A stretch of 64,000 nt of DNA from Parcubacteria group bacterium (GTDB taxonomy: Bacteria; Patescibacteriota; Minisyncoccia; Phycocordibacterales; DATDWN01): the NCBI GenBank assembly GCA_039740895.1, contig JBCLGS010000002.1, positions 258 to 64,257 of the forward strand, in the 5' to 3' direction. This document shows positions 1 to 64,000 of the stretch, one piece after another. The position numbers and the translations under genes were made by a program. The notes under the pieces were generated by a model. It ran no database searches and had not been told where the DNA came from. It was given only the letters and a program-made list of their open reading frames with translations. How positions within the stretch are numbered: position 1 is the stretch's first letter; each line of letters begins with the position of its first letter.

Positions 1-715
1 CTTCAACCAATTGTTTTAGAAGTTTATCTAAATCAATTTTCTTGAAAATATTGTAAATTGCCTCCGCACCAATTCCAGCTTCGAACATTGTTCCATACTT
101 CATTGAGAAGTTGTGGTACTCAATTTCATCAAAAACTTTTCCTTCTTGAATTGATTCGATTTCTCGTTTTGCTTTAAGAAGCATCTCCTTGATAGCATCC
201 TTTGTCTTTTCATCCTGAAGAGATTTAATTTTTGATTTATATTCTGAATCAAGATCCTTCAAATATCGGATTCTATCTTCCTCAGAAACTTTTGTAACGA
301 TATAACCAGCGAAGTAAATAACTTTTTCTAGGTCGCCAGTTGGAATACCCAAAACAAGACCGATTCTACTTGGCATTGATTTCAAGAACCAAATGTGTGA
401 GACAGGAGAAGCTAGTTCAATATGTCCCATTCTCTCTCGTCGAACAATTGACCTTGTAATTTCCACTCCACATTTTTCACAAACGATACCTTTGTACCTT
501 ATGCCTCGGTATTTTCCACAGTAACACTCGTAATCTTTATCTGGGCCGAAGATTTTCTCATCGAATAGACCAGATTTTTCACTTCTCTGTGTACGGTAGT
601 TGATTGTCTCTGGCTTTGTTATTTCACCAAATGACCATTCTCGAATGACTTCCGGCGAAGCGATTTTCAAAGCAATGGTCTCGAAGTCGTTAGAGTTTTG
701 TGTTTTTGTTTTCAT
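1..715 (-). CDS. rpoC: DNA-directed RNA polymerase subunit beta-prime, N-terminal ~238 aa (continues past window start)
   Basis: Reverse translation from ATG at 715 gives [93 protein letters not shown], the canonical RpoC N-terminus with zinc-binding Cys and the ERMGHI motif; immediately downstream of rpoB on the same strand. Confidence 0.93.
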
Positions 716-821
716 AAGTGTTTTAATTGTAAATTTCAAATTATAAATTATAAAACAATGATTTAATTTAAAATTATAAAATTATTTTGAAATTTGAAAT
801 TTATAATTTGTAATTATTTTA

Positions 822-3800
822 TTATCTTTCATCTCCCGCCTTTCTAATCTGAACATCCAATGCTAATCCTCGTAAATTGTTTAGTAACACATTAAATGAT
901 GCCGGTGTGTTCATTTCAGTAATTGGAAGACCTTTAACTATTGCGTCAAACGCTGCTGACCGTCCTGTGATATCGTCAGACTTAATAGTCAAAATTTCTT
1001 GCAATGTGTGAGCGGCTCCATGACCTAGAAGTGCCCAAACTTCCATTTCTCCAAATCTCTGTCCTCCTTTCTGTGCCTTTCCTCCAAGTGGCTGTTGAGT
1101 GATGAGAGAGTATGGTCCGGTTGAACGCATGTGAATCTTGTCTTCCACCATGTGGTGAAGCTTCATGATGTACATGTATCCAACAGAAATATCTCTTTCG
1201 AAAGCTTCTCCGGTGTGACCATCGTAAAGTTTCATTTTTCCATCTGGAGAAAATCCTGCTTTCTTCAATTCTTCTTTGATTTCATCTCCAGTAGCCCCTG
1301 CGAAGGGAGGAACAATAGCTTGATACCCTAGAGTGTGTGCGGCAAGGCCAAGGTGAAGTTCCAAAATCTGTCCCAAGTTCATACGCGATGGCACTCCAAG
1401 TGGTGTAAGAATAACATCAATAGGTGTACCGTCTGCCATGTATGGCATATCTTCTTCTGGAAGGATTCGAGAAATAACTCCTTTGTTTCCGTGTCGTCCA
1501 GCAAGCTTGTCCCCAACAGAGACATTTCTAAGCTCTGCTACTTCTATATATATAGTCTTGATGATACCTGACTCAAGTTTGTCTCCTTTCTCTCGAGAGA
1601 AAACTTTAACATTGATAACTCGACCTCTCTTTCCACCTTCCATTCTCTTTGATGTATCTTTGACATCGCGAGCTTTCTCACCGAATAATGACCTAAGTAG
1701 GCGCTCTTCAGGTGTAAGTTGTGTCTCACCCTTTGGTGTAATTTTTCCAACCAAGATATCTCCTGTTCGGACCTCTGCACCAATTCGGACTATACCGTCC
1801 TCTGCTAGATTTTTTAGTTTTCCTTCTCCAACATTTGGAATGTCACATGTTGTAACTTCAGGTCCAAGTTTTGTCTCTCGAACGTTCACTGTAAACTCCT
1901 CAATGTGGATTGATGTAAATTTACTATCCTTTACAACTCTTTCTGAAAGAATAATAGCGTCTTCATAGTTTGAACCATACCATGACATGAAAGCGACGAG
2001 CATATTTTGACCGATAGCTGACTGGCCATGTTCTGAAGCGGAAGTATCCGCTATAATGTCTCCGACTTTCACTTTGTCTCCTATATTAACTGATGGTCGC
2101 TGATTAAATATTGTAAATCCGTTTGTTCGTGAAAAATTAACAAATTTATATTCTGTTTCTTTTCCTTTTGAATTTTTTGTAACTGCTTTTGTACCATCAA
2201 CTGCTGTAACAACTCCTTCATCTGTAGCAATAACTAGTCTTCCTGTGTCCTTCAAAGCATCCTTCTCCATACCAGTAGCCACAAGTGGTGCTTCTGGAAT
2301 AATACAAGGTGTTGCTTGCTTCTGCATGTTTGAGGCCATCAACGCACGGCTTGCTTCATCGTGGTTTAGGAAAGGAATCATTGATGTAGCAATAGAAAAT
2401 GCTTGGTTTGTAGCTACATCTATATAATCAACTTTGTCTCTTGAAATTGTTTTAGGATCACCCTCGATTCTAACTTCAACTTCATCCACTGTAATCCTAC
2501 CGTCAACATCCACAGGAGTAGCGGCGTGAGCAATAGCAAAACCTTCTTCTTCAGAAGCGTTTAGGAAAACAATCTCGTCTGTGATTTTTCCATGTTTTAC
2601 TTTAGCATATGGAGTTTCAATCATTCCGAAATCATTTATTCGAGCATAAATAGCTAGACGCAACACAAGACCAATGTTTGGGCCTTCTGGTGTTTGAATG
2701 GGACAAAGTCTTCCGTAGTGAGATACGTGAACGTCACGAACTTCAAAACCTGCTCGAGATCGGTTCAAACCGCCGGGGCCAAGTGCGGATAACATCCTCA
2801 AATGTTCCATTTCGCAAAGCGGGTTGTACTGCTCCATAAATTGTGAAAGCTGATTGGTTGTGAAGAATTCTTTTATTCTTGCCTGAAGTGGTTTTGGTGA
2901 AATGAATTGAACTGGAAGAGTAACATCAGTGTCTATAGTAGACATCCTGTTCTGAATATTTCTCTTGATTTGTGCCATACCTTTTCGAATATTTTGTTGA
3001 AAAAGCTCCCCTACAAATCGAACTCGTCTTGAACCTAAGTGGTCAATATCATCCTCAACAGCATGAGGAGTATTGTTTAACATTGCGATATTACCAACGA
3101 TTGTAACTAAATCTGCAATAGAAAGTGTTTTTTGTTCAAGCTCTTTCTCTGACATGCTCTTATTAAATCTTTTGTTGAATCGGAAACGTCCAACACGAGA
3201 AAGGTCGTATCTTTCTTTATTAAATATTGAATTAACAAACTCTTTTGCGTTTTCTGCTGTGGCAAGGTCGCCATCTCGAAGTCTTTTGTGTATTTCTATA
3301 TATGCATCTTCAACTGTCTTTGCATGGTCCTTTAGAAGTGTTTTCTCAATTGCAGTCTTTGCAAACTCATCTTTATCAAACAATTTTATAATATCGGTAT
3401 CTTTGTGCGCTCCCAATACTCGAAGTAGTGTTGTACCAGCAAATTTTCGTTTTCTGTCGATTCGAACATAAATCACACCATTGACATCGGACTCTATTTC
3501 TACCCATGCTCCTCGTGAAGGGATAATCTTTGCACCAAAAAGCTTTCGTCCTTTAACTTCAGAAGCTGTGAAGAAAACTCCGTATGAACGAGCTAACTGA
3601 GGGACTATGATTCTCTCAATACCTGAAACAATGAAAGTTCCGTGGGAAGTCATAAGTGGAAAATCCGCCATAAAGATTTCCTGCTCCTTTTCTGTACCTA
3701 AAATTAGGTTCTTAAGCCTAACCTTAACCTTTAGTGATGCTTCGTATGTTAGTTTGTTTTCCTTAGCATGATATTCGTCATACTTTGGCTGTGCCAATTC

Positions 3801-4004
3801 AAATCCAGTGAAGTCCAATTGAAACTTCTTCTCAGAATAATCCTTTATTGATGAGAATTCACTGAAAACCTCCTTGATACCCTTTTCAATAAGCCATTTG
3901 AAAGAGTTCAATTGTGGCTCAACGAAGTTGGGGGTTGGAATAAGTGGCTTTCTAAAACGACCGAAAAATTTCTGTGGACGAGCAGACGTTATGTTTTTTG
4001 ACAT
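822..4004 (-). CDS. rpoB: DNA-directed RNA polymerase subunit beta
   Basis: 1060 aa ORF with conserved RpoB blocks (GLVLRLAIYARI, NMQKQA, MMYIMKLHHMVEDKIHMRSTGPYSLITQQPLGGKAQKGGQRFGEMEVWAL); TTGAAG-16-TATAAT promoter-like sequence directly upstream of the ATG. Confidence 0.97.
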   Translation of the reverse strand: MSKNITSARPQKFFGRFRKPLIPTPNFVEPQLNSFKWLIEKGIKEVFSEFSSIKDYSEKKFQLDFTGFELAQPKYDEYHAKENKLTYEASLKVKVRLKNLILGTEKEQEIFMADFPLMTSHGTFIVSGIERIIVPQLARSYGVFFTASEVKGRKLFGAKIIPSRGAWVEIESDVNGVIYVRIDRKRKFAGTTLLRVLGAHKDTDIIKLFDKDEFAKTAIEKTLLKDHAKTVEDAYIEIHKRLRDGDLATAENAKEFVNSIFNKERYDLSRVGRFRFNKRFNKSMSEKELEQKTLSIADLVTIVGNIAMLNNTPHAVEDDIDHLGSRRVRFVGELFQQNIRKGMAQIKRNIQNRMSTIDTDVTLPVQFISPKPLQARIKEFFTTNQLSQFMEQYNPLCEMEHLRMLSALGPGGLNRSRAGFEVRDVHVSHYGRLCPIQTPEGPNIGLVLRLAIYARINDFGMIETPYAKVKHGKITDEIVFLNASEEEGFAIAHAATPVDVDGRITVDEVEVRIEGDPKTISRDKVDYIDVATNQAFSIATSMIPFLNHDEASRALMASNMQKQATPCIIPEAPLVATGMEKDALKDTGRLVIATDEGVVTAVDGTKAVTKNSKGKETEYKFVNFSRTNGFTIFNQRPSVNIGDKVKVGDIIADTSASEHGQSAIGQNMLVAFMSWYGSNYEDAIILSERVVKDSKFTSIHIEEFTVNVRETKLGPEVTTCDIPNVGEGKLKNLAEDGIVRIGAEVRTGDILVGKITPKGETQLTPEERLLRSLFGEKARDVKDTSKRMEGGKRGRVINVKVFSREKGDKLESGIIKTIYIEVAELRNVSVGDKLAGRHGNKGVISRILPEEDMPYMADGTPIDVILTPLGVPSRMNLGQILELHLGLAAHTLGYQAIVPPFAGATGDEIKEELKKAGFSPDGKMKLYDGHTGEAFERDISVGYMYIMKLHHMVEDKIHMRSTGPYSLITQQPLGGKAQKGGQRFGEMEVWALLGHGAAHTLQEILTIKSDDITGRSAAFDAIVKGLPITEMNTPASFNVLLNNLRGLALDVQIRKAGDER

Positions 4005-4382
4005 ATATATTATAGTATTAAAATTTGAAACTTCAATCGTGAATAATAAAAAACCTAATAATGGAGTCCCTAAATCTATTTTTATACAAACAAAAAGTGA
4101 CTCCCTAAGAGCTTATTTTTTATTTACACAATTTTTTTAGCGATAGTTTCGCAAAATAGTTTTAGAGAACCAATAACCTTGTAATTCCCTTCTCTTTCGG
4201 TCGCAACTCAATCTATCGAAGATAAGAGTCAGCATACTCCCTATTCTCTAATCCGTCAACCCCCAAATAGGCAAATAGTTGTCAAGCACCGCTTGTGTAT
4301 ATCTTTTTTACCAATATATGGCTATAAATATAGCTTATATCGAAGTTAAAAGTCTATATTTTGTAAAGTAAAGTCAAGACAC

Positions 4383-4391
4383 TTATCCACA
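4383..4391 (+). promoter_or_regulatory. perfect DnaA-box 9-mer TTATCCACA
   Basis: Exact match to the DnaA box consensus; further perfect copies (as TGTGGATAA) at 4697-4705, 6069-6077, 13676-13684, 46904-46912. Confidence 0.3.
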
Positions 4392-4429
4392 GCTATCCCC
4401 TGAGAGCCTAATTGTGGTAGAATAAAAGT

Positions 4430-4591
4430 ATGGAAATAATCTTCGGAATACTAGCATTTATTTGGATGATAATAGGTTCTATAATTAAGTTTATTATCTA
4501 TATTGCTTACTTCTTTCCTCTAATAGGGGCACGGATTTTAGAATGGGCTAACTTATGGCCGACTACATGGCCATTCGGAATTATTTTATAA
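4430..4591 (+). CDS. possible small hydrophobic protein (53 aa, MEIIFGILAFIWMIIGSIIKFIIYIAYFFPLIGARILEWANLWPTTWPFGIIL)
   Basis: Short ORF found by eye in the 790-bp noncoding stretch upstream of rpoB; single predicted TM helix; no homology evidence. Confidence 0.15.
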   Translation: MEIIFGILAFIWMIIGSIIKFIIYIAYFFPLIGARILEWANLWPTTWPFGIIL

Positions 4592-4771
4592 AAGTTTATT
4601 GCTTATTTTTCTTTCTGCTATTACCCCATATGTGTATTTTAACATTATTTAATAAATAATTGCAAAACCTAACCAGTATCACACTCTTCTCTTTCCTTGT
4701 GGATAACTCACTTTGACATTTTATTACTAACTTGCTAATATAATTAAATTATGGCTTCGGCCTCCGAGAAA

Positions 4772-4799
4772 ATCCGCTTTATGCGGGTTTTCGTTTTAT
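4772..4799. terminator. rho-independent terminator-like hairpin (ATCCGC..GCGGGT + T-run), bidirectional
   Basis: aaaatccgctttatgcgggttttcgtttta immediately 3-prime of the minus-strand 129-aa gene stop (4796). Confidence 0.45.
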
Positions 4800-5185
4800 T
4801 GAGGGAAAAATTCCAAAACTCCTCTGATTATAGATTTAAAATCATCATTTGAGATTGTTCCAACCTTTCTTACAAATCTCTTCGTACTAACAGTTCTAAT
4901 CTGGGTCAAAACAACAAAATATTCATTTTTATCGAAAATAAATTTATAATGAAACTTGTCACTTTTCATCTTAGAAGTTATAGGTAAAACCCAAGTCATT
5001 TGTTTGTTAAACTTTCTCAAGACTAAAGCTGTTCTCTCATATTGATTATTTTTACCATCAATCTCAATTCCGATATTTAACCCGAGTGACATCCACCAAA
5101 TTTCTCTTTCATTAACTCCCAAATTATCAGATTTTTTATCTATTATTTTCTTTAACTTATTCCAACTATCAAAATCTTTTTCCAT
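4796..5185 (-). CDS. MazF/PemK-family mRNA interferase-like toxin
   Basis: 129 aa; EREIWWMSLGLNIGIEIDGKNNQYERTALVL...VLPITS...FVVLTQIRTVSTKRFVRKVGTISNDDFKSIIRGVL follows the MazF/PemK pattern (RGDIW.V.L.P..G.E..G.RP.LV.S......V.P.T......Q.R..D..R); lies 15 bp downstream of lexA in the same operon. Confidence 0.5.
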   Translation of the reverse strand: MEKDFDSWNKLKKIIDKKSDNLGVNEREIWWMSLGLNIGIEIDGKNNQYERTALVLRKFNKQMTWVLPITSKMKSDKFHYKFIFDKNEYFVVLTQIRTVSTKRFVRKVGTISNDDFKSIIRGVLEFFPQ

Positions 5186-5200
5186 TATAGTTAAACAATT

Positions 5201-5776
5201 TTAATACTTCCGTATGACCCCTTTGACGATTGCTGCGACGCGAAGTTCATATTGAGGGTAAATGGGTCGGTAATTTTTATTTGCTGGTAATAAATAAACT
5301 TTACCGTCTTTTTTCTTGTAGTATTTCATAGTCCAGCCCCCATCCACTTCGGCAATAACAATGTCACCGTCTTTTGGTTCTCCTTTTCTTTCTGCCACAA
5401 CTAAATCTCCTTCTTTAATTCCTTCATCAATCATTGAATCTCCTTTAACCTCCAATAGGTATGTGGAATCTTTATATCGTATTAAATAATCATCAATATT
5501 TATCATATTTAAAGTCTCTTCTTCTGCCAGTGTAGGAAACCCTGCTTCTACAAGACCGAGAAGTGGGATTTCTCCCATTAGTCTCTTCGGCGTAAGCTTT
5601 CCTCGCGAGTCTTTGTCTACCGTTCCGTCATCAACTAATTTATTTATGAGTTTGTAAACAGCATTTTTAGACTTGAAGTCGACAAGGTCCATGATTTCCT
5701 TGTAGCCAGGCATTCTTTTATTACTTTTATAGAAAGCAATAATTTTATTTTTTTGTCGTAAAAAATTATTTTCCAT
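5201..5776 (-). CDS. lexA: LexA repressor (SOS transcriptional repressor, S24 peptidase)
   Basis: 191 aa; N-terminal winged HTH, LVEAG cleavage region, GDSM serine and a downstream Lys (WTMKYYKK) typical of the LexA Ser-Lys dyad. Confidence 0.85.
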   Translation of the reverse strand: MENNFLRQKNKIIAFYKSNKRMPGYKEIMDLVDFKSKNAVYKLINKLVDDGTVDKDSRGKLTPKRLMGEIPLLGLVEAGFPTLAEEETLNMINIDDYLIRYKDSTYLLEVKGDSMIDEGIKEGDLVVAERKGEPKDGDIVIAEVDGGWTMKYYKKKDGKVYLLPANKNYRPIYPQYELRVAAIVKGVIRKY

Positions 5777-5781
5777 AGTAT

Positions 5782-6003
5782 TTAAAATATAAAAACATTA
5801 GAAAGACTAAGTGGTCGACCAAACCACCCAGAGTTTACTTCACGATTTATCTCGTTATCCAAACCTTTGAGACTACAAAGAATAAATTTATGTCTTTTGG
5901 CCTCCCGAATATATGAGAGACCCTTAATGATTTTCTCATCAATCTGATCATTTAAAACTTCTAACTCACTTCTCAATGTTTTTTCTAAATTTTGTTTACT
6001 CAT
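5782..6003 (-). CDS. hypothetical small protein (73 aa), first gene of the lexA operon; possible antitoxin partner of the MazF-like gene
   Basis: ORF ends 5 bp upstream of lexA; no recognisable family; the GAAC-N4-GTTC box lies just upstream of its start. Confidence 0.3.
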   Translation of the reverse strand: MSKQNLEKTLRSELEVLNDQIDEKIIKGLSYIREAKRHKFILCSLKGLDNEINREVNSGWFGRPLSLSNVFIF

Positions 6004-6038
6004 GGTTTTTTGCTGTTATTTATATATAGATAGTATAA

Positions 6039-6054
6039 GTGAACCCAAGTTCAC
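6039..6054. promoter_or_regulatory. putative LexA (SOS, Cheo-type) box GTGAACCCAAGTTCAC overlapping the promoter of the 73aa-lexA-mazF-like operon
   Basis: Perfect palindrome matching the Gram-positive-type SOS box GAAC-N4-GTTC; located about 35 bp upstream of the operon start, adjacent to TTGCTG ... TAGTAT/TATAAG promoter-like hexamers. Confidence 0.5.
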
Positions 6055-6069
6055 TGTCAAGAAAATACT

Positions 6070-6145
6070 GTGGATAAGGGAAACGAAGTGGATAAGGGAA
6101 ACGAAGTGGACACTTATGCATCAAGTACTCTTGAGGCCACTTATG
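6070..6145 (+). repeat. inverted copy (~76 bp, ~1 mismatch) of the tandem-repeat block that forms the C-terminal extension of rpsP (16403-16479)
   Basis: gtggataagggaaacgaagtggataagggaaacgaagtggacacttatgcatcaagtactcttgaggccacttatgc is the reverse complement of the rpsP 3-prime coding repeat; here intergenic with no start codon. Confidence 0.85.
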
Positions 6146-6361
6146 CCTGAAGTAAACTTCAGGCCAGCGAATATAGAAAACAAAAAATCACCTCTCGCAA
6201 GCCCTGTGGTGATTTATTGTTGTCTTACCTAGCTATATTTACTTAACCTTCTTTGGTTTCTTCTTCTCTTTTTTGTGTCCGTCTCCCTTTGCCATATATT
6301 TGTTTGATTAAAATTTATAATTGCACACTAATAAACGAGCATGGATTAATTATATCATCAT

Positions 6362-8038
6362 TTATGATTCAAGAAAAAGTCTAGCCAGTCGTATTTTCAA
6401 ATAACTTGGTTTCTTTTTTTGTTTCTGCAAAATATTATAAACTGGTGACAAAGTTTTTGTTCCTGCTTTTTCAAATGCTGACAAAATATCATCTAGCTCT
6501 GAACGCTTAAACTCACGACGAAGATATGCGAAGTCTGGACACTTGTCTTTTTCATCTTCTAGGATTTTTTCAATATGAGAAACAATTGTTTCTTGTTTCA
6601 ATCCCCTAACTTCAGCGAGTTTCTCAAGTGGCACTTCCAGCCTAAGCATATCTGCTGTAATCTGCTCTGTTGTTTTCTTCAAAAGTTTTTCTTTCTTTTT
6701 TATTTTAACTTTTTCTTCTGGCTCTATTGATTTCAAATATTTTTCTTGTTTTTCACGAAGCTCTGTTTTTAGTATTTCTTTTAATTTTTCCACGGCCTCT
6801 TGTGACATTTTCTGAAACTCTTTGTCATATTCCAAAACCTCTCCGTCCACTTGAAGTGACATATCATTAAACCCCAAAAGTTTCATTCCGTTCAGAGAAC
6901 GAACACGAGATAAAGCCACATATCCCATTCCTTTTACAAACGACTTGGACAAATCCACCTCCATAGCGTCCAGTGACATTCCTTGACTCTTGTGCACGGT
7001 AATAGCCCAGGCTAAGCGAAGCGGAAACTGCGTAATCTCAGCCTTCACTTTTCCATCTTCTTCTATCTGCCATGACTCATGTCTCGCATATATAGTCTTG
7101 CCATTTGTGGTGACTATGACGGGGTCACCGTATGCATTAAAACTATCTACTACTCCGAGCGTTCCGTTCACATATTCACCTTCTTTATCATTTTTGGTAA
7201 ACATCACGCGTGCTCCGATTTTTAAAACTAATTTCTCAGGTGACAAGCAACTTTTTTTCAGTGCTTCAATAATAAAACTTGAACCTCGTGAGGTCATCTC
7301 AAATTGATTTATATCCCCAGGAATTAAATCTAAGTGTCTGCGGTTAATGACATCCACATCTATATTGTGAGTGTGAAGCTTTGTCGGCTTTGCCCCGGAC
7401 TCCGGCTCTTTATTAAATCTAGTTTTTAAAAGTTCAATGGTTTCCTTCGTAACTTTATTCTCGCGAATCTGATTTAATATCGTGAGATATATGTCATCTT
7501 TCTGACGATGTTGTTCGGACAAATGACAAATAGTGAGCTTTGAGTTCTGCCATGAGTCTGCTTTGAAAGCAAATTCACTCTCTGAAATATCGCCTCGCGT
7601 AACAGGTGGGAGTTGAAAAAAATCCCCAGAAAGAATAACTTGCATTCCACCAAAAGGTTTTTCATTTCGTTTGAACTGTCTGCAAATCCATTCAATGAGG
7701 TCCAGTCGGTAATGGTGAAGCATTGAAACTTCGTCAATTATCAAAACTTTTGTTTTTTCAAAACGCTTGTAGAGATACTGTTTCTCCATCATATTTTCAA
7801 TATCATAATCCGTCAGAACATCTCTGATACCGAGCCCAGACCATGAGTGAATAGTCTGACCACCAAGGTGCGTTGCGGCAATACCAGTGGACGCTGTTAC
7901 GGCTACATCCACAGCATTTGATTTCAGATATTTTATATACTCATTTAAGACATGAGTTTTTCCGCTCCCAGCAGGTCCTGTAAGAAAAACATTTTTACCC
8001 AGTTTTAATATATCGAGTGCTTCGCTTTGTAACATCAC
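6362..8038 (-). CDS. Pif1/RecD-family ATP-dependent DNA helicase with C-terminal HTH-like domain
   Basis: 558 aa; Walker A TGPAGSGKTH, DEVSM Walker B, GGMQVILSGDFFQLPPV, and a C-terminal HKSQGMSLD motif typical of AAA_30/UvrD_C_2 (Pif1-like) helicases. Confidence 0.8.
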   Translation of the reverse strand: MMLQSEALDILKLGKNVFLTGPAGSGKTHVLNEYIKYLKSNAVDVAVTASTGIAATHLGGQTIHSWSGLGIRDVLTDYDIENMMEKQYLYKRFEKTKVLIIDEVSMLHHYRLDLIEWICRQFKRNEKPFGGMQVILSGDFFQLPPVTRGDISESEFAFKADSWQNSKLTICHLSEQHRQKDDIYLTILNQIRENKVTKETIELLKTRFNKEPESGAKPTKLHTHNIDVDVINRRHLDLIPGDINQFEMTSRGSSFIIEALKKSCLSPEKLVLKIGARVMFTKNDKEGEYVNGTLGVVDSFNAYGDPVIVTTNGKTIYARHESWQIEEDGKVKAEITQFPLRLAWAITVHKSQGMSLDAMEVDLSKSFVKGMGYVALSRVRSLNGMKLLGFNDMSLQVDGEVLEYDKEFQKMSQEAVEKLKEILKTELREKQEKYLKSIEPEEKVKIKKKEKLLKKTTEQITADMLRLEVPLEKLAEVRGLKQETIVSHIEKILEDEKDKCPDFAYLRREFKRSELDDILSAFEKAGTKTLSPVYNILQKQKKKPSYLKIRLARLFLES

Positions 8039-8074
8039 CCCATTGTACCAGCTCTGTACCTAAATGGACAAATA
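7616..8074. repeat. 459-bp exact direct repeat, copy 1 (helicase 5-prime coding region plus 36 bp of leader); copy 2 at 11681-12134
   Basis: Spot-checked identical sequence; identical 142-aa N-terminal translations in ORFs 6362..8038 and 11660..12103; offset 4065 bp. Confidence 0.9.
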
Positions 8075-8170
8075 AATACTTTGTACAGATTTAATATATG
8101 GTATACATACCTAGCCGACATCTGTTATTAAAGCTCTTCCTATGGAGATATTTTAGAACAATTACTTTTA

Positions 8171-8205
8171 AAATCAAAGGTACCTGACACCGATTCCTGA
8201 CACCG
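8171..8205. promoter_or_regulatory. promoter-proximal motif AAATCAAAGGTACCTGACACC followed by tandem GATTCCTGACACC repeats, upstream of the helicase gene; the same 21-mer recurs at 19311-19331
   Basis: On the minus strand the motif supplies a TTGATT -35 hexamer 16 nt from a TAAAAT -10; the shared 21-mer plus local direct repeats suggest a transcription-factor binding site. Confidence 0.35.
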
Positions 8206-8219
8206 ATTCTCACATAAGT

Positions 8220-9446
8220 TTATACAAGCGGATATTCTCCTTCAAGAAGTTTGTTCGTCACTTCACGCAATTTACTAAGTTTTTCTTTTACAATTTTTTG
8301 TACTATCTTTATATCAATAGATTTTACAGAATTTATGACGACAAATGCTGGATCATCAAGGGGACGATCAATTTCGCTTATCATAAAAACTTCACATGGA
8401 ACTTTTTGCTGTTCAAATATTTGTTGCGCGATATCCCAGGCTGCAACGGAATAAATCTTACCGGCATGATACGATGGATTTTTTCCACTTAATCCTTCAA
8501 TACTGAATGGTCTGCATGAAGAAATAACTCCGCCCAATCTATTCCCTCTGCTAACTTGTCCCTCGTCACCAGATTCAATGCATGATCCAGTGAAGCGGAG
8601 GTACAACATTTCCTTATCGGTGTTATCTCCCGGATTGAGGGTAACTAAGACATTTTTAAATTGAGACCCATCGATTATCTTGTTGATAATGGTGAGAGTT
8701 ACATTGTAATTTTCTTTATATTCAAAAATAGAATGTACATGTGTCGAAAGCTGCGGGATTGAGATGATTAAATTAATCTCTTCTTTTATGCGACAAGCCA
8801 TTATTTTACAATCGGATCCCATCCATGGATATTTCACCCACATATCATCGGAAGTTAAGGTTTTTTCAATATCAAGTACAAGTTTTTCAAGTGGAGTAAA
8901 CGGTGCCCACGCACAACCTACTGCAGTATCATTTGATATCGGATTTGATGACTCCGGCAAATCTTTCAAACTCCGAGGATGAAATCTATGGTGTATTGCC
9001 GAAGTACCACCATTTGCACCATCTATCATTCCACGTGTACTATTTGATGTATTTTCCCACATCACCCGACAATCAGTCAGAAAATTGAAATTTCTTAATT
9101 CCTTTTCTAAAAACTTAGTGGCAGTATTGATAAGCAAATCTCGAAAGTCAATATTTTCATCTCCAATTTTTGGAGTGGCTCTGCCGTTAATGAGAAGTCG
9201 AATCGGTGATCTGAAATTGCCTCCTCCAAATCTTATGTCGCATTTTCCACCCATAAGCGAGAGTTTATCAAACTGATGTCGCAATATTGCTCCATATTTG
9301 TCGCGAGTGAATTTACTGTATGTACGAGAAAAAAGTTCAGCTAACCGATCAGAAAGCGTATCAGGATGTCCACGACCTTTCCGCTCCACAATTTCAAAAT
9401 CATTATCTGCTGGATTTTTTATGTTATAAGTTATATTTACTTTCAT
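8220..9446 (-). CDS. mat: archaeal-type S-adenosylmethionine synthetase (methionine adenosyltransferase)
   Basis: 408 aa; N-terminal ERKGRGHPDTLSDRLAE matches the archaeal MAT signature (ERKGxGHPD); this class is known in CPR genomes. Confidence 0.8.
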   Translation of the reverse strand: MKVNITYNIKNPADNDFEIVERKGRGHPDTLSDRLAELFSRTYSKFTRDKYGAILRHQFDKLSLMGGKCDIRFGGGNFRSPIRLLINGRATPKIGDENIDFRDLLINTATKFLEKELRNFNFLTDCRVMWENTSNSTRGMIDGANGGTSAIHHRFHPRSLKDLPESSNPISNDTAVGCAWAPFTPLEKLVLDIEKTLTSDDMWVKYPWMGSDCKIMACRIKEEINLIISIPQLSTHVHSIFEYKENYNVTLTIINKIIDGSQFKNVLVTLNPGDNTDKEMLYLRFTGSCIESGDEGQVSRGNRLGGVISSCRPFSIEGLSGKNPSYHAGKIYSVAAWDIAQQIFEQQKVPCEVFMISEIDRPLDDPAFVVINSVKSIDIKIVQKIVKEKLSKLREVTNKLLEGEYPLV

Positions 9447-10498
9447 GATGCTGTATTAGTTAATTTCAATCGTTCACTTTCGACAATCCTACCAACTAGC
9501 TCAATTTGATTCTCAGAGGCTTTTGCTCTTTTTTCTTCATTATCAGGTCTAAATTTTATTATTTTTCTTACATCTTTTGAATACAAACTCTTCACATTAT
9601 CCATATCTAATTTTTCTTTTTCTGTCAGTCTAATATTCCAAAGCCTACTGACATTGAGTATAAAGTTTTTTGTTAAATCGTTGTAGTCTACAAATAAACT
9701 CTGATCTGATCCAAAATCACCAGCAATTTTACAAAAAACACCGAGCAGTCTTGCTACATATTCATCTTGACTCATTGTGCGTATAATCGCTACATCTATC
9801 TGCAATAGATTAGAAAAATATTCTATATACAAAGCACGGCTTCTAAGCCATCCCGGTGGTTTTTCCATAACTGACGGAAGCACCTCAAGGCCATAACGAT
9901 GAACAAACATCCATCTCACATCTGGAAATTCTGTAAGAATAAGATTAATAAAAAAGGTGTTCCAACTTCTGAATTTTATAAATACTCGTTCACACATAAC
10001 TGGCGAGCATTTAATTAACATAACCATGGAAGCTCTGAACAATGCCCTTCTATTCTCAGGTGATATTATTAACGCTGGATCCAAAACTGCGTTAATAATA
10101 GTGGGCTCTGATAAGACAAAAAATCTATCGCTCTGGGCAAGCATTTGTGTCATCAAAGTCGAGCCACATCGAGACATGTGAAAAATGAAACCAACCTCCT
10201 TTTTGATTTTTTCGTCCGAATACTCTGATATAAATTCATTTACAGGCGTATAAACGACTCGTTTATCATTTTGATCGTAATGAACAGGGTGCACAAGTAG
10301 TTCATCTTCTTTCGAAAGCTTAATTTCTGACTTTAAAATGTTGAAAGACTTAGCAAGAGAATCTATAAAAAATGGCTCTCTGAAATAAGTCCTTGGTAAC
10401 AGCAAAGATACAACAAATAAACCTTGTTCATTTCTCAACAAATCAACAGGAATTCTAATATTCTCGCTGGTTGTATATTCCTTATTGATATTGGACAT
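9443..10498 (-). CDS. sulfotransferase-family protein (putative)
   Basis: 351 aa; FIFHMSRCGSTLMTQMLA resembles the PAPS-binding P-loop (RSGSTLL) of bacterial Sulfotransfer_3/Stf0-like enzymes; a second motif VHRYGLEVLPS is plausible. Confidence 0.4.
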   Translation of the reverse strand: MSNINKEYTTSENIRIPVDLLRNEQGLFVVSLLLPRTYFREPFFIDSLAKSFNILKSEIKLSKEDELLVHPVHYDQNDKRVVYTPVNEFISEYSDEKIKKEVGFIFHMSRCGSTLMTQMLAQSDRFFVLSEPTIINAVLDPALIISPENRRALFRASMVMLIKCSPVMCERVFIKFRSWNTFFINLILTEFPDVRWMFVHRYGLEVLPSVMEKPPGWLRSRALYIEYFSNLLQIDVAIIRTMSQDEYVARLLGVFCKIAGDFGSDQSLFVDYNDLTKNFILNVSRLWNIRLTEKEKLDMDNVKSLYSKDVRKIIKFRPDNEEKRAKASENQIELVGRIVESERLKLTNTAS

Positions 10499-10509
10499 AA
10501 TAGTTAAGT

Positions 10510-11013
10510 CTATCTAATCTCTTTTAGTACATCTGCCCAGCTTTCTACCCTGGTAACTTTTGGTAAAAACTGTCTATATTCGTCAATCTCTGCTTGATCA
10601 GGTTGATATAAGAACAGATGCGATACGGTTTCAATCATATGACTTAATACCTCAAGACGATCATCAATAAAGTAGGTGATATTATTATCTTTACAAATTT
10701 TGTCTTTTTCATGCCTCTCTCTACAAAAGAACACATTTTTAGGATTAACTCCGGTTCCAGCATAAAAATTATTGTCTCTAAGCCAAGCAAGAATCTTTTC
10801 TTCTGCCCATGGGGTACATTTTGATATTAAGAAAATATTCCCATTAAATTTCGTGTCATTTAATTTTTTGATTACGTTAAACACATCTTCTGCGGCTGGA
10901 ATCGTGGAATAACGCTCTTCGTGCAAGGTTTTGTCGTCTTTGTCAGTAAGACGATGATTGATAATGACATTTCCTATATCAATACCTAATGCTTCATTGT
11001 TTTTTGTAGTCAT
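10510..11013 (-). CDS. hypothetical protein, possible HAD/NT5C-like fold; paralog of 11081..11578 (start taken at internal Met; ORF extends to 11103)
   Basis: Shares LG[IV]D[IL]GNVII, FNGNIF and HF[IV]DDRLEVLSH blocks with the neighbouring gene; the DDR block resembles a HAD motif but the N-terminal DxD is degenerate. Confidence 0.3.
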   Translation of the reverse strand: MTTKNNEALGIDIGNVIINHRLTDKDDKTLHEERYSTIPAAEDVFNVIKKLNDTKFNGNIFLISKCTPWAEEKILAWLRDNNFYAGTGVNPKNVFFCRERHEKDKICKDNNITYFIDDRLEVLSHMIETVSHLFLYQPDQAEIDEYRQFLPKVTRVESWADVLKEIR

Positions 11014-11080
11014 AGTATAATACATTATAAAGTAATTTAATAAAAAAATACAGCCCCCAAAAAAATCTGAGAGGCTGTAA

Positions 11081-11578
11081 CTATCTAAGCAGTAAACGTA
11101 CAATTTCGTTCCACGCGACAGTCTGTTGGACGTGAATGAGAAAATCCTGCTGATACTGCTCGACTTCTTTTTGTTGTGGCCGAAACAGATACAGGTTTCT
11201 CACTTTACCAACAAGGTGACTGAGAACCTCAAGGCGATCATCGACAAAGTGTGTGGCATGATACAGTTCACACACTGACAACTTGTTACGACCATTCTGT
11301 GTTCTTCTCACACAATCTGGAGAGATGCCTGTGCGATTAAAAAAATTGTGCGACTTCAGCCAAGAAACGATTTTTTGGTCGGCAACATCCGAGGAATTAT
11401 AGACCACGAAGATATTGCCATTAAACCGCTCTTGATTTAGACGTAACAAAGCATCAAAGACTCCTGACACGGGTGGAATGATGTTGTAATCACCTGTTTG
11501 AAAGAACTCAGGCGTTGTCCCAAATCCGACATGATCAATGATTACGTTTCCAAGGTCAACACCAAGACATTCTTGCAT
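11081..11578 (-). CDS. hypothetical protein, paralog of 10510..11013 (higher-GC copy)
   Basis: 165 aa with the same three conserved blocks; GC visibly higher than the adjacent paralog. Confidence 0.3.
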   Translation of the reverse strand: MQECLGVDLGNVIIDHVGFGTTPEFFQTGDYNIIPPVSGVFDALLRLNQERFNGNIFVVYNSSDVADQKIVSWLKSHNFFNRTGISPDCVRRTQNGRNKLSVCELYHATHFVDDRLEVLSHLVGKVRNLYLFRPQQKEVEQYQQDFLIHVQQTVAWNEIVRLLLR

Positions 11579-11659
11579 GTGATACCTCCTTTCTGGTTTT
11601 CTGTGTGTATAGTAACATAGCGAATTTGGTATGTAAATGTGTCTTACTTTCGGGTATTT

Positions 11660-12103
11660 CTAGTCAACTAAAATTGACTTAAAAAAATCCCCAGAAAGAA
11701 TAACTTGCATTCCACCAAAAGGTTTTTCATTTCGTTTGAACTGTCTGCAAATCCATTCAATGAGGTCCAGTCGGTAATGGTGAAGCATTGAAACTTCGTC
11801 AATTATCAAAACTTTTGTTTTTTCAAAACGCTTGTAGAGATACTGTTTCTCCATCATATTTTCAATATCATAATCCGTCAGAACATCTCTGATACCGAGC
11901 CCAGACCATGAGTGAATAGTCTGACCACCAAGGTGCGTTGCGGCAATACCAGTGGACGCTGTTACGGCTACATCCACAGCATTTGATTTCAGATATTTTA
12001 TATACTCATTTAAGACATGAGTTTTTCCGCTCCCAGCAGGTCCTGTAAGAAAAACATTTTTACCCAGTTTTAATATATCGAGTGCTTCGCTTTGTAACAT
12101 CAC
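11660..12103 (-). pseudogene. truncated duplicate of the Pif1-like helicase 5-prime end (first 142 codons, then frame runs into a stop)
   Basis: Lies within direct-repeat copy 2 (11681-12134); identical N-terminal 142 aa to the full-length gene; lacks the rest of the helicase. Confidence 0.8.
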
Positions 12104-12266
12104 CCCATTGTACCAGCTCTGTACCTAAATGGACAAATACTGCACTGGGTTAGTATACAATTGACACTGATTCTTAAATTAAGCACTCAAGAGAGGTTAC
12201 TTTTTTTGCTACCTGTGAATAGGTTGATGTTCCCTCTTAAAAAAAATCTCAAAAGATTTAAACAAA

Positions 12267-12300
12267 GAAAAGTCCCACCGTTCGCATTTCGCTACTAAGT
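12267..12300 (-). terminator. rho-independent terminator for the M16 peptidase gene (AGTCCCAC..GTGGGACT stem, T-run on minus strand)
   Basis: Hairpin 25 bp downstream of the stop at 12326, followed by ttttctttgttt on the minus strand. Confidence 0.5.
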
Positions 12301-12325
12301 GGGACTTAGATTCCATAGTTAATCC

Positions 12326-13576
12326 TTACGGATGTGCTATGAAAGTGTACTGCTGTTCTGGGTTAAGAAACTTGACTGCTTCCTCCATTTGGTCAAAAGT
12401 AACTTTGTGCAGATTGTCCCATACCTCCTGCATCGGAATGATTCGATGATGACCAATCAACTCCTCGGCAGATTCTCCACACAGATCCGCTCCAGAATGA
12501 TCGATCATTAAACACTGCTTGATGCAAGACTCGAGGTTGCGATCAAAGAGATCGTGTCGTGATGAAACCATCGAGATGCACTTGCGTACAAGATCGTTGA
12601 TGTATGGCGTAGCTTCTGGACTGATCTGTCCCACGATTTGATACTCGCACACATCTTGCCAATCTTGCAGATTGATACCGATACTGTATGCGAGTCCGCG
12701 TTTCTCGCGAACCTCATCAAACAGAATCTTCCCAAGAACCAAATTGAACACTCTGCGTGCTTGTTGAGGAAAATCTAACGGCCACGCCCATACTGCCCTG
12801 TAGCCCGTCTGGTCAACTTTGAAGTTGACATGATCAGACATTTTCACCGTTCGCGATTGTTCCATCGGGATTGCAAATTGATTGAACATGGGAGGAATAG
12901 GATTTCTCCGCCCCTCCTTTTTCTTTCCGAACGGACTCTGTTCAAGCTCAGCAATTACTTCTTTGGTTGTGAGACCTCCGAGAATTACCAAGCTTATGTT
13001 TGCTGGCGTGTAGTGCTCGTCGTAGAAACCTTGTAGGTCAGTTTCCATTGCCGAAAAAAAACCCTCAGGACGACCGAGTGGGCGATTATATGTTTCGAGA
13101 CGGTGCCCTTTGAAAAGCGATCTCCGTATTGCCATGTCCCATTCCAGTTTTTTCAGAAACGGGTACCCTTGATTAAACTCACAGTAGATGACTTTACGCT
13201 CTCTATCGATGTCTTTTTCCAGACGAGCCTCGAGAAGCATTGAACCGAAAATTGAAACTACTTCTCGAAATGTTGGCAGGTCTGCTGGAACAGCAAACTT
13301 GTATTGAGTCGAGAGATATGAGGTACTACCGTATTCGGCACGACCACCAACACTCTCTATAAACTGCTTCACCCAGTCGTGTGTACGATCGGGAATGTTT
13401 TGGCTGACACAGTGTTCAACGAAATGAGCGAGACCTGGCATAGTAACCTGATCCTCGCGAGCTCCGCTGTGAACGACTATTTCCATTCTGATCCATGGGC
13501 GATCCCATGACATCGAATGAACTTCAAGACCGTTCGGAAGAATGCACTTAGTGAATGCTGCATATGGATCGTACAT
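12326..13576 (-). CDS. M16-family (pitrilysin/insulinase-like) zinc peptidase
   Basis: 416 aa; inverted zincin motif HFVEH (HxxEH) near the N-terminus; GC clearly above the window average. Confidence 0.75.
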   Translation of the reverse strand: MYDPYAAFTKCILPNGLEVHSMSWDRPWIRMEIVVHSGAREDQVTMPGLAHFVEHCVSQNIPDRTHDWVKQFIESVGGRAEYGSTSYLSTQYKFAVPADLPTFREVVSIFGSMLLEARLEKDIDRERKVIYCEFNQGYPFLKKLEWDMAIRRSLFKGHRLETYNRPLGRPEGFFSAMETDLQGFYDEHYTPANISLVILGGLTTKEVIAELEQSPFGKKKEGRRNPIPPMFNQFAIPMEQSRTVKMSDHVNFKVDQTGYRAVWAWPLDFPQQARRVFNLVLGKILFDEVREKRGLAYSIGINLQDWQDVCEYQIVGQISPEATPYINDLVRKCISMVSSRHDLFDRNLESCIKQCLMIDHSGADLCGESAEELIGHHRIIPMQEVWDNLHKVTFDQMEEAVKFLNPEQQYTFIAHP

Positions 13577-13758
13577 TTTTTACTCTCCTATCAAAGAACT
13601 TTTAGCTTCGTTGCCATCATAACACACTAAGTATACCTTTGTCAAAACCTTTTCAGGAAGTGTGGACACTTACACTGTGGATAAGCAAGTTTCCAGGAGG
13701 GTACCCTCCGTGGACCCCTATAATTCTTTAACTTTCAAATCACCAAGCGAATCAATTT

Positions 13759-14259
13759 CTATAGGCATGATTTCTTTACAAATGTAAAAATTTCCTTTAT
13801 TTTCTCAGATGTTTCTTCTAGTTGGTTATCAAAAAGAAGATAATCTTTTAAATCTTCATAAGGAACCCATTTGTATGACCTGATTTCACCTTCTTGTAAT
13901 TTAATTTCGTTATCATTACCAATAAATTTAAATCCAAAAAAGTGACGCTCCATACCATCATATTCAATACCCTCACGATTTAATTTTCCTAGTTTAAATG
14001 TAATTTGTAAAGACTCTTTACTTTTACCAATTAAGTCTAGATTATTTTTAGTTATACCGAGTTCTTCTTCTATTTCTCTATAAACAGCATCTTCAAGTGT
14101 TTCTTTTAATTCTAGACCACCGCCTGGAATTGCGAAAAAATGAGTAATAAAAGCTTCTAAATTGACTAGCAAAAATTCGTTTTTGTTGTTAATTATTAAA
14201 GTTGAAACTCCCTTACGAAATTTAAGAATATTTTTTTCTGGTTGTTCAGATTTTTCCAT
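13759..14259 (-). CDS. NUDIX hydrolase
   Basis: Nudix box GGGLELKETLEDAVYREIEEELGI. Confidence 0.7.
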   Translation of the reverse strand: MEKSEQPEKNILKFRKGVSTLIINNKNEFLLVNLEAFITHFFAIPGGGLELKETLEDAVYREIEEELGITKNNLDLIGKSKESLQITFKLGKLNREGIEYDGMERHFFGFKFIGNDNEIKLQEGEIRSYKWVPYEDLKDYLLFDNQLEETSEKIKEIFTFVKKSCL

Positions 14260-14282
14260 ATTATTTTTTCTTTTTAAAAGAT

Positions 14283-14573
14283 TTAAAGTTTATAAGCATC
14301 TTTTCTATGCTTAACTCGTAAAACTATGAGAATATTTATAGAACCTTTATCATTTATTTCAAACAAAACTCGATAATCTCCTATTCTATATCTACATATA
14401 TTAGTAAACACACCAGAAAGTTGCTTAGCTCGAATGAGAGGATTTTTTAGTTCGCTGTTCTCTTTTATTTTTGCAACAATTCGAAGAGCTATTTTTTTAT
14501 CAATCTTTTTTAAATCGGAAAGCGCGTGCTCTGTATATTTAAGATTAAATATCCCAATCATATTAACTTGCAT
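14283..14573 (-). CDS. RelE/ParE-family type II toxin
   Basis: 96 aa; RIGDYRVLFEI...ILIVLRVKHRKDAYK pattern; start codon 1 nt after the upstream antitoxin stop. Confidence 0.6.
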   Translation of the reverse strand: MQVNMIGIFNLKYTEHALSDLKKIDKKIALRIVAKIKENSELKNPLIRAKQLSGVFTNICRYRIGDYRVLFEINDKGSINILIVLRVKHRKDAYKL

Positions 14574-14574
14574 A

Positions 14575-14817
14575 TTAACTTAATTGTGCCAATACTTCTT
14601 TATGTGAATAGAGTCGTCCTTTCTCTACATCTTTTTTAGCATCAATAATATCCTCAATTATACTATTAAGATTCACATTTTTCGCAAAAGGCTTAATCTC
14701 AAAGAGTGGAGTATTACGATTCATAATAATAAATCGCTCTTTCCCAAGTTGAGCATTCTCTGAATATTTAGCTATGTTTTGACGAAAATCTTTAATATTT
14801 ATGAATTTTGTAGTCAT
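14575..14817 (-). CDS. Phd/YefM-family antitoxin (start at internal Met MTTKF; the ORF as tracked extends into trmD)
   Basis: TKFINIKDFRQNIAKYSENAQLGKERFIIMNRNTPLFEIKP matches the Phd_YefM fold pattern; translationally coupled to the RelE-like gene. Confidence 0.6.
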   Translation of the reverse strand: MTTKFINIKDFRQNIAKYSENAQLGKERFIIMNRNTPLFEIKPFAKNVNLNSIIEDIIDAKKDVEKGRLYSHKEVLAQLS

Positions 14818-14863
14818 AGGTTTAGTGTATCTTAAGTGTACACCAAAGTCAAATACCAGCGTT

Positions 14864-15553
14864 TTACTTTTTCTCTTTCCAAGCTTCAATCTTCTTATGG
14901 TCGCCAGACAAAAGTACTTTTGGCACACGATATTTTTTACCTTTATATTCAAAAACTTCTGGTCTTGTATAAACATTATGAGAGGAGGCGCGTGACTCTT
15001 CTAGAGAATTAAAATTGCCGAGGACTCCTTCTATCTGGCGAGCCATGCAGTCTATAACAATCATCGCTGGCAATTCTCCGCCAGTTAGCACAAATGGACC
15101 GACAGAAATATTTTCGGTTTTAAAAATTTTTTGAACACGAGCATCAATACCTTCATACCTGCCGGAGATTAAAATAATGTCGGTGAATTTATGCACAGTC
15201 TTTTTTGCGTATTCAGTATCAAATTGTTTTCCACCAGGAGAGAACCATATAATCTTTACTCTCTTTGTGTCAAAAGATACCTTTGACACTTTTGAATTTG
15301 TAACTTTTTTTCTTTTTTCAATAATTTTCAGAGCCGCTTCTATTGCTTTGACCACAGGCAATGCCTGAATGACCATACCCGGACCTCCGCTATATGGCTT
15401 TTGGTCAATGTGTCTGAATTTGTTGTCAGAAAAATCTCGAGGATTATAAAATTTAACCTTGATTTTCTTATCCTCTATGGCTCGCGACATAATAGACTCG
15501 CCTAGGTACGAGTCAAATGCTACCGGAAACAGTGTTACTATATGAAATATCAT
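14864..15553 (-). CDS. trmD: tRNA (guanine37-N1)-methyltransferase
   Basis: 229 aa; SPOUT-knot blocks (ISGRYEGIDARV, GPFVLTGGELPAMIVIDC); classic position downstream of rpsP and the KH protein. Confidence 0.9.
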   Translation of the reverse strand: MIFHIVTLFPVAFDSYLGESIMSRAIEDKKIKVKFYNPRDFSDNKFRHIDQKPYSGGPGMVIQALPVVKAIEAALKIIEKRKKVTNSKVSKVSFDTKRVKIIWFSPGGKQFDTEYAKKTVHKFTDIILISGRYEGIDARVQKIFKTENISVGPFVLTGGELPAMIVIDCMARQIEGVLGNFNSLEESRASSHNVYTRPEVFEYKGKKYRVPKVLLSGDHKKIEAWKEKK

Positions 15554-15610
15554 AGTTTTTAATTCAAATTTGGCGCATTTCGTTGTTGGACTTCAAAAAA
15601 TTATTCTTTT

Positions 15611-15690
15611 CCTTACAGAAACAGTACACCTTTCACATTTTGATTACAAAATGCTCAAGGTCTTGCGAAGTGATAACATCACTTCTCACC
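15611..15690 (+). repeat. family A hairpin repeat, copy 1 (ccttacagNNNcagtacacctttcaca...gaagtgataacatcacttctcacc)
   Basis: ~80 bp unit with two internal hairpins; copy 2 at 15728-15807, inverted copy 3 at 22596-22674. Confidence 0.8.
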
Positions 15691-15727
15691 TTACAATGAG
15701 TAAGGCTTGAATTATTTTTATCGTCCG

Positions 15728-15807
15728 CCTTACAGGCGCAGTACACCTTTCACACTTTGACTACAAAGTATTCAAGGTTTTACGAAGTGATAAAATCACT
15801 TCTCACC
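15728..15807 (+). repeat. family A hairpin repeat, copy 2
   Basis: About 85% identical to copy 1, tandem with a ~37 bp spacer, inside the rpsP-KH-trmD operon spacer. Confidence 0.8.
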
Positions 15808-15908
15808 TAGAACTACACTCAAATCTGAATTAAAAACACAATAACACATTTTTTATAAAAAGAAAAGTCCTGATTTCTCAGAACTTTTTTTTTAAATATT
15901 TATTTAAA

Positions 15909-16235
15909 TTATAGCTTTAAGTCAGCCATTGCCTCGTCTACAGTTTTGCTAGCAGATACGGGTTTTACTTCCCCTTCTTCTCGTATACTTCCAGCTGGTT
16001 CATTAATTTTCAAATTAACTCGAGCGTTGTTTTTCATTCCAACAACTCGTAGTAATGTTCGGATAGCCTTTGCTGTGTTACCTTCTCGTCCGATAATCTT
16101 TCCCATATCTGCTGCATTGACATTTAATGTCATCAGTACACCCATCTCATCCACTGTTCTTGTGATTTTTACATCTTGTGGATACTCTACTAATGCCTTA
16201 ACAACAAACTCTAAAAATTGTACATCGTTTTCCAT
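15909..16235 (-). CDS. KH-domain RNA-binding protein (KhpA/YlqC-like)
   Basis: 108 aa with GKIIGREGNTAKAIRTL KH motif; conserved position between rpsP and trmD. Confidence 0.75.
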   Translation of the reverse strand: MENDVQFLEFVVKALVEYPQDVKITRTVDEMGVLMTLNVNAADMGKIIGREGNTAKAIRTLLRVVGMKNNARVNLKINEPAGSIREEGEVKPVSASKTVDEAMADLKL

Positions 16236-16293
16236 GAATTTCTATCTTAATGATAATAAATCTACCTGATATTATTTTAACAAAATACAACTA

Positions 16294-16803
16294 TTACGCA
16301 ATAGTTTCCTCCACAGATGGAGCAACGACTGGGACATCTTGAGCTGGAGTGACTGGCGCCTCAGGATTACCTGATGCGTAAGTGGCCTCAAGAGTACTTG
16401 ATGCATAAGTGGCCTCAAGAGTACTTGATGCATAAGTGTCCACTTCGTTTCCCTTATCCACTTCGTTTCCCTTATCCGCTTCGCTTTCCTTAGCTGGAGC
16501 AGTTACAACAGGAACTTCTTTTACAATGGCATTTTTCAAAGGAAGAACATTGACTTTCTTTCCTTCTATAATTTTCCTACTAACCAAAAGATTATGAACG
16601 GTGCCTGAAGTTTGTGCTCCTTGTAACATCCAATAATTTATTCTCTCTGCATTGAAGACAGCTTTCTCTCCGCTTCTTGAATCATAGTTACCCAAAATCT
16701 CAAGTGATTTACCACTTTTTGTAGAGTTCTTTGAATCAGTTAGAACAAGTCTAAAAACTGGTTCGTGTTTTCGTCCTACTCTTTGTAATCGTATTTTTAA
16801 CAT
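16294..16803 (-). CDS. rpsP: 30S ribosomal protein S16 with ~80-aa repetitive C-terminal extension
   Basis: Start at internal Met MLKIRLQRVGRKHEPVFRLVLTD (canonical S16 N-terminus); the tracked ORF runs further upstream antisense to rnr, which is probably not translated. C-terminus carries tandem DKGNEV x2 and TYASSTLEA x2 repeats. Confidence 0.85.
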   Translation of the reverse strand: MLKIRLQRVGRKHEPVFRLVLTDSKNSTKSGKSLEILGNYDSRSGEKAVFNAERINYWMLQGAQTSGTVHNLLVSRKIIEGKKVNVLPLKNAIVKEVPVVTAPAKESEADKGNEVDKGNEVDTYASSTLEATYASSTLEATYASGNPEAPVTPAQDVPVVAPSVEETIA

Positions 16804-16857
16804 GTGGCCATGATAACAGAATTGGTGAAAATGGTCAACTATGTTAGTATATTGGGC

Positions 16858-18936
16858 ATGAATAAAAATACTCCAGAAAAAAAACAACAAAACGAGAACG
16901 AGTCTTTGATAGGAACAATTAGCGTAAATACAAAAGGTGTTGGATTTTTTGATAGACTGGAAAAAGAAGCTACATTGGAGATTCAACCAGAGAATTTGAA
17001 CCGCGCTTTTCACGGGGATACTGTTGAAGTCACCTCCCTTGGCACAAAAGTGAAAGACAGGGAGCAAGGTAAAGTGGTCAAAATAATTTCAAGAATAAAA
17101 AACAAATTTGTCGGAATAATTCGAGAAACTGACGGCTTAGTTTTCCTCGTTCCTGACGACAGGAGAATGTACACCGATATCAGAATCGCAGACAAAGAAC
17201 TTCCCACTGATTTAGAAAATAAAAAAGTTTTGGTTGAAATAATAGACTGGGAGGGCGACCGAAATGGACCAATCGGCAAAATAGAAAAAGTGGTTGGAAC
17301 CATCGGCGAAAACAATACTGAAATGGAGTCTATCGTTTTGGAAAAAGGTTTCAATGTTGGTTTCCCCGCCGATGTTGAAGAAGAAGCACACAACTTGAAA
17401 ATTAAATTTGACGCTGAGGTAAAATCCGGATTTTCAGATTTGGATGCAGTTCAAGGCGCCGGCGAGGCTCGTGACCAAGCTGTACTTAATGGTACTGCGC
17501 GTGGAACGAACGCAGCCGGCAACGAAGAAATGCGCCAAATCTGGAAATCTGGTCGCAGGGATATGAGGGGAACGACTACAATGACCATCGACCCAGCTGA
17601 CGCCAAGGACTTTGACGACGCCATTTCTTTCAAAGAAATTAGTGAAAATTTATATGAAATTGGAATTCACATCGCCGATGTGTCTTACTTTGTTACACCA
17701 GGAACAGCTTTGGATCGTGAATCAGAAAAGCGAGGGCTTTCAGTGTATCTTGTAGACAGAACGATTCCCATGCTTCCAGAAGTGCTTTCAAATGACCTTT
17801 GTTCACTCAATCCAAATGAAGACAAGTACACTTTTTCAGCGGTATTCAAAATTAATTCTGAAGGTGTAGTGCAAGATAAATGGTTTGGACGAACTGTTAT
17901 ACATAGTGATAAGAGATTTTCATATGAAGAAGCTCAGGATGTTTTAAATGGAAAGTTAGAAAGTCCATACGGAAAACAGCTTCAGACACTCCAAGCTATC
18001 GCCAAAAAACTTGAAAAACAAAAATTCAGTAACGGTGCAATCGCCTTTGAAACAGAGGAAGTGAAGTTTGAGCTAGACGCGACAGGCAAACCTATCCGCG
18101 TTTACAAAAAAAGCCGACTTGATACACATAAACTTGTTGAGGAATATATGCTACTTGCAAACCGTGAGGTCGCAAAATACATTTTCCATTCACAAGGAAA
18201 TATAAATAAAAAAGGTTCGCAGTCCGTTTATCGTATCCACGGCTCACCAGACAAAGATAGAATTCAGAGCCTCGCAATATTTCTAAAAGCTTTAGGTTTT
18301 GATTTGACAAATAAAGATGGAGAGGTTACTTCCCGAGATATCAATAAACTTTTGAAAGAAGTTGAAGGAACACCAAACGAAGAACTTATTAAAACTGCCA
18401 CAATCCGCTCAATGCAGAAAGCTATTTATTCTACAAAAAATATTGGCCATTTTGGGCTTGCTTTCACATTTTACACACACTTCACTTCACCTATCCGCCG
18501 ATATCCAGACTTGCTCGTGCATCGATTCTTACAGCGAGAACTGACTGGCGGAAAAATAGAACAAAATGAATACGAAAAATTTGAACGCATTTGTATGTCC
18601 TCTTCAGAATCAGAAAAGAGAGCTTCAGACGCAGAGCGAGCAAGTATCAAATACAAACAAGTTGAATACATGCAGGGTCATATCGGAGAAAGTTTTGACG
18701 GTATAATTACAGGTGTCACGGAGTGGGGTATCTACATTGAAGAAAAAGAAACCAAATGCGAAGGTATGGCAAAACTTCGCGACCTTACAGACGACTTTTA
18801 TGTTTTAGATGAGAAAAATTACACGATCAGAGGTCAGAAAACTGGCAAAAAATACACCCTCGGCGACAGTGTCAGATTCAAAGTTGTCTCGGCAGACTTA
18901 GAAAGGCGAGTTTTGGATTATGTTTTAATAAGTTAG
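16858..18936 (+). CDS. rnr: ribonuclease R (RNB-family 3-prime to 5-prime exoribonuclease)
   Basis: Cold-shock-like N-terminus, RNB catalytic block MTIDPADAKDFDDAISF, C-terminal S1 domain; start placed at MNKNT (the ORF opens at 16804, abutting the rpsP start; 16831 is another candidate). Confidence 0.88.
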   Translation: MNKNTPEKKQQNENESLIGTISVNTKGVGFFDRLEKEATLEIQPENLNRAFHGDTVEVTSLGTKVKDREQGKVVKIISRIKNKFVGIIRETDGLVFLVPDDRRMYTDIRIADKELPTDLENKKVLVEIIDWEGDRNGPIGKIEKVVGTIGENNTEMESIVLEKGFNVGFPADVEEEAHNLKIKFDAEVKSGFSDLDAVQGAGEARDQAVLNGTARGTNAAGNEEMRQIWKSGRRDMRGTTTMTIDPADAKDFDDAISFKEISENLYEIGIHIADVSYFVTPGTALDRESEKRGLSVYLVDRTIPMLPEVLSNDLCSLNPNEDKYTFSAVFKINSEGVVQDKWFGRTVIHSDKRFSYEEAQDVLNGKLESPYGKQLQTLQAIAKKLEKQKFSNGAIAFETEEVKFELDATGKPIRVYKKSRLDTHKLVEEYMLLANREVAKYIFHSQGNINKKGSQSVYRIHGSPDKDRIQSLAIFLKALGFDLTNKDGEVTSRDINKLLKEVEGTPNEELIKTATIRSMQKAIYSTKNIGHFGLAFTFYTHFTSPIRRYPDLLVHRFLQRELTGGKIEQNEYEKFERICMSSSESEKRASDAERASIKYKQVEYMQGHIGESFDGIITGVTEWGIYIEEKETKCEGMAKLRDLTDDFYVLDEKNYTIRGQKTGKKYTLGDSVRFKVVSADLERRVLDYVLIS

Positions 18937-18967
18937 ATTCTCTTAATTGATTCCTCTTGGCATATTT

Positions 18968-19276
18968 TTATGAAAGGACCCTTTCTCCGAAACTGTAGAT
19001 TTGATATGGAGATTTTATTGGTTTAGGAGAATTTAATTTTTTCCAAAGATTTTCATACTCAATATCAGAAACTTGATTCAATATATAAGGACGAATTTTT
19101 GCTTTTTTTGCAGAAATAACATACCCACGAATAGCTTCGTCAAGCATAAGAAAAACTTCTCGAGGATCATCTCCTGTTTCAACAAGATTAAACTCTAGAG
19201 CAACTCCGACCCAAACATTTTTATCTTTAAAGATAATAGTCCGAACAGAGCCTTTTTGATATGTGTTCATATACAA
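18968..19276 (-). CDS. hypothetical protein, HicB-like (UPF0150) fold suspected
   Basis: 102 aa; WVGVALEFNLVETGDDPREVFLMLDEAIRGYV resembles the HicB/UPF0150 pattern; no partner toxin identified. Confidence 0.2.
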   Translation of the reverse strand: MYMNTYQKGSVRTIIFKDKNVWVGVALEFNLVETGDDPREVFLMLDEAIRGYVISAKKAKIRPYILNQVSDIEYENLWKKLNSPKPIKSPYQIYSFGERVLS

Positions 19277-19310
19277 AATATATCATAATTCCTTTGAATT
19301 GCGAAACTCG

Positions 19311-19331
19311 AAATCAAAGGTACCTGACACC
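19311..19331. promoter_or_regulatory. second copy of the AAATCAAAGGTACCTGACACC motif, followed by GGTATAGG-type direct repeats, upstream of the 102-aa gene
   Basis: 21/21 identity with 8171-8191; both sit 5-prime of minus-strand genes. Confidence 0.35.
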
Positions 19332-19390
19332 TATACCACCCCTATACCCAAATGTCTCACCTATATCCAAATTGGTATATACATAAAAGT

Positions 19391-19912
19391 TTAAAAAATT
19401 GGACTGATACCGCCTCCAATTTGTAAAAGCAAAAATGCATAAATAAAATCAAACCAGAAAAAACTTAACTTATTAGCAATCCAGATAAGAATAAAAAATG
19501 GGTAAGACAAATAATGTAAAGTAGATCCTTCATTTTTTAGATAATGTTTACTTGTTTCCAAAATATTTTTTGCATCATGATCACTAGGAAACGAGTGAGC
19601 TCCGATAGATAAAGCTAACCAAAGTAATAAATAATTTAAAAAACTTTGTGGTAATGTTTGAGAAGCAATGGCACTCAAAATTACACATCCGAGCGAATTT
19701 ACAACAAGTGGTCCGACAGATATCCAGAAAGTTTTTTTAAAAGTAGATGGAGCTTCATGTGTAACATACCCTGCTGTTTTTTGCCAAAATCTAAAATAAG
19801 CCACTTCGTAAACCTTAACCCCAAACCACTCACAGAATTTTTTGTGTGCCCATTCGTGAACTATCACTCCTGGAAAGGTTAAAAGTGATATTAATTGTCC
19901 TGGTAAAAACAT
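19391..19912 (-). CDS. polytopic membrane protein with HExxH motif (DUF3267-like putative zincin)
   Basis: 173 aa; HEWAH near the N-terminus, several predicted TM helices. Confidence 0.35.
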   Translation of the reverse strand: MFLPGQLISLLTFPGVIVHEWAHKKFCEWFGVKVYEVAYFRFWQKTAGYVTHEAPSTFKKTFWISVGPLVVNSLGCVILSAIASQTLPQSFLNYLLLWLALSIGAHSFPSDHDAKNILETSKHYLKNEGSTLHYLSYPFFILIWIANKLSFFWFDFIYAFLLLQIGGGISPIF

Positions 19913-20179
19913 AAATTTATTTTAAAAAATAATTAATATCCTTATTATAAATCCTCGAAAAAACTTGAAGTTCCACAACATCAACCATTTGCTGTCCCGA
20001 TTCGACATTAGAAATACGCGATTACGGACGCTTTAATTTATTTGCCACCTACACTTTAGTAAATCCTGCCTCCTTGCGAGCTTTCCGCAATCGCTCGACA
20101 AAGTATGCATATTCCTTTATTCTTATTGACCTTGTCATATATTACCATTGTCTATCTAAATATTCAATACAAAAAAATC

Positions 20180-22522
20180 CTACTTCGCTACGGAAACTGC
20201 TTGGTCAAAAGCGACAGAGAGAAGTTTTGAGCCGCCACCCATTCCCATTGTCACGCCGTATAAAATACCAGCGCGGGACATTGTTTCGCGGTTGTGAGTG
20301 ATAACAATAAGCTGAGAAAACTTGGAAAGATTTTCCACCATATCGGCATATTTTTTGGAATTGGCTTCGTCCAGTGCCGCATCTGTTTCGTCCAAAATAA
20401 TAAATGGCGGAGGATTGACTTGGGTCACGGCGAAAATTAAAGCGATGGATGTCAAAGCTCTTTCACCACCAGAAAGCATCATCAATCCCTTCACTTTCTT
20501 TTTTGGCAAACTAACTTCAATATCAATTCCCTCTTCGCTCAACAAAGCTTCTTCATACGCTTGTTCGCCATCGTCCAATAAACCACTTATGTCGTCGTCC
20601 TTTCCGCCAAAGGCGGATCCGTCCGATGAGGCGGACTTTTTTTTCTTTGGTGGATTTATTACAGACAAGTGTGCCTCTCCTCCTCCGAACATCATCGCAA
20701 AATATTCTTTGAATTGTACATTGATTTTCTCCACACCATTTTTAAATTCAGTTGAAAGTCTTTCGTCTAAATCTTTTATAAGCTCTGTCAGTGACACAGC
20801 CGATTGTTCCAAATCAATAATTTCCTTTGCAAGAAATTCATCTCTCTCAGTAGCATCTGTGTATTCTTTCATTGTTTCGGAACCGCCAATACCTCCAGCG
20901 TCTTCCAATCGGATTTTTATTTTCTCAATAGCCCGCCTGCGTTCTTCCTGGATATTACGTGGCTCATCATAATTAAAAGGAATACTTTCTCCGCCAAAGG
21001 CGGATCCGTCCGATGAGGCGGAAAATTGCAAAATACTCGTACCAAGCATCATCCCAAGCTCTGTAAGTTCCCGCTTGAAATCTTCTTTGATTAACCTAAG
21101 TGTTTCTTCTTCGGCAGAAACAGTATGAAGTTTTGACCGAGCTTCCTGTCCTCCCGCCATAATTCTGAAAATGTCTTTTTCTGCATCACGATTTGAATCT
21201 TTTTCTTTTTCTATTTTATTTTTCAGTGAATTATACTGCGTTGCAAGTTCTGTCTCACGAGATTTCATTCCATTTATTTTTGAATCAATTTCACCCTTTG
21301 AACTCTTCAGATTTTCAATATCCCTCTCCGCCTCAGCAAGAAGTGACACCTGCCCGACTACATTCAGGCGGGTGTCCACTCGGTCTTTATTATCATCAAC
21401 AAAATCTTGTAGGGCTCTACTTATTTCATCAATGACTCGCAAGAGTGTCTCAGTGTCTCTGGTCTCTCTAGCTTGAACTATTTTTTCCTCCAAACTTTTT
21501 TGCAAAGCTTCCACTGAAACTAGAGTAACTGTCTTGTGTAAATAAGATGAGGTGACTTCTTCTTGTTTTCGGACCATTCGTGCGAGGGAAGAAAGTTCAC
21601 CGTCAATTCTTCCAAACTCTTTGAAGAGCGAATCTTTTTCTTCGCGGATATCATGCAAAGATTTTTCAAGAATCATCAGTTCGTCACTGACCAAGTCTTT
21701 GTGCGTAACATTTTCTAAAACAGACCGAGCTTTCGTCAATTCTTCTTCAAGTTTTTTTATTTCTTTTTCCAGTGGTTCTTTTTCACTAGATATTTTTTCT
21801 GATTTACTTTTTATATATTGGCCTTCGCGATTGCAGTATTCCATTGCCCTCTGCTTTAAATCCTCTTTCATCTCTAATGTCTTCTGGACTTTCTCTACTT
21901 GTTTTCTCAAAAATTTAATATGAGGCATTATTTCGCGACGGAGCGATTCTACCTGAGCAATATTCTCCCGAGTTTTTTCTAACTTTCTCTGACTCTCATG
22001 TTTTTTATATTGATATAGTTTCAAGCCAAGTGCATCCTCTATCATTGCCTTACGCTCTTTGATACTAGCGTTCAAAATTCTATCCGCTTCACCTTGAGAA
22101 ATAATATGATGTCCAGAAGCTCCAATATGTGCTGAGTTCAAAAGCTCCACTACATCTCGAAGTCGCACATGGGAACCATTTATTAAATATTCATTTACAG
22201 AATCTCGATGGACCACTCGCTCTATAACAACCTCCTCAAAATCAACCGGTAAAAATCGTGAGGTATTGTCTAAGACAAGCTTAACGCTTGCCCGATTCGC
22301 CCGGGGTGAATCACCAGTGCCGTTGAATATCAAATCCTCACCCTTTTTTCCTCGAAGAGACTTGATAGACTGTTCGCCGAGCACAAATCGAAAGGCCTCA
22401 GCCACATTGGACTTGCCTGAGCCGTTTGGACCTACGATAGCAGAAATAGGAGATGAAAATGTCAGCTCGCTTTTCTTAGCAAATGATTTAAAACCAGTAA
22501 GCTCGATACTTTTCAGATACAT
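20180..22522 (-). CDS. smc: SMC-family chromosome segregation ATPase (short form)
   Basis: N-terminal Walker A GPNGSGKSN, long coiled coil, C-terminal signature LSGGERALTSIAL and Walker B ILDETDAALD; contains two in-frame 35-bp palindromic inserts. Confidence 0.85.
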   Translation of the reverse strand: MYLKSIELTGFKSFAKKSELTFSSPISAIVGPNGSGKSNVAEAFRFVLGEQSIKSLRGKKGEDLIFNGTGDSPRANRASVKLVLDNTSRFLPVDFEEVVIERVVHRDSVNEYLINGSHVRLRDVVELLNSAHIGASGHHIISQGEADRILNASIKERKAMIEDALGLKLYQYKKHESQRKLEKTRENIAQVESLRREIMPHIKFLRKQVEKVQKTLEMKEDLKQRAMEYCNREGQYIKSKSEKISSEKEPLEKEIKKLEEELTKARSVLENVTHKDLVSDELMILEKSLHDIREEKDSLFKEFGRIDGELSSLARMVRKQEEVTSSYLHKTVTLVSVEALQKSLEEKIVQARETRDTETLLRVIDEISRALQDFVDDNKDRVDTRLNVVGQVSLLAEAERDIENLKSSKGEIDSKINGMKSRETELATQYNSLKNKIEKEKDSNRDAEKDIFRIMAGGQEARSKLHTVSAEEETLRLIKEDFKRELTELGMMLGTSILQFSASSDGSAFGGESIPFNYDEPRNIQEERRRAIEKIKIRLEDAGGIGGSETMKEYTDATERDEFLAKEIIDLEQSAVSLTELIKDLDERLSTEFKNGVEKINVQFKEYFAMMFGGGEAHLSVINPPKKKKSASSDGSAFGGKDDDISGLLDDGEQAYEEALLSEEGIDIEVSLPKKKVKGLMMLSGGERALTSIALIFAVTQVNPPPFIILDETDAALDEANSKKYADMVENLSKFSQLIVITHNRETMSRAGILYGVTMGMGGGSKLLSVAFDQAVSVAK
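20601..20635. repeat. GC-rich palindromic element inserted in-frame in smc (copy 1; encodes SASSDGSAFGG)
   Basis: TTCCGCCAAAGGCGGATCCGTCCGATGAGGCGGA contains the TCCGCC-AAA-GGCGGA hairpin; identical copy at 20988-21022. Confidence 0.8.
20988..21022. repeat. GC-rich palindromic element inserted in-frame in smc (copy 2)
   Basis: 35/35 match to copy 1, 387 bp away, same frame. Confidence 0.8.
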
Positions 22523-22583
22523 TATATTTAGTATACCAAAAAAATGAACGGTCGTGGAAATTTTTTATAAATTTTCAGATTTG

Positions 22584-22745
22584 AGCCAAGGTCGAGTGAG
22601 AAATGATATTATCATTTCGCAAGACCTTGAGCATTTTGTAATCAAAATGTGAAAGGTGTACTGCTCCTGTAAGGAGGAAAATTAAAAAATGATTAGAGCC
22701 ATACTTAGTGGTATGGTGAGAATTATTTTTGTTTTTTAGACGATG
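22584..22745 (+). repeat. composite intergenic element: family B structured repeat (copy 1) with a nested inverted family A insertion (22596-22674)
   Basis: ccaaggtcg lead-in, then inverted family A, then the gagccatacttagtggtatggtgag inner hairpin flanked by an AT-rich outer stem. Confidence 0.75.
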
Positions 22746-22790
22746 CTCCCTGTTTGCTCAAGAGCGAAGCGATTGATTTGCAAACAGCAG
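22745..22790 (+). repeat. family D hairpin element gctccCTGTTTGCtcaagagcgaagcgattgatttGCAAACAGcag; inverted copy at 49884-49929
   Basis: 8-bp stem; the second copy carries a compensatory C:G to T:A change (ctgtttgt / acaaacag). Confidence 0.75.
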
Positions 22791-22805
22791 TCCTTTAGGG
22801 CTCCA

Positions 22806-22863
22806 TTATTTTCTTATGAGCGAAGCGAGTTAGAAAATAAGCAGTACCCTTGTGGTAAGATTG
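22806..22863 (+). repeat. family C element ttttCTTATgagcgaagcgagttagaaaATAAGcagtacccttgtggtaagattg; second copy 23738-23797
   Basis: ~58-bp near-identical copies in the smc-rnc and rnc-nusB spacers. Confidence 0.8.
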
Positions 22864-22882
22864 TCCAAATATGAAAGTTTAT

Positions 22883-23578
22883 TTAATTCCAGCCCCGAAC
22901 TTCAAGTGCCAATCGGGCCGCCACCTGTTCCGCATCTTGCTTTGAATCGCCTACACCTTCAGCAACCAAATTTCTGCCAATATAAACACCAACGGTGAAT
23001 TTCTTGTCATGGTCTGGACCAGTTTCTTTGATCGTTTTGTATGATGGAGTAACACCATCAAACTCTTGAGCTTTTTCCTGAAACAATGATTTTGAATCAA
23101 TAAAACTTTTTGCAGAAATAATATCATCAATAAGTGGAGTGAAATTTCTTTCGATAAAACCCTTGGCAGAATCATATCCTTGGTCAAGATAAATTGCTCC
23201 GATAAGTGCCTCTAAGACATTGGCTAAAATATATTGTCTAGCTCGTCCTATGTCCTTACTCTCACCTTTTGAAAGAAGTAGATAATCGTTTATAGAAAGT
23301 CTGGTGGCAATCTCTGAACATGTAGTAGCATTCACGAGCGAAGAACGATAAGCGGTCAACTCTCCTTCCGGCTTAGTTGGGTATTTTGCGTATAGGAAGT
23401 CTGTGATAACAAGCTCCAAAACAGCGTCGCCTAAAAACTCTAATCTCTCATTATGAGAAAGTCCTGATGCTTTGTTTTCGTTGATATATGAGCGGTGTAC
23501 AAAAGCTTGCGTCAAAAGACCAACATCTTTGAATGCTAGCCCCGCTTTCATTTGAAATTCTGTAAAATCTATAATCAT
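22883..23578 (-). CDS. rnc: ribonuclease III
   Basis: RNase III signature ERLEFLGDAVLELVITDFLY and C-terminal dsRBD; start taken at MIIDFTEF (the ORF extends to 23623). Confidence 0.9.
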   Translation of the reverse strand: MIIDFTEFQMKAGLAFKDVGLLTQAFVHRSYINENKASGLSHNERLEFLGDAVLELVITDFLYAKYPTKPEGELTAYRSSLVNATTCSEIATRLSINDYLLLSKGESKDIGRARQYILANVLEALIGAIYLDQGYDSAKGFIERNFTPLIDDIISAKSFIDSKSLFQEKAQEFDGVTPSYKTIKETGPDHDKKFTVGVYIGRNLVAEGVGDSKQDAEQVAARLALEVRGWN

Positions 23579-23651
23579 GTTTGTAATATAACACAAAACC
23601 AGCTTATTGCAAAAAACCCTCAATTCTTTGCCGAGCTCTGTGGATTTTTGA

Positions 23652-23726
23652 CCAAGGTCGCGTATAAAATTTAAAAATGTGCGAAGCCATACTTAGTAGT
23701 ATGGTGACAAACATTTTTAAATTTTA
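23652..23726 (+). repeat. family B structured repeat, copy 2
   Basis: Perfect 14-bp outer stem AAATTTAAAAATGT / ACATTTTTAAATTT enclosing the conserved GCCATACTTAGTAGTATGG inner hairpin; preceded by ccaaggtcg. Confidence 0.8.
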
Positions 23727-23737
23727 GACAATGCTCC

Positions 23738-23797
23738 ATTATTTTCTTATGAGCGAAGCGAGTTAGAAAATAAGCAGTACCCTTGTGGTAAGATTGG
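23738..23797 (+). repeat. family C element, copy 2
   Basis: See 22806-22863. Confidence 0.8.
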
Positions 23798-23812
23798 ACA
23801 AAAAGACCAGAG

Positions 23813-24706
23813 TTATTTTTTCAATAGAATGTTAATAGCTTTCGTGACCAGCGGCATAATGTCATTATAAAAATTCAAGTCAAGTATATCACCCATTTTA
23901 AACCACTTTGCGTCATCCAGTCCACCCGAGTTTTTTAATTTGATTTCTACATAAGGCGCTTCCACTAGATAATATGTAACATTCTTTTTTATCTTTCCTT
24001 TTTCTGGGTGGTATGTCAGATATTCATTCGAACCAAGTTTTTCTTTTACTTCCACAGGTAAGGAAATCTCATCCTCTATTACCTGAGCAACTTCTTTTTC
24101 TGGATCCGTTCCTGTGATGTGTCCCTTTGATAAAGTCCATCGCCCAAAAACATCATGGACAAGTGCAAGATAAACATCTTCTCCTTCTTTAGCGTAAACC
24201 ACAGCTCCTGCGAGATATTCAATAGGAATATTTACAGGACCCATCTCTTTGTTTTTCTTGTCTTTAGAAGTTTCGTCTTTGCCGGGCTCGCCAAGCTCTT
24301 TGTATACTGCTCCAAGAACTCCGTTTACAAACTTACTGGAAGTATCCCCTCCAAATGTTTTAGAAAGCTCAATAGCTTCATTGATAGCTACCTTTGGTGG
24401 CACTTGTCCTCTGTCGGAAAAAAGGAGCTCATAAAGGCCAATACGGAGAATATTTCGGTCCATCACAGAGATTTTATCTATTGGCCAGTCAGGGGCAGCC
24501 TTCTCTATTATTAAATCAATATCTTTTTGTTTGTCTATAACCCCTTTCATCAAATTTTCCATAAAAGAAAAATCGCCCATGCCAGCTCCAAATTCTTTGG
24601 CATTGCGATTAAATATCTCCACAGATTCTGAGGATGTTTTCTGATTGAAGTCCCATTCAAATAAGGACTGCAGAACTATGCTTCTGGAAAGGTGCCTGTT
24701 AGCCAT
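23813..24706 (-). CDS. nusB: transcription antitermination factor NusB fused to a C-terminal Nudix-like domain
   Basis: N-terminal ~140 aa is NusB-like (RSIVLQSLFEWDF, DRNILRIGLYELLF); C-terminal ~150 aa carries a degenerate Nudix-box-like segment (GHITGTDPEKEVAQVIEDEISL). Confidence 0.7.
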   Translation of the reverse strand: MANRHLSRSIVLQSLFEWDFNQKTSSESVEIFNRNAKEFGAGMGDFSFMENLMKGVIDKQKDIDLIIEKAAPDWPIDKISVMDRNILRIGLYELLFSDRGQVPPKVAINEAIELSKTFGGDTSSKFVNGVLGAVYKELGEPGKDETSKDKKNKEMGPVNIPIEYLAGAVVYAKEGEDVYLALVHDVFGRWTLSKGHITGTDPEKEVAQVIEDEISLPVEVKEKLGSNEYLTYHPEKGKIKKNVTYYLVEAPYVEIKLKNSGGLDDAKWFKMGDILDLNFYNDIMPLVTKAINILLKK

Positions 24707-24778
24707 TTATGTGTACAGTATAACAAAAATATTAAAAGAAAGTAAATGTACATCTCAAAAAAAGGCATAATCCTCTTT

Positions 24779-25000
24779 TTATTTTTTATTATTTGTTTTT
24801 TCCTTCTTGGCTTTCTTAGCTAGTTTTGCTGTTACATCAATAACTGTTCTGCCTTTATACTGACCAGTCTGAAGAGACGCTCGATGTCGCAAATGAGGAA
24901 CATTTGTAGTTTTGTCTAGAGTAACAGCAGGGTTGAACAATCTGTGGTGAGATCGTGTATTTCCTCGCTGGCTCCTTGTGTGTCGCATTCTTACAACCAT
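24779..25000 (-). CDS. rpmF: 50S ribosomal protein L32
   Basis: 73 aa; RMRHTRSQRGNTRSHHRL ... LRHRASLQTGQYKGRTVI matches the bL32 pattern (K/R-rich N-terminus, LRHH..G.Y.GR.VI). Confidence 0.7.
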   Translation of the reverse strand: MVVRMRHTRSQRGNTRSHHRLFNPAVTLDKTTNVPHLRHRASLQTGQYKGRTVIDVTAKLAKKAKKEKTNNKK

Positions 25001-25039
25001 AATATTAGAACATTATCATATTCCTTCTAAAATCACAAG

Positions 25040-25062
25040 CGAATTTGCCACCAGCAAATTCG
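25040..25062. promoter_or_regulatory. operator-like palindrome CGAATTTGC-CACCA-GCAAATTCG upstream of rpmF; a second copy at 35142-35163 lies between the divergent gyrB and pheS
   Basis: 9-bp perfect arms with a 5-bp spacer; both copies sit 40-45 bp upstream of gene starts. Confidence 0.4.
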
Positions 25063-25213
25063 TGCATGAAATAATGTTTGCTGTAAGCAGAACATTTTTC
25101 AAGCCTATGTTTTTAGAACTGCATAAAATAAAGTGTTTTCGGAGCACGGATAAATCGTTGGTACGATTTTCCTCAAGTCTCGGCTACCCGCCTGCGAAGT
25201 CTCCTAAAATACT

Positions 25214-25852
25214 TTATTTTATGCAATTCTTACAAAAAGACTTTCTGTGGAGTTTTGACAAACCAAATTTCTTTATAGCTTCTCTGTGTTTTTTCGTTCC
25301 ATAACCTTTGTGTTCATGGAAACCATACTCTGGAAATTTTTTGTGGGATTTGACCATAATAGCGTCGCGAGAAACTTTTGCCAAAATACTTGCCCAAGCA
25401 ATAATCTGCTCCTTTTCATCACCTTTAATTATTGTTTTCTGATTTACAAATTCCTTCGGAGCTTTTAGCCCTCCATCAAGAAGAATCTGATAACTATCCA
25501 AGGACCGCTCTTGGATAACTTTTTTTATACCTTTCTCAATCGCATATTTAATAGCAAATGAAAGACCTTTTTTATCAATTATTGTATTTGAAATATGTAC
25601 AATCTGAATCTGCAGATGGTCCCCATCTGCAGATTCTGCAGATGGGGACCATCTGCAGATTTCATTTAAATAGTTTGAATACTTTTGACGGGATTCGAGA
25701 GAGAGTTTTTTGCTGTCTTTTCCCAGTGGTGGTAGGCGTTTGTCTTTCTTTAGTTTGGTATAAAACTTTGACTGACAAACAACCACACAGACTGAAACTG
25801 GACCCGCCAGTGGCCCTCTCCCAACTTCATCTATTCCGACAATATATTTCAT
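25214..25852 (-). CDS. rnhB: ribonuclease HII, carrying an in-frame palindromic insertion
   Basis: N-terminal GIDEVGRGPLAGPV RNase HII motif; two adjacent copies of CTGCAGATGG(TCC/GGGA)CCATCTGCAG at 25610-25659 encode SAESADGDHLQIQ inside the protein. Confidence 0.85.
   Translation of the reverse strand: MKYIVGIDEVGRGPLAGPVSVCVVVCQSKFYTKLKKDKRLPPLGKDSKKLSLESRQKYSNYLNEICRWSPSAESADGDHLQIQIVHISNTIIDKKGLSFAIKYAIEKGIKKVIQERSLDSYQILLDGGLKAPKEFVNQKTIIKGDEKEQIIAWASILAKVSRDAIMVKSHKKFPEYGFHEHKGYGTKKHREAIKKFGLSKLHRKSFCKNCIK
25610..25659. repeat. two abutting 23-bp perfect palindromes CTGCAGATGGTCCCCATCTGCAG inserted in-frame within rnhB; a third copy at 55335-55357 inside another gene
   Basis: Exact palindrome; the same 23-mer recurs within the CDS 55158..55556, in both cases encoding SADGDHLQ. 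Confidence 0.85.
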
Positions 25853-25880
25853 TTCGCTATTTTAGCATAAGAATTAAGAC

Positions 25881-26831
25881 CTATTTAGTCAGGTGTGGGC
25901 GCATACGGTCAATGTAGTAAGTGAGTGCTTCGTATGTTTGTGTTCCATCGTCTTTTAGAATTACATGAGCAATGATTCCCTTTTTTCCATTTTCATCTGT
26001 TTGGTCAAATATAAAATTGCCAAGTGAATAAAAAATGGTTTTACCTTTGTACACTTCAATTGGTTCTATAACATGAGGATGATGCCCAAAAATAACATCT
26101 GCTCCAGCATCTACAAGTGCGTGTCCTGTTTCTATTTGTTTTTGAGTTGGTAGAGCTAAATATTCTTCACCCCAATGAATATTTATCAAAACATAATCAT
26201 TCCTCTTTTTCAATTCCGTAATTTTCAAACCGATTTCAGATATGTTTGGATTTGAAAGTGTCATATCTATTCCCACAAGTGCTATGGTGTGACCTTTTAC
26301 AACAACCTCTTTTGTATTTTCAGCATTTTCAAATCCACCAAAACCAACTACCCCTGCCTCTTCCAAATATTTTTTAGTATCTTCAAAACCTTTCTGAAAA
26401 CAATCCATTGAATGATTGTTCGCCATGTTGACAGCATCAATACCATTTTTCTTCAAAAGAAATCCTGTGGTGGTAGCGAATTTAAACGAATATGCTTTAA
26501 CCTGACAATTTGTAGCATCTGTAATCGGACCCTCAAGATTTCCCATTACAAAATCCACTTTTACTTTAAAACTATTATTATTAAAATGTATAAATTCAAA
26601 AGGATTTGTGCCTTTGTTCATCGCCTGTTCCACCCCTCTGTCAAACATCATATCTCCGAGAGAGATAATGGAAATCCCTAAATCCTCTGTTTGATTATTT
26701 TTTATTACTAAAATAGACGCCCGCTCTATATCTGGCACTTTCTTAAAATCATCCTTGTTGTATATTAAATATGCCCACGATATCAACGCAAGAAATATAA
26801 CAAAACACACAGCTGGAAATCTCCAAGTCAT
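25881..26831 (-). CDS. CapA/PGA_cap-family metallophosphoesterase-like membrane-anchored protein
   Basis: Conserved blocks GNLEGPITD, VNMANNHSMD, GHHPHV and N-terminal TM anchor; start taken at MTWRF (the ORF extends to 26903, overlapping the dnaE start). Confidence 0.6.
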   Translation of the reverse strand: MTWRFPAVCFVIFLALISWAYLIYNKDDFKKVPDIERASILVIKNNQTEDLGISIISLGDMMFDRGVEQAMNKGTNPFEFIHFNNNSFKVKVDFVMGNLEGPITDATNCQVKAYSFKFATTTGFLLKKNGIDAVNMANNHSMDCFQKGFEDTKKYLEEAGVVGFGGFENAENTKEVVVKGHTIALVGIDMTLSNPNISEIGLKITELKKRNDYVLINIHWGEEYLALPTQKQIETGHALVDAGADVIFGHHPHVIEPIEVYKGKTIFYSLGNFIFDQTDENGKKGIIAHVILKDDGTQTYEALTYYIDRMRPHLTK

Positions 26832-26896
26832 TAGACTAATTTTAGCATAAAAAGCAACAGAGCTGAAAAGTAAAATCATGCTACAATTGTGGCAAC

Positions 26897-29800
26897 ATGA
26901 CATCCAAATTTACTCACCTACATACGCACTCACACTATTCCCTACTCAATGCTCTACCGAAAATTCCAGAGTTGGTAAAAACAGCCAAGAAAATGGGTAT
27001 GACTTCTCTTGCTTTGACTGACAATTGCAACTTATACGGAGCGATTGAATTCTATAAAGAATGTCGGAAACATGAAATCAAACCAATCATCGGTATTGAT
27101 GCCTATGTCGCCTATCGCTCACGGCACGACAAACAAGGTATCGACAAGGAGAGATATCGACTTGTGCTACTTGCAGAAAATGAAACCGGTTATAGGAATT
27201 TAATAAAACTGGTGACAGAGGCGCATCTAGAGGGTTTTTATTACAAGTCTCGTGTGGACAAAGAAATTTTGGAAAAATACCACGAAGGTCTTATCGCTAT
27301 AATTCCATCTTTTTCAAATGATATTTTACAATCATTAAGCACTTCACATGAGGAACAAGCTCTTGAAAGACTAAATTGGTATAAAAAAACTTTTGGAGAA
27401 AATAATTTTTTCATTGAAGTGACTCATCATCCTGAAATGAAAGGTCATACGGAAAAAATGGCTTTGATGATTGATTTTGCAAAAAGAACAAAAACTCAGG
27501 TAGTGGCAGCACATGATGTGTATTATCTTCTTCCAGAAGACAGGCTGGCTCGTGAGACACTAATGGCTGTGCAATCAAACGGTGATATTTCAGAAAAAAT
27601 TAATTCTGGAGATATTGATGATTTTTCTTTCATCTCCCCAGAACTAGCGAAAAAATATTTCAAAGATTTACCAGAGGCATTGGAGAACACGGAAAAAATC
27701 GCTGAGAGATGTAATTTCACACTAAAACTTGGTAGTTGGGTTTTTCCAAACTTCATTGTAGAAAGTGGTCTATCATACGACGATGAGCTTCGTAGGATGA
27801 CACTTCTGGGCATTGAAAAGCGTGGTCTCGAAAAAACGGATGAAGTGACGAAGCGTATGGAATATGAACTTAAGGTTATTAAAGATAAGGGTTACTCACC
27901 TTACTTTCTCGTGGTGTCTGACCTCCTAAAATTTGCTGATGAAAATGGAATCTTCACAAACATTCGAGGGTCTGTCGCAGGCTCCCTTGTCACCTACCTC
28001 TGTGGAATTACAAAAGTTAATCCTCTTGTTTACAAACTTCCGTTCGAGCGATTCCTAAATCCCGAAAGACCTTCTGCTCCCGATATCGACATGGATTACG
28101 CCGACAACCGTCGTGATGAAGTGATTGAATATGCCAGACGAAAATATGGAAATGATAAAGTGGCTCAAATAGGAACATTCGGCACCATGGCCGCTCGTGG
28201 CTCTGTCCGTGATGTGACGCGTGCAATGGGTCTTCCATACGGTACAGGAGACAATATCGCCAAATTAATACCTATGGGCGCTCAGGGTTTTCCCATGACT
28301 ATTGAGCGTGCAGTCAAAGAAGTTCCAGAACTAAAAGAGCTGTATAAAAAAGATGCCGATGTCAAAAAAATTATTGATATGGCAAAAAAAATTGAAGGTT
28401 CTGCTCGCCATATTTCTGTACACGCCGCTGGTGTGGTTATTTCCCCCACACCACTTACTGACTTCATTGCACTGCAATACGACACGAAAGGAGACAACAA
28501 AATTATTACTCAGTACGATATGTATGCTGTAGAGGACGCAGGTCTTTTAAAGTTTGACTTCCTTGGTATTAGAAACCTTTCCATTCTGGCTGATGCAGTA
28601 CATAGAGTTGAAAAAATTGAAGGAATTAAAATGGATATTGAAGCCATACCGCTAGACGACAAAAAAACTTTTGCCATGCTTGCTCGAGGAGAAACTATTG
28701 GTCTTTTTCAGCTCAACGGTGATGGTATGACACGATGGCTCAAAGAACTCAGACCCACGACAATTTTTGATATTAACGCCATGGTCGCACTTTATCGCCC
28801 TGGTCCAATGGAATGTATTCCTCAGTATATTGAGAGAAAACACAATCCAAAGCTCATCAAATTTCTTGATCCGAGAATGAAAAATATTTTGGACCAATCT
28901 TTTGGAGTTATTACCTACCAAGACGATGTTATGCTTATTGCTATTGAGCTAGGTGGGTATTCTTGGCTTGAAGCTGATAAGCTCCGAAAAGCCATGGGAA
29001 AGAAAATCCCAGCCGTGATGCAAGCTGAAAAAGAAAAGCTTCTGGCTGGTCTTATTAAGAACGGAATGACAGAAGCAAAGGCAAATGAGCTCTGGAAACT
29101 GATTGAGCCTTTTGCTGCGTACGGATTCAACAAAGCTCACGCCGCCAGCTATGGCAGAGTGTCGTATCAGACTTCGTACATGAAAGCCAACTTCCCTGCT
29201 ATATATATGTCTGCAGTACTTACGGCTGAGTCAGGCGATATAGAAAAAATCGCCGAAATAATCAACGAGTGTAAGCGTATGAATATTCCAGTTCTTCCTC
29301 CAGATATAAATCAATCATTCAGTGGATTTTCTGTTGTTAAGGGAAGTCAGATGAGCGAAGCGAAAACTGACGGACACTTAGGCACGATGTACTCATCGGA
29401 CAGTAACCACAAAAATTCTGCAGAAGAGATCCTTCTGCAAAAAAATTCAACTGAAAAAAAAGATTCCATCCGCTTCGGGCTTACTACTATCAAAAACTTT
29501 GGTGAAGGTATCGGGCAATCCATAATTACAGAAAGAAAAACAAATGGTGAATTCAAATCACTGTCAGATTTTTTACGAAGAATAAAAGATAAAAATTTAA
29601 ATAAAAAATCTCTTGAGTCACTTATCAAAGTTGGAGCGATGGATGCTTTTAGAGACAGAGCCACGCTCTTATTTAATTTGGAAAAATTACTTCAATTCAA
29701 CAAAGAGGAACGAAACAAAGAAAATGCTCAAGACTCACTTTTCGGATTACTCCCAACACACGACAGTAGTGAAGACATACATTTGGAAAAAGCTCCGGAA

Positions 29801-30187
29801 ACAAATCCGACCGACAGATTGGTCTGGGAAAAGGAACTTCTTGGTTTGTATATTTCTGGTCATCCACTAGACAGTTTCAAAAACAAACTTGAAGGAAGAG
29901 GTTTAGATATAAAAAAACTTAAGGAAACAGCTAAAGACAAACAGCCAATTGTTGTAGCAGGTATTATAGAAGAAGTCAGAGATGTAATGACAAAAAAAGG
30001 TGACAAAATGATTTTCATGCGACTAGCAGATTTGTCTGACTCTATTGAATGCGTGGTTTTTCCAAAAATATTTGAAGAATTTCAGGATATCCTAATCCCC
30101 GAGAGTTGCGTAGTGGTCAAAGGGTCTTTCTCTACAAGAAATGAGGGGAAGAGTATCGTGGTAGATAAATTAAAAGCGTTGGAGTAA
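26897..30187 (+). CDS. dnaE: DNA polymerase III alpha subunit
   Basis: 1096 aa; N-terminal PHP domain HLHTHSHYSLL, polymerase core blocks and C-terminal OB fold; low-complexity insert around residue 815-850. Confidence 0.95.
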   Translation: MTSKFTHLHTHSHYSLLNALPKIPELVKTAKKMGMTSLALTDNCNLYGAIEFYKECRKHEIKPIIGIDAYVAYRSRHDKQGIDKERYRLVLLAENETGYRNLIKLVTEAHLEGFYYKSRVDKEILEKYHEGLIAIIPSFSNDILQSLSTSHEEQALERLNWYKKTFGENNFFIEVTHHPEMKGHTEKMALMIDFAKRTKTQVVAAHDVYYLLPEDRLARETLMAVQSNGDISEKINSGDIDDFSFISPELAKKYFKDLPEALENTEKIAERCNFTLKLGSWVFPNFIVESGLSYDDELRRMTLLGIEKRGLEKTDEVTKRMEYELKVIKDKGYSPYFLVVSDLLKFADENGIFTNIRGSVAGSLVTYLCGITKVNPLVYKLPFERFLNPERPSAPDIDMDYADNRRDEVIEYARRKYGNDKVAQIGTFGTMAARGSVRDVTRAMGLPYGTGDNIAKLIPMGAQGFPMTIERAVKEVPELKELYKKDADVKKIIDMAKKIEGSARHISVHAAGVVISPTPLTDFIALQYDTKGDNKIITQYDMYAVEDAGLLKFDFLGIRNLSILADAVHRVEKIEGIKMDIEAIPLDDKKTFAMLARGETIGLFQLNGDGMTRWLKELRPTTIFDINAMVALYRPGPMECIPQYIERKHNPKLIKFLDPRMKNILDQSFGVITYQDDVMLIAIELGGYSWLEADKLRKAMGKKIPAVMQAEKEKLLAGLIKNGMTEAKANELWKLIEPFAAYGFNKAHAASYGRVSYQTSYMKANFPAIYMSAVLTAESGDIEKIAEIINECKRMNIPVLPPDINQSFSGFSVVKGSQMSEAKTDGHLGTMYSSDSNHKNSAEEILLQKNSTEKKDSIRFGLTTIKNFGEGIGQSIITERKTNGEFKSLSDFLRRIKDKNLNKKSLESLIKVGAMDAFRDRATLLFNLEKLLQFNKEERNKENAQDSLFGLLPTHDSSEDIHLEKAPETNPTDRLVWEKELLGLYISGHPLDSFKNKLEGRGLDIKKLKETAKDKQPIVVAGIIEEVRDVMTKKGDKMIFMRLADLSDSIECVVFPKIFEEFQDILIPESCVVVKGSFSTRNEGKSIVVDKLKALE

Positions 30188-30215
30188 AAAATCAAAATAT
30201 AATATAAAAAGAAAA

Positions 30216-30252
30216 CCGCCTCACCTGAGAAAACGACGAGGCGTTTCTCTTG
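30216..30252 (+). terminator. rho-independent terminator after dnaE (GCCTC..GAGGC stem + T-run)
   Basis: ccgcctcacctgagaaaacgacgaggcgtttctctt 30 bp after the dnaE stop. Confidence 0.45.
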
Positions 30253-30272
30253 GTGTGGCGGTTTGGGCAACT

Positions 30273-30659
30273 CTAGGAGACAGTTGCGAGGATCTTCGCC
30301 AAGATGGACTCGGCGTTGTCTATCCCTTTGTCAGCAAATGGTAATTTCATAAGCTTTCCTTTGGGAAAAGTGAAGTCGACTCCAAATTCTGGATGTCTCC
30401 CAATCTCCCTCAGAAAGCCATCGTCAACGGATACTGCTACAACTTTTGATTTCAGCGACCCAAGTCGCTTGAAATTTGAGACGTAGTCTGAACCACCCGT
30501 GAGGATGTTCATTCCTGAGAGAAAGAACAAGTCAATTGTTACACCCTCAGGAACATTGTCTTTGTGGCAGACGACCTTTTTGCCAAAATAGGCACGAAGG
30601 TTTTCTGCGATTGTGTCCGTGTGATAACTATCACGGACAAGAATGTGAATAAGGCTCAT
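30273..30659 (-). CDS. hypothetical protein, possibly a degenerate CheY-like receiver domain
   Basis: 128 aa; alternating hydrophobic beta/alpha pattern with ILVRD and IDLFFLSG reminiscent of receiver domains; weak. Confidence 0.2.
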   Translation of the reverse strand: MSLIHILVRDSYHTDTIAENLRAYFGKKVVCHKDNVPEGVTIDLFFLSGMNILTGGSDYVSNFKRLGSLKSKVVAVSVDDGFLREIGRHPEFGVDFTFPKGKLMKLPFADKGIDNAESILAKILATVS

Positions 30660-30754
30660 AGAGCCCTCCTTTTTTTATCTCCATTAGCAATTATATACCC
30701 TTTTTAACTAATTGTCAAGCATACACATAGCGAAAAAACTGTTATGATAAATAA

Positions 30755-32512
30755 ATGGAACAAACACAAATTCAACAAAATAGACACTCGCTCGCCCATT
30801 TATTAGCGGCTGCCATTTTAAAAATTTGGCCAGATGCATTACCCACTCTTGGACCTGCTATAGACACAGGTTTTTACTATGACTTTGATTTTAAGACCCC
30901 AATCTCGGATAAGGATTTTGAAAAGATAGAAAACAAGATGCGAGAAATTGCAAAAAAATGGAAAGGTTTTGAGAAAAAAGAAATTTCTATAGACGAAGCT
31001 AGAAAACTTTTTGCTGGAAATCCGTACAAACTAGAGCTCATTGAGGAAATTAATAAGAAAAAAGAATCAATCACTCTATACACATCCGGAACTGGCGACA
31101 CAGAATCCACTGACCTTTGTCGTGGAGGTCACACCGATGACATGGCAAGGACGGTCCTTGCCATGGGGTGGAAACTCGAACGAGTTGCTGGTGCATACTG
31201 GCGAGGTGACGAGAAAAACAAAATGCTCACTCGTGTTTATGGATTGGCTTTTGAGTCAAAAGAAAAATTAGAAGAATATATAAAACTTCGAGAAGAAGCG
31301 GAAAAACGAGATCATAAAAAAATAGGAAAAGAAATGGGTCTTTTCACTGTTTCGGATTTGGTCGGCAAAGGATTACCAATGTATCTTCCAAAAGGAAATA
31401 TAATCAGAACTGAATTGGAAAAAATGATCCGATATGAAAAAGAAAAACTTGGATATTCGTTTGTTACGATTCCACATATTGCTAGAAAAGAGTTGTACAT
31501 CCGTAGCGGTCATATGGGTAAATATGATGCAATGATGCCAACTATGACAGACGAAAATGGTGATGAGTTTGTAATGAAAGCTATGAATTGTCCTCACCAC
31601 TTTGAGATATACAATGCTGAGCAACATACATACAAGGACTTACCTCTTCGACTTGCCGAAAATACAACAGTATATCGAAACGAAAAAAGTGGTGAACTTT
31701 CTGGACTTTTGCGGGTAAAAAATCTTACACAAGATGACACTCACCATTTTATAAGACAAGACCAAATTCAATCAGAAATAAAAATGATTATTGGTCTAAT
31801 GCAAAAAGTTTATAGTATGTTTGGTTTTAATGATTACAAAGTTAAAATTTCAATCCGGGATCCAAAAAATAAAGAAAAATATTTTGGCAGTGATGAAGTC
31901 TGGGAAAAAGCTGAAGGAATTTTGATTGATGAAGTAAAAAAATGGGGTGTGAAATATAGTGTTGAAGAAGGTGAAGCCGCATTTTATGGTCCTAAAATTG
32001 ATATTGGGGTGAAAGACTCAATTGGTCGTGATTGGCAGTTAACGACTATCCAACTTGATTTCAACCAACCAGAAAACTTTGAAATGGACTATATCGGTGA
32101 TGATGGAAAAAAACATCGAGTGGTTGTTCTACATGTTGCCATCTTTGGATCATTTGAAAGATTTATGGGAATTATTATTGAACACTATGCCGGAAACTTC
32201 CCTGTTTGGCTTGCACCAGTACAAGTCAAAGTCATTCCTGTCAGAACAAGTCACAATGAATATGCTAAAAAGGTTTATGAGACACTTCGCGCAAATGACA
32301 TTCGCGCAGAGTTTGATGATGATGATGAAAACCTGGGTAAAAAAGTCCATGCTACAAAAAATGATAGAACTCCGTATTGGATTGTACTAGGTGATAAAGA
32401 GGTTGAGGCAAACACTGTCACACTCGAATCCCGTGACTCCGGTCAGCTCGGCCAGATGACGGTTAATGAACTTGTCGCAAAACTCACCACAGAGATTAAA
32501 GACAGAAAATAA
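30755..32512 (+). CDS. thrS: threonyl-tRNA synthetase (lacking N-terminal TGS domain)
   Basis: 585 aa; second additional domain HSLAHLLAAAI, class II core motifs and C-terminal anticodon-binding domain. Confidence 0.93.
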   Translation: MEQTQIQQNRHSLAHLLAAAILKIWPDALPTLGPAIDTGFYYDFDFKTPISDKDFEKIENKMREIAKKWKGFEKKEISIDEARKLFAGNPYKLELIEEINKKKESITLYTSGTGDTESTDLCRGGHTDDMARTVLAMGWKLERVAGAYWRGDEKNKMLTRVYGLAFESKEKLEEYIKLREEAEKRDHKKIGKEMGLFTVSDLVGKGLPMYLPKGNIIRTELEKMIRYEKEKLGYSFVTIPHIARKELYIRSGHMGKYDAMMPTMTDENGDEFVMKAMNCPHHFEIYNAEQHTYKDLPLRLAENTTVYRNEKSGELSGLLRVKNLTQDDTHHFIRQDQIQSEIKMIIGLMQKVYSMFGFNDYKVKISIRDPKNKEKYFGSDEVWEKAEGILIDEVKKWGVKYSVEEGEAAFYGPKIDIGVKDSIGRDWQLTTIQLDFNQPENFEMDYIGDDGKKHRVVVLHVAIFGSFERFMGIIIEHYAGNFPVWLAPVQVKVIPVRTSHNEYAKKVYETLRANDIRAEFDDDDENLGKKVHATKNDRTPYWIVLGDKEVEANTVTLESRDSGQLGQMTVNELVAKLTTEIKDRK

Positions 32513-32730
32513 TGAAAATTGTTTTCACTAATCATGCAAAATACCGAATTATGAAACGAGGTATTTCAGCAGTGTTAGTGAAAAATGTAATTAAAAATCC
32601 AGATAGCCAAAGCCTATCTGAAAATGGTATGATGGTAGTAAGAAAATCGATTGAAAGAAAAGTAATAGAAGTAGTGTATAAAGTGGACAGATCAAACTAT
32701 GTTATAATAACTGCATATTATGGAAATTAA
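32512..32730 (+). CDS. DUF4258-family protein (toxin-like)
   Basis: 72 aa; HAKYRIMKRGIS ... VVYKVDRSNYVIITAYY pattern of DUF4258; overlaps the next gene by 11 nt. Confidence 0.45.
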   Translation: MKIVFTNHAKYRIMKRGISAVLVKNVIKNPDSQSLSENGMMVVRKSIERKVIEVVYKVDRSNYVIITAYYGN

Positions 32731-32935
32731 TTACGACAAAACAGCAGATGCTGTTTACATAAGAATAAAGAAAGGAGTTGTTAAAAAAACAGCCCGTCTT
32801 GCTAATCTCGTACTCGCAGATATGGATAAAGATGGTAATGTGCTTGGTGTGGAGATACTCAATGCTTCACTAAAATTTTCAAAGAAAGAAATATCGAACT
32901 CTCTGTTTACAATACCAGTTTCAATAACTGCTTAA
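32720..32935 (+). CDS. DUF2283-family protein (antitoxin-like partner of DUF4258)
   Basis: 71 aa; YDKTADAVYIRI ... DMDKDGNVLGVEILNAS matches the DUF2283 pattern. Confidence 0.45.
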   Translation: MEINYDKTADAVYIRIKKGVVKKTARLANLVLADMDKDGNVLGVEILNASLKFSKKEISNSLFTIPVSITA

Positions 32936-32962
32936 AAAATATCCAGACAATGATTTTTTAAA

Positions 32963-35077
32963 TTATATATCCAATGTAGCGATTTTGGCGTTGGATTGTA
33001 TGAAGGATTTTCTGGCTGGCACATCAGAGCCCATCAGAATACCAAATACCTTGTCGGCAGCCACAGTACTATCAACTTTGACTTGAAGCAGAATTCGTCT
33101 AGCGGGATCCATTGTTGTTTCCCAAAGTTCTTCGGCGTTCATTTCTCCGAGACCTTTGTAGCGTTGTATGTTTACTTTTTGGTTTTTCGGTTTGTCACCT
33201 TTCTGCGAAGGACTAACCTTCGCAGAATCATCATCTTCATTGTTTAATTCTTCATCTACATTCTCTAGAGTATCTGATATATCAATGTTCATTACACTTC
33301 CATTATCCTTTTTGAAAGTTTCCATTTCTCCCTCAGTATAGACATAATGAATTTCCTTACCAATTTTTATTTTGAAAAGTGGGGGTTGAGCTATGTAAAC
33401 AAATCCGCCATCAATAAGTGGTCGGAAAAATCTATACAACAAAGTCAAAATAAGTGTACGAATATGAGCACCGTCCACATCGGCATCTGTTGCTATGATT
33501 ATTTTGTGATATCGAAGTTTTTCAATATTGAATGTGTCGCCAATCGCAGTGCCGAGTGCAAGAACCAAGTTTTTGATTTGTTCTGATTCAAGCATTCTAT
33601 CAAGTCGTGCTCTCTCAATGTTTAAAATCTTTCCTCGAAGCGGCAAAATGGCCTGAGTCTTTCGGTCGCGACCAGCTTTCGCTGTACCACCGGCAGAATC
33701 TCCCTCCACAATGAAGAGTTCTGAATCTGATGGTGAATTTGATTGACAGTCAGCTAGCTTTCCTGGAAGAGTCATTCCTTCGAGTGCCCCCTTGCGAAAT
33801 ACAGAGTCCTTAGCAGCTTTTGCTGCCTTGCGGGCTTTGAGTGCAAGCACCACCTTTCCTATGATGGCTCTGGCGTCTTCTGGGTTTTCTTCTAGAAAGT
33901 AATTAAAAGCCTCAGAAAAAACAGCATTAACTGATGCCTGTGCCTCCACAGTTCCGAGCTTAGCCTTTGTCTGGCCTTCAAATTGAATCTCTTGAAGCTT
34001 TATGGAAATTACCGCAGTCAAACCTTCGAGTACATCATCTCCAGTGAAGTTGTCATCACTTTCTTTAATCAAATTATTTTTTCGTCCATAAGCATTTAGC
34101 GTGCGAGTCAGAGCTGTTTTGAAACCAGTGACATGTGTTCCTCCTTCTGAGTTGTAAATGTTGTTTGCAAAAGGCAGTATACGAGATGAAATATCATCCA
34201 CATATTGTAGAGAAACTTCCACGGACTCCCATTCATTTGTTTTCTTTTCAATATAGAAAACATTTTTGTGAATTGGTTTGAAATCGTGATTGTAAAATTT
34301 CACAAGTGAGAGTAACCCCCCTTCAAAATAGAAAGACATACTTGGAATTTCTAAGCCGAGCTCAGCAAAAGAATCAGACAGTTTAAAAACATCGTCGTCT
34401 TTTATTTTTCCTGTATAAGCGCTAGCATCATTTATAGTAATATGTAAACCTTTAACTAAATATGCCTGCTGTCTTAAGTGGTCAATAACTTTATTGAAGT
34501 CAAAAATAATTTCAGGGAAGATTGCTTTGTCTGGTTCAAAAGTAACAATAGTACCTTTTAATTTTGTGTTTCCAATTTTCTTTACACTAGTTTTCTTTTT
34601 TCCTTGCGAATATTCTTGTACATAAATACCGCCATCTTTGTGAACGACAACCTTACAATAAATAGAAAGTGCATTCACCACTGATGCTCCCACTCCGTGT
34701 AAACCTCCGGAAACTTTGTAGCCACCCTCACCGCCAAATTTTCCTCCAGCGTGAAGTGTGGTCATAATAGTTTCAAGAGCAGAAACTTTTGTTTGTTTGT
34801 GTATATCAACTGGAATACCGCGACCGTTGTCTGTTACTCGAATACGATTACCAGGTAAAAGTGTTACCTCAATTTCATCAGCAAAACCACCCATGGCCTC
34901 ATCACGAGCGTTATCAAAAATTTCCCAAATAAGGTGATGCAGACCGTCTTGTCCCGTGGTACCAATGTACATTCCGGGTCGCTTTCTAACAGGCTCCAAA
35001 CCCTCCAGCACCTGGATCGCATCCGCTCCGTATCCGTCTCCATTCTTAACCTTCTTTTCTGCTTGTTTTTTAGCCAT
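32963..35077 (-). CDS. gyrB: DNA gyrase subunit B
   Basis: 704 aa; GHKL ATPase block, Toprim block and C-terminal GLGEMN motif; gyrA is not adjacent. Confidence 0.97.
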   Translation of the reverse strand: MAKKQAEKKVKNGDGYGADAIQVLEGLEPVRKRPGMYIGTTGQDGLHHLIWEIFDNARDEAMGGFADEIEVTLLPGNRIRVTDNGRGIPVDIHKQTKVSALETIMTTLHAGGKFGGEGGYKVSGGLHGVGASVVNALSIYCKVVVHKDGGIYVQEYSQGKKKTSVKKIGNTKLKGTIVTFEPDKAIFPEIIFDFNKVIDHLRQQAYLVKGLHITINDASAYTGKIKDDDVFKLSDSFAELGLEIPSMSFYFEGGLLSLVKFYNHDFKPIHKNVFYIEKKTNEWESVEVSLQYVDDISSRILPFANNIYNSEGGTHVTGFKTALTRTLNAYGRKNNLIKESDDNFTGDDVLEGLTAVISIKLQEIQFEGQTKAKLGTVEAQASVNAVFSEAFNYFLEENPEDARAIIGKVVLALKARKAAKAAKDSVFRKGALEGMTLPGKLADCQSNSPSDSELFIVEGDSAGGTAKAGRDRKTQAILPLRGKILNIERARLDRMLESEQIKNLVLALGTAIGDTFNIEKLRYHKIIIATDADVDGAHIRTLILTLLYRFFRPLIDGGFVYIAQPPLFKIKIGKEIHYVYTEGEMETFKKDNGSVMNIDISDTLENVDEELNNEDDDSAKVSPSQKGDKPKNQKVNIQRYKGLGEMNAEELWETTMDPARRILLQVKVDSTVAADKVFGILMGSDVPARKSFIQSNAKIATLDI

Positions 35078-35141
35078 ATTTTAGATATTTTTTGTAAATA
35101 ATGTAATCTACATTATAGCAAAAAAAACTATCAACAGCAAC

Positions 35142-35163
35142 CGAATTTGCCACCAGCAAATTT
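35142..35163. promoter_or_regulatory. second copy of the GAATTTGC-CACCA-GCAAATT palindrome in the divergent gyrB/pheS promoter region
   Basis: See 25040-25062. Confidence 0.4.
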
Positions 35164-35181
35164 TTTACATATACTGTCTTT

Positions 35182-36348
35182 ATGAATGAAATATACCAAT
35201 CAAAAGATTTGTTACGAACTAAATTTTTAATATCTCGAGATGAAGAAAATGCCCTTAAAGAAGAACTTGCGAGGAGAACTGATGCCGAAGCAGTCCGTAT
35301 TAGACACTATATTGATATGCCTGACCTTAGCAGGACGGAAGGTAATCCTCTATACGAAATAAAAGAAAAAGTAATTTCCCTTCCAATTCTAAAAGAATTT
35401 GACCATATTGATATTCCAGAAATTATTGGGACTGATATTCTTTTTGATTTATTTGACTTTGCCCCAGACCATGTTGCCCGTAGTAAATCTGATACATACT
35501 ATGTAGATGAAAAAAATGTTCTCCGTACACACGACACTGTCATGTGGTACTACTATTTAAACCTTCCAGAAATCAAACAAAAGATTGCGGAAAATAAAGT
35601 CCTTGGGGTTATGTGTTACGGAAAAGTGTATAGAAAAGATGAGATTGACCGTAGACACATGAATATCTTTCACCAGATGGGCGGGCTTTTTCTTCAGCCA
35701 GATAGTATGGGTATAATACCAGTTGATGAACTCCGAAATATACTAACTGAAATTGTCCATAATACATTTGGAAAAGATGTAAAATATCGTTTTCTAGATG
35801 ATACTTTCCCCTATACAGACCCATCGCTTCAGATAGAAGTTGAAATCAACGGCAACTGGGTAGAAATTATGGGCGGAGGAATGCCTAAAAAAAACATACT
35901 CGAAAAGATGGGGCTCACTGGCTATAACGGCTGGGCATTCGGATTTGGTTTGGAGAGACTTGCAATCATCAGCATGGAGCTTCCTGACATTCGACTACTC
36001 TGGTCAAAAGATTCTCGCGTCACAAAACAATTAAAACTTGGACAAAAATTTATTGATGTTTCAAAATATCCTCCAATCGTTAGAGACATTTCATTTATAG
36101 TAAAAAACGATTTCATTCCAAACAATTATTTTGACCTAGTTCGAGATATTGCAGGTGATATGGCCGAAGAAGTTGAACTGCTAGATAAATATGAAAATGT
36201 AGCAAAATTTGGCGAGGGAAATATAAGCTACGCATATCGCATCACTTACAGATCCCTCGATCGGACTCTTACAGCAGAAGAAATCAACGCTTTACACAAA
36301 AAACTCGAGGAAACTACCGTCTCAATATATAGTGCCACCATTAGATAA
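35182..36348 (+). CDS. pheS: phenylalanyl-tRNA synthetase alpha subunit
   Basis: 388 aa; class II core (GLERLAIISMELPDIRLLW); pheT does not follow. Confidence 0.88.
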   Translation: MNEIYQSKDLLRTKFLISRDEENALKEELARRTDAEAVRIRHYIDMPDLSRTEGNPLYEIKEKVISLPILKEFDHIDIPEIIGTDILFDLFDFAPDHVARSKSDTYYVDEKNVLRTHDTVMWYYYLNLPEIKQKIAENKVLGVMCYGKVYRKDEIDRRHMNIFHQMGGLFLQPDSMGIIPVDELRNILTEIVHNTFGKDVKYRFLDDTFPYTDPSLQIEVEINGNWVEIMGGGMPKKNILEKMGLTGYNGWAFGFGLERLAIISMELPDIRLLWSKDSRVTKQLKLGQKFIDVSKYPPIVRDISFIVKNDFIPNNYFDLVRDIAGDMAEEVELLDKYENVAKFGEGNISYAYRITYRSLDRTLTAEEINALHKKLEETTVSIYSATIR

Positions 36349-36405
36349 AAAGTGATAAAAACTCTTGAAATACTTGGGTAAGGGTGGTATGATACGAAAA
36401 CAAAG

Positions 36406-37653
36406 ATGACAGACGCGACAAACATGGTTATATATGTGTTTCTTTTTATATCCCTCTATTTTGAGGTGTTTATTCTTATAACATATTTTGAAAATCGACT
36501 TGGAATTAAAGAGGATAGCGAAAAAGCAAAACGCGGGGTAAAGAAATATCCAACCGTTACCATTATGGTTCCTTGTTGGAATGAAGAGCTCACCATATCA
36601 AAAACCATTCATTCTTTACTTAATCTTGATTACCCAAAAAATAAATTAAAAATTATTATTATTGATGACGGATCCACAGACAATACTTGGGAAATAATTC
36701 AGAAATTTAAAAACAAAGAACAAATAGAAATTTATCACAAGGAAAACGGGGGAAAATATACGGCACTTAATTTTGGTTTAACCAAAGTTACATCAGAGTT
36801 GGTCGGCTGTTTAGACGCTGATTCGTATGTTGACAAAGATGCACTGAAAAATATTGTGACATATTTCCAAGACAAGAAAACTATGGCAGTGATACCGTCC
36901 ATCAAAATCTGGCAACCAAAAACAATCGTCCAGTTAATTCAGAAAGTTGAATACATCTGGAATATATTCATAAAAAAAATATTATCATATATTGGGGCAA
37001 TATATGTTGCTCACGGAGCATTCTCTATTTTCCGCAAAGAAGTTTTTGAGAACCTTGGAGGCTACCGCTTCGCCCATCAAACTGAGGATATGGAAATGGC
37101 ACTTAGAATGCAATCAAACCATTATAAAATAGTCATCTCGCACGACGCTTATGTTTACACTGTCGCCCCGTCAACAGTTAGAAAACTCTACAAACAAAGA
37201 CTGCGTTGGGCTTACGGCTTTATAAAAAATTCCATAGATTACCGCTTTCTTTTCTTCAAGAAAAAATATGGAAATCTCGGGATACTTATTCTTCCCGTTG
37301 CTAGCTTATCCATTATTTCTGCGGTTTATCTTGTCCTAATGATATTAATTGGTTTCGGAAAAGCTGTTTTAAAAGGATATACCAAATTCCAAACTGTGGG
37401 ATTTAATTTCAGACTACCACAATTTAATCTTGATTGGTTCTCTATCAATACAGAATTTTTAGCAATTATCAGCCTTATGGTTTTTATAGGCACATTAGCT
37501 ATAATCCTATTATCTAGAAAAATGTCTGAGGGCAAAATAACACTTGGTATGGATTTGTTTTACTTTTTAACTCTATACACTTTTCTTGCACCATTATGGC
37601 TAGGAAAAGCACTTTATAACGCGGTCTTTTCTGTTAAAACCAACTGGAGATAA
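36406..37653 (+). CDS. family 2 glycosyltransferase, membrane-integrated (processive GT2-like)
   Basis: IIIIDDGSTDNT and DADS motifs, multiple TM helices at both ends. Confidence 0.8.
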   Translation: MTDATNMVIYVFLFISLYFEVFILITYFENRLGIKEDSEKAKRGVKKYPTVTIMVPCWNEELTISKTIHSLLNLDYPKNKLKIIIIDDGSTDNTWEIIQKFKNKEQIEIYHKENGGKYTALNFGLTKVTSELVGCLDADSYVDKDALKNIVTYFQDKKTMAVIPSIKIWQPKTIVQLIQKVEYIWNIFIKKILSYIGAIYVAHGAFSIFRKEVFENLGGYRFAHQTEDMEMALRMQSNHYKIVISHDAYVYTVAPSTVRKLYKQRLRWAYGFIKNSIDYRFLFFKKKYGNLGILILPVASLSIISAVYLVLMILIGFGKAVLKGYTKFQTVGFNFRLPQFNLDWFSINTEFLAIISLMVFIGTLAIILLSRKMSEGKITLGMDLFYFLTLYTFLAPLWLGKALYNAVFSVKTNWR

Positions 37654-37663
37654 TAATAAAACT

Positions 37664-38365
37664 ATGCAAAACGAAATAAATTGGAAAAAATACTTCTTCT
37701 CATTTGTCATCACTGCGATTATATTCGCTACAGCAATTTATCTAAGCAGTTATTTCAGCCAGAAAAAAATCGACGAAATTAGAGGGATTCAGGATAAAAT
37801 ATATATTGATATTTTATCCAGTGAAACTCAATTTGCTTTGTTAGAAGAATCTGTTTGCAAAGATGTTGGTTCTGAAACTTTATCCAAAGAGCTTGGTATA
37901 TTGGAAGAAAAGCTATCTTCCACAGAGCGAGAGCGAGGTTTTGATGACCCAGAAGTACAGAATCTAAAAAAATACTACTCCCTATTAGAAATAAAAGATT
38001 ATCTTTTAATGAATAAGATAAGTCAAAAATGTAATAAAACACCCTTATCAATTATATATTTCTACTCAACAGATCCCACTTGCTCTGACTGTGAAAGACA
38101 GGGCTATGTCCTGACAAAGCTAAGGCAAGATTATCCTGATCTTCGTGTATATTCATTTGACTACAATATTGATTTATCTGCAGTTAAAACTTTAATTTCT
38201 ATCAATAAAGTCAAAAATAATTTACCGGCATTAATTATAAAGGATAAATCTTATTATGGTTTTCAAAGCATTGAGATGCTAGAAAAATCTGTACCAGAAC
38301 TAAAAGCTCTTAAGGATGCAAAAATTGCAAGTACGACAAAAGCATCTTTGATTCCAAAGAAATAA
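37664..38365 (+). CDS. membrane-anchored hypothetical protein with CxxC (thioredoxin-like) motif
   Basis: N-terminal TM helix; FYSTDPTCSDCERQGYVL resembles a thioredoxin-fold CxxC active site. Confidence 0.25.
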   Translation: MQNEINWKKYFFSFVITAIIFATAIYLSSYFSQKKIDEIRGIQDKIYIDILSSETQFALLEESVCKDVGSETLSKELGILEEKLSSTERERGFDDPEVQNLKKYYSLLEIKDYLLMNKISQKCNKTPLSIIYFYSTDPTCSDCERQGYVLTKLRQDYPDLRVYSFDYNIDLSAVKTLISINKVKNNLPALIIKDKSYYGFQSIEMLEKSVPELKALKDAKIASTTKASLIPKK

Positions 38366-38414
38366 TTCACTAATTTATAAGATTAGTAATAAACTTCCAA
38401 ATCTGGATGCAGTT

Positions 38415-38510
38415 CTAGGCGGAAAGTGAAAAATAATCCGAGCCTTACTTTTTGTAAGGTGAGGATAATTTTTTGCTTTCCAACGACGAAATGCGCCAGA
38501 TTTGGAAGTT
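38415..38510 (+). repeat. family B structured repeat, copy 3 (between convergent genes)
   Basis: gaaagtgaaaaataat-ccgaGCCTTACtttttGTAAGGtgagg-ataattttttgc ... ccaacgacgaaatgcgccagatttggaagtttt; the inner stem CCTTAC/GTAAGG covaries with CCATAC/GTATGG in the other copies. Confidence 0.75.
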
Positions 38511-39749
38511 TTAAACAAAGGTCAGAGCTTTACCCATCTTGCCGGCTCTACCAGTTCGTCCTATTCGGTGAACATAGTCCTCGTAAGTAGCTGGTAAGTC
38601 AAAGTTTATTACATGTGAGACATCGTTGATATCCAAACCTCTAGCAGCTACATCTGTAGCTACAAGAACCTGAACACGATTGTCTTTAAAAAGCCCCAGT
38701 GCTCGTTGTCGTCCAGACTGGTTTTTATTTCCATGAATTGACTCGGCCTTGAATCCTCTTTTCGTCAGATTTTCAGAAAGCTTTTCTACGCCGTGTTTTG
38801 TTCGTCCGAATATAAGAACTTTGTTGAATTCTTTTTGAATAAGCAAGGAGTGAAGAATGTCCATTTTATCATCACCGTGTTTGACACGGACAACATCTTG
38901 GTCAATATTTTTTGCAGTATCTTGCGTTTTCACTGAAATCATTACAGGGTTATTTAAAAATTCTTTAATGAGCCCTTGAATTTCTTGTGAAAAAGTCGCT
39001 GAGAAAAATAATGTATGTCTATCTTTGGGCATCTGAGCCATCATAAAACGCATATCGTTTATAAATCCCATATCGAGCATTCTATCTGCTTCGTCCAACA
39101 CAACAGTTTTGAAGTGTATAAGGTTTAGAACTCTTCGCTCTATCAAATCCTTTATTCTTCCTGGAGTACCTATAACAAATTCATTTCTAAATTTAAGGTC
39201 TCGGATTTGCTTACCGATGGGTGAACCACCGACAACGCAAGTTGAAAATAAATTGAGACCAATAATGAAGTCTTTCAACTCTTCTTGAATCTGAATTGCT
39301 AATTCTCTTGTAGGAACAACAATGAGAGCATTCTCATTTGGCTGTGAGAGTATCTTATGAATTAAAGGAATAAGAAATGCCGCAGTCTTGCCTGTACCGG
39401 TGTTGGCAATACCAACAACATCTCTTCCAGTCAAAACATTTGGAATAGCCTTATCCTGAATTGGAGTTGGTAGTACATAACCCTTTTTAATAATGTTTGT
39501 CTTTAACCTTTGGTCTATGACGAAGTCAGCAAATTTATTTTCTGGTATGTATTTTGGAGCAGATTCGATAGCTACCGCTCTGTTTACAAATCGAGCGTGA
39601 TCAATTCTGGCTGTTTTTCCACCACCAAATCCTCCACGAGAATGACTTCGTGAATTTCTTGAAGAAAATCCCTGAGATCTTCCTCCACCATTAAAACTGG
39701 GTTTTCTAAAAACCCGTCCTTTCGGACTATTATTTCTTCTTGTTTCCAT
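38511..39749 (-). CDS. DEAD-box ATP-dependent RNA helicase with RG-rich N-terminus
   Basis: Q-motif, ANTGTGKT Walker A, VLDEADRMLDMGF DEAD box, SAT, HRIGRTGR. Confidence 0.9.
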   Translation of the reverse strand: METRRNNSPKGRVFRKPSFNGGGRSQGFSSRNSRSHSRGGFGGGKTARIDHARFVNRAVAIESAPKYIPENKFADFVIDQRLKTNIIKKGYVLPTPIQDKAIPNVLTGRDVVGIANTGTGKTAAFLIPLIHKILSQPNENALIVVPTRELAIQIQEELKDFIIGLNLFSTCVVGGSPIGKQIRDLKFRNEFVIGTPGRIKDLIERRVLNLIHFKTVVLDEADRMLDMGFINDMRFMMAQMPKDRHTLFFSATFSQEIQGLIKEFLNNPVMISVKTQDTAKNIDQDVVRVKHGDDKMDILHSLLIQKEFNKVLIFGRTKHGVEKLSENLTKRGFKAESIHGNKNQSGRQRALGLFKDNRVQVLVATDVAARGLDINDVSHVINFDLPATYEDYVHRIGRTGRAGKMGKALTFV

Positions 39750-40034
39750 TTTATTATTAATTGAGATTTTTACTTTCTCCTAGTTCAAATAAAGACTTAA
39801 TTGCCTCTAACAGTTGGAGAAATAAAATCTCAAACAGAAACTTCGAGTTTGGCTCAATTACAGACACTATATACTATCTTGGTTTATTTGTCAAATTTTG
39901 CCCTTCAAAATTTGTGTCGATAATAAAATCTCGCTTTTGTGAGGATTTTTTATCGACCAAAATTTGCCACTTAAAAAAATGTGTATCACAGATTTTTTGC
40001 CGTAGGCAGAAAAATTGTGGGACCAAATTTTGGA

Positions 40035-40454
40035 TTACTCAGAAGTAATAAAACTTTTTATTGTTGGTAAAATATTTGTGTAATATTCCCTTAGATTGTC
40101 ATAACTAAGTTTTGAAATAACATCTGTGTACGAAACCCATTCTATACTGTCATTATCAGATTCATTTTTCAAAGTTGAATCATCTTCAGATTGAACTAGG
40201 AACATTTTAGTTGAAACTATTTCTCCAGTTGAAGAGGTATAAGATAGGTCATTAAGTGATGTCAATATCTTTATAGATAAACCAGTTTCTTCTTTTATCT
40301 CACGAATCATTGCTTGAGTCGGCTCTTCTCCTGCATCTATATGGCCTTTAGGAAAGGACCAATCTTTTTGCTTACCACGATAAAGTAATGCAATGTTGTT
40401 TTTATTTTCATTGCTTAAAATAATAGCCCCAGCTTTTTGTGTTATTGTATTCAT
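40035..40454 (-). CDS. NUDIX hydrolase
   Basis: Nudix box GHIDAGEEPTQAMIREIKEETGL. Confidence 0.7.
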   Translation of the reverse strand: MNTITQKAGAIILSNENKNNIALLYRGKQKDWSFPKGHIDAGEEPTQAMIREIKEETGLSIKILTSLNDLSYTSSTGEIVSTKMFLVQSEDDSTLKNESDNDSIEWVSYTDVISKLSYDNLREYYTNILPTIKSFITSE

Positions 40455-40486
40455 GTTTATTTATGAAAAAGTGGCACTTTATTTAT

Positions 40487-41734
40487 TTAAACATCTTGCT
40501 GGGTATTTTCGGGGGTGACATCTATTTTTCCAGCTATTGTGTTCATAATCTTAGGAAGATTTTTAAGTTTTATACGCTTAAGAAAATCAGTTGTTCCTTC
40601 ACTTAATTTGTCTTGATTCATTAATTCTATTGCTTTTTTTAAATGATCTTTAGTAAACGTCTCTCCGTACTTCCAGATACCTTTTTGTTCCAATTCATAT
40701 TCAAGTACACGCTTACGAGCGTTCATTTCTGTAGGATTAGAAAAATATTCATTATCCTCTTTTGCATCCGAGGATAATGGACGATATGCTTCTTTGTACA
40801 AATTTTTAGCATACCTTGACATATATTTGTTATCATCTGTAATTGCATGCTCTCCCTCATGAATAGCCACGGGTTCATTCATTAAATAAGTATGAGGACT
40901 AAGAATATATTTACCTTCTAATTCAGGTCTTCCAGAATTATAAGGAGTATACTCCCCAGCAACTCCTGCATCCAGAGGGTGATGTTGATCCTGAATTCTT
41001 ACCTTGTCAGATACTGCAATATCTCTTCTACGTTCTATTTCCTTATCAGATAGACCCTCAAATTTTTTACCTTTATCAGCATATTCTTTAGAGTGTACTA
41101 TTCCTGCCAACCACTCTCTTTGTTCATCAGCATCTATATAATTAAGTTCAGCTTCAATCTTAAGTTTATCAAATTCAGATTCCCCTTCTAAATTATATGT
41201 AGGATGAGCTTTTACATATTTTTGATACTCATCATAACTTTCAAATGCTTTTCGTTGAGGATTATCCTTTTTAACTTCTATATGTGCTCTTTCATTACTT
41301 GAAGGTGTCCCCGCAACAACCTGTTCTTGTGCAGAAGTAGTTTGCAACTCCTCAGTAGGATTTTTTGCTGATTGTGCTTCTGCGGTGGTTGCCATGGAAG
41401 CTAGTACTCCAACAGCCATAATTTTTTTAAAACTTTTATATAATTCACTAGCTGAATCTTTGATGCCACTTAGTGCAGAATTTGTGCCACTTGATTCCAT
41501 GCGTGATGTAACCTCATCAGAAGTAAATCCTAACTTTTCGCCAAAACCAATCACATTTGGAGTTACAGTGTCTGCTTTTTCGTCAAATGAAGCTATTTCC
41601 GCATCAGATTTTAGATCTAATTCTTTTATTTCTTCTGTTTCTGTTAAGGGTAATGCTTCGGGTGATACTTCGGGCAGTACGGTACCCTCTTTTAAAGACA
41701 AGTCATCTTCTTTTTGTTTTTGTTCAAAATTCAT
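40487..41734 (-). CDS. hypothetical membrane-anchored protein with HEGEH (HExxH) motif; possible zincin-like
   Basis: 415 aa; acidic N-terminal region, one TM helix, C-terminal domain with AIHEGEHAITDD. Confidence 0.3.
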   Translation of the reverse strand: MNFEQKQKEDDLSLKEGTVLPEVSPEALPLTETEEIKELDLKSDAEIASFDEKADTVTPNVIGFGEKLGFTSDEVTSRMESSGTNSALSGIKDSASELYKSFKKIMAVGVLASMATTAEAQSAKNPTEELQTTSAQEQVVAGTPSSNERAHIEVKKDNPQRKAFESYDEYQKYVKAHPTYNLEGESEFDKLKIEAELNYIDADEQREWLAGIVHSKEYADKGKKFEGLSDKEIERRRDIAVSDKVRIQDQHHPLDAGVAGEYTPYNSGRPELEGKYILSPHTYLMNEPVAIHEGEHAITDDNKYMSRYAKNLYKEAYRPLSSDAKEDNEYFSNPTEMNARKRVLEYELEQKGIWKYGETFTKDHLKKAIELMNQDKLSEGTTDFLKRIKLKNLPKIMNTIAGKIDVTPENTQQDV

Positions 41735-41736
41735 AA

Positions 41737-41895
41737 TTACATTTTTAAATCTTTACGCAACCTTTCTATTTTTTCTTTTTCAAGCTGTCGTCTAAAATTA
41801 GAAATTATTTTTTCTTGCTCTTCACTCAATTCACCTAATTGCTCTTTGAATTTTAGAAAAGCTATTTTAATTTTTGATATGTTATCTTGAGACAT
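41737..41895 (-). CDS. possible small coiled-coil protein (52 aa, MSQDNISKIKIAFLKFKEQLGELSEEQEKIISNFRRQLEKEKIERLRKDLKM)
   Basis: Found by eye; start-stop overlaps the start of the downstream 415-aa gene, suggesting coupling. Confidence 0.2.
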   Translation of the reverse strand: MSQDNISKIKIAFLKFKEQLGELSEEQEKIISNFRRQLEKEKIERLRKDLKM

Positions 41896-41988
41896 TTGAA
41901 TTATATTATTTCACATTTACTTCTATATGAAAAGAGGTATCGGAAATTACTTTAAGTCATTTTCCATACCATGTGATAGGATTGAACA

Positions 41989-43254
41989 ATGACAAACAAA
42001 GAAGAAACAGTCTGGGATGTGGCTGTAATAGGCGGTGGTCCTGCAGGATTGATGGCGGCTGGGCGAGCAGGAGAAAATGGCTCTCGTGTCATTTTGCTTG
42101 AAAAAAACTCTATTTTGGGCAAAAAACTCCTTATAACAGGTGGTGGGCGATGCAACATGACAAATGCCGAGATGGACATTCGTAAGCTCCTTGAAAAATT
42201 TGAGGAGGCTGGCAAATTTCTATTTTCTACATTCTCACAATTTAGTAGCAAAGAAACTCTAGAATTTTTCAATACCCGAGGACTCCAAACAAAAGTAGAG
42301 CCAGGTCTCCGTGTCTTCCCTATCACGGACAAATCGCAATCTGTTTTAGATGTTTTGGAAAAATATATACAAGATAATAATGTAACAATTCAGTGCAACT
42401 CGGCTGTTTCTGGATTTAAAACTTCTGAAAATAAAATTATTTCAGCCACATTAGAAGATGGACGAGAAATAAAAGCCAAAAACTTTATACTCGCAACTGG
42501 CGGAAAATCCCGACCAGAAACTGGTTCAACAGGTGAAGGATTTTCGTGGCTTCGAAAAATTGGTCATACTATAATTGAACCGAGCTCAGCCTTAGTGCCA
42601 ATTGCTATTCTAGACGAATGGGTCAAAAAACTTCAAGGATTAAGTCTGTCAGATGTAAAAATCTCACTAGTTCAATATGAAAAAAAAGTAGAAGCAAAAA
42701 AAGGAAAGATGCTTTTCACTCACTTTGGCATAAGTGGCCCAACCATTTTAAATATGAGTAAACATGTTGGAGATCTTTTGAAACATGATGATGTTACTAT
42801 TTCTATCGATTTATTTCCCCAATATGGTTTGGACAAAATGAATACAGAGCTTCAAGAACTTTTTAAAAAACAAAACAAAAAACAATTAAAAAATTGTCTA
42901 CCAGATATTATTCCAAGCACATTGGTCCCTGTAATTCTTGAACTTACCGACATCAATCCAAAAACCCCAGCTAATAGCGTGACCAGAGAAGACAGAATAA
43001 AACTTATGGAAATTCTCAAATCACTTAATATGAAAGTTAAAGGTCTTCTAGGCGTTGAAAACGCGATTGTCTCTAGTGGAGGTGTAAGTTTGGACGAAGT
43101 TGATTTTAAAACTATGTCCTCTCGCCTATTTCCAAATCTCTATCTTGTGGGTGATATACTAAATGTAAACCGTCCATCTGGTGGCTTCAGTCTACAGCTT
43201 TGCTGGACTACAGGATTTGTCGCAGGCACATCTGCAAGTAAAAATAATAATTAA
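41989..43254 (+). CDS. FAD-dependent oxidoreductase, HI0933/YhiN (aminoacetone oxidase-like) family
   Basis: N-terminal DVAVIGGGPAGLMAA dinucleotide-binding motif and GGGRCN block. Confidence 0.75.
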   Translation: MTNKEETVWDVAVIGGGPAGLMAAGRAGENGSRVILLEKNSILGKKLLITGGGRCNMTNAEMDIRKLLEKFEEAGKFLFSTFSQFSSKETLEFFNTRGLQTKVEPGLRVFPITDKSQSVLDVLEKYIQDNNVTIQCNSAVSGFKTSENKIISATLEDGREIKAKNFILATGGKSRPETGSTGEGFSWLRKIGHTIIEPSSALVPIAILDEWVKKLQGLSLSDVKISLVQYEKKVEAKKGKMLFTHFGISGPTILNMSKHVGDLLKHDDVTISIDLFPQYGLDKMNTELQELFKKQNKKQLKNCLPDIIPSTLVPVILELTDINPKTPANSVTREDRIKLMEILKSLNMKVKGLLGVENAIVSSGGVSLDEVDFKTMSSRLFPNLYLVGDILNVNRPSGGFSLQLCWTTGFVAGTSASKNNN

Positions 43255-43315
43255 ACCCTATTAACAAAAAAATTATTTAGGGTTATAATTGTATTGATAT
43301 TAATAATTTTTTATT

Positions 43316-43804
43316 ATGAGCCCAGCACCTATTATTTCTTTCGAGGATTTTAATCTTATTAAAAATGGTTTAGGAAAAATAGTTTGTACCTCAGGAGGAT
43401 TTGACCCAATACACCCTGGGCACGCATCCTATCTTTTTGAGTCAAAAAAATATGGAGATGTCTTAGTAGTTGTGGTAAAAGGAGATACTTTTCTGAAAAA
43501 TAAAAAAGGAAAACCTTTCATGGACTTACAAACAAGGTGCTATCTAGTCTCTCATATAATAGGAGTGGATTTCGTTATCCCTTTTGAAATAGAGAATGAT
43601 CAGACTGTTTGTGAAGCGTTAAAGAAAATAAAACCTCATGTTTTTACGAGGGGAGGAAATAGAGTAGACGCTACATCAATTCCGGAATGGAACATCTGCG
43701 AAGAACATAATATTGAAATAATTTTTGGCGTTGGACTACAAAAACTTTGGAGTAGCACTGATTTCTTGGAAGAGTGGGGAGAATTTTGGGTTACAAAAAA
43801 ATAG
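43316..43804 (+). CDS. cytidylyltransferase-like nucleotidyltransferase (HxGH family)
   Basis: CTSGGFDPIHPGH matches the HIGH-type motif of the CTP-transferase / RfaE domain II family. Confidence 0.55.
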   Translation: MSPAPIISFEDFNLIKNGLGKIVCTSGGFDPIHPGHASYLFESKKYGDVLVVVVKGDTFLKNKKGKPFMDLQTRCYLVSHIIGVDFVIPFEIENDQTVCEALKKIKPHVFTRGGNRVDATSIPEWNICEEHNIEIIFGVGLQKLWSSTDFLEEWGEFWVTKK

Positions 43805-43850
43805 CCTCACTCCAGACCAACTCTAGGAGTGAAGCTATTTTTTATTTTTT

Positions 43851-44144
43851 CTAATTCTTCAAAACTGCTGGTGCTGGTTGCGCAGTAGCAGTAGGAGTTA
43901 CAACATCCCATTGTCCACCACGCATCATTTTTCCATATCCATGTCGATATGAACCACCACCATACTCACCTCCAAGCATACCTTTGAATTCTCCGACTTT
44001 CATACCTAGGGAGAAAATCATATAAACAACTACGATGACAAGTACCCATCTCAAAAGACCGTATTGATGATGATACTTACCACTGCAATTTCCCATGTGA
44101 CCTTTGCAAACTTCACATGAATTTTGATTCGTATTCTGCTCCAT
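43851..44144 (-). CDS. hypothetical small membrane protein with N-terminal Cys/His cluster and Gly-rich tail
   Basis: 97 aa; CEVCKGHMGNC, one TM helix. Confidence 0.25.
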   Translation of the reverse strand: MEQNTNQNSCEVCKGHMGNCSGKYHHQYGLLRWVLVIVVVYMIFSLGMKVGEFKGMLGGEYGGGSYRHGYGKMMRGGQWDVVTPTATAQPAPAVLKN

Positions 44145-44226
44145 TAGTTTGATGCAAGTTATTAATAATTCAACATGTAAATTATACTACATACTATTTT
44201 TGTTGTCATCATCACACTGGGGAAAA

Positions 44227-45420
44227 CTAAGAAGTAATTTTTGATGGAATGATTTTATATCTAAATATTACAAAAAAACAAAGTGCTACTGAAGTTATTA
44301 CCGCAGCAAAAAGAAAAGCGTAAGTAGGATGAAGTGCCCATAGAAGACCTGCGATAATCGAAGCTGGAAGATATGCTAAACCAGTAATAAAATTATACAC
44401 ACCAATAGCAGTGGCGCGTCTGTCTGTTTCAATGTCTGCGATGAAGGCCTTGCTCTGTGCTTCATCAATACTGTAAAAAATTCCAAACAAAACAAATAAA
44501 TAAATAACTTGCCATTTGTTTGTGGCGAAAATAAAACCAAAAGACATTATAATATAAATCAAATAACCTAAAACAACTATGTATTTTCTACCCACCCAAT
44601 CCCCTAGCTTGCCAATAGGAATTGAAACGATAACAAACACAATATTAAATAGTGCGTAAAGTAAAACAACATCCTTAATTGCGAAACCAACAGTGTATGC
44701 TCTCAAAAGAAGAAAACCGAAACTAAAATATGCCAAGGAGAATATGCTGGCTGGAATAAGATAAAATTTAAACCCATCATTTAAAGTCGTCCAGGCTTTG
44801 AAAATGTTCTCTCTTTCGTGCGGTGTTCCCGGTCTATCTTTCATAAAAGAAAGGACAATCACTGAAAGTATTGCCAAAACAATTGCGATAATGAAAATAA
44901 TATGGAAAGTGCTTAGTTTCTCCCCTAGTGTGGTCAAAAGTGCATAAGCAAGTAGTGGACCAAGAATTGCACCAAATTTGTCCATTGCTTTATGTAATCC
45001 AAAAGCATACCCACGGTTCCTCTGCTCAGTCACATCTGAAAGCCATGCATCTCGCGGTGGGCCATGAAAACTTTTTCCCAGGCGTTCTATCACTCTAAAA
45101 AGAGCAAGTGAGGTAACAGAACTTGCTATGAGCAAGGAGACTTTTGCTAAAGTAGAAAAACCGTAGCCGACAAGAACTAGTGGCTTTCTCTTGCCAGACC
45201 TATCAGAAAACCAGCCCGCAAAATAGTCAAGTGATGATGATGAAAAGTCTGCAAGCCCTTCTATTATTCCCAAAAGAGCCGAGGACGCTCCCATAATTAC
45301 TGTAAAGAAAATTGAAAATACAGAAAAAATAGCTTCCGAGCTTACGTCAGTAAGAAAACTTACAACTCCCAATTTCAGTACGTCTGGATGAACATCTAAA
45401 AATCTTTTTTCTTCTTCCAT
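44227..45420 (-). CDS. MFS transporter
   Basis: 397 aa, 12 predicted TM helices, GRKY/R loop motifs. Confidence 0.75.
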   Translation of the reverse strand: MEEEKRFLDVHPDVLKLGVVSFLTDVSSEAIFSVFSIFFTVIMGASSALLGIIEGLADFSSSSLDYFAGWFSDRSGKRKPLVLVGYGFSTLAKVSLLIASSVTSLALFRVIERLGKSFHGPPRDAWLSDVTEQRNRGYAFGLHKAMDKFGAILGPLLAYALLTTLGEKLSTFHIIFIIAIVLAILSVIVLSFMKDRPGTPHERENIFKAWTTLNDGFKFYLIPASIFSLAYFSFGFLLLRAYTVGFAIKDVVLLYALFNIVFVIVSIPIGKLGDWVGRKYIVVLGYLIYIIMSFGFIFATNKWQVIYLFVLFGIFYSIDEAQSKAFIADIETDRRATAIGVYNFITGLAYLPASIIAGLLWALHPTYAFLFAAVITSVALCFFVIFRYKIIPSKITS

Positions 45421-45442
45421 AGCATAAGTATAACAAAAATTA

Positions 45443-45730
45443 TTATTTTAAAGGAATTTTAGTGCTTTTTATTAGTTGCAATTTTTGTTCCCTGCTCAAC
45501 ATTTTTATCTCACCTTCCCGGCGGCGAGATTCACTATATGTTTCAAATTTTTCTGAGTGCATCAAAACAGTCGGCCTGCGAATTTTTGTGTAGTGCGCTC
45601 CAGATTTTAAATTGTTATGTTGATGCAGTCTCTTTTTAAGATTATTCGTGGACCCGATATAGAAAGTTTTATCTGCACATTGAAGGATGTAAACGAAATA
45701 AGGTATTTTAACTAAAATTTTTTCGCTCAT
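45443..45730 (-). CDS. GIY-YIG nuclease-domain protein
   Basis: KIPYFVYILQCADKTFYIGSTNNLKKRLHQHN; start taken at MSEKI (the ORF extends to 45766). Confidence 0.7.
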   Translation of the reverse strand: MSEKILVKIPYFVYILQCADKTFYIGSTNNLKKRLHQHNNLKSGAHYTKIRRPTVLMHSEKFETYSESRRREGEIKMLSREQKLQLIKSTKIPLK

Positions 45731-45818
45731 ATTTATATTATATCGTAAATGGCGGCTGACCCCCATTTCCCTTGCTACTTTTACATGGAGAAGTGTTTTA
45801 TTTGTGCTAGAATACTAA

Positions 45819-46631
45819 ATGGAGGTTCCAATGGAACAAGACAAAAACTTCCCCTTAAACAAGGGAATAGCAGTGATTATGGGGCTGTTCCACATCGGAG
45901 CCGTCCTCGCTTTGTTCTTTACAACCCCAAACAGAATCCTTCTTGGATTCACTGTTTGGGCAATCGTAAGCAGTGTCGGCATCGGAGTCTGCTACCATCG
46001 TCTACTCACCCATAGGGGATACGAGACATATAAATGGCTAGAGTATTTGATGGCGACAATCGCTGCACTCGGTCAACAAAGCTTGGCAATCATCTGGGTG
46101 GCTCTTCATAGGATTCACCATAAGTTCACCGAACAACCAGGCAAAGACCCGCACACACCTCGAGATGGTCGCTGGTGGAGCCATATGGATTGGATTCTGC
46201 ATCCAAATCCAGAGTTCCAAAATAGCGTCTTCCTGAACAAGTGGGTACCTGACCTCATCCGACAACCATTCTACCGGAAACGCTACATTCAGTGGTTACC
46301 GACTGTAGTACTAGCTACACTCTGCCTTATCTTTGGTGGAGTTCCTGCTGTACTGTGGGGAGTCACATTACCGGTTGTGGTCGGCTGGCACCAAACATGG
46401 CTTGTCAATTCGGCAACTCATATCTGGGGTAAAAGACGCTTCGATACACCAGACGATTCTCGCAATCTCTGGTGGGTCGGGTTGCTGGCTTGGGGCGAGG
46501 GGTGGCATAACAACCATCATTACGACCCAGTTCGGGCACGGCATGGTATTGTTTGGTACGAGTTCGATGTGAACTGGTACTTCATCAAAACCCTTCAGTT
46601 CTTTGGGTTAGTATGGAAGGTAAAAGACTAA
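45819..46631 (+). CDS. acyl-CoA/acyl-lipid delta-9 fatty acid desaturase (membrane, three His boxes)
   Basis: HRLLTH, HRIHHKF and GEGWHNNHHYDP match the stearoyl-CoA desaturase His-box signature; GC near 50%, well above the window average. Confidence 0.8.
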   Translation: MEVPMEQDKNFPLNKGIAVIMGLFHIGAVLALFFTTPNRILLGFTVWAIVSSVGIGVCYHRLLTHRGYETYKWLEYLMATIAALGQQSLAIIWVALHRIHHKFTEQPGKDPHTPRDGRWWSHMDWILHPNPEFQNSVFLNKWVPDLIRQPFYRKRYIQWLPTVVLATLCLIFGGVPAVLWGVTLPVVVGWHQTWLVNSATHIWGKRRFDTPDDSRNLWWVGLLAWGEGWHNNHHYDPVRARHGIVWYEFDVNWYFIKTLQFFGLVWKVKD

Positions 46632-46647
46632 CTCGGTATCAATCGCA

Positions 46648-46690
46648 ATCCGCTTCACAACAAAATCTGTTGGAGGAGCGGATTTTGTTT
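46648..46690 (+). terminator. rho-independent terminator after the desaturase gene (ATCCGCT..AGCGGAT + TTTTGTTT)
   Basis: Hairpin 17 bp after the desaturase stop. Confidence 0.5.
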
Positions 46691-46916
46691 AGTTAGCAAG
46701 GGCGACATTTGCGAAGTTCGTCAGAATGCTCGAGTACACAATTAGGGCAACAAATTATTTTGTATTTCATATAGTAAATAACTCACCTTTTGAATTCTTC
46801 CGTGCGGTAAGTATACCAGAGTTTGCGTCCAAAGTATTTAATACTCTATACCCCTCGTTACCTATGGGTATAAATTTATCGTTTAGATTTATAAAATATG
46901 GATGTGGATAACTTAG

Positions 46917-46958
46917 CTTTGCCTTTCGGCTTCCGTTCGGTTATAATCAAATGGTAGC
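46917..46958 (+). promoter_or_regulatory. sigma70-like promoter TTGCCT-17-TATAAT for the LexA-methyltransferase gene
   Basis: Near-consensus hexamers ending 25 bp upstream of the ATG at 46981; the spacer contains a TTCGG direct repeat and is followed by the ATTGCAAT palindrome. Confidence 0.45.
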
Positions 46959-46980
46959 GTAAATTGATCTTAATTGCAAT

Positions 46981-48558
46981 ATGTCAAACCTCACAAAAAA
47001 GCAAAAACAAGTCTTCGACTTTATAAATACCTATATTGCCGAAAATGGCATATCTCCGACCATAGAAGAAATACGAAAAAAACTGAAACTCAAAGCAGTT
47101 TCTACTATTCACGAACATATCAATTCCCTCAGAGATAAGGGATATCTCTCAAAGTCTGAAAATTCAGCTAGAAGTCTATTGTTAAAGAAAGAAATCAAGT
47201 CTGTTGTTGAGATTCCTATTGTTGGGCGAATTACTGCGGGATATCCAATAGAAGCGATTGAAAATACAGAAGACACAATTTCCATAATCAATCCTAGTAT
47301 AAAAACTGCCGAGGGATACTATGCTTTGCGTGTTGTTGGGGACAGTATGATTGGTGAAGGAATTTTTGATAACGATATCGTGATAATCAAAAAACAATCG
47401 GTGGCTGAAAATGGACAAACAGTGGTTGCTATTATTGACGATAATGAAGCAACTTTAAAGAAATTGTATCGAGATAAAAATAGATTTAGATTGGAACCTA
47501 GAAATCAATCGATGCTTCCTTTTTACAGAAAAGAAGTAGAGGTCAGAGGTGTTGTCGTTCAAATAATAAGTAATATAAATAATGAAACAGTAGATATTCC
47601 TTCTAAAAAGACTAAGCATGGATTCAAAACAATCGATCTTTTTGCTGGAGTCGGTGGTATACGATTAGGTTTTGAAAATGCCGGATTCAAAACAGTTTTT
47701 GCAAATGATTTTGAGCCAAAATGTAAAGACACTTATGACCTTAATTTTAAAGATTCAAAGTTGGTTATTGAGGATATTAGAAAAATCGGGATTGACGATT
47801 TACCAAAGTTTGATTTCTTGCTCGGAGGATTCCCTTGTCAGGCTTTTTCTATTGCAGGATATAGGCAAGGTTTTAATGATGAGAAAGGCAGAGGCAATTT
47901 ATTTTTTGATATTGTAAGAATTCTTGATGCACGAAAACCTGAAGGTTTTCTACTTGAAAATGTAAAAAACTTGAAAAGCCATGATGGAGGTAAAACATTT
48001 CAAATAATTCTAGACACCTTAGAAAGTCTTGGCTATTATGTCAAAACAAAAGTTTTAAATAGTATGGAGTACGGAAATATCCCGCAAAATAGAGAGCGTA
48101 TTTATATCATAGGTTTTAGAAATAAAGACTATTCAGATAAATTTGAGTTTCCTAGCCCAGTAAAATTAACTGTAAAAATTACTGATTTATTAGAGAAAAA
48201 TGTACCTGAAAAATACTATTACAATGGCAAGCCATTGTTCGAAAAATTAAAAGGCTCTATAAAAGAAGAAGGAAAAGTATATCAATGGCGTAGGCAGTAT
48301 GTCCGAGAAAACAAAAGAGGTGTTTGTCCGACACTAACCGCAAATATGGGTACAGGTGGACATAATGTGCCAATCATAAAAGATAAAAAAGGTATCAGAA
48401 AATTAACCCCGCTTGAATGTGCACGAATACAAGGTTTTCCAAGTAGTTATAAAATACCTAAACTTGCAGATTCTGCTTTATATAAGCAATTTGGGAACTC
48501 TGTTAGTGTCCCAGTTATTGAAGCTGTCGGAAAACAGATGATGAAAGCAATGGAATAA
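46981..48558 (+). CDS. fusion protein: full LexA-like repressor (wHTH + S24 self-cleaving peptidase) joined to a C5 cytosine-specific DNA methyltransferase
   Basis: Residues 1-~200: LexA DNA-binding domain (QVFDFINTYIAENGISPTIEEIRKKL), cleavage-site region GRITAGYPIEA, catalytic GDSM Ser and TLKKLY Lys, C-terminal VRGVVVQIIS. Residues ~215-525: MTase motif I DLFAGVGG, IV GFPCQAFS, VI ENV, VIII QNRERIY, X GNSVSVPV. Single uninterrupted frame verified across the junction (47521-47700). Confidence 0.85.
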   Translation: MSNLTKKQKQVFDFINTYIAENGISPTIEEIRKKLKLKAVSTIHEHINSLRDKGYLSKSENSARSLLLKKEIKSVVEIPIVGRITAGYPIEAIENTEDTISIINPSIKTAEGYYALRVVGDSMIGEGIFDNDIVIIKKQSVAENGQTVVAIIDDNEATLKKLYRDKNRFRLEPRNQSMLPFYRKEVEVRGVVVQIISNINNETVDIPSKKTKHGFKTIDLFAGVGGIRLGFENAGFKTVFANDFEPKCKDTYDLNFKDSKLVIEDIRKIGIDDLPKFDFLLGGFPCQAFSIAGYRQGFNDEKGRGNLFFDIVRILDARKPEGFLLENVKNLKSHDGGKTFQIILDTLESLGYYVKTKVLNSMEYGNIPQNRERIYIIGFRNKDYSDKFEFPSPVKLTVKITDLLEKNVPEKYYYNGKPLFEKLKGSIKEEGKVYQWRRQYVRENKRGVCPTLTANMGTGGHNVPIIKDKKGIRKLTPLECARIQGFPSSYKIPKLADSALYKQFGNSVSVPVIEAVGKQMMKAME

Positions 48559-48563
48559 GAAAA

Positions 48564-49655
48564 TTATTTTATATATTTCCTTATATTATCAAGCATAACA
48601 TTCTCCTTATTTGGGATTTTATCTATAATAGATTTATGCATAAAATATTCACCATTTTTTGAACTAGACCTATCTAATAACTGGAACTTGATGATATAGG
48701 TTTTATTTGTTTCTAATTCTATGTCATTTATTTTTGCCTTACCTATTGTATATATTGTAATTGAGCTTTTACTGTTTTTCAAAACCTGAATTTTGTCTGC
48801 ATTTTCAACATATATATCAATTAATTTGTGCTTTCTATTGTTATCCAATTTATTTTCTTTCCAACTATATAAATTATCTATTTTTTTATTTACCCAATCT
48901 GAAAAAGACGCGGTTCGTGGTAGTATTCTTGGTGTTCGAGTTTCGTTTATTCCCTTTATGTAAAATGGACTTTCTCCTTCATTGCATAAGTTGGAATACT
49001 GCATAAAATCACTCGCTAAACAAACTGTAATAAGTCTCAGGGAGCCTAAATTCGTGTTATCCCGTCTAATCTTTGTAACTGATGATAGATCTTTATCTAC
49101 ATTTGTCTTTATAAAAACACTGTCGTCCATTTTTAATTTATCATAAACATCTTCACTTATAACTGTTTTCTCAAAAAAAGGCAGTAAATAATCACTATCA
49201 AGATCTGTCTCAACCATTACAAGATATTGCTTGTCGTAACCTTGATTTCTCAAACTAACCATATACTGTCCTTTTTTGAATGATTTAACTTCAATTTGCG
49301 GAGCATTATCTAAGGCACACCATTTATTCACATACTCGACAAATGGTATTGCCTTTGTTCCAATTTTTACACCCAGAACATCTGGGGCAATACCAGATTT
49401 TTTAGGGTTATATTCATAATAATCAGATATAACTTCTAGATTATCTGCTATTTTAGGAAGAAAATATTTATTAAAAATAATACTTTCAGGAATGATATTA
49501 ATCCAACGATCAAATACGCCTCCAATATAATCGCTTTTCCCACTAAGACCCCCGTACATTCTGCCTCGCTGAGCCATTGAGCAGACAAAATAGATGTATG
49601 GAACGACATCTTGTTTACTGATTATAATTTTATTGATTTTTGGCATCATTTTCAT
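48564..49655 (-). CDS. putative type II restriction endonuclease cognate to the adjacent C5-MTase (hypothetical protein by sequence)
   Basis: 363 aa; convergent with the MTase gene and 5 bp from it, the typical R-M arrangement; candidate PD...EVK catalytic residues (IAPDV ... LDNAPQIEVK); no family-level similarity recognised. Confidence 0.4.
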   Translation of the reverse strand: MKMMPKINKIIISKQDVVPYIYFVCSMAQRGRMYGGLSGKSDYIGGVFDRWINIIPESIIFNKYFLPKIADNLEVISDYYEYNPKKSGIAPDVLGVKIGTKAIPFVEYVNKWCALDNAPQIEVKSFKKGQYMVSLRNQGYDKQYLVMVETDLDSDYLLPFFEKTVISEDVYDKLKMDDSVFIKTNVDKDLSSVTKIRRDNTNLGSLRLITVCLASDFMQYSNLCNEGESPFYIKGINETRTPRILPRTASFSDWVNKKIDNLYSWKENKLDNNRKHKLIDIYVENADKIQVLKNSKSSITIYTIGKAKINDIELETNKTYIIKFQLLDRSSSKNGEYFMHKSIIDKIPNKENVMLDNIRKYIK

Positions 49656-49753
49656 ATTACTTAACGAAATAGTCTAAAGGCTTTTTGTAAAGTTTTGCGA
49701 ATTCTTTCAACTGTAAAACATCAAATCGTCTTTATCCTGATTCTATTTTTTGG

Positions 49754-49822
49754 CTGCGGGACTTGGGGTCGAACCAAGATTCACGCTTTCAGAGAGCGTT
49801 TGCCTACCATTAGCAGATCCCG
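49754..49822 (-). tRNA. tRNA-Gln (anticodon CUG)
   Basis: Cloverleaf: acceptor GCGGGAT/GTCCCGC, anticodon stem ACGCT/AGCGT with loop CTCTGAA (CUG), T-arm CTTGG-TTCGACC-CCAAG; no encoded CCA. Confidence 0.7.
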
Positions 49823-49883
49823 CAATATTTTATTATCAAACTTACTAATCCCCCTCTATTTTAAGTAATATTTAGTTGCGTTA

Positions 49884-49929
49884 CTGCTGTTTGTATTCAA
49901 TCGCTTTGCTCTTGAACAAACAGGGAGCC
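49884..49929 (-). repeat. family D hairpin element, inverted copy 2
   Basis: ctgctgtttgtattcaatcgctttgctcttgaacaaacagggagcc is the reverse complement of 22745-22790 with a compensatory stem change. Confidence 0.75.
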
Positions 49930-49977
49930 TTACCCGCCCGCCACGCAAGCCGAAGTGTGCGAGGCGTTGCGGGCGGG

Positions 49978-49999
49978 CCATTAGCAGATCCCGCAATAC
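49978..49999. repeat. 21-bp duplicate of the 5-prime end of tRNA-Gln (ccattagcagatcccgcaata), 155 bp beyond the intact tRNA
   Basis: Exact repeat of 49806-49826; the intervening segment holds a family D hairpin and a GC-rich inverted repeat (cccgcccgc...gcgggcggg). Confidence 0.8.
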
Positions 50000-50170
50000 A
50001 AACACTTATCAGAATACCCGAAAAACGGCATTTTTACAAGGAAAAAAGACATAAAAAAAGGCGTCGACTGAGTGGAGAAGGATGTCAGCGCCTTTGAACA
50101 GCTGGAGTTCCGTTACTCAGCAGTTCGTCATAATAATTCTAGACCTTTGCAAAACAAAGTCAAGCAAAAA

Positions 50171-51850
50171 TTATTTCTTCCCTTTTATACAAGCCAACAC
50201 GAATGCAGAAAAAAGAGGGTGGGGGTGAAGTGGGCGAGCTTTAAACTCTGGATGGAATTGTGTGCCAAGGAAAAATGGGTGAACTTCTTTTGGCAATTCT
50301 ACGATTTCCATAAGTCGTCCATCAGGTGAAGTGGCTGAGAAAATCATTCCAGCTTTTTCTATTTCGGCGATGTATTCTGGATTTACTTCGTAGCGATGTC
50401 GATGTCTCTCGGATATCTCACAAACACTAGGTGTCTGTAAATAATTGTATGATCCGTACGCGATAGTCCCTTCTTTCAAAATTGCAGGATAAGCTCCGAG
50501 TCGCATGGTTGCACCGTATTTGTTTTCTTCCAAAAGTTTTTTCTGCTCTGGCATAATATCAATAACAACATGCGAAGAGTTTGGATTTATTTCCGCTGTG
50601 TGTGCATCCTCCCATCCGACAACATTTCTGGCATATTCAATGACAGCGAGCTGCATACCATAGCAAAGTCCAAAATATGGAATTTTATTTTTTCGAACAT
50701 ATTCAATAGCCATGAGAACACCTTCAATACCACTTTCTCCGAAACCTCCAGGAACAATCACTCCATCATATTTTTTTAATTCTGCAATTTTATTTCCTGG
50801 TTTCTTTGGGTCAGTTTCATACTCTTTGGAATTTATCCATGTTAGATTTGTATTTGCGTCATTCCAGTATGAAGAAAACTTCACAGCCTCAATGACAGAA
50901 ACATAAGCGTCCGAGAGAACAAAATCCCCTGTGTCAAAATATTTTCCAACAACAGCAATGTTTAATTCTTTCTTTCCATTTTTTGATTTCTGAACAAATT
51001 TTCTCCATTCATATAAATCACCATTGTGTGATTTGGTTCTCATGTGGAGCGCCTTCATTATTACGCTAGCTATTTTATCTTTCTCAAAGTTTAGCGGTAC
51101 ATCATACACACTTTCTATATCAGGAGCAGAAATAACATTTTCTGTTGGAAGAGCACAAGAAAAAGCTATTTTTTCTTTTCTCTTGTAGTCCAGTGGCAAT
51201 GCGCTACGAGCAATGATGATGTCTGGTTGAACACCGTATGAATTTAGCTGTCGAACAGCATTCTGTGTAGGTCGTGTTTTCATCTCACCGAGAGAGCCTG
51301 GAATAGGAAGATAGGAAACCATGACAAAAGCCACATCATGCGGAGATTTTATTTTCAAAATTCTGGACGCCTCGATAAACATGATATTTTGATAATCCCC
51401 AATCGTTCCTCCGATTTCAATAAGTGATACATCGGACTGGTGGTCGTTTGCGGACTTTCTCCAACGACGAATAATTTCTTCTGTAATGTGTGGAATAGCT
51501 TCTACACACTTACCTTTGTAACCAAGATTTCTTTCTTTCTCAATAACATATTTATAGACCATACCAGATGTAATGTAGTCATCTGGACCAAGCTCGATCT
51601 CCATAAATCGCTCATAGTTTCCCATGTCCTGATCTGTCTCAAGTCCAGAATCAAGCACAAAAACTTCACCATGCTCAGTAGGGTTCATGTTTCCAGCATC
51701 CACATTTAAATAAGGGTCAACCTTTATTGGGTTGACCTTGAAGCCCTTGCTCTGAAGAATTTTTCCGATTGATGCTGATGCTATACCTTTGCCGACTCCT
51801 GACATTACTCCCCCAACAATAAATATGAATTTGTGATTTTTCTTTTTCAT
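50171..51850 (-). CDS. pyrG: CTP synthase
   Basis: N-terminal synthetase domain (FIFIVGGVMSGVGKG) and C-terminal class I glutamine amidotransferase (GLCYGMQLAVIEYARN, HPEF); start taken at MKKKN. Confidence 0.95.
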   Translation of the reverse strand: MKKKNHKFIFIVGGVMSGVGKGIASASIGKILQSKGFKVNPIKVDPYLNVDAGNMNPTEHGEVFVLDSGLETDQDMGNYERFMEIELGPDDYITSGMVYKYVIEKERNLGYKGKCVEAIPHITEEIIRRWRKSANDHQSDVSLIEIGGTIGDYQNIMFIEASRILKIKSPHDVAFVMVSYLPIPGSLGEMKTRPTQNAVRQLNSYGVQPDIIIARSALPLDYKRKEKIAFSCALPTENVISAPDIESVYDVPLNFEKDKIASVIMKALHMRTKSHNGDLYEWRKFVQKSKNGKKELNIAVVGKYFDTGDFVLSDAYVSVIEAVKFSSYWNDANTNLTWINSKEYETDPKKPGNKIAELKKYDGVIVPGGFGESGIEGVLMAIEYVRKNKIPYFGLCYGMQLAVIEYARNVVGWEDAHTAEINPNSSHVVIDIMPEQKKLLEENKYGATMRLGAYPAILKEGTIAYGSYNYLQTPSVCEISERHRHRYEVNPEYIAEIEKAGMIFSATSPDGRLMEIVELPKEVHPFFLGTQFHPEFKARPLHPHPLFSAFVLACIKGKK

Positions 51851-51911
51851 TCTGATTTCTGAGTTCTGATTAATTAAATAATAAAACATCATCCCAACCA
51901 AATTGGAAAGC

Positions 51912-52841
51912 TTAAACTTTTAAATACTTGCGTATGGCGAAATAACTGGAAACCGCTCCGAGGGCAATACCAGAACCAACTAATATCATGAAAATTTGTC
52001 CGAAGTTTGCCGTGTAATAGTGGAAAATATTTAGACCGACGAAAAAGTCCTCTGTCTTGCTTCCAAGCCAAATGGTGACAGGGTAGAAAATAATCAGAGT
52101 GATTATGGCTGATATAAATCCGTAAATAACACCGGCTACGAAAAATGGCCCACGGATGTAGCTGGCCGAAGCCCCCACAAGACGCATAACAGAAATCTCA
52201 TCTCTAGACATATAAATAACTAATCTAATTGTGTTAAATGTGATTAACAAAGAAATAACAATAAGGAAAATAGTCAATGCAAAACCAAGACTATTGGCAG
52301 AATTTATAATTTTTGTTAGACGGTCAATAGCATCTTTGTTCTGCAAATAATTTACCTTATCTATCAGATTCCCACCATCTGAGGGGAGTGCATTCTTACC
52401 CTGCAAAAACTGAGCGATACTTTCATACTGTGAAGGGTCTTTTGCTTTTATATTTAAAGTTGCACCAAGTGGATTGTCTCCGAGTTCGTCTAGTGCTTGA
52501 AGGGTGAACTGGTCATTCTGATGGCGTTGTTTGAAAGTAGCCAAAGCATCTTCTCGAGATACATATATTACAGGAGGGGCAACCTCAGCAAGTTGTTCTA
52601 GATTTTTCTTCAGTGACATTATATCGTCCTCTCCAGCTGTGTTAACAAAATAAACATTTATATCAACTTTGTTTTTTATTTCTGTTAGGGTCGATTTCAA
52701 TATTGCTCCAGAAAAAATAGTTGAGCCGATGACAAAAAGAGTTACCACCATAACCAGTACGGAAGAAAGTGAAACAAATCCGTTACGCCAAAAACTAAAA
52801 AAGCCCGCACGAATTATTCTTTTTGTATTTACCCAAATCAT
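51912..52841 (-). CDS. ftsX: cell division protein FtsX-like permease
   Basis: 309 aa, four TM helices with a large extracellular loop, immediately downstream of ftsE. Confidence 0.8.
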   Translation of the reverse strand: MIWVNTKRIIRAGFFSFWRNGFVSLSSVLVMVVTLFVIGSTIFSGAILKSTLTEIKNKVDINVYFVNTAGEDDIMSLKKNLEQLAEVAPPVIYVSREDALATFKQRHQNDQFTLQALDELGDNPLGATLNIKAKDPSQYESIAQFLQGKNALPSDGGNLIDKVNYLQNKDAIDRLTKIINSANSLGFALTIFLIVISLLITFNTIRLVIYMSRDEISVMRLVGASASYIRGPFFVAGVIYGFISAIITLIIFYPVTIWLGSKTEDFFVGLNIFHYYTANFGQIFMILVGSGIALGAVSSYFAIRKYLKV

Positions 52842-52902
52842 GTTATGTATATATATTATCTTAAAAATCTATCTAAGTCACTATTGAAACTTTCTAATTT
52901 TA

Positions 52903-53008
52903 GCCAAGGTCAAGGCGAAATGTGAAAAATAATTCGAGCCATACTTGTCGTATGGTGAGGATTATTTTTCACATTTCAACGCAGAGATTGGCCAAATTTG
53001 GAAGTTTC
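52903..53008 (+). repeat. family B structured repeat, copy 4
   Basis: ccaaggtcaaggc-GAAATGTGAAAAATAAT-tcgaGCCATACttgtcGTATGGtgagg-ATTATTTTTCACATTTC-aacgcagagattggccaaatttggaagtttcag; 17-bp perfect outer stem. Confidence 0.8.
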
Positions 53009-53687
53009 AGATTATGTATTTTCCTTGCTTATCATCTCGCACAATACGACCATTCTCCATAGTAATCACTCTTTTCCCTAGTGAATCAATTACCCCCTTA
53101 TTATGTGTAGTCAGAATCACTGTCGTTCCAAGGTCGTTTATTTTCTTCAATATCTGGACAATATCATATGTATTATGTGGGTCTAGGTTTCCAGTGGGTT
53201 CGTCGGCAATAATGACATCTGGCTGGTTCACTATGGCTCGTGCAATAGCCACTCTCTGCTTCTCTCCTCCAGAAAGCTCGTGTGGGAAGTTCCATATTTT
53301 CTTTCCTATATCAACCAATTCCAAAACATGTGGCACATCTGCTTCTATTTCGTCATCAGATCGTCCCGCTGCTTCCATAGCAAAAGCAATGTTTTCATAA
53401 ACATTTTTATTTGGAATAAGCCGAAAATCTTGAAAAACTACGCCAATTTTTCGACGAAATTCGTTTATCTGATTTTTATTTAGAGTGTGAATATCTGTTG
53501 ATTCAAAAAATATTTTACCCTCGCTTGGCTTTTCCTCAGCCAAAAACATTTTAAGAAGAGTTGTCTTGCCAGCACCAGAATGTCCCACAATAGAAACAAA
53601 TTCCTTTGGCTCAACTGAGAAAGAAATGTTTTCCAAAGCTATTGAATTGTCCGCGTAAATTTTAGATACTTTATCAAAATAAATCAT
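53007..53687 (-). CDS. ftsE: cell division ABC transporter ATP-binding protein FtsE
   Basis: Walker A GHSGAGKTT, signature LSGGEKQRVAIARA, Walker B IIADEPTGNLD; start taken at MIYFDKV. Confidence 0.85.
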   Translation of the reverse strand: MIYFDKVSKIYADNSIALENISFSVEPKEFVSIVGHSGAGKTTLLKMFLAEEKPSEGKIFFESTDIHTLNKNQINEFRRKIGVVFQDFRLIPNKNVYENIAFAMEAAGRSDDEIEADVPHVLELVDIGKKIWNFPHELSGGEKQRVAIARAIVNQPDVIIADEPTGNLDPHNTYDIVQILKKINDLGTTVILTTHNKGVIDSLGKRVITMENGRIVRDDKQGKYII

Positions 53688-53826
53688 ACTTTCATTATAC
53701 TCTAAATGCCACAATGCACCAAATACTTTTTGCAGACTATTTCCGCACAACGGAAATCGAACAGAAATAATGTTTTGTCGTAGACAAGAACATTTTTCTG
53801 AAGGCAGAAAAGTTTTGGGACCAAAA

Positions 53827-54711
53827 TTATTTTAAGTCTTTTTCGGCTTCAATAAACTCGTCTAGGTCGCCATCAAGAACTTTATCTACATTCCCTGTCT
53901 CTACGCCTGTACGGTGGTCTTTGACCATTTTGTATGGATGGAGGACATATGAGCGAATCTGATTACCCCATTCTATCTGGGTTGTTTTGGAAACATACAT
54001 ACCCTTTTCTTTGGAAATTCTGTCCTCCTCAAGAGCTTTGTATATCTTGCCGTACAAAATCTGCATAGCCTTCTCCTTGTTCTGTGCCTGGCTTCTTTGA
54101 TTATCACTCTGAGCAGAAAGATTTGTAGGAATGTGAACTACTCGAACAGCAGTCTCTCGTTTGTTTACATTTTGCCCACCAGGACCACTAGACTTTGAAA
54201 ATTCAACTCGAATATCATCGTCTGGAATATCGTTTTCCATTTCTTTTGCAGTCATTTTTTCAAATTCTGGGATTACCTCAACCATTGAAAAAGATGTGTG
54301 GCGAAGTGATTTGGCATTGAAAGGTGAGATGCGAACGAGACGGTGGACACCTGACTCATGCTTTAATGTTCCGTACGCATTTTTTCCAGAAATCTCTATG
54401 GTGACATTTCTGTATCCTCCGTGGTCATTGTCGTTTTTGTGCAATATAGAAACACTGAAATTTTTCCTATCGCAAAATTTTAAATACATATTAAGAAGTA
54501 TTGCTGAAAAATCCTCTGCGTCGTCCCCCCCTGCTCCAGAAAAAATAGTCATTAAAGCATTACCTTTATCATATTTTCCCTCACCAGCAATTTCTGTTTT
54601 AAGTTCGGCAATTCTGCGCAAGGTCGCTTGTGCCCTATCTTTGTCACTCCAAAAATCCGCGCTGTTCATAGCTTCTTCTAGAGTTTCCAGTTCTATTTTT
54701 AATTCGTCCAT
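53827..54711 (-). CDS. prfB: peptide chain release factor 2 (short N-terminal domain, no programmed frameshift)
   Basis: SPF tripeptide (RISPFNAKS) and GGQ motif; start taken at MDELKIE because the tracked ORF's first 9 codons overlap tRNA-Thr. Confidence 0.88.
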   Translation of the reverse strand: MDELKIELETLEEAMNSADFWSDKDRAQATLRRIAELKTEIAGEGKYDKGNALMTIFSGAGGDDAEDFSAILLNMYLKFCDRKNFSVSILHKNDNDHGGYRNVTIEISGKNAYGTLKHESGVHRLVRISPFNAKSLRHTSFSMVEVIPEFEKMTAKEMENDIPDDDIRVEFSKSSGPGGQNVNKRETAVRVVHIPTNLSAQSDNQRSQAQNKEKAMQILYGKIYKALEEDRISKEKGMYVSKTTQIEWGNQIRSYVLHPYKMVKDHRTGVETGNVDKVLDGDLDEFIEAEKDLK

Positions 54712-54713
54712 TG

Positions 54714-54784
54714 AGCCAAGGGTGAGAATCGGACTCACGTTCCTGCTTTACGAAAGCAGTGTTCTACCACTGAACTACTTTGGC
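54714..54784 (-). tRNA. tRNA-Thr (anticodon CGU)
   Basis: Acceptor GCCAAAG/CCTTGGC (one A-C mismatch), D-arm GTTC-AGTGGTA-GAAC, anticodon stem CTGCT/AGCAG loop TTCGTAA, T-arm GTGAG-TCCGATT-CTCAC (unusual T-loop). Confidence 0.55.
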
Positions 54785-54852
54785 ACTGGCTAAAAACAAT
54801 TTTTATTAAAAAATTGTTCGCCTGAACATTTTGTACTCAAAATGTTTTAGGG

Positions 54853-54924
54853 AGCCATTGATGGGGATCGAACCCATGGTCTCGTCATTACCAATGACGT
54901 GCTTTACCGCTAAGCTACAATGGC
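54853..54924 (-). tRNA. tRNA-Thr (anticodon GGU)
   Basis: Acceptor GCCATTG/CAATGGC, D-arm GCTT-AGCGGTAA-AAGC, anticodon stem CGTCA/TGACG loop TTGGTAA, T-arm ATGGG-TTCGATC-CCCAT. Confidence 0.75.
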
Positions 54925-55104
54925 TACTGCCTTTTATATATTATTATAAAAATCGATTATATCATATTCATTGCAAAATTTGGAGTTTATTCGAAAAATA
55001 CCTCGCTGCTGATTGAACACAATCACCTACTGGGTCATCAGCGAGGATTGGTAAAACAGTATCGGCGGTGGCCGATACTTCTACGAACATAAGAGCCCTG
55101 GTTC

Positions 55105-55150
55105 CTGTCGTCCATCCTCGCTAGCCTCGCTGACGAGGATGGACGACAGG
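55105..55150. terminator. 17-bp-stem GC-rich hairpin (CCTGTCGTCCATCCTCG..CGAGGATGGACGACAGG) followed by a T-rich tract; candidate bidirectional terminator or structured RNA
   Basis: Lies 8 bp 3-prime of the minus-strand gene 55158..55556; additional hairpins at 55000-55100. Confidence 0.4.
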
Positions 55151-55157
55151 ACTGCTT

Positions 55158-55556
55158 TTATTTCAATCCCTTACAGTTTCTGCCTGCAACAAATCCTGCT
55201 TTTTTTGCTTCTTCAATCGATGCAAATTTAATCTGATTTTCTGGCTTTATCATCTTCACTGTTCCACACCACGGAAAATAATACTTTTTACCATTTTTGG
55301 ACCCAATCACTTCCCCGCTCGTATTATTTGACTTCTGCAGATGGTCCCCATCTGCAGAAGTCAAAGGAGTGCTATTCACCACGGTGGCAGATTGGTCGCT
55401 GTTGGGGTAAATAATTTTAATAGGAGATTTGTGCTCTTCCAAAGCTGAAAGTCGGCCCAAAGCGAAGAAAAGACTGGCTATTACAAGAATTAGTACCAGT
55501 GTGTAGAATTGTTTGATTTGGAGCTTTACTTTTTCTACAATATCCTTTATACTCAT
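55158..55556 (-). CDS. membrane-anchored hypothetical protein with an Ada-like metal-binding C-terminus; carries an in-frame 23-bp palindrome
   Basis: N-terminal TM helix; C-terminal KKYYFPWCGTVKMIKPENQIKFASIEEAKKAGFVAGRNCKG resembles the Ada N-terminal zinc-binding domain pattern (weak); the palindrome at 55335-55357 encodes SADGDHLQ. Confidence 0.3.
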   Translation of the reverse strand: MSIKDIVEKVKLQIKQFYTLVLILVIASLFFALGRLSALEEHKSPIKIIYPNSDQSATVVNSTPLTSADGDHLQKSNNTSGEVIGSKNGKKYYFPWCGTVKMIKPENQIKFASIEEAKKAGFVAGRNCKGLK

Positions 55557-55613
55557 GACATTGTAATTTTAACAATTATTCGGAATAAATACGAGGCACA
55601 CAGATACGGATGC

Positions 55614-55705
55614 GATTCAAGGCGGATAAGAAAAAGAATTGGAGACATACTTAGTGGTATGTTGACAATTATTTTTTGAAATCCAACGCAGAAGCACGCC
55701 GGATA
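55614..55705 (+). repeat. family B structured repeat, copy 5 (upstream of rpmA)
   Basis: attcaaggcggataag-AAAAAGAATT-ggaGACATACttagtGGTATGTtgac-AATTATTTTT-tgaaatccaacgcagaagcacgcc. Confidence 0.7.
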
Positions 55706-55727
55706 TGTGAGCCGTAACACAAAAAAA

Positions 55728-56000
55728 ATGGCACATAAAAAAAGCGCAGGAACAACAAAAAATGGTAGAGATTCAAACCCAAAATACCTTGGAATTAAAA
55801 TCACTGAAGGAGATGTAGCGCAAGCTGGATCAGTTATTATCCGACAACGAGGTACAGATGTACTTCCTGGCAAAGGCGTAGGTATGGGAAAAGATCATAC
55901 TATCTTTTCACTCATTGACGGAAAAGTTATGTTTGGAATAAAGCGACAGAAACATTTTGACAATACTATGGTTATCAAGAAGATCGTCTCGGTCGTCTAA
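55728..56000 (+). CDS. rpmA: 50S ribosomal protein L27
   Basis: [24 protein letters not shown] canonical bL27 N-terminus; start at the internal Met of the tracked ORF. Confidence 0.9.
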
Positions 56001-56029
56001 CTAAAAAATCCCCTCGGGGATTTTTTAGT

Positions 56030-56473
56030 TTATTGAGCTTCGATATTTAGTGTAAATTCTACTTTCTTTTTCATGGCCTCAACAGTAATCTTGTGTTCCC
56101 CAACAGTTTTTATTGGCTTTTCCAATTTAATAAAATCTGCATCTAAATTTAGTCTTGTGGCTTTAAGTATTTCTGAAGCCAAGATTTCTTTTGTTACTCC
56201 AGCAAACAAGTGACCCTTTTCGTTTGCCTTTTCTTTCAAAGTCAGTGTTAGGTTTTTAATTGTATCTAAATTCTTGAAAAGTAATGCTTCTTGTATTTTC
56301 TCCTCAGCACTTATCTTGTCTTTTTGCTGGCCTACCTTAACAATAGCTTGTGGAGTAGCTACCATAGCCAAACCTTTAGGAATAAGGAAATTCAAGGCGT
56401 GACCCTCGGCCACCTCTTTCACATCAAACTTCTTACCAACTTTTTGTATGTCTTTAAGTAATATTATTTTCAT
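56030..56473 (-). CDS. rplI: 50S ribosomal protein L9
   Basis: MKIILLKDIQKVGKKFDVKEVAEGHALNFLIPKGLA canonical bL9 N-domain. Confidence 0.85.
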   Translation of the reverse strand: MKIILLKDIQKVGKKFDVKEVAEGHALNFLIPKGLAMVATPQAIVKVGQQKDKISAEEKIQEALLFKNLDTIKNLTLTLKEKANEKGHLFAGVTKEILASEILKATRLNLDADFIKLEKPIKTVGEHKITVEAMKKKVEFTLNIEAQ

Positions 56474-56510
56474 CCAGTTATCTTAGCATAACTACTTAAA
56501 GTTGAGTAGT

Positions 56511-57791
56511 TTATTTTGAAAGTATCTCCAGAGCCTTATTCATTTGGGTATCATTGCCTTTCAAAAATTCTTTTGGGTCAAACTTCACCACAACATCAGG
56601 AGTAAGACCTCCGTTAGAAATGGATGTGCCATTTGGAGTAAGCCATCTTGCTATTGTTACTTTGATTGAAGTGTCTGATGTCACTGGAATAAGTTCTTGC
56701 ACCGAACCCTTACCAAATGACTGTGAGCCGACAAGAGTCGCTACACCATTTTCATGAAGGGCACCGGCTAGAATTTCAGAAGCACTAGCAGAACCGCCGT
56801 CAATAAGAACTACCATTTTCAAATTACTGTTGAATATATTGTAACCTTTACTTCTATAAACCTTCGCGTCCTCTGCGTTTCTGAAATCTTCTTTTACAAC
56901 TGTCTTGCCAGCTGGTAAGAACCAACTAGCCATGTCTATTGCAGCCTCCAAGTATCCTCCAGGATTTCCACGAACATCGAGAATTAGTTTAGTTTTTCCT
57001 GACTCTACAAACTTTCTAAGTGACTCTCTAAAAAGATTAGCTGATATGGCAGAGAAATTATAAAGTCGAATTATAAAAACATCATTTTTAATATCAGCCA
57101 GCTTTGGCGGAGTACTGCTACTTACAGCTATACTGCTTTTTACTTCAGTATCAATAGTAGGTATATCTATGACATCACGCACTATACTTATATCAAATAG
57201 GTCTGGCACTCCCTCCCGAATAATGGAAAGTTTTACTTCTGTTCCTTTTTTACCACGAATAAGTTTTATGGCTTCCTCAGAACTCAACTTGAGCGTCAAA
57301 GTATCGTTGATTTTAATTATTTTATCACCAGATTTTATACCGGCTCTGTATGCTGGAGTGCCTTTGAGTGGAGCCACGACGGTCAAGATATTATCGCGAA
57401 TTCCAACTTCCATTCCAACACCTTCAAAATTTCCGTTTATCGTCTCAGCAAAATTTTTTGATTCAACAGGAGGAAGGAATGTGGTATATGGGTCACCAAG
57501 AGAACTTGTCATTCCAGAAATAGCTCCCCAAACTCTAGTCTGGTCAGAAACCCGATCAGTAGTGGTGCTGTTGGTCGATACATACTTATCGTTAATTATC
57601 TGCCAAGCTCTCCAGAAAGGTGCGAAATCTGTTTTGGACCCTGTAGTGTCTGCTTTATTCAAGATGGAAGCTAGTTTACTTTCATCCGACTGAGTATATC
57701 TACCAAAATAAAAACCTGTGTAGAATAAACCGCCGATCGCAATAACAACTATTAATACCAGATGATATCTTTTAGAAAAAAATTCTTTCAT
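56511..57791 (-). CDS. ctpA: carboxy-terminal processing protease (S41 family, PDZ domain)
   Basis: PDZ segment, S41 catalytic block LDVRGNPGGYLEAAIDMASWFL and TASASE; N-terminal TM anchor; start taken at MKEFF. Confidence 0.85.
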   Translation of the reverse strand: MKEFFSKRYHLVLIVVIAIGGLFYTGFYFGRYTQSDESKLASILNKADTTGSKTDFAPFWRAWQIINDKYVSTNSTTTDRVSDQTRVWGAISGMTSSLGDPYTTFLPPVESKNFAETINGNFEGVGMEVGIRDNILTVVAPLKGTPAYRAGIKSGDKIIKINDTLTLKLSSEEAIKLIRGKKGTEVKLSIIREGVPDLFDISIVRDVIDIPTIDTEVKSSIAVSSSTPPKLADIKNDVFIIRLYNFSAISANLFRESLRKFVESGKTKLILDVRGNPGGYLEAAIDMASWFLPAGKTVVKEDFRNAEDAKVYRSKGYNIFNSNLKMVVLIDGGSASASEILAGALHENGVATLVGSQSFGKGSVQELIPVTSDTSIKVTIARWLTPNGTSISNGGLTPDVVVKFDPKEFLKGNDTQMNKALEILSK

Positions 57792-57887
57792 TCGTGTTAT
57801 TATCTCAAAAAAAATCAGTAAGGTCAATCAAAGAATTACCCGACTATTTAATTTTATTTATATGGAATAAAGATATATAATGTATGT

Positions 57888-58802
57888 ATGATTAATACAT
57901 ACAAATATAATAATGAAACTTGGGTTGATATTGACCATGGAACACCTGAGGAAATCCATGAAATAATGAACACTTACAATGTTCACCCCTTGGTAGCCAA
58001 AGAATTAACTTCAAGAACTCCGAAGCAAAGGCTGGAATTTCACGAAGGTTACATTTACTGCATTCTTCATTTTCCCGCTTTCAAACACACTCATTCAGAC
58101 GAAAAAAACCAAGAGGTTGATTTTGTTATAGGAAAAAATGTATTGATCACAGCGAGATACGACACTATTGATGCTCTCCATAAGTTTGGTAAGGTGCTTG
58201 AGGTGAAAGAAATCTTGGAAAAGAAAAATGGTTACCTTCCAAGCCACTCCATTTTTGTCGGAATGCTTCATGAGTTATACGGCTCACTTTTTGAAGAATT
58301 GGAATATATAGAAAATCTTACAGAAAATATAACAAGTAAAATTTTCAAAGGGGAAGAGAAAAAAATGGTTATTTCACTTTCTGAAGTGACACGAACACTT
58401 CTTGATTTCAAAAAAGTGACGGACGGTCACCACGAAATTCTTGAGATGTTAAAACACCGAGGAAAAGAGATGTTCGGCGAATCATTTTGGAGCGAAATGG
58501 AATTGGTCACTTTGGAATACTTAAAAATAAATACTGCAATAAGGTCAAACTTGGATACTTTACATGAATTGAGAGATACAAATAATTCCCTTCTGACGAA
58601 TAAACAAAACGAAACCGTAATACAATTGACCGTGATTAATTTCATTATATTACCCCTAAATGTCATCGCCTTCATCTTTTCAATGAGAACAGAAGGTATG
58701 CCTATAATAAGTAACCCTAATGCATTTTGGATTATTATTGGTATAATGCTGACTTCTGCAGCTATTACCCTAGCTTATGTGATTCATAAGAAATGGGCAT
58801 AG
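57888..58802 (+). CDS. CorA-family divalent cation transporter-like protein with degenerate GMN motif
   Basis: Cytoplasmic domain plus two C-terminal TM helices; the signature position reads FSMRTEGMP instead of YGMNF. Confidence 0.5.
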   Translation: MINTYKYNNETWVDIDHGTPEEIHEIMNTYNVHPLVAKELTSRTPKQRLEFHEGYIYCILHFPAFKHTHSDEKNQEVDFVIGKNVLITARYDTIDALHKFGKVLEVKEILEKKNGYLPSHSIFVGMLHELYGSLFEELEYIENLTENITSKIFKGEEKKMVISLSEVTRTLLDFKKVTDGHHEILEMLKHRGKEMFGESFWSEMELVTLEYLKINTAIRSNLDTLHELRDTNNSLLTNKQNETVIQLTVINFIILPLNVIAFIFSMRTEGMPIISNPNAFWIIIGIMLTSAAITLAYVIHKKWA

Positions 58803-58809
58803 AAAGATT

Positions 58810-60219
58810 ATGGACATTTATTTACACAACACACTGACGGGAAAAAAGGAAATTTTCAAGCCAATCAGCAAAGATGAGGTGGGTATTTATTCTTGCGGGC
58901 CAACAGTTTACTGGAACCAACACATCGGCCATATGTACGCCTATGTGCAGTGGGACACTCTTGTCCGTTCTCTAAACTATCTTGGCTATAAAACAAAATG
59001 GGTTATGAACCTGACTGATGTCGGACATCTGACTGGAGACAATCTTGGCGATGCTGACACAGGTGAAGACAAAATGGAAAAAGGTGCAGAACGCGAAGGT
59101 ATTACCGTCTGGGAAATTGCTGACAAATATATTGAGCAGTTTAAAGAAAGTTTAAGATTTCTGAACATCATAGAACCAGATATTTTGTGTCGTGCCACAG
59201 AGCATATTCCAGAGCAAATTAATTTAATAAAAAAAATTGAAGAAAATGGTTTTACATACATGACAAAAACTGGACTGGTTTTTGATACTGAAAAATTTCC
59301 AGACTACGCAAAATTCGGACATCTCAATTTAGAAAACCAAGAAGCCGGAAGTCGCGTGACTGTAGACCCAGAAAAGAAAAAACCATGGGACTTTCTGCTC
59401 TGGATTACAAACCAACCAAATCATATTATGAAATGGGAAACTCCATGGGGCATGGGTTTCCCTGGCTGGCATATAGAATGTACTGCAATGTCTATAAAAT
59501 ATCTTGGAGAAACTTTCGATATTCACACTGGAGGAAATGAGCACATCCCAGTACACCATACAAATGAAATTGCCCAGGCGTTTGGGGCTTTTGGCCACCA
59601 GACTGCTAACTACTGGCTACACAATGAATGGCTGCTTTTAGATGGTCAAAAAATCAGTAAGTCTCTCGGAAATTCAATCCTAGTATCTGACCTGCAAGCA
59701 AAAGGCTTTGATCCTTTAATTCTCCGATACCTGATACTTACAACACATTATAAAACCGGTTTGAATTTCACCTGGGAAAGTCTCGAGGCAATACAGACTG
59801 CATACAACAAACTGAAAGAAACGATTCAAAATATAAAAAAAGAGAGCACTGACTCCCATTCACTCGACCAAAAAATATTTGACGAAAATAAAAAAGCATT
59901 TTCAGAATGTGTTGCAGATGATTTAAATATTGCAAAAGGTATAGGCTTGTTGTGGCAGATAGTAAAATCAAAAGAAATAAATTCTAAAACAAAACTCGCC
60001 CTTATTTTTGACTTTGACCAAGTGCTTGGTTTGAAACTGGATGAAGCCATGACCTCAAATTTTGAAATTTCTGAAAATATTCAAAAATTAATTGACCAGA
60101 GAGAGAAAGCTCGAACTGAAAAAGATTTTGTAAAAAGTGATGAACTTCGTCTAGAAATAGAATCTCTTGGGTTTGAAATCAAAGACACTTCTGAGGGAAC
60201 AAAAATTACTAAAAAATAA
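58810..60219 (+). CDS. cysS: cysteinyl-tRNA synthetase
   Basis: HIGH-type motif ([10 protein letters not shown]), KMSKS as KISKSLGN, zinc-binding Cys/His residues. Confidence 0.93.
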
Positions 60220-60346
60220 CTCTCTAAAAAAGTATTATTCAGAGAGTTATAATTTTAAATCAATAGTAACAATCCCCATCTTACCCACAGTTTCTACACT
60301 TTCTGTCTAGTAGCAAATAAAAAGCCTCGCATGATACAATCTCTTA

Positions 60347-61741
60347 ATGACTCAACAAATCAACCCACAGACAAATGTAACCCGATTTAGAATCCCCCCA
60401 CACAACCTCGATGCGGAGATGGCACTTCTCGGATCTGTCATGCTACGGCCAGATTGTCTTCACGACATTACTGATGTTGTTTCAATGGATTCATTTTACT
60501 CGGACAAGCACCGAATAGTTTTCGAAACCATGATGGAACTATTCTCAAAACATTCCCCTATTGATTTACTTTCTGTTTCCGCAAAATTAAAGGAAAAAGG
60601 TTGGCTTGACCAAATCGGCGGAAACACATACCTGACGGAAATCGTAAATGTCGTACCATCATCGGCAAATGTTGTTTATTATGCAGAAATAGTTCAAAAA
60701 AAATACATGATGAGGCGACTGATTGAGGCTTCAGACCACATCTCACACATTGGTTATGACGAAAATGCAGAACTAGAAGAAATGTTAGACGGTGCAGAAA
60801 AAAAACTTTTTGAAGTAACAAACTTTAATACCTCTCACAAATTCGTTCCACTAAAAGATGAGTTGGCAGAAGCTTGGGAAAGATTAGATAAACTTCACTC
60901 TGGTGGCCAAGGTCTTCGCGGAATTCCCACTGGCTTTTATGATTTAGATTTAAAACTTTCTGGTTTTCAAAAATCAGACTTGATTATTCTTGCAGCTAGA
61001 CCATCAATGGGAAAAACTGCACTGGCACTAGACATAGCTAGGCAAACAGCCGTAAACCACAATATACCAGTCGGTATTTTCTCACTGGAAATGAGTAGTC
61101 AGCAATTGGTAGATAGAATGCTTGCTGCTCAAGCCAATGTGGATGCTTGGAAAATGCGTACTGGAAAACTTTCCCGGCAGGATGATTTTGACGCTATCAA
61201 AGAAGCTTTAGATAAACTAAATAAAGCACCCATTTTCATTGATGACCAGCCTGGAAACAGTATTTTGAAAATGCGTTCTGTTGCCCGCAGAATGAAAAGT
61301 GAGCATGGTTTAGGACTTCTCATTGTGGACTACTTGCAACTGATGGTTCCATCAAACACAAAAGGAAATGACAACCTAGTCCAACAAGTTACTGAAATAT
61401 CTAGATCTCTAAAAAATCTAGCTCGTGAGTTTGATGTGCCTGTACTAGCCCTCTCTCAGCTCAATAGACAAGTTGAACAAAGAGGTGGCCGACCAAGACT
61501 CTCTGACCTACGAGACTCAGGTTCTATCGAGCAGGACGCCGATGTGGTTATGTTTATTCATCGCGAGGATAAATACAAAGATGAAGCAGAGAAAACAAAC
61601 ATTGCTGATATATTGATTGAGAAACACCGAAACGGCGAAACTGGAAAAGTTGAATTGTTTTTCAACGAGAAAAAAGCCACTTTCCAGAATATGGATAAGT
61701 CGCGTTATGGTGGTGTTGAAAAAGAATTTTCGGATTTTTAA
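60347..61741 (+). CDS. dnaB: replicative DNA helicase DnaB
   Basis: N-terminal DnaB domain ([15 protein letters not shown]), RecA-like core with Walker [13 protein letters not shown]. Confidence 0.95.
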
Positions 61742-61749
61742 TATACGAA

Positions 61750-61779
61750 AATAAAAATTTACGAATATTACGAATGACT
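61750..61779. repeat. left flank of the GxxExxY gene: TACGAAT-type short repeats (atatacgaaaat..ttacgaatattacgaatg)
   Basis: Inverted relative to 62133-62179 (cattcgtatacattcgtaa ... attcgcatattcgtatc) on the right flank. Confidence 0.6.
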
Positions 61780-62154
61780 ACAAATAAAACAGTAAACAAA
61801 AAAGTTTTATATCCAGAATTATCCTACATTATTACTGGTATTATATTTAGTGTCCATAATGAATTAGGACAATATGCTAAGGAAAAACAATATGGTGACT
61901 TAATTGAAAAAAAATTAAAGGAATTAAATATCCAATATCAAAGAGAGATAAATATTGGTGATAGCGGAAACATCTTAGATTTTATAATAGATAATAAAAT
62001 AGTTATTGAATTAAAAGCAACAAGAATAATTACCCAAGAACATTTCCGTCAAATACAAAATTATTTACAACAAACACATTTGGATCTTGGCATATTGGTA
62101 GATTTTAGGTATAAATATATAAAACCAATCAGAATTATTCGTATACATTCGTAA
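61774..62154 (+). CDS. GxxExxY-family protein (PD-(D/E)xK nuclease superfamily, PDDEXK_3)
   Basis: 126 aa; [15 protein letters not shown] ... [43 protein letters not shown] matches the GxxExxY family layout. Confidence 0.65.
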
Positions 62155-62179
62155 TTACCTTTATTCGCATATTCGTATC
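62133..62179. repeat. right flank of the GxxExxY gene: ATTCGTA-type repeats, inverted relative to the left flank
   Basis: See 61750-61779; together they bracket a 430-bp single-gene cassette between dnaB and recR. Confidence 0.6.
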
Positions 62180-62181
62180 TC

Positions 62182-62817
62182 ATGGACAACACACAAAAAC
62201 TTATAGAACTATTCAAAGAATTCCCCGGCATCGGACCAAGACAAGCAAAAAGGTTTGTTTATTTTTTACTAATGCGAAATAATGGCTACTCCGGCGAGCT
62301 AGCTCGGTTGATTTCAGAAATCAAATCAAATGTGACTGTCTGCAAATCATGTTTCCGATTTTATACGAAAAGCAGTTCAAAAAGTGATGTATGTCCTGTA
62401 TGCCTAGATGAAAATCGCGACAAATCGCTTCTTATGATTGTTTCCCACGATGTTGATTTTGAAAATATAGAGAAAACAAAATTTTTTAATGGCTATTATT
62501 TCGTACTCGGTGGAACTGTCCCAATATTGGAAAAAAATCCAGAGAAACGAATTCGTCAAACAGAATTATTGGGTATTGTTAAGAAAAAAATTTCTGAAGG
62601 TTTGAAAGAAATTATAATCGCCTTGAGTTACAACCCTGAAGGTGAAAATTCGTTGACTTACCTAAAACAAATTTTGTCGCCACTAACTAATCACGGAGGG
62701 GAACCCTCCGTAGTAAAAATAAAAATATCCACACTCGGCCGAGGTCTGTCCACAGGCACAGAGTTGGAATACTCCGACAGTGACACAATAAAAAACGCTT
62801 TGAAAAATAGACAGTAA
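62182..62817 (+). CDS. recR: recombination protein RecR (with palindromic in-frame element)
   Basis: HhH motif FPGIGPRQAKR, C4 zinc finger CKSCFRF..CPVC, Toprim domain; carries CGGAGGGGAACCCTCCG at 62695-62714 encoding NHGGEPSVV. Confidence 0.93.
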   Translation: MDNTQKLIELFKEFPGIGPRQAKRFVYFLLMRNNGYSGELARLISEIKSNVTVCKSCFRFYTKSSSKSDVCPVCLDENRDKSLLMIVSHDVDFENIEKTKFFNGYYFVLGGTVPILEKNPEKRIRQTELLGIVKKKISEGLKEIIIALSYNPEGENSLTYLKQILSPLTNHGGEPSVVKIKISTLGRGLSTGTELEYSDSDTIKNALKNRQ

Positions 62818-62995
62818 AAATTGATTTAAAATCTCATTGAAACATTTTCTTTTTGGAGCATCCGCAGGCCGTGAGCATGGTCTTGTCAACGACTCGAGTG
62901 CAACAAGAGCTCATTGACAAGTCACGGCCGAGGACCGAGAGAACTTTTCGCCGGAAAAGTGAACATCTCCAAAAAGGAAATACTGAGAAGAGATT

Positions 62996-63643
62996 TTATA
63001 CAACCTTATATTCAACAATCTTCCCTGCTTGAATTTCAATCTTATCTGCCTTACGCAGATTTTTTATTTGTTCACGAGAAAGTATAGGGTAATGTTTTAT
63101 TCCGTCCAAATATTCTGGGATTTCAAATAAATCTTTTTCAGAAGTTCTCCAATCAAATCGGTTAAAATAATTTAAATCCAAAAGTTTTGAATATTCCCTT
63201 AATGTTTTCTGTCCATTACTATTCAAGAAATACTCATGAAAATATGACAAAACCAACTCTTGAACGGTCTTATAAACTGGCTCGCGATACCTTAAAACTG
63301 CATGGTTGGTCTTTGAAATGGCTCCAAAATAGCCAAATTGCTTAAATACGGCCACTATATGGTCAAAGTCGTATGGCTTCTCGGTAGAGCGCAAATCCAA
63401 GATTAAGGGCTTATGTCCATGGAACTCCAAAACCGCGGACGCAAATACAGCTCCCTCCACACAATGAGCAGTCTTTGTTGTCAAAACTTTTCTTGGGGAA
63501 AAACATGTCCCTCCTTTCTCTTCAAAATTAAAAGGCAGGGTATTCAAATAATCTTGAATCTTTGCTGGTGTATTAAGTTTCTTAAAAATCCCTATTTCTT
63601 GCTTTGTATATCCAAAATTCTTCATAAAAAAATCATACCACAA
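62996..63643 (-). CDS. hypothetical protein, possibly transglutaminase-like cysteine protease fold
   Basis: 215 aa; Cys in TAHCVEGAVFASAVLEFHG and His/Asp in DFDHIVAVF spaced as in transglutaminase-like catalytic triads; weak. Confidence 0.25.
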   Translation of the reverse strand: MWYDFFMKNFGYTKQEIGIFKKLNTPAKIQDYLNTLPFNFEEKGGTCFSPRKVLTTKTAHCVEGAVFASAVLEFHGHKPLILDLRSTEKPYDFDHIVAVFKQFGYFGAISKTNHAVLRYREPVYKTVQELVLSYFHEYFLNSNGQKTLREYSKLLDLNYFNRFDWRTSEKDLFEIPEYLDGIKHYPILSREQIKNLRKADKIEIQAGKIVEYKVV

Positions 63644-63696
63644 TTAACTATTTTTCTATAAAGGCATCGATCATGGAGAGGGAACCCTCCGTGGAA

Positions 63697-64000
63697 TCAC
63701 TGATTCGTGTATATCATCTTCATAATCGGCAATTGAACTCCACTACTTTGCATTTTTTCTTCAGCTTGGTATCTTTCTCCCGTATCAACGAATCCTAATT
63801 TAGTATAAAAATCTATTGATTTTGTATGCTGTACTGGTTCGGTAAAAATCGTTTTATTAGATGGTAAAAATTTAAGTACTTCTTGCCACAGATTTGTGCC
63901 CACTCCTTTTCCTGTATATTCGGGATGTACATACATGCTCATCAATTCAATATCATCCGCATGAATTTTTAAACGAATAAAACCGACCACTTTTTCCTCA
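63697..64000 (-). CDS. GNAT-family N-acetyltransferase, C-terminal part (N-terminus beyond window end)
   Basis: Acetyl-CoA binding motif A (MYVHPEYTGKGVGTNL) within the last ~100 aa; ORF is open to the window edge. Confidence 0.55.
   Translation of the reverse strand, partial: EEKVVGFIRLKIHADDIELMSMYVHPEYTGKGVGTNLWQEVLKFLPSNKTIFTEPVQHTKSIDFYTKLGFVDTGERYQAEEKMQSSGVQLPIMKMIYTNQ

Follow-up and report, generated by a model that had tools for sequence, protein, structure and literature searches.

Several kinds of short palindromic repeat that enter coding sequence or form hairpins have been described. The Rickettsia palindromic elements (RPE; Ogata et al. 2000) are about 100-150 bp long (PMC10969869). 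They comprise several palindromic families found in frame in unrelated housekeeping genes of reduced, AT-rich alphaproteobacterial genomes, are translated, where the structure tolerates it, as added segments with a conserved peptide; no transposase is known for them. The identity of their repeats decays over time (PMC6649704). The GC clusters of yeast, the double-hairpin elements of Allomyces and the RHEs of sponges are short, GC-rich single or double hairpins that form divergent families in AT-rich, compact mitochondrial genomes; they have no known function, and transposition or replication errors have been proposed as their origin (PMC2800124). These organellar elements are usually about 30-80 nt long and lie mainly in spacers, but they also occur in protein and rRNA genes (PMC2800124). 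Mitochondria of Nematomorpha carry perfect ("binary") inverted repeats of up to 284 bp in translated sequence, which are gained and lost between species while the identity of the arms is actively maintained (PMC6649704). Both arms encode conserved protein regions and the palindromes do not form multicopy families; template switching or repeat conversion was proposed, and a parasitic character was suggested (PMC6649704). In bacteria, REP/BIME sequences are imperfect hairpins of the 20-40 nt class that occur in hundreds of copies, in both orientations and sometimes as adjacent inverted pairs; they are extragenic by definition, carry a GTAG or CGTC tag and are linked to RAYTs (PMC3733652).

The stretch of DNA analyzed here (the window, 64 kb) belongs to an AT-rich (37% GC), Paceibacteria/Zambryskibacteria-like genome of the Patescibacteria, and carries three copies of a hairpin repeat, E1, along with two diverged relatives, E2 and E3. 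As with RPE, the genome is reduced, and several palindromic families lie in housekeeping genes that are unrelated to one another; they keep the frame, are translated as added peptide segments and likewise have no known transposase. The unit, however, is only 23-25 nt (7-8 aa), the largest composite measures 55 nt, and the arms stay perfect and co-vary. The label "RPE-like" in the earlier note is apt as an analogy for "selfish DNA in coding regions" (in frame, tolerated, in unrelated genes), but the elements are about six times shorter and occur in a different taxon, and a relation in sequence is impossible at 23-25 nt. The single and double GC-rich hairpins of mitochondria are similar in form, and one composite in the window is literally a double hairpin, but here the genome is bacterial, essential protein genes hold many of the copies, and the size mode is tight. 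The window hairpins resemble the palindromes of Nematomorpha in their perfect arms within translated sequence, yet they are short, sit in variable loops and have one sequence recurring at several loci. The size class, the hairpins, the multiple copies and the two orientations, with one pair of adjacent inverted copies, recall REP/BIME sequences, but the three E1 copies, E2 and E3 are all inside open reading frames and the E1 flanks carry no tag. Families in the related DNA L007 occur in both genes and spacers. Neither a MITE (terminal inverted repeats with a target-site duplication, 50-500 bp) nor an intrinsic terminator (GC-rich stem followed by a T-run at a gene end) is matched, since the units are 23-25 nt with no flanking direct repeat and the hairpins lie in the middle of reading frames. 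The translational bypass elements ("byps") of Magnusiomyces mitochondria, mentioned in PMC6649704, interrupt the frame or hold stop codons that the ribosome must skip; every coding hairpin examined here is in frame and stop-free, so that read-through suffices. No description of such elements was found in the literature on palindromes, hairpins and repeats of Patescibacteria, Parcubacteria or CPR bacteria, and the small, perfect, in-gene hairpins of this lineage are apparently undescribed so far.

E1 and its two host genes

The features of the two genes that carry E1 are as follows.

25214-25852, minus strand: rnhB, RNase HII, 212 aa (Pfam RNase_HII on homologues)
25609-25633: E1 copy a in rnhB, TCTGCAGATGG-TCC-CCATCTGCAGA (11+3+11), reading SADGDHLQ on the minus strand
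25635-25659: E1 copy b in rnhB, the reverse complement of copy a with loop GGA on the plus strand, reading (I)CRWSPSA(E) on the minus strand
25607-25661: composite perfect palindrome of 55 nt (27+1+27), copies a and b with AA/TT flanks
25495-25517: third rnhB hairpin, 23 nt, at variable site 2, unrelated to E1, TATCCAAGG-accgc-TCTTGGATA, peptide IQERSLD
55158-55556, minus strand: gene 2, 132 aa; it has a TM helix at the N terminus and a conserved C-terminal domain with Cys, and its hypervariable linker carries the element
55334-55358: E1 copy c in gene 2, SADGDHLQ, with the orientation and frame relative to the gene of copy a
55327-55365: perfect palindrome of 39 nt (18+3+18) in gene 2, TTTGACTTCTGCAGATGG-TCC-CCATCTGCAGAAGTCAAA, E1 plus 7 more paired flank bases (TTTGACT/AGTCAAA)

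The E1 23-mer CTGCAGATGGTCCCCATCTGCAG matches the plus strand of the window exactly at 25610-25632 and, confirming the copy reported earlier in a second gene, at 55335-55357; its reverse complement, CTGCAGATGGGGACCATCTGCAG, occupies 25636-25658, and the shuffled window gave no match. The sequence had been called a 23-bp perfect palindrome, but it differs from its own reverse complement at the 3 central positions and is properly a 10+3+10 hairpin, with 10-nt arms and the 3-nt loop TCC, that becomes 11+3+11 with one extra base on each side. There are indeed two copies in rnhB, as had been stated; they are in opposite orientation and 3 nt apart. The peptide SADGDHLQ had been assigned to each copy; it is encoded at 25610-25632 and in gene 2, while 25636-25658 is read in another frame as CRWSPSA. 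All three copies are inside intact reading frames of the minus strand, with the flanks gaaT/Attc, gattT/Attt and gactT/Aagt. Folded as DNA, copy a gives -11.2 kcal/mol (z = -6.8) and the rnhB composite -32.7 kcal/mol (z = -13).

The rnhB product reads ...NEICRWSPSAESADGDHLQIQ... across the element, which encodes residues 65-81. In the AF2 model these residues form the end of helix 52-67 and a low-confidence coil ahead of strand 81-87. Site 1 of rnhB has no insert in six homologues (P0012, P0013, P0018, P0021, P0025 and P0068) and is occupied in many others; in the related DNA L003 and L004 it holds different double hairpins of the same architecture. The L004 orthologue of the third rnhB hairpin is TATCCAAGG-tttac-CCTTGGATA, with the peptide IQGLPLD. 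In gene 2, E1 falls in the linker that is hypervariable among homologues. The earlier description of this gene as an Ada-like membrane protein holds for the membrane anchor, but the match to Ada_Zn_binding is below threshold (Pfam E = 0.018, 15.5 bits against a cut-off of 23).

Copies a and c are identical at 25/25 nt in non-homologous proteins, and the identity extends to the unconstrained loop and to synonymous positions. It could be argued that the palindromes arose locally and independently and that the shared 23-mer is an ancestral or protein-level motif (SADGxxLQ), with no transfer of DNA. Palindromes do form in place (as in thrS, below), an orthologue of gene 2 encodes SADGGLLQ, and related peptides occur in dnaE (SAE..LLQK) and gyrB (SAK..SQK). 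However, the positions are hypervariable in both protein families, and in rnhB the same DNA is also read in a different frame, as CRWSPSA, so that it is the DNA, not the peptide, that is constrained. An independent origin is effectively refuted by the identity at the nucleotide level and by the shift of frame from one copy to the other, and is highly improbable. The evidence supports E1 as a DNA-level palindromic repeat rather than a protein motif, tolerated in frame in unrelated genes.

Other hairpins in the window and in related genomes

Further hairpins were found in five other genes of the window.

29416-29442: E2, a diverged relative of E1 in dnaE, TTCTGCAGAAG-agatc-CTTCTGCAaAA, peptide SAEEILLQK
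33201-33227: E3, a diverged relative of E1 in the variable C-terminal linker of gyrB, TTCTGCGAAGG-actaa-CCTTCGCAGAA, peptide SAKVSPSQK
15267-15289: hairpin of the GTGTCAAAG...CTTTGACAC family in a variable loop of trmD, VSKVSFDT
31141-31165: perfect palindrome of 25 nt in thrS, CATGGCAAGGAC-g-GTCCTTGCCATG, MARTVLAM
20603-20635: smc 33-nt repeat with hairpin, copy 1, TCCGCCAAAGGCGGATCCGTCCGATGAGGCGGA, SASSDGSAFGG
20990-21022: second copy of the smc 33-nt repeat, in frame and matching copy 1 at 100% identity

The host reading frames of E1, E2, E3 and the trmD and smc elements are intact and in frame, and E1, E2 and E3 have the termini TTCTGC(A)GA...TC(T)GCAGAA in common. With dnaE, gyrB, thrS, trmD, smc and the second rnhB site, the view of the earlier note that this genome harbors several palindromic families in coding regions is borne out. 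The window contains 6 GC-rich hairpins with at least 10 pairs, compared with 0-2 in shuffles; the arms of its hairpins are perfect (27/27, 18/18, 12/12 and 11/11). In 137 kb of related Paceibacteria DNA there are 37 GC-rich perfect hairpins (stem of at least 9, arm GC of at least 0.4), compared with 0-4 in 20 shuffles. Most measure 23-25 nt, with modes at 23 (10 of the hairpins) and 25 (6), and the loop is odd in 29 of the 37. They belong to multicopy families and are located in spacers and in variable loops of proteins. L007, for example, has ACTTGGCGGT-ttc/gaa-ACCGCCAAGT three times, in dnaE and two spacers, and ACTTGGACGC-nnn-GCGTCCAAGT twice, in dnaE and trmD; some hairpin copies in L007 are just downstream of genes. 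The GTGTCAAAG...CTTTGACAC family of trmD is also present in rnhB of L007, L011 and L012. Within a genome, the members of a family at dispersed sites are identical, but those at the same sites in related genomes differ from them.

The content of a given site varies. The dnaE site after WYKKTF is empty in the window and in L003; L007 has 54 nt inserted there, comprising two hairpins, and L011 has another insert. At smc site 2, the hairpin families of the window and of L007 are not the same. The site of E2 in L011 dnaE holds the homologous hairpin TCTGCGGAAGC-ctt-GCTTCCGCA. Between orthologous hairpins, changes in one arm are matched in the other: L007 and L011 differ in rnhB hairpin 2 by an A>G change that is accompanied by T>C both in the opposite arm and in a partial third copy of the arm, L007 and L012 by two compensatory pairs, and the window and L011 by one compensatory pair in dnaE. 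The stems are pure Watson-Crick, with no G-U pairs. The thrS palindrome has a net length of only one additional codon relative to the L012 orthologue, and thus formed in place with no insertion.

Homologous hairpins keep their site from species to species and change in a compensatory way, as would be expected of selected elements that act as RNA (mRNA stability, cleavage by RNase III) or as DNA (binding of dimeric proteins, replication or recombination). In line with such functions, the hairpins are extremely stable (DNA z-scores of -7 to -13); as RNA, the 55-nt composite would form a 27-bp duplex (window fold of -52.5 kcal/mol), which is long enough for RNase III, and rnc is encoded in the window at 22883-23623. 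The L007 copies just 3' of genes would also fit. Selection for function is nevertheless improbable. The hairpins are patchy among orthologues, many of which have no insert, and unrelated sequences fill the same loop. The lack of G-U pairs, an "all or nothing" perfection, is a signature of conversion, not of selection on RNA, as was argued for Nematomorpha (PMC6649704). With Rfam 15, two tRNAs only reached the gathering score in the window, and permissive thresholds returned at E1 generic miRNA-precursor hairpins far below threshold. There is no T-run past the stem in the sense orientation inside rnhB or gene 2; terminator-like calls fall on the antisense (plus) strand of rnhB only, and none in gene 2.

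An assembly or amplification artefact, from chimeric fold-back reads or adaptor-like sequence in a MAG, is barely conceivable. The window is a single MAG contig, the product of each host gene occurs once in the protein collection, from NCBI only (P0001, P0121), and the exact 23-mer is absent from the other assemblies searched. However, long reading frames pass in frame through every copy, homologous hairpins occur at the same codons in independent assemblies (JGI, ENA, Logan and NCBI), and L007 and L008, from two different samples, are identical over 20.6 kb with the hairpins included.

Age of the E1 sites and searches for further copies

The earlier note took the identical sequence in unrelated genes as a sign of recent mobility into both. 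The nearest orthologues argue against this, as they hold homologous, partly decayed hairpins at the same codons. The rnhB orthologue in L013 has ACTTGCAGAAG-ggaat-CTTCTGCAAGT together with a second, decayed copy at the codons of E1, and gene 2 in L014 has TCTGCAGATGG-cggt-CTTCTGCAAGA, encoding SADGGLLQ. L013 and L014, two short contigs that come from different samples, may represent one related species; the homologues of the two host genes belong to Patescibacteria/Paceibacterota/Zambryskibacteria. The E1 sites were therefore occupied before the species split. The simple reading as a new insertion fails on the ground proposed for it, as no further exact copies were found in three collections and the peptide of the gene 2 orthologue is near-identical.

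Searches with the pattern CTGCAGATGGNNNCCATCTGCAG gave 2 matches in genome contigs (Ideonella and Janthinobacterium, GC-rich context), 2 in metagenome contigs (56% and 44% GC) and 0 in viral contigs. All four have other loops and were dismissed as chance matches from loop and context. There is thus no other exact E1 copy in the genome, metagenome and viral collections, which do not include the source genome. Two other hairpin families gave 73 and 18 matches in unrelated viral contigs of varied GC, estimated to be about the chance level for 14-16 specified bases. No pair of empty and filled alleles at hairpin sites was found among 90%-identity clusters or near-identical strains; length differences within the clusters were alternative starts, ends and fragments, none of them at a hairpin site apart from one 5-aa linker indel in P0274.

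A dedicated enzyme, such as a Y1 HUH transposase of the IS200/IS605-RAYT type, could have moved the hairpins as non-autonomous mobile elements ("nano-elements" resembling REP, PATE or MITE sequences). Identical copies would then be recent transpositions, and recurrent sites would reflect a target preference, possibly for existing hairpins. The termini are indeed conserved within families, sizes cluster narrowly at 23-25 nt, unrelated genes and spacers hold identical copies, a given codon position is occupied by different families in different species, and all five ACTTGG copies of L007 have C immediately 5' on the plus strand, with the loop in either orientation. There is a precedent in REPs of 20-40 nt, which are mobilized by RAYTs (PMC3733652). 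Even so, such transposition is doubtful. Pfam detected no transposase or HUH domain in the scanned reading frames of the window (48 of the 71 with at least 50 aa, 44 of the 53 with at least 100 aa), and six more large frames were identified through homologues or synteny. No direct repeat, as a target-site duplication would leave, flanks any E1 copy (the flanks in gene 2 are inverted, not direct), and the GTAG/CGTC tag is absent from the E1 flanks. The sites were already filled in the ancestor, and palindrome formation in place, growth into flanks and compensatory changes are not explained by transposition.

Origin and maintenance of the hairpins

E1 may well be one of several families of hairpin-forming repeats, with a unit of 23-25 nt, that are selfish or neutral and whose arms template switching keeps perfect. 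These are elements at the level of DNA, occurring in both orientations and in different reading frames with Watson-Crick stems. They survive only where they are harmless, in intergenic spacers and in length-variable surface loops or linkers. Those inside genes are stop-free and in frame and are predicted to be read as 7-18 additional residues. The comparison of orthologues shows that resident copies outlast speciation with both arms changing jointly, and that palindromes can arise in place and extend into the neighboring bases, to 39 nt in gene 2 and 55 nt in rnhB. The 25/25 identity of copies a and c does indicate recent copying or homogenization between sites already occupied, not a first insertion.

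Quasipalindrome template-switch mutagenesis in bacteria is reportedly described by the model of Ripley and Lovett. It explains perfect arms, compensatory double changes, formation in place and outward growth. Perfect arms, compensatory changes between orthologues and a palindrome formed in place (thrS) are all present here, and from them we infer such a process. In replication-associated template switching (fold-back, or quasipalindrome correction), the nascent strand would copy the opposite arm of the hairpin. Copying of this kind would erase mismatches, pass a mutation from arm to arm, extend the palindrome outward and produce inverted duplications. Template switching is known to turn imperfect inverted repeats into perfect ones in bacteria (PMC5941160), and it was proposed for the perfect coding palindromes of Nematomorpha mitochondria (PMC6649704).

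As a mutational process and not an element family, quasipalindrome template switching alone leaves identical distant loci and the narrow size mode unexplained. Between dispersed members, one resident hairpin may be overwritten by another through this process or through short-patch gene conversion, for which the arms of about 11 nt would serve as primers. Overwriting would account for the 25/25 identity of rnhB and gene 2 despite both sites being occupied ancestrally. Switching within a hairpin is established, while we infer that one locus can also overwrite another 30 kb away, using about 11-25 nt of homology. RecA-dependent conversion usually requires at least this much homology, if not more. 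No host function would be needed, and the elements would be neutral or selfish passengers.

The tight mode of 23-25 nt and the conserved family termini are not explained by undirected template switching and hint at a size- or sequence-specific agent. The recurrent use of identical codon positions could be targeting instead of a selection filter. It is possible, and proposed here only tentatively, that Paceibacteria, and perhaps Patescibacteria at large, carry a hitherto unrecognized class of minimal elements, perfect hairpins of about 23 nt in many families, that are actively copied or overwritten between sites by specific machinery. Candidates are a hairpin-recognizing nuclease or transposase, or a peculiarity of replication and repair (no hairpin nucleases or mismatch repair). 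Such machinery would continuously remodel surface loops of essential proteins, among them RNase HII, DnaE, GyrB, SMC, TrmD and S16. No smaller mobile or self-maintaining DNA elements would be known in bacteria, and ultra-small genomes would have in them a new source of variation in protein loops.

Implications

If the pattern is genome-wide, the genomes of Patescibacteria, streamlined and commonly regarded as junk-free, tolerate dozens of very small palindromes in essential genes. Selfish DNA in coding regions, as in Rickettsia and mitochondria, would gain a third group of reduced, AT-rich genomes, with much smaller elements. The hairpins would provide a natural system for how DNA hairpins arise, stay perfect and spread, in which the template-switch model is testable over evolutionary time. 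They would also create species-specific indels in marker proteins of CPR phylogeny, place perfect duplexes of 18-27 bp in mRNAs and perhaps mislead assemblers and gene callers. Read-through of the rnhB element would yield peptides spanning ...ICRWSPSAESADGDHLQ....

E1 contains PstI sites and GGWCC, and a C5-methylase is encoded nearby; a link of the element to the enzyme or to restriction is conceivable. A role as a DNA-uptake sequence was considered and rejected, as single arms are not over-represented (CTGCAG occurs 13 times, compared with 8.2 expected). Seven of the 13 CTGCAG occurrences are inside elements, six in E1 and one in the dnaE hairpin E2.

Sequence and copies of E1

E1 is a GC-rich hairpin repeat of 23-25 nt in a window whose overall GC content is 36.9%. 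Its 23-mer had no match in shuffled windows. The copies and their host genes are as follows.

25214-25852, minus strand: rnhB (RNase HII)
25610-25632: E1 23-mer CTGCAGATGGTCCCCATCTGCAG, exact match, in rnhB
25636-25658: reverse complement of the 23-mer, centre GGGGACC, in rnhB
55158-55556, minus strand: gene 2, encoding a 132-aa membrane-anchored protein
55335-55357: E1 23-mer, exact match, in gene 2

The earlier note recognized a genuine repeat but misdescribed its symmetry, orientation, and translation. The supposed perfect palindrome is a hairpin of 10+3+10 or, extended, 11+3+11 (TCTGCAGATGG-TCC-CCATCTGCAGA). Two copies do adjoin in rnhB, but the second is inverted and faces the first across a 3-nt gap; flanks included, the pair makes a perfect 27+1+27 palindrome (25607-25661; DNA fold -32.7 kcal/mol, z = -13). 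The rnhB peptide across the element is NEICRWSPSAESADGDHLQIQ. The reading SADGDHLQ, ascribed to every copy, holds for one rnhB copy and for gene 2 (same orientation and frame, TSADGDHLQK); the other rnhB copy is read in a different frame as CRWSPSA. Since E1 is read in two frames and even its unconstrained loop is identical, the repeated unit is DNA rather than a peptide motif. In gene 2, seven additional paired bases on each flank extend E1 to a perfect 39-nt palindrome with an 18-bp stem (55327-55365).

The homologues of both host proteins belong to Patescibacteria MAGs that carry the labels Paceibacterota, Zambryskibacteria, or Parcubacteria. Among 30 aligned RNase HII orthologues, E1 falls exactly at a hypervariable site (site 1) that is empty in P0012, P0013, P0018, P0021, P0025, and P0068 and holds 7-50 additional residues in the rest. 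In the AlphaFold model (mean pLDDT 86), residues 65-81 close helix 52-67 and continue as a coil of low confidence (pLDDT <50 at residues 70-73) ahead of strand 81-87. In gene 2, E1 lies in a hypervariable linker between an N-terminal transmembrane helix and a conserved Cys-containing C-terminal domain; the shortest orthologues have 122 aa. The label "Ada-like" has a sub-threshold Pfam match as its sole basis. Directly downstream of gene 2 (55100-55152), CCTGTCGTCCATCCTCG...CGAGGATGGACGACAGG forms a GC-rich 17-bp hairpin of very high stability (RNA window fold -41 kcal/mol), with CTTTTATTT after it; the hairpin is probably the gene 2 terminator, though longer and far more GC-rich than required.

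Related and unrelated hairpins in the window

A scan for CTGCAGATGGNNNCCATCTGCAG in species-representative genomes, JGI metagenomes, and IMG/VR, collections that do not include the source genome, found no exact E1; the only matches were four chance hits with different loops on unrelated contigs. Within the window, hairpins in dnaE and gyrB share their termini with E1 and are its diverged relatives. The reading in the earlier note is supported in part: E1 is a palindromic repeat family tolerated in coding regions. That several such families exist was likewise borne out by coding hairpins unrelated to E1 in thrS, trmD, rnhB, and smc.

29416-29442: E2, in dnaE, TTCTGCAGAAG-agatc-CTTCTGCAaAA, peptide SAEEILLQK
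33201-33227: E3, in gyrB, TTCTGCGAAGG-actaa-CCTTCGCAGAA, peptide SAKVSPSQK
15267-15289: 23-nt hairpin in trmD
20603-20635 and 20990-21022: 33-nt hairpin-containing repeat TCCGCCAAAGGCGGATCCGTCCGATGAGGCGGA in smc, direct orientation, in frame, SASSDGSAFGG
25495-25517: third rnhB hairpin, at a second variable site (site 2)
31141-31165: 25-nt perfect palindrome in thrS, within a conserved stretch between CRGGH and KLERVAGAYWRG

The two smc copies are 100% identical. In the related stretch L007, the first smc site holds only SAL-GE and the second a different 25-nt hairpin. The 3' part of the rpsP-like (S16) ORF (16358-16492) consists of tandem repeats (27 nt x3 and 18 nt x3) encoding a C-terminal extension (...DKGNEVDKGNEVDTYASSTLEATYASSTLEATYAS...); the corresponding extension in L007 contains a 23-nt hairpin.

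Hairpins across the lineage

DNA flanking orthologues was compared from independent assemblies (L003, L004, L007/L008, and L009-L014), and the homologous hairpins found there exclude an artefact. At rnhB site 1, L003 and L004 carry perfect double hairpins, each a hairpin with its own reverse complement, that differ in sequence and are alike in architecture (AAAAAGGG-TTC-CCCTTTT... and TTACAAGGG-CGC-CCCTTGTAA...). L007 (20.6 kb, base-for-base identical in two samples) has about 12 hairpins of 23 nt: one family in three copies (ACTTGGCGGT-ttc/gaa-ACCGCCAAGT; dnaE and two spacers), another in two (ACTTGGACGC-nnn-GCGTCCAAGT; dnaE and trmD), and hairpins occurring singly in rnhB, smc, and rpsP. Over 137 kb of related DNA, 37 perfect hairpins with a stem of at least 9 and arm GC of at least 0.4 were counted, against 0-4 in shuffles (n=20); their length modes are 23 and 25 nt, and 29 have odd loops.

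Certain families occur in several species at differing sites. The family ATCCAAGG-n5-CCTTGGAT (peptide IQGxPLD) occupies rnhB site 2 of both the window and L004 and, from peptides only, site 1 of P0009, P0010, P0015, and P0028; GTGTCAARG-n5-CYTTGACAC recurs in the rnhB genes of L007, L011, and L012, the window's trmD, an L007 spacer, and another L011 gene. Conversely, one loop may hold different families by genome, as in dnaE after WYKKTF and at smc site 2. A host function, as an RNase III site, terminator, or protein-binding site, is less likely given this exchange of unrelated sequences, the patchy presence of the hairpins, the lack of any matching Rfam family, and the lack of a terminator signature on the sense strand.

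In L007, each of the five ACTTGG...CCAAGT hairpins (8675-8723, 18645-18667, 19658-19680, and 20158-20180) is directly preceded by a C on the plus strand in either loop orientation; this may point to a preference for a target or an end, five copies being too few to judge. The L012 dnaE (4205-8812, 1535 aa) contains a LAGLIDADG-domain intein as well as a perfect 56-nt hairpin with a 24-bp stem (8250-8305).

Age and mode of change

The earlier note took the identical copies as evidence of recent mobility into both genes. In the nearest orthologues of both, homologous hairpins occupy the identical codons, so both sites were filled before the lineages split. In L013 rnhB (65% aa identity) the hairpin is ACTTGCAGAAG-ggaat-CTTCTGCAAGT, and a decayed copy in inverted orientation comes after it. 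The L014 gene 2 (67%) has TCTGCAGATGG-cggt-CTTCTGCAAGA (peptide SADGGLLQ), its left arm exactly that of E1 and its right arm of the L013 type. The 25/25 identity of the three window copies points to resident copies having recently been copied or homogenised within the genome, at long-occupied sites, and not to first-time insertion.

Differences between comparable orthologous hairpins are paired. In rnhB hairpin 2, A>G is accompanied by T>C between L007 and L011, a third partial arm copy having changed likewise; L007 and L012 differ by two compensatory pairs, and the dnaE hairpins of the window and L011 by one. No G-U pairs occur in the hairpin stems. At its palindrome, thrS is longer than in L012 by a net single codon, so palindromes also arise in place, here without an insertion.

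Maintenance and relation to known elements

Template switching on quasipalindromes is experimentally established in bacteria. During replication it would produce the four features seen here: perfect, "all-or-nothing" arms, compensatory change between arms, palindromes formed in place, and palindromes growing outward (39 nt, 55 nt) with inverted duplication. As the process maintaining the hairpins it is well supported by the pattern in the compared sequences, and it has been invoked to explain how Proteobacteria conserve perfect inverted repeats (PMC5941160) and, for Nematomorpha, the coding palindromes of their mitochondria (PMC6649704). For the spread of one family to several loci, ectopic template switching or short-patch conversion between members is the favoured route. 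A dedicated hairpin-specific enzyme is a serious rival, favoured by the narrow size mode and conserved termini; no such gene was found among the ORFs scanned in the 64-kb window, which is only a fraction of the genome.

The likening of E1 to Rickettsia RPEs is fair as analogy, both comprising several palindromic families translated in frame in housekeeping genes (PMC10969869), but membership is ruled out by size (23-25 nt versus about 150 bp), arms without decay, and phylum. REPs are ruled out by the intragenic position and the missing GTAG/CGTC tag, and MITEs by the lack of target-site duplication; no RAYT gene was seen among the scanned ORFs of the 64-kb window. GC-rich hairpin and double-hairpin elements of mitochondria are similar (PMC2800124). 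No account of such elements in Patescibacteria/CPR was found in literature whose coverage misses many subscription papers, which is absence of evidence only. Minor by itself, the 23-mer leads to an abundant and apparently undescribed class, perfect mini-hairpins within essential genes of a lineage with ultra-small genomes, for which the maintenance mechanism is testable.

Other features of the window

Three copies of a conserved nested hairpin, each about 60 nt long (...GTGAAAAATAATCCGAGCCATACTTgtcGTATGGTGAGGATTATTTTTCAC...), lie in intergenic DNA: in the nusB-rnc gap, beside a DEAD-box helicase gene, and in the ftsX-ftsE gap (23666-23725, 38421-38480, and 52916-52975). Identity averages 81% per column, and the copies differ by one compensatory pair (CCATAC/GTATGG versus CCTTAC/GTAAGG). 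No Rfam family matched at gathering score. The motif could be a terminator or a regulatory RNA specific to the lineage. Upstream of the CTP synthase gene, the spacer contains an imperfect GC-rich hairpin (GCCCGCCCGC...; 49921-49980) in AT-rich surroundings.

In the ORF at 46981-48558 (plus strand), a LexA DNA-binding domain (Pfam E = 5e-17) and an S24 peptidase domain (5e-29) are fused to a complete C-5 cytosine DNA methyltransferase (3e-95); fusion of a methylase to an SOS-type repressor is unusual. Its convergent neighbour (48564-49655, minus strand, 363 aa), without a Pfam match, could be a restriction enzyme. A PIF1-like helicase gene (6362-8038, 558 aa) is followed 3.6 kb away by a 147-aa ORF (11660-12103) whose match to this family is confined to the N-terminal part and which looks like a truncated duplicate. 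Toxin genes of the PemK/MazF type (4796-5185) and ParE type (14283-14573) lie near these ORFs.

What the first reader, a model, noticed from the sequence alone, without database searches (positions are those of the whole stretch)
46900..49655. SOS-coupled restriction-modification module candidate: LexA-MTase plus convergent 363-aa putative endonuclease
The fused MTase gene (+) and a 363-aa ORF (-) converge with only 5 bp between their stop codons, the classic type II R-M layout. The 363-aa protein has no family I can recognise, which is typical for REases, but has a possible PD...(D)..EVK arrangement. The MTase has its own strong TTGCCT-17-TATAAT promoter. Hypothesis: the LexA moiety acts as the C-protein-like controller. 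It would repress the module in unstressed cells and be inactivated by autocleavage after DNA damage, i.e. a damage-triggered defence or addiction module. The locus sits in a compositionally mixed accessory stretch (GIY-YIG, high-GC desaturase) next to tRNA-Gln.
Basis: inference. Interest (0 to 1): 0.7.

Follow-up and report, generated by a model that had tools for sequence, protein, structure and literature searches.

The report
LexA-fused methyltransferase restriction-modification cassette
This is a mobile restriction-modification gene pair, common in Patescibacteria, whose protective DNA methyltransferase is fused to a complete DNA-damage sensor (LexA); this probably lets the cell raise methylation when its own DNA is damaged, a control mode I did not find described for such systems.

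Summary
ORF 46981-48558(+) is one 525-aa protein made of a full-length LexA (winged-helix DNA-binding domain plus S24 self-cleaving domain) and a C5 DNA methyltransferase. ORF 48564-49655(-) converges on it, with 5 bp between the stop codons.

Across about 21 distinct Patescibacteria loci this gene always faces a LexA-methyltransferase fusion. In Clostridia, Bacillales and Alphaproteobacteria its homologues sit beside the same methyltransferase without LexA. Near-identical fusions pair with two other nuclease families. So this is a genuine Type II R-M cassette.

The restriction gene ancestrally has its own C-protein; in this window only the gene's last ~95 bp survive, abutting tRNA-Gln. The only conserved candidate operator, tandem TTCGG-N6-TTCGG between -35 and -10, lies in the methyltransferase promoter. 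The window also holds a separate LexA (29% identical) with a GAAC-N4-GTTC box.

Best model: LexA autorepresses the methyltransferase gene, and RecA-triggered cleavage induces it (protective). The recognition site may be GCNGC. I found no paper describing this fusion.

The parts
46903..46911 (+). TGTGGATAA box, identical to the DnaA-box consensus TTATCCACA. It lies about 8 bp upstream of the -35 and marks the left edge of cassette conservation.
   Evidence: Present at the same place in nearly all fusion loci and in L044 and L047. It occurs 5 times in the window against 0.57 expected, always between long ORFs. Its function was not tested.
46919..46947 (+). Promoter of the fusion gene: -35 TTGCCT, 17-bp spacer, -10 TATAAT.
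   Evidence: Consensus scan gives a 10/12 match. The -10 is conserved across 14 aligned promoters.
46925..46940 (+). Candidate LexA operator: tandem direct repeat TTCGG-N6-TTCGG (11-bp period) filling the -35/-10 spacer.
   Evidence: The two TTC(G) blocks and the -10 box hold all the invariant columns across 14 diverged promoters, including three non-C5 contexts. A PWM finds one site per locus, always here, and one site in the 64-kb window. Binding was not tested.
46981..48558 (+). LexA-C5 DNA methyltransferase fusion gene (525 aa).
   Evidence: Pfam, NCBIfam and PADLOC hits. More than 120 clusters at >=82% identity all carry the three domains.
46981..47172 (+). LexA winged-helix DNA-binding domain (aa 1-64).
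   Evidence: PF01726, E = 5e-17. The recognition-helix motif STxHxH is mostly retained among fusions and differs from the window's other LexA.
47215..47559 (+). S24 autoproteolysis and dimerisation domain (aa 79-193): cleavage bond A86|G87 (47236-47241), Ser122, Lys160.
   Evidence: PF00717, E = 5e-29. The Ala-Gly bond, Ser and Lys align with E. coli LexA A84-G85, S119 and K156 and are conserved in 16 fusions whose LexA part is 41-85% identical.
47623..48543 (+). C5 cytosine methyltransferase domain (aa 215-521), with motifs FAGVGG, PCQ (Cys286), ENV, QNRER, TL and GNSV.
   Evidence: PF00145, E = 2.6e-95. It is 38% identical to M.HhaI.
48559..48563 (.). 5-bp gap between the convergent stop codons, with no terminator-like site.
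   Evidence: The only terminator-like hits lie inside the genes.
48564..49655 (-). Restriction endonuclease candidate (363 aa; start probably at M3/M4). The N-terminal domain (about aa 10-200) is a PD-(D/E)xK fold with E57, D92 (49380-49382), E122 (49290-49292) and K124 (49284-49286). The C-terminal domain (about aa 201-363) is beta-rich.
49656..49750 (-). Remnant of the controller (C, HTH_3) gene: its last ~29 codons, with a CAA>TAA stop. The 5' two-thirds of the gene, its promoter and its C-box region are missing.
   Evidence: Upstream comparison. The alignment to intact C genes of L050, L049 and L004 breaks exactly at the tRNA 3' end. C genes are intact in relatives whose nuclease is 89-92% identical.
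49751..49824 (-). tRNA-Gln(CTG), forming the right-hand junction. It is the only evident upstream transcription source for the nuclease gene in this window.
   Evidence: ARAGORN and Rfam, 52 bits. Read-through transcription is an inference.

Best explanation
This is a mobile Type II restriction-modification cassette.

The nuclease is a two-domain PD-(D/E)xK enzyme of an undescribed family. The m5C methyltransferase, possibly GCNGC-specific, carries a complete LexA at its N-terminus.

Proposed mechanism:
1. The fusion dimerises through its S24 domain.
2. Its winged-helix domain binds the tandem TTCGG-N6-TTCGG repeat between -35 and -10 of its own promoter. Methyltransferase synthesis is therefore self-limiting, as with SsoII- and EcoRII-type methyltransferases.
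3. RecA filaments form after DNA damage, after self-restriction of under-methylated DNA, or on incoming or recombining single strands.
4. The fusion then cleaves itself at A86|G87. The DNA-binding domain is lost and the promoter opens.
5. More methyltransferase is made. Its transcription runs head-on into the terminator-less nuclease gene.

The net effect is a damage-induced 'restriction alleviation', or autoimmunity feedback, that protects newly made unmethylated chromosome.

The operator differs from that of the genome's other LexA (GAAC-N4-GTTC). The cassette would therefore share the RecA signal but keep a private operator.

The nuclease gene is ancestrally driven by its own C-protein. In this window that gene and its promoter are truncated at tRNA-Gln. 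The intact nuclease ORF is therefore either expressed only by read-through or on its way to decay.

Shown here: domain content, conservation of the catalytic residues, gene linkage, nuclease-module swapping, the conserved repeat, and the C-gene truncation. Inferred: DNA binding, cleavage, direction of the response, and the recognition site.
For: R-M identity:
- Domains and motifs of the fusion.
- Invariant D92/E122/K124.
- Homologues of the nuclease sit next to the orthologous C5 methyltransferase in Patescibacteria, Clostridia, Bacillales and Alphaproteobacteria.
- An upstream C-protein operon is present in many loci.
- Fusions with an identical target-recognition region pair with PDDEXK_5 and NgoFVII_C nucleases at the same position.

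LexA function:
- The full-length TIGR00498 match is above its cut-off.
- The Ala-Gly bond, Ser and Lys are conserved although the LexA part diverges to 41% identity.

Operator:
- There is one site per locus, always in the spacer of the methyltransferase promoter.
- It persists where the rest of the promoter has diverged. It is also present upstream of related lexA genes in other contexts: L044, L047 and L048.
- No operator lies upstream of the nuclease or C genes.

Private operator:
- The second lexA at 5201-5776 is 29% identical to the fused one. Its operon promoter carries the window's only GAAC-N4-GTTC.

Generality:
- The same LexA clade is fused to N6_N4 and Dam-type methyltransferases, and it heads a lexA-M-R(HinfI) operon.

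Recognition-site lead:
- GCWGC and GCSGC rank 1st and 3rd most depleted of 32 palindromic 5-mer classes in 204 kb of host flanks (252 sites against 448 expected).
- Observed is below expected in 22 of 23 loci, and the window has 47 against 94.
- Small control loci and loci lacking the methyltransferase give 0.8-1.1.

Precedents:
- Methyltransferase-borne repressors and Type I restriction alleviation (PMC3874152, PMC12707154, PMC4231737).
Against: - No binding, cleavage, methylation or expression data exist.
- The operator is inferred only from conservation. The PWM was trained on the same sites, and it missed L044, where the repeat reads TTTCT.
- No recA gene lies in the window. Its presence in the genome is assumed.
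- Raising methyltransferase during a phage-induced SOS response could help the phage, which is a cost to this design.
- The fate of the cleaved S24-methyltransferase fragment is unknown. E. coli LexA fragments are degraded after cleavage (my own knowledge).
- GCNGC avoidance could come from other Fnu4HI- or Bsp6I-type systems. Three cassette hosts show none (L011, L051, L053).
- In this window the nuclease gene has lost its native promoter, so the circuit may no longer operate as a full R-M system.
Confidence: 0.5

Rival explanations
1. First reader's model, the suicide or defence switch. LexA keeps the module quiet. DNA damage or phage-induced RecA activation inactivates the methyltransferase fusion (cleavage followed by degradation) or unleashes the nuclease. 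The cell then restricts its own DNA, which amounts to abortive infection or addiction.
For: The self-cleavage residues are conserved. The methyltransferase stays attached to the S24 fragment, and in E. coli LexA that fragment becomes a protease substrate after cleavage (my own knowledge). R-M systems can act as addiction modules (PMC3874152).
Against: No LexA-type operator lies upstream of the nuclease or C genes. The nuclease has its own C-protein control. The operator position predicts more methyltransferase transcription after cleavage, not less. Nothing here indicates that the fragment is unstable.
Confidence: 0.12
2. Plain autorepressor. The LexA part serves only as a dimeric DNA-binding module for methyltransferase autoregulation and timing of establishment, like the SsoII or EcoRII N-terminal domains. 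RecA-dependent cleavage plays no physiological role.
For: Methyltransferase-borne repressors without any sensor exist (PMC12707154, PMC3874152). The operator lies in the spacer of the methyltransferase promoter.
Against: The Ala-Gly bond, catalytic Ser and Lys are all retained in every one of 16 fusions whose LexA part is down to 41% identical. This is unexpected if cleavage were dispensable. The same cleavable LexA module recurs on three methyltransferase classes.
Confidence: 0.17
3. In this genome the module is a decaying remnant. With the C gene and its promoter deleted, the nuclease is silent. The fusion then acts as an orphan, SOS-tunable methyltransferase.
For: The C gene is truncated exactly at the tRNA-Gln 3' end and carries an in-frame stop. 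No promoter-like site lies in 49656-49750. A related locus shows a frameshifted nuclease beside an intact methyltransferase (L033).
Against: The 363-aa ORF is intact with all invariant residues. Many natural loci lack a C gene yet keep the nuclease. The tRNA lies 95 bp upstream on the same strand with no terminator-like site between them.
Confidence: 0.2
4. The fusion is a genuine global SOS regulator of the host, and the methyltransferase is merely attached to it.
For: NCBI names it 'transcriptional repressor LexA'. A related unfused LexA lies near dnaA/dnaN in Moranbacteria.
Against: The window encodes another LexA with a canonical GAAC-N4-GTTC box. The fusion-type operator occurs once in 64 kb and once per locus. 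The gene travels with the nuclease between unrelated flanks.
Confidence: 0.05

Closest known systems
C5 methyltransferases with a fused N-terminal repressor domain (M.SsoII, M.Ecl18kI, M.EcoRII, M.MspI, M.ScrFIA)
   Same: A Type II m5C methyltransferase carries an N-terminal DNA-binding domain that represses its own promoter (PMC3874152; PMC12707154, section 'dual function MTase repressors').
   Different: Here the added module is a complete LexA (PF01726 plus the S24 protease, about 200 aa), not a short helix-turn-helix region. It has a conserved self-cleavage site, which adds a RecA/DNA-damage input. The operator is a tandem direct repeat, and a separate C-protein also exists.
C-protein-controlled Type II R-M systems (PvuII, BamHI, AhdI, Esp1396I)
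   Same: A small HTH_3 gene lies immediately upstream of the nuclease gene, with a conserved upstream box region, in many related loci.
   Different: In the window the C gene is truncated. The methyltransferase gene has a second, independent regulator in the fused LexA.
LexA and LexA-like repressors of mobile elements (SOS regulon; phage CI, SXT SetR)
   Same: A winged-helix domain plus an S24 domain with the Ala-Gly bond, Ser and Lys. An operator overlaps its own promoter. The expected trigger is activated RecA.
   Different: The LexA is covalently fused to an enzyme. The operator is private (a TTCGG direct repeat), whereas the genome's other LexA has GAAC-N4-GTTC. The apparent regulon is a single gene.
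Restriction alleviation of Type I R-M systems (ClpXP degradation of HsdR)
   Same: The proposed outcome is the same: temporary protection of unmodified chromosomal DNA arising after damage, recombination or acquisition of the system (PMC4231737, PMC11109961).
   Different: The mechanism is entirely different. It acts by transcriptional induction of the methyltransferase in a Type II system, not by proteolysis of the nuclease.
Fnu4HI / Bsp6I (GCNGC) and NgoFVII (GCSGC) R-M systems
   Same: Hosts avoid GCNGC. Bsp6I-like and NgoFVII_C-like nucleases sit beside orthologous methyltransferases.
   Different: The 363-aa nuclease has no sequence similarity to those families. The specificity is only a lead.

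Membership tests
Type II restriction-modification system | A DNA methyltransferase with complete catalytic motifs. | tested here: met
   PF00145 E = 2.6e-95; TIGR00675 347.8 bits. Motifs FAGVGG, PCQ, ENV, QNRER, TL and GNSV are all present.
Type II restriction-modification system | An adjacent endonuclease with a nuclease fold and catalytic residues. | tested here: met
Type II restriction-modification system | The nuclease and methyltransferase genes are linked across unrelated genomes. | tested here: met
   About 21 distinct Patescibacteria loci, plus Clostridia, Bacillales and Alphaproteobacteria loci with the orthologous methyltransferase. Nuclease modules are swapped against the same methyltransferase.
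Type II restriction-modification system | Sequence-specific cleavage that is blocked by the cognate methylation. | not testable with these tools
   Only an indirect lead exists: GCNGC avoidance in host flanks.
LexA (TIGR00498) | An N-terminal LexA winged-helix domain plus a C-terminal S24 domain, scoring above the curated cut-off. | tested here: met
   180.8 bits against a cut-off of 110.95, covering residues 1-199 of the 203-position model.
LexA (TIGR00498) | An Ala-Gly scissile bond and a Ser/Lys catalytic dyad. | tested here: met
   A86-G87, S122 and K160 align with E. coli A84-G85, S119 and K156. They are conserved in 16 fusions.
LexA (TIGR00498) | RecA-stimulated self-cleavage and repression of target promoters. 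| not testable with these tools
   A candidate operator lies in its own promoter. There is no biochemistry.
C-protein-controlled R-M | An intact controller gene with its box region upstream of the nuclease gene. | tested here: not met
   The window keeps only the last ~95 bp of the gene, with a premature stop. The feature is met in relatives L004, L007-L009, L013, L019, L020, L049 and L050.
SsoII-type regulatory methyltransferases | A short N-terminal helix-turn-helix region homologous to that of M.SsoII or M.EcoRII. | not tested
   The N-terminal region is assigned to PF01726 and PF00717, a different domain type. No direct comparison with SsoII was run. The resemblance is functional only.

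The most novel reading that the evidence does not exclude
The LexA-methyltransferase fusion is a damage- or phage-triggered kill switch. RecA-induced cleavage marks the S24-methyltransferase fragment for proteolysis. Methylation then lapses and the stable nuclease destroys the chromosome, which would be an abortive-infection mode built into a Type II R-M system. The same logic would extend to the LexA fusions with N4/N6 and Dam-type methyltransferases in Patescibacteria.
Probability: 0.12. Interest if true: 0.85.

Novelty: new variant of a known kind. Interest (0 to 1): 0.68.

Why it matters
- **A DNA-damage input for Type II systems.** Type II R-M systems are thought to lack a dedicated response to self-damage. 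Restriction alleviation is known for Type I systems. A methyltransferase that carries its own RecA-sensitive repressor would give Type II systems an autoimmunity feedback. It would also show how a mobile element can tap the host SOS signal while keeping a private operator.
- **It is widespread.** The pattern covers hundreds of protein clusters and several Patescibacteria lineages. The same LexA clade is attached to three methyltransferase classes. This suggests a lineage-wide regulatory strategy in organisms that, to my knowledge, depend on DNA uptake and recombination.
- **A new nuclease family.** The cassette also delivers an uncharacterised PD-(D/E)xK restriction enzyme family with a C-terminal domain that resembles no solved structure.
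- **It is directly testable.** Standard biochemistry (band shift, self-cleavage, protection against Fnu4HI) and methylome data would settle the main questions.

Tried and rejected
- **First structure model.** The model from 20 close homologues failed in the nuclease domain (pLDDT below 50). The 65-sequence alignment fixed this.
- **Searches that found nothing.** Foldseek against the PDB gave no significant match. The profile search against PDB sequences gave nothing. The afdb50 library was unavailable.
- **Failed look-ups.** The exact look-up of the window's own fusion protein found no record.
- **Literature.** The Patescibacteria SOS paper (Sanchez-Osuna 2017) is not held, so the published LexA motif for this group could not be checked. 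Six literature searches and three full-text checks found no description of a LexA-methyltransferase fusion.
- **Four-base site avoidance.** The strong ACGT, GCGC and GATC depletion in the window is not shared by other cassette hosts. It was rejected as a clue to specificity.
- **M.HhaI similarity.** The 38% identity does not extend convincingly through the target-recognition region, so GCGC was not inferred.
- **Nuclease comparison.** The 149-aa PDDEXK_5 nuclease shows no profile similarity to the 363-aa family.
- **Desaturase neighbours.** The desaturase genes next to the window's cassette and next to the nuclease homologue in L027 are unrelated, so this is coincidence.
- **Extra PWM hits.** The L025 hit falls inside a coding region. 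The two extra L013 hits were not examined. All are treated as chance.
- **PWM on independent loci.** It ranked the expected site first in L047, second in L048, and missed L044.
- **Viral contigs.** They contain only unfused methyltransferase homologues.
- **Other checks.** No recA lies in the window. Rfam found nothing besides the tRNA.
Full report
**Observation**

The two ORFs are as described. ORF 46981-48558(+) encodes 525 aa and ORF 48564-49655(-) encodes 363 aa, with 5 bp between the stop codons.
- The 525-aa protein contains LexA_DNA_bind (1-64), Peptidase_S24 (79-193) and a C5 DNA_methylase domain (215-521).
- It scores above the curated cut-offs of both TIGR00498 (LexA, covering 1-199 of 203 model positions) and TIGR00675 (dcm).
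- It is not an assembly artefact. More than 120 protein clusters at >=82% identity from independent assemblies carry the same three domains in one ORF.
- The promoter TTGCCT-17-TATAAT (46919-46947), tRNA-Gln (49751-49824, minus strand), the GIY-YIG gene and the high-GC desaturase are all present.

**The 363-aa protein is a restriction endonuclease of an undescribed family**

It has no hit in Pfam, NCBIfam, PADLOC, PHROGs or PDB sequences.
- The family is small: 308 clusters at 90% identity and 153 representatives at 50% identity among 1.84 billion proteins.
- In a 65-sequence alignment spanning 23-87% identity, the invariant residues are D78, Y82, D92, G95, W112, E122, K124 and E336. E57 is nearly invariant. 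This gives the classic E...PD...ExK pattern.
- With that alignment AlphaFold gives pLDDT 92.7.
- The C-terminal beta-rich domain (about 201-363) has no convincing structural match.

**Comparative genomics makes the R-M assignment strong**

- In every Patescibacteria locus where downstream sequence exists (about 21 distinct loci), the gene converges on a LexA-methyltransferase fusion. The flanking genes differ from locus to locus.
- In Clostridia, Bacillales and Alphaproteobacteria, homologues at 38-53% identity sit next to the orthologous methyltransferase. That methyltransferase is 44-58% identical, has the same target-recognition region, and has no LexA.
- Fusions 82-87% identical to the window's, with an identical target-recognition region, pair with other nucleases at the same convergent position. 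One is a 149-aa PDDEXK_5 protein with a C gene. The other is a 384-aa NgoFVII_C protein, in a locus with a Vsr gene divergently upstream of the fusion gene.
- Swapping of nuclease modules against a constant methyltransferase is typical of R-M evolution (my own knowledge).

**A controller gene exists, and is broken here**

- Many loci, including relatives whose nuclease is 89-92% identical, have a 73-aa HTH_3 gene ending 1-20 bp before the nuclease start. It has a conserved upstream region.
- In the window only that gene's last ~95 bp survive (49656-49750), with a CAA>TAA change.
- Homology stops exactly at the 3' end of tRNA-Gln.
- The intact nuclease ORF has therefore lost its native promoter and activator. 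No promoter-like or terminator-like site separates it from the tRNA. Read-through from the tRNA side is the only evident source of expression, which is an inference.

**Regulatory DNA of the fusion gene**

Aligning promoters from 14 loci, all the invariant columns fall in two TTC(G) blocks 11 bp apart and in the -10 box. The loci include Saccharibacteria-type cassettes and three non-C5 contexts.
- In the window the repeat is TTCGGCTTCCGTTCGG (46925-46940). It fills the spacer between -35 and -10, the position expected for a repressor.
- A PWM finds one such site per locus, always there, and only one in the 64-kb window. None lies upstream of the nuclease or C genes.
- On loci not used for training, the expected site ranked first in L047 and second in L048. 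It was missed in L044, where the repeat reads TTTCT.
- An 11-bp-period direct repeat recalls the alphaproteobacterial LexA box GTTC-N7-GTTC (my own knowledge).
- A TGTGGATAA box, identical to the DnaA-box consensus, lies just upstream of the -35 in most loci.

**LexA competence, and a second LexA in the window**

- The scissile Ala-Gly bond (A86|G87), Ser122 and Lys160 align with E. coli A84-G85, S119 and K156.
- They are conserved in all 16 fusions examined, although the LexA part diverges to 41% identity while the methyltransferase part stays at >=70%.
- The window also encodes a stand-alone LexA at 5201-5776 (minus strand), scoring 121 bits against TIGR00498. It is only 29% identical to the fused one and has a different recognition helix.
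- Its operon promoter carries the window's only GAAC-N4-GTTC, placed between -35 and -10.
- The fusion is therefore an extra LexA with its own operator type.

**The association is general**

- The fused LexA clade also occurs joined to N6_N4 (PF01555) and Dam-type (PF02086) methyltransferases.
- It occurs as a separate gene heading a lexA-M-R(HinfI) operon.
- It occurs in a LexA-N6_N4 fusion beside a BsaWI-type system.
- These loci share the TTC(G/T) repeat promoter layout.

**Recognition-site lead**

- No four-base palindrome is consistently avoided across cassette hosts.
- GCNGC is avoided. GCWGC and GCSGC rank 1st and 3rd most depleted of 32 classes in 204 kb of flanks (252 sites against 448 expected).
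- Observed is below expected in 22 of 23 loci, and the window has 47 against 94. There are no GCNGC sites inside the cassette.
- Clostridial hosts give observed/expected of 0.09-0.45. Small control loci give 0.8-0.95, and the loci lacking a methyltransferase give about 1.0-1.1.
- Bsp6I-like (GCNGC) and NgoFVII-like (GCSGC) nucleases appear beside orthologous methyltransferases.
- This is suggestive, not proof.

**Mechanism and rivals**

The best-supported model has four parts:
- The fusion represses its own promoter through the tandem repeat.
- RecA-stimulated cleavage removes the DNA-binding domain and induces the methyltransferase.
- Convergent, terminator-less transcription may at the same time dampen the nuclease gene.
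- The outcome is protection of unmethylated DNA made during repair, recombination or establishment. This would be a Type II counterpart of Type I restriction alleviation (PMC4231737, PMC11109961).

Rivals:
- A kill switch, which needs an unstable cleaved methyltransferase.
- A plain autorepressor, argued against by the conserved cleavage residues.
- A decaying module in this particular genome.
- A global SOS regulator, argued against by the single operator and the second LexA.

**Comparison with known systems, and novelty**

- Methyltransferase-borne repressors (SsoII, Ecl18kI, EcoRII, ScrFI) and C-proteins are well described (PMC3874152, PMC12707154).
- Neither of those reviews describes a LexA-fused methyltransferase; PMC12707154 never mentions LexA, and PMC3874152 mentions it only for toxin-antitoxin systems. 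A 2026 preprint on methyltransferases of the candidate phyla radiation has no mention of fusions, peptidases, repressors or SOS.
- Six literature searches found nothing. The one directly relevant paper on the Patescibacteria SOS network is not held.
- I rate this a new variant of a known kind: a Type II R-M system whose methyltransferase carries a cleavable SOS sensor, together with a new nuclease family.
- Interest is 0.68. Confidence that it is an R-M system is about 0.9. Confidence that LexA autoregulates the methyltransferase gene through the repeat is about 0.65. Confidence that SOS induction is protective is about 0.45.

Noticed in passing
window 4796-6112 (minus strand): A second, stand-alone lexA at 5201-5776 (191 aa, above the TIGR00498 cut-off). 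A small ORF precedes it and a PemK/MazF-type toxin gene (4796-5185) follows it. The operon promoter TTGACA-17-TATACT has GAAC-N4-GTTC (6041-6052) in its spacer and three TTATCCAC-like boxes just upstream (6069-6112). This may be an SOS-controlled toxin operon.
   Followed up: partly
window 4383, 4698, 6069, 13676, 46903: TGTGGATAA, the DnaA-box consensus, occurs 5 times against 0.57 expected, always between long ORFs and often just upstream of a -35. It also lies upstream of lexA-type promoters in L044, L047 and most cassette loci. It may be a DnaA or other global factor site.
   Followed up: partly
window 49937-49998: An exact 21-nt copy of the 5' end of tRNA-Gln (49978-49998) lies 171 bp upstream of the real tRNA, next to a strong GC-rich hairpin. 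This is a sign of a past rearrangement at this tRNA. Rfam and ARAGORN call nothing there.
   Followed up: partly
window 45819-46631: The fatty-acid desaturase gene has a GC content of 0.47-0.50 in surroundings of 0.33-0.37, so it is probably foreign. A desaturase next to the nuclease homologue in L027 is unrelated.
   Followed up: yes
whole window: ACGT is strongly avoided (19 sites against 97 expected), and GATC and GCGC are at about 0.44. Other cassette hosts do not share this, so other R-M systems in this genome are the likely cause.
   Followed up: partly
L044 3001-5981; L048 4001-4912; proteins P0479, P0484, P0505: LexA of the same clade heads a lexA-M(N6_N4)-R(HinfI) operon. It is also fused to N6_N4 and Dam-type methyltransferases, and one such fusion lies beside a BsaWI-type R-M system.
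   Followed up: partly
L051 5581-6260; L053 3486-7115: Near-identical LexA-methyltransferase fusions pair with different nucleases. One is a PDDEXK_5 protein of 149 aa with a C gene. The other is an NgoFVII_C protein of 384 aa, in a locus that also has a Vsr gene.
   Followed up: partly
L027 4947-6104; L028 3951-5033: Contigs from archaeal-labelled genome bins carry a nuclease homologue (54-56% identical) with no homologous C5 methyltransferase in the ~10-11 kb fetched. Either the nuclease is an orphan or the contigs are mis-binned.
   Followed up: partly
L033 4980-6109: The nuclease homologue is split by a frameshift while the neighbouring methyltransferase is intact. This is an example of decay of the nuclease gene.
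   Followed up: no
L049 1707-3296: A large serine recombinase gene lies next to the C-R-M cassette in the closest relative (92% identical nuclease). It is a possible vehicle for the cassette's mobility.
   Followed up: no
window 45443-45766; L004 5248-5568: A small GIY-YIG protein is encoded near the cassette, both in the window and in an unrelated locus. Its significance is unknown.
   Followed up: no
L025 3358-6086 and window 49655-51901: The CTP synthase gene (pyrG) lies immediately upstream of the nuclease gene in L025. It is also the next gene beyond tRNA-Gln in the window. This could be a shared insertion neighbourhood or coincidence.
   Followed up: no

Follow-up and report, generated by a model that had tools for sequence, protein, structure and literature searches.

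The open reading frame (ORF) at positions 46981-48558 on the + strand of the window (the whole 64-kb stretch of DNA analyzed here) encodes a LexA repressor fused to a C5 cytosine DNA methyltransferase (MTase), and this fusion is a genuine, conserved gene under selection that is spread widely in the tiny, uncultured Patescibacteria and appears to supply the M component of a small, mobile restriction-modification (R-M) cassette of Type II. The explanation that we favor, and which we consider probable, if only just, from the conservation and arrangement of the sequence, is that the modification enzyme would serve as the repressor of its own gene, with repression lifted by damage-induced self-cleavage. 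Repair, recombination or noisy expression can produce unmethylated self sites, and the ways in which Type II R-M systems then spare their host are only partly understood; to our knowledge, damage-induced restriction alleviation is documented in Type I systems and not in Type II. If the proposal is true, a methylase equipped with an SOS-type switch of its own would offer a simple and portable answer to this self-site problem, in a group of bacteria whose regulation and defense are experimentally almost unexplored.

A conserved fusion of LexA to a C5 methyltransferase

The fusion gene begins with an ATG and encodes 525 aa followed by a stop codon, with no internal stops. The original prediction, that one frame holds a whole LexA and a whole C5 MTase, is confirmed by the ORF itself as well as by Pfam, NCBIfam and PDB sequence matches. 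The three Pfam models expected for such a protein all match it: LexA_DNA_bind (PF01726, 5e-17) at residues 1-64 (46981..47172), which form the winged-helix DNA-binding domain with recognition helix AVSTIHEHI; Peptidase_S24 (PF00717, 5e-29), the LexA C-terminal domain, at residues 79-193 (47215..47559); and DNA_methylase (PF00145, 2.6e-95) at residues 215-521 (47623..48543), the last spanning the whole profile length. Against the NCBIfam models, residues 1-199 score 180.8 bits with the lexA equivalog TIGR00498 (cut-off 110.95 bits) and the protein scores 347.8 bits with TIGR00675 (dcm), while a PDB sequence search aligns residues 3-196 with LexA of T. maritima (3k2z, 3e-30) and residues 210-517 with M.HhaI (2e-60). 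All of the motifs first read in the translation are present as written, namely the LexA cleavage site A86-G87 in GRITAGYP (47236-47241), the S24 catalytic dyad of Ser122 in GDSM (47344-47346) and Lys160 in TLKKLY (47458-47460), and the MTase motifs DLFAGVGG (I), GFPCQAFS (IV, with the catalytic Cys286 at 47836-47838), ENV (VI), QNRERIY (VIII) and GNSVSVPV (X), with the target-recognition region (TRD) at about residues 400-480, between motifs VIII and IX. An AF2 model (pLDDT 72) confirms the folds, with three helices and a beta hairpin in the LexA N-terminal domain, consistent with a winged helix, and with M.HhaI as the top Foldseek matches; the inter-domain linker (residues 199-214, 47575..47622) is modeled as disordered (pLDDT <50 for residues 199-213) and the inter-domain geometry is not resolved by the model.

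Merger of two adjacent genes by an assembly error or frameshift would produce the same reading frame, and we give this possibility next to no credence. We found no point in its favor, and the continuity of the frame over the LexA/MTase junction, initially checked in the window, recurs as the same single ORF at all 86 loci (85 related loci and the window's own), drawn from assemblies and sources independent of one another. Furthermore, at least 120 protein clusters of ~525 aa, counted among the best 120 database clusters, carry all three Pfam domains with a linker of nearly constant length, and relatives of the fusion are encoded by 251 species-level genomes, almost all of them Patescibacteria. 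An artefact was rejected because of these cluster, genome and locus counts. The relatives are automatically annotated as either 'transcriptional repressor LexA' or 'cytosine-specific methyltransferase', and in a 50%-identity protein library the architecture forms a single cluster, outside of which stands one divergent protein of 777 aa, P0204; other long MTase relatives in the library bear an N-terminal RE_Bsp6I, RadC or no recognized domain. As for novelty, which had also been suggested, our full-text literature search found no paper describing a LexA-MTase fusion (a study of the LexA regulon in Patescibacteria, published in Environmental Microbiology in 2017, lay outside its reach and may mention the paralogue), but the architecture is common in databases, so that it is uncharacterized rather than unseen.

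The promoter, a candidate operator and two LexA paralogues

The region 5' of the fusion, at ~46900-46980, had been singled out as potentially regulatory, and it indeed holds both a predicted promoter and a conserved direct repeat. The sigma-70-type promoter predicted by consensus scan (46919..46947, +; 10/12 matches) consists of a -35 element TTGCCT (46919-46924) and a -10 element TATAAT (46942-46947) separated by a 17-nt spacer, and its hexamers are kept over ~80 loci. The spacer is occupied by the direct repeat TTCGGcttccgTTCGG (46925..46940, +), of the form TTCGG-N6-TTCGG with an 11-bp period, which has one exact match in the window against 0.04 expected and is found 5' of the fusion in 81 of the 86 loci, with 9 further matches in 691 kb of related loci. 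L085, the member that diverges most, has an unrelated promoter yet retains the TTCGG repeat, inverted and 3' of the -10, and the repeat is also present at a divergent fusion, L093. This candidate is likely the operator of the fused LexA domain. The left border of the conserved cassette is marked by a perfect DnaA-box consensus TTATCCACA (TGTGGATAA on the + strand; 46903..46911, - strand), which lies 7 nt 5' of the -35 and coincides with the point, 46902/46903, where BLASTN alignments with almost every related locus start. Exact copies of this DnaA-box-like motif occur in 52 related loci; it is retained at L093 and has five copies in the window versus 0.63 expected, and it could be the true binding site in place of the repeat, or a second one. 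An Rfam search of the region returned nothing.

Dual-function C5 MTases of Type II R-M systems use an N-terminal DNA-binding extension to bind an operator at their own promoter and thereby autoregulate these systems (PMC12707154 section 11; PMC6100179). The early comparison of the fusion with M.SsoII and M.EcoRII is apt and extends to M.Ecl18kI and M.MspI, as here too a C5 MTase carries an N-terminal DNA-binding extension, of LexA type instead of a short HTH, together with a candidate operator. We infer that the fusion belongs to this MTase-repressor type and represses its own promoter. It differs from M.SsoII-type enzymes in possessing a complete LexA of ~200 residues with an intact self-cleavage apparatus, where theirs is an HTH of ~70 residues, in a candidate operator that is a direct rather than an inverted repeat, and in being convergent with its restriction gene (R), without an intergenic control region shared with R. 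Direct-repeat LexA boxes are found in Alphaproteobacteria, with sequence GTTC-N7-GTTC and an 11-bp period (PMC8565304; PMC7739468), and the candidate operator of the fusion, written as xTTC-N7-xTTC, has equal 11-bp direct-repeat geometry (PMC8565304).

In comparison to SOS LexA proteins (TIGR00498), the fused LexA shares the winged HTH, the Ala-Gly site, the Ser/Lys dyad and a score over the equivalog cut-off, but it bears a 310-residue enzyme at its C-terminus, appears to control its own promoter only and travels with a mobile cassette. It also coexists with a canonical LexA. As noted from the outset, a separate lexA lies at 5201-5776 (- strand), making the fused LexA a second paralogue: the encoded protein scores 121.3 bits with TIGR00498, over the cut-off, and is 29% identical to the LexA part of the fusion. 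The canonical lexA promoter carries a palindromic SOS-type box (GTGAAC-N4-GTTCAC, GTGAACttggGTTCAC; 6041-6052) that differs from the TTCGG repeat, and on the basis of these different boxes the regulon of the fused LexA appears to be separate from that of the canonical one. We found no multi-gene regulon sharing the TTCGG repeat: its one copy in the 64-kb window is at the fusion's own promoter, and thus no wider fused-LexA regulon is visible there. If the proposal is true, the LexA repertoire would gain an enzyme-fused, single-promoter paralogue that is borne by a mobile element and has a direct-repeat operator.

The restriction-modification cassette and its exchanged partner genes

The cassette occupies a compact 46903-49750 in the window. 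That the fusion lies inside an R-M cassette, as first supposed, is supported by the convergent ORFs of related loci, which almost always end no more than ~10 nt from the stop codon of the fusion and include recognized restriction endonuclease (REase) families (RE_Bsp6I, RE_NgoFVII_C and PDDEXK_5). Across genomes, at least eight unrelated families (Bsp6I-like, NgoFVII-like and others) have been swapped at the R position while the MTase TRD has stayed constant, with 92-98% conservation in its blocks. In this cassette family, nature has in effect run an experiment in which the REase is replaced and the MTase kept constant, and since eight unrelated R families, several of them without a known fold, are found on this one MTase, the family may yield new GCNGC-type nucleases.

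Plasmid MTases share 54-56% identity with the MTase domain, and at least one of them (on pAF22) adjoins a gene annotated as 'Bsp6I family type II restriction endonuclease'; with MTases of viral contigs that are located after a Bsp6I-like ORF, the identity is 66-68%. Bsp6I-family REases are the neighbors of its closest unfused relatives. An RE_Bsp6I gene is present in 32 of 79 related cassettes. By this lineage the MTase is probably of GCNGC-type specificity, the specificity assigned to the Bsp6I, LlaDII and Fnu4HI-type systems. The likeness to these systems lies in MTase identity and in the RE_Bsp6I genes of related cassettes, whereas their MTases are unfused and follow R in tandem, and the partner in the window belongs to a 363-aa family that is not Bsp6I-like. 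Word statistics were discarded as evidence on specificity: GCNGC has an observed/expected ratio of 0.49, and the depletion of GCGC, GATC and ACGT is as strong or stronger. Because several other short palindromes are depleted like GCNGC, the specificity is argued from homology only. A tblastn search of phages and plasmids and a scan of IMG/VR gave no fusion among the matches listed, which were unfused MTases aligned to the MTase part only; this inspection covered the records other than 2 phage and 133 plasmid records flagged at ≥80% query coverage, which are possibly joined pieces.

The partner gene in the window (48564..49655, - strand) is arranged tail-to-tail with the MTase, 5 nt from its stop, and encodes a 363-aa protein of a family, F2, with 308 homologues annotated as hypothetical throughout. 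We presume it to be a restriction endonuclease, as it occupies the same place as known REases and carries the one nuclease hallmark of the family, an invariant PD(91-92)...E122-x-K124 motif. Searches of Pfam, NCBIfam, PADLOC and PDB sequences gave no match to it, and neither did Foldseek against the PDB below an E of 0.25, using an AF2 model built with 24 close homologues (pLDDT 57, <50 in the N-terminal 200 residues).

Some related cassettes (~24 of 79) resemble the C-protein systems PvuII, Esp1396I and AhdI in carrying a C gene, here for a 73-aa XRE-type HTH protein, directly upstream of R, and the C promoter region in these cassettes is conserved and features TGGAATA repeats. Unlike in those systems, the C gene is optional in LexA-MTase cassettes, intact in ~24 related loci and a mere remnant in the window, and in our proposal M would be controlled by the fused LexA domain, not by C. 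The remnant, detected with the complete XRE/HTH protein (73 aa) of locus L001 as tblastn query, comprises codons 44-73 (KIESG*RRFDVLQLKEFAKLYKKPLDYFVK; 49657..49749, - strand), with an in-frame TAA and then the stop codon; the gene has lost its 5' half and, with it, the promoter. A BLASTN block at 49648-49750 matches loci bearing other R families, and homology stops at 49750 against a tRNA-Gln(CTG) gene (49751..49824, - strand; ARAGORN), which thus adjoins the cassette at its truncated right end, lies on the strand of R with no terminator in between, and could give rise to read-through transcription into R. The R and C promoters carry no TTCGG repeat, and for that reason direct control of R by binding of the LexA domain was dropped from consideration.

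Having lost its C gene and the C/R promoter, the cassette copy in the window may be partly decayed and its R silent. Taken further, such decay would make the LexA-MTase of this genome a damage-responsive solitary methylase or a second SOS-type regulator, a reading that would accommodate the in-frame stop of the C remnant, the homology break at 49750 and the lack of a convincing promoter 5' of R in our consensus scan of the window. We consider it very unlikely, as the R ORF is intact and retains every family-invariant residue, R directly follows the tRNA-Gln, and within 64 kb the operator is confined to the fusion's own promoter, so that no wider regulon is visible.

Proposed damage-induced self-cleavage and its alternatives

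Over 84 fusion sequences, the catalytic residues of both halves are close to invariant. A86, S122 and K160 are present in 84/84 and G87 in 83/84; S41, T42, H44 and H46 of the recognition helix show no variation; G82, I84 and A86 are the sole invariant positions of the hinge (residues 71-95); and MTase motifs I, IV, VI, VIII and X are invariant. Both LexA subdomains have a dN/dS of ~0.09 and the MTase one of ~0.05, with dS saturated, and the most variable stretch is the linker of ~15 residues (dN/dS 0.43), in which no column is invariant and the length is nearly constant. The equivalents of A86-G87, S122 and K160 are also kept in P0204, a fusion with 37% identity. From this conservation we infer that the fused LexA would perform DNA binding, dimerization and RecA-stimulated self-cleavage.

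The same protein could act as a plain autorepressor and establishment timer, in which LexA would be a dimeric DNA-binding module only and self-cleavage would be physiologically unused or tied to a RecA-independent cue. The operator-in-promoter layout and the HTH-MTase repressors (PMC12707154; PMC6100179) agree with such a scheme, as does IrvR, a LexA-like regulator processed outside the RecA paradigm (PMC7101444), and a signature search found no recA in the 64-kb window or the related loci, a result that is uninformative for 64 kb. What this scheme leaves unexplained is why the Ala-Gly site and Ser/Lys dyad should be near-invariant over 84 sequences at saturated synonymous divergence, and preserved in a 37%-identical fusion, and why the only invariant hinge residues should surround the scissile bond, as bare dimerization would not need them. 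We regard it as unlikely, if well short of negligible.

In the favored model of damage-induced derepression, the LexA part would dimerize via its S24 domain and two winged helices would bind TTCGG-N6-TTCGG in the M promoter, such that the MTase, once accumulated, would keep its own level low, timing establishment and then holding that level steady as M.SsoII, M.Ecl18kI and M.EcoRII do. RecA filaments forming on damaged DNA, including at breaks made by the system's own REase at unmethylated sites, would then stimulate Ser122/Lys160 to cut Ala86-Gly87; the DNA-binding domain would be lost, the promoter derepressed, and the still-active S24-MTase fragment would build up. Stronger M transcription should, moreover, continue antisense into R, because the 5-nt gap between M and R is too short for a terminator. 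A domain of 35 kDa on the S24 C-terminus, joined by a linker of ~15 residues, could get in the way when the protein docks into the groove of the RecA filament (cf. PMC9926225).

In the opposite scenario, damage would trigger suicide by abortive infection or post-segregational killing: cleavage would expose degrons, the MTase fragment would be destabilized, methylation would lapse and the REase would kill the cell. Cleaved E. coli LexA ends in VAA, which is recognized by ClpXP, and the cleaved N-terminal fragment of most fusions would similarly end in ...I-A-A (position 85 being Ala in 59/84 sequences). The pair is also toxin-antitoxin-like, and post-segregational killing by Type II R-M systems is known (PMC11324026). 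Such a degron would, however, eliminate the DNA-binding fragment and not the MTase, in which no instability signals are evident; cleavage would derepress the M promoter, opposing a loss of methylation; and methyl groups remain until diluted by replication, too slowly for abortive infection. We hold suicide to be quite improbable.

The net outcome of derepression would instead be a damage-triggered move in favor of modification, the Type II counterpart of restriction alleviation, and the evidence fits better with self-protection after DNA damage than with a response to phage infection. More MTase during damage would weaken defense where a phage is the cause of that damage. More tentatively, as a proposition that we rate somewhat below an even chance, this would be the first Type II R-M system with a built-in damage sensor, in which the modification enzyme would be tethered to its own promoter by the LexA module and RecA-activated LexA cleavage, triggered also by the system's own off-target cuts, would tilt the M:R balance towards protection, providing autonomous restriction alleviation on a conserved M chassis on which at least eight unrelated nucleases have been exchanged. 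DNA-damage-induced alleviation is known from Type I systems (PMC11109961; PMC12707154 section 25), where HsdR is degraded by ClpXP, and the functional likeness that we draw is one of proposed purpose, the protection of unmethylated self DNA arising in repair. The means would differ, with proteolysis of the nuclease supplied by the host in Type I systems and, in the fusion, cleavage of a self-encoded repressor that would raise the methylase.

A complete LexA and a complete C5 methyltransferase in one frame

The open reading frame at 46981-48558 (+) runs from an ATG start through 525 codons without an internal stop, and its product matches the Pfam families LexA_DNA_bind (residues 1-64, E 5e-17), Peptidase_S24 (residues 79-193, E 5e-29) and DNA_methylase (residues 215-521, E 2.6e-95), bearing out the original prediction of a LexA-methyltransferase fusion, whose quoted motifs were all recovered in the protein exactly as given. 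Against NCBIfam models, residues 1-199 score 180.8 bits as lexA equivalog (curated cut-off 110.95) and residues 218-520 score 347.8 bits as dcm, and the nearest solved structures are full-length LexA proteins for the N-terminal part (3e-30 to 1e-25) and M.HhaI for the C-terminal part (2e-60). The second, canonical lexA proposed at 5201-5776 (-) likewise lies above the equivalog cut-off, with 121.3 bits, and is only 29% identical to the LexA part of the fusion.

We searched ~5.8 billion proteins and considered the best 120 clusters, all of which carry the same three Pfam domains at 82-100% identity and ~525 aa; their automatic names are 'transcriptional repressor LexA' or 'cytosine-specific methyltransferase', and their source assemblies, from NCBI, JGI, ENA and Logan, represent many candidate groups of Patescibacteria. 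With one genome scanned per species, relatives are encoded in 251 genomes, and the fusion is uninterrupted as a single ORF in all 85 fetched loci and the window, which disposes of an assembly artefact. At 50% identity, the protein library keeps essentially a single cluster of this architecture, besides P0204, a divergent 777-aa fusion protein with an extra N6-methyltransferase-like tail, and the phage, plasmid and IMG/VR matches listed cover the methyltransferase part and nothing else. Full-text literature, a scope outside which the Patescibacteria LexA regulon paper falls, yielded no published description of a LexA-methyltransferase or S24-methylase fusion, in agreement with the original prediction, nor of Patescibacteria/CPR LexA tied to restriction-modification (R-M) systems; LexA is also missing from a 2025 review of R-M biology. 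As to whether the architecture was already known, it is thus common in databases and absent from this literature: the fusion is uncharacterised, yet abundant and auto-annotated.

Conservation of the cleavage site and a candidate operator

Across 84 aligned full-length fusion sequences, A86, S122 and K160 never vary and G87 is present in all but one (83/84). Methyltransferase motifs I, IV (PC), VI (ENV), VIII and X are likewise invariant, conservation of the target-recognition region is 92-98%, and variability is highest in the 15-residue linker, whose length is almost constant. With synonymous sites saturated (dS 1.3-2), dN/dS is 0.09 in both the winged helix and the S24 core, 0.43 in the linker and 0.05 in the methyltransferase. 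The otherwise variable hinge (residues 71-95) has invariant columns only at the scissile-bond residues G82, I84 and A86, and P0204, 37% identical overall, retains the Ala-Gly as well as the Ser and Lys. Of the indirect evidence, this speaks most strongly for selection on self-cleavage, beyond DNA binding alone. The same pattern weakens the main rival reading, in which the fusion serves simply as an autorepressor or timer and its cleavage either goes unused or does not depend on RecA, a situation with a comparable case in IrvR (PMC7101444).

The ~80 bp upstream of the fusion are conserved across loci in the order TGTGGATAAC, -35, 17-nt spacer, -10 and leader. A direct repeat, TTCGGcttccgTTCGG (46925-46940, +), takes up the spacer between the predicted -35 (TTGCCT, 46919-46924, +) and -10 (TATAAT, 46942-46947, +) and is a candidate operator. 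Exact TTCGG-N6-TTCGG occurs once in the window (0.04 expected); a slightly relaxed pattern precedes the fusion in 81 of 86 loci and has only 9 matches elsewhere in 691 kb of loci on both strands, none of them at promoters of the partner nuclease (R) or controller (C) genes. L085, the most divergent member, has an unrelated promoter sequence without TGTGGATAA and keeps the repeat as TCGAAAataaaTCGAAA, here in inverted orientation and beyond the -10 on its downstream side, and in L093, the locus encoding P0204, GTTCtgtatttTTTCGG abuts TATAAT; the candidate operator therefore travels with the LexA domain and not with the promoter hexamers. Its xTTC-N7-xTTC geometry, with an 11-bp period, is that of the Alphaproteobacteria LexA box GTTC-N7-GTTC (PMC8565304), and direct-repeat recognition by LexA has several independent origins (PMC7739468). 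Because the canonical lexA operon promoter instead holds a perfect palindrome, GTGAACttggGTTCAC, between TTGACA and TTATACT, the two LexA proteins probably have no common operators. The leader at 46954-46980 (…TTGTAGCGyAAATAGATTTTTAATGCAAT-ATG) is conserved, with equivalents in the loci, and no Shine-Dalgarno-like sequence was found in it or before the R gene.

A mobile restriction-modification cassette and its proposed control

BLASTN of the window against all loci places a sharp onset of homology at 46903 and, in loci sharing the window's partner gene, a right border at 49750, with different flanking genes in each genome; the context of the fusion gene (M) is a mobile R-M cassette, which encodes no integrase. 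In nearly all loci a convergent ORF, the presumed restriction endonuclease gene R, ends within ~10 nt of the fusion stop, and these ORFs sort into eight unrelated families: F1 (32 loci, Pfam RE_Bsp6I), F2 (14 loci including the window gene at 48564-49655, no Pfam match), F3 (7 loci, RE_NgoFVII_C), F4 (6 loci, PDDEXK_5) and F5-F8 (20 loci, no significant Pfam match). The window R gave no match to profile libraries or solved structures; a PD(91-92)...E122-x-K124 motif is invariant in its family.

A Bsp6I-type assignment of the fused methyltransferase is supported by its closest unfused relatives: a 56% identical enzyme of Lactococcus plasmid pAF22 lies beside an annotated Bsp6I-family endonuclease, enzymes 66-68% identical on viral contigs are preceded by a Bsp6I-like ORF, and RE_Bsp6I-methyltransferase fusions also exist. 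Bsp6I recognises GCNGC and NgoFVII GCSGC, and a constant GCNGC-type methyltransferase could protect against all these nucleases; the scarcity of GCNGC in the window does not help to fix the specificity.

M and R lie tail-to-tail, 5 nt apart, with no room for a terminator. As a dimer, the LexA module would bind the repeat and repress M, comparably to repression through the N-terminal domains of M.SsoII, M.Ecl18kI and M.EcoRII (PMC12707154; PMC6100179); RecA filaments would then induce cleavage at A86-G87, removing the DNA-binding domain and derepressing M, the S24-methyltransferase fragment would remain active, and the increased convergent transcription would lower R expression. That all these steps combine to tilt the balance towards modification upon DNA damage, with a purpose like that of Type I restriction alleviation (PMC11109961; PMC12707154), we judge slightly favoured. 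A suicide model could also apply but agrees poorly with the logic of the promoter. Dual-function methyltransferase repressors are the closest known kind, from which the fusion differs in having a complete, apparently cleavage-competent LexA as repressor module and a direct-repeat candidate operator.

Vogelbacteria contig CAIRHC010000009.1 carries two cassettes (L031 and L043, R families F1 and F6), and in L024 the apparent R/C end of one cassette lies ~1.1 kb upstream of another fusion gene, so several cassettes of the same methyltransferase specificity are possible per genome. The R/C side adjoins a tRNA 3' end in L001, L008, L019, L040, L057, L062 and the window (49751-49824), and this recurrence in several unrelated genomes suggests that tRNA-proximal sites are insertion hot spots. 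A stand-alone 107-aa GIY-YIG nuclease-domain ORF (45443-45766, -) lies ~1.1 kb upstream of the window cassette, past a fatty-acid desaturase gene.

The right end of the window copy and the canonical lexA region

A 73-aa XRE-type controller gene (C) stands immediately upstream of R in ~24 loci spanning five R families, preceded by a conserved ~60-bp promoter region. This C-R operon promoter region, tatatggcaatTTGGAATAatacacaaTGGAATActat, contains a TGGAATA direct repeat (L008, L012, L015, L040, L052 and others) and is the probable C-box. It is absent from the window, where only the last 30 codons of C persist (49660-49749, with an in-frame TAA) and tRNA-Gln (49751-49824) directly takes over; this copy is therefore without a C gene and C/R promoter. 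M and R are both intact despite the loss of C, given which R may be silent or transcribed by read-through from tRNA-Gln. The initial 18 nt of tRNA-Gln and 3 further nt form an exact 21-nt direct repeat (49807-49827 and 49978-49998), whose second copy lies 171 nt upstream, with a 14-nt GC-rich inverted repeat between the copies (49933-49977); located beside the C truncation point, the duplication looks like an insertion or rearrangement scar at the tRNA.

The canonical lexA sits in an apparent operon (4796-6060, -) behind TTGACA-GTGAACttggGTTCAC-TTATACT, preceded by a 73-aa ORF with no family match and followed after 15 nt by a PemK/MazF-like toxin ORF (4796-5185, -), an arrangement that would pair LexA with MazF under control of the SOS response. 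Five perfect copies of the DnaA-box consensus TTATCCACA lie in the window (0.63 expected), all of them intergenic and 5-32 nt upstream of a -35-like hexamer: at 4383-4391 (+), 4698-4706 (-), 6069-6077 (-), 13676-13684 (-) and 46903-46911 (-), with rpoB, an unassigned promoter, the lexA operon, an M16 peptidase gene and the LexA-methyltransferase gene downstream. In L075 the motif stands next to a promoter with an SOS box and in L093 next to the divergent fusion; this lineage seems to use it as a promoter-proximal element.
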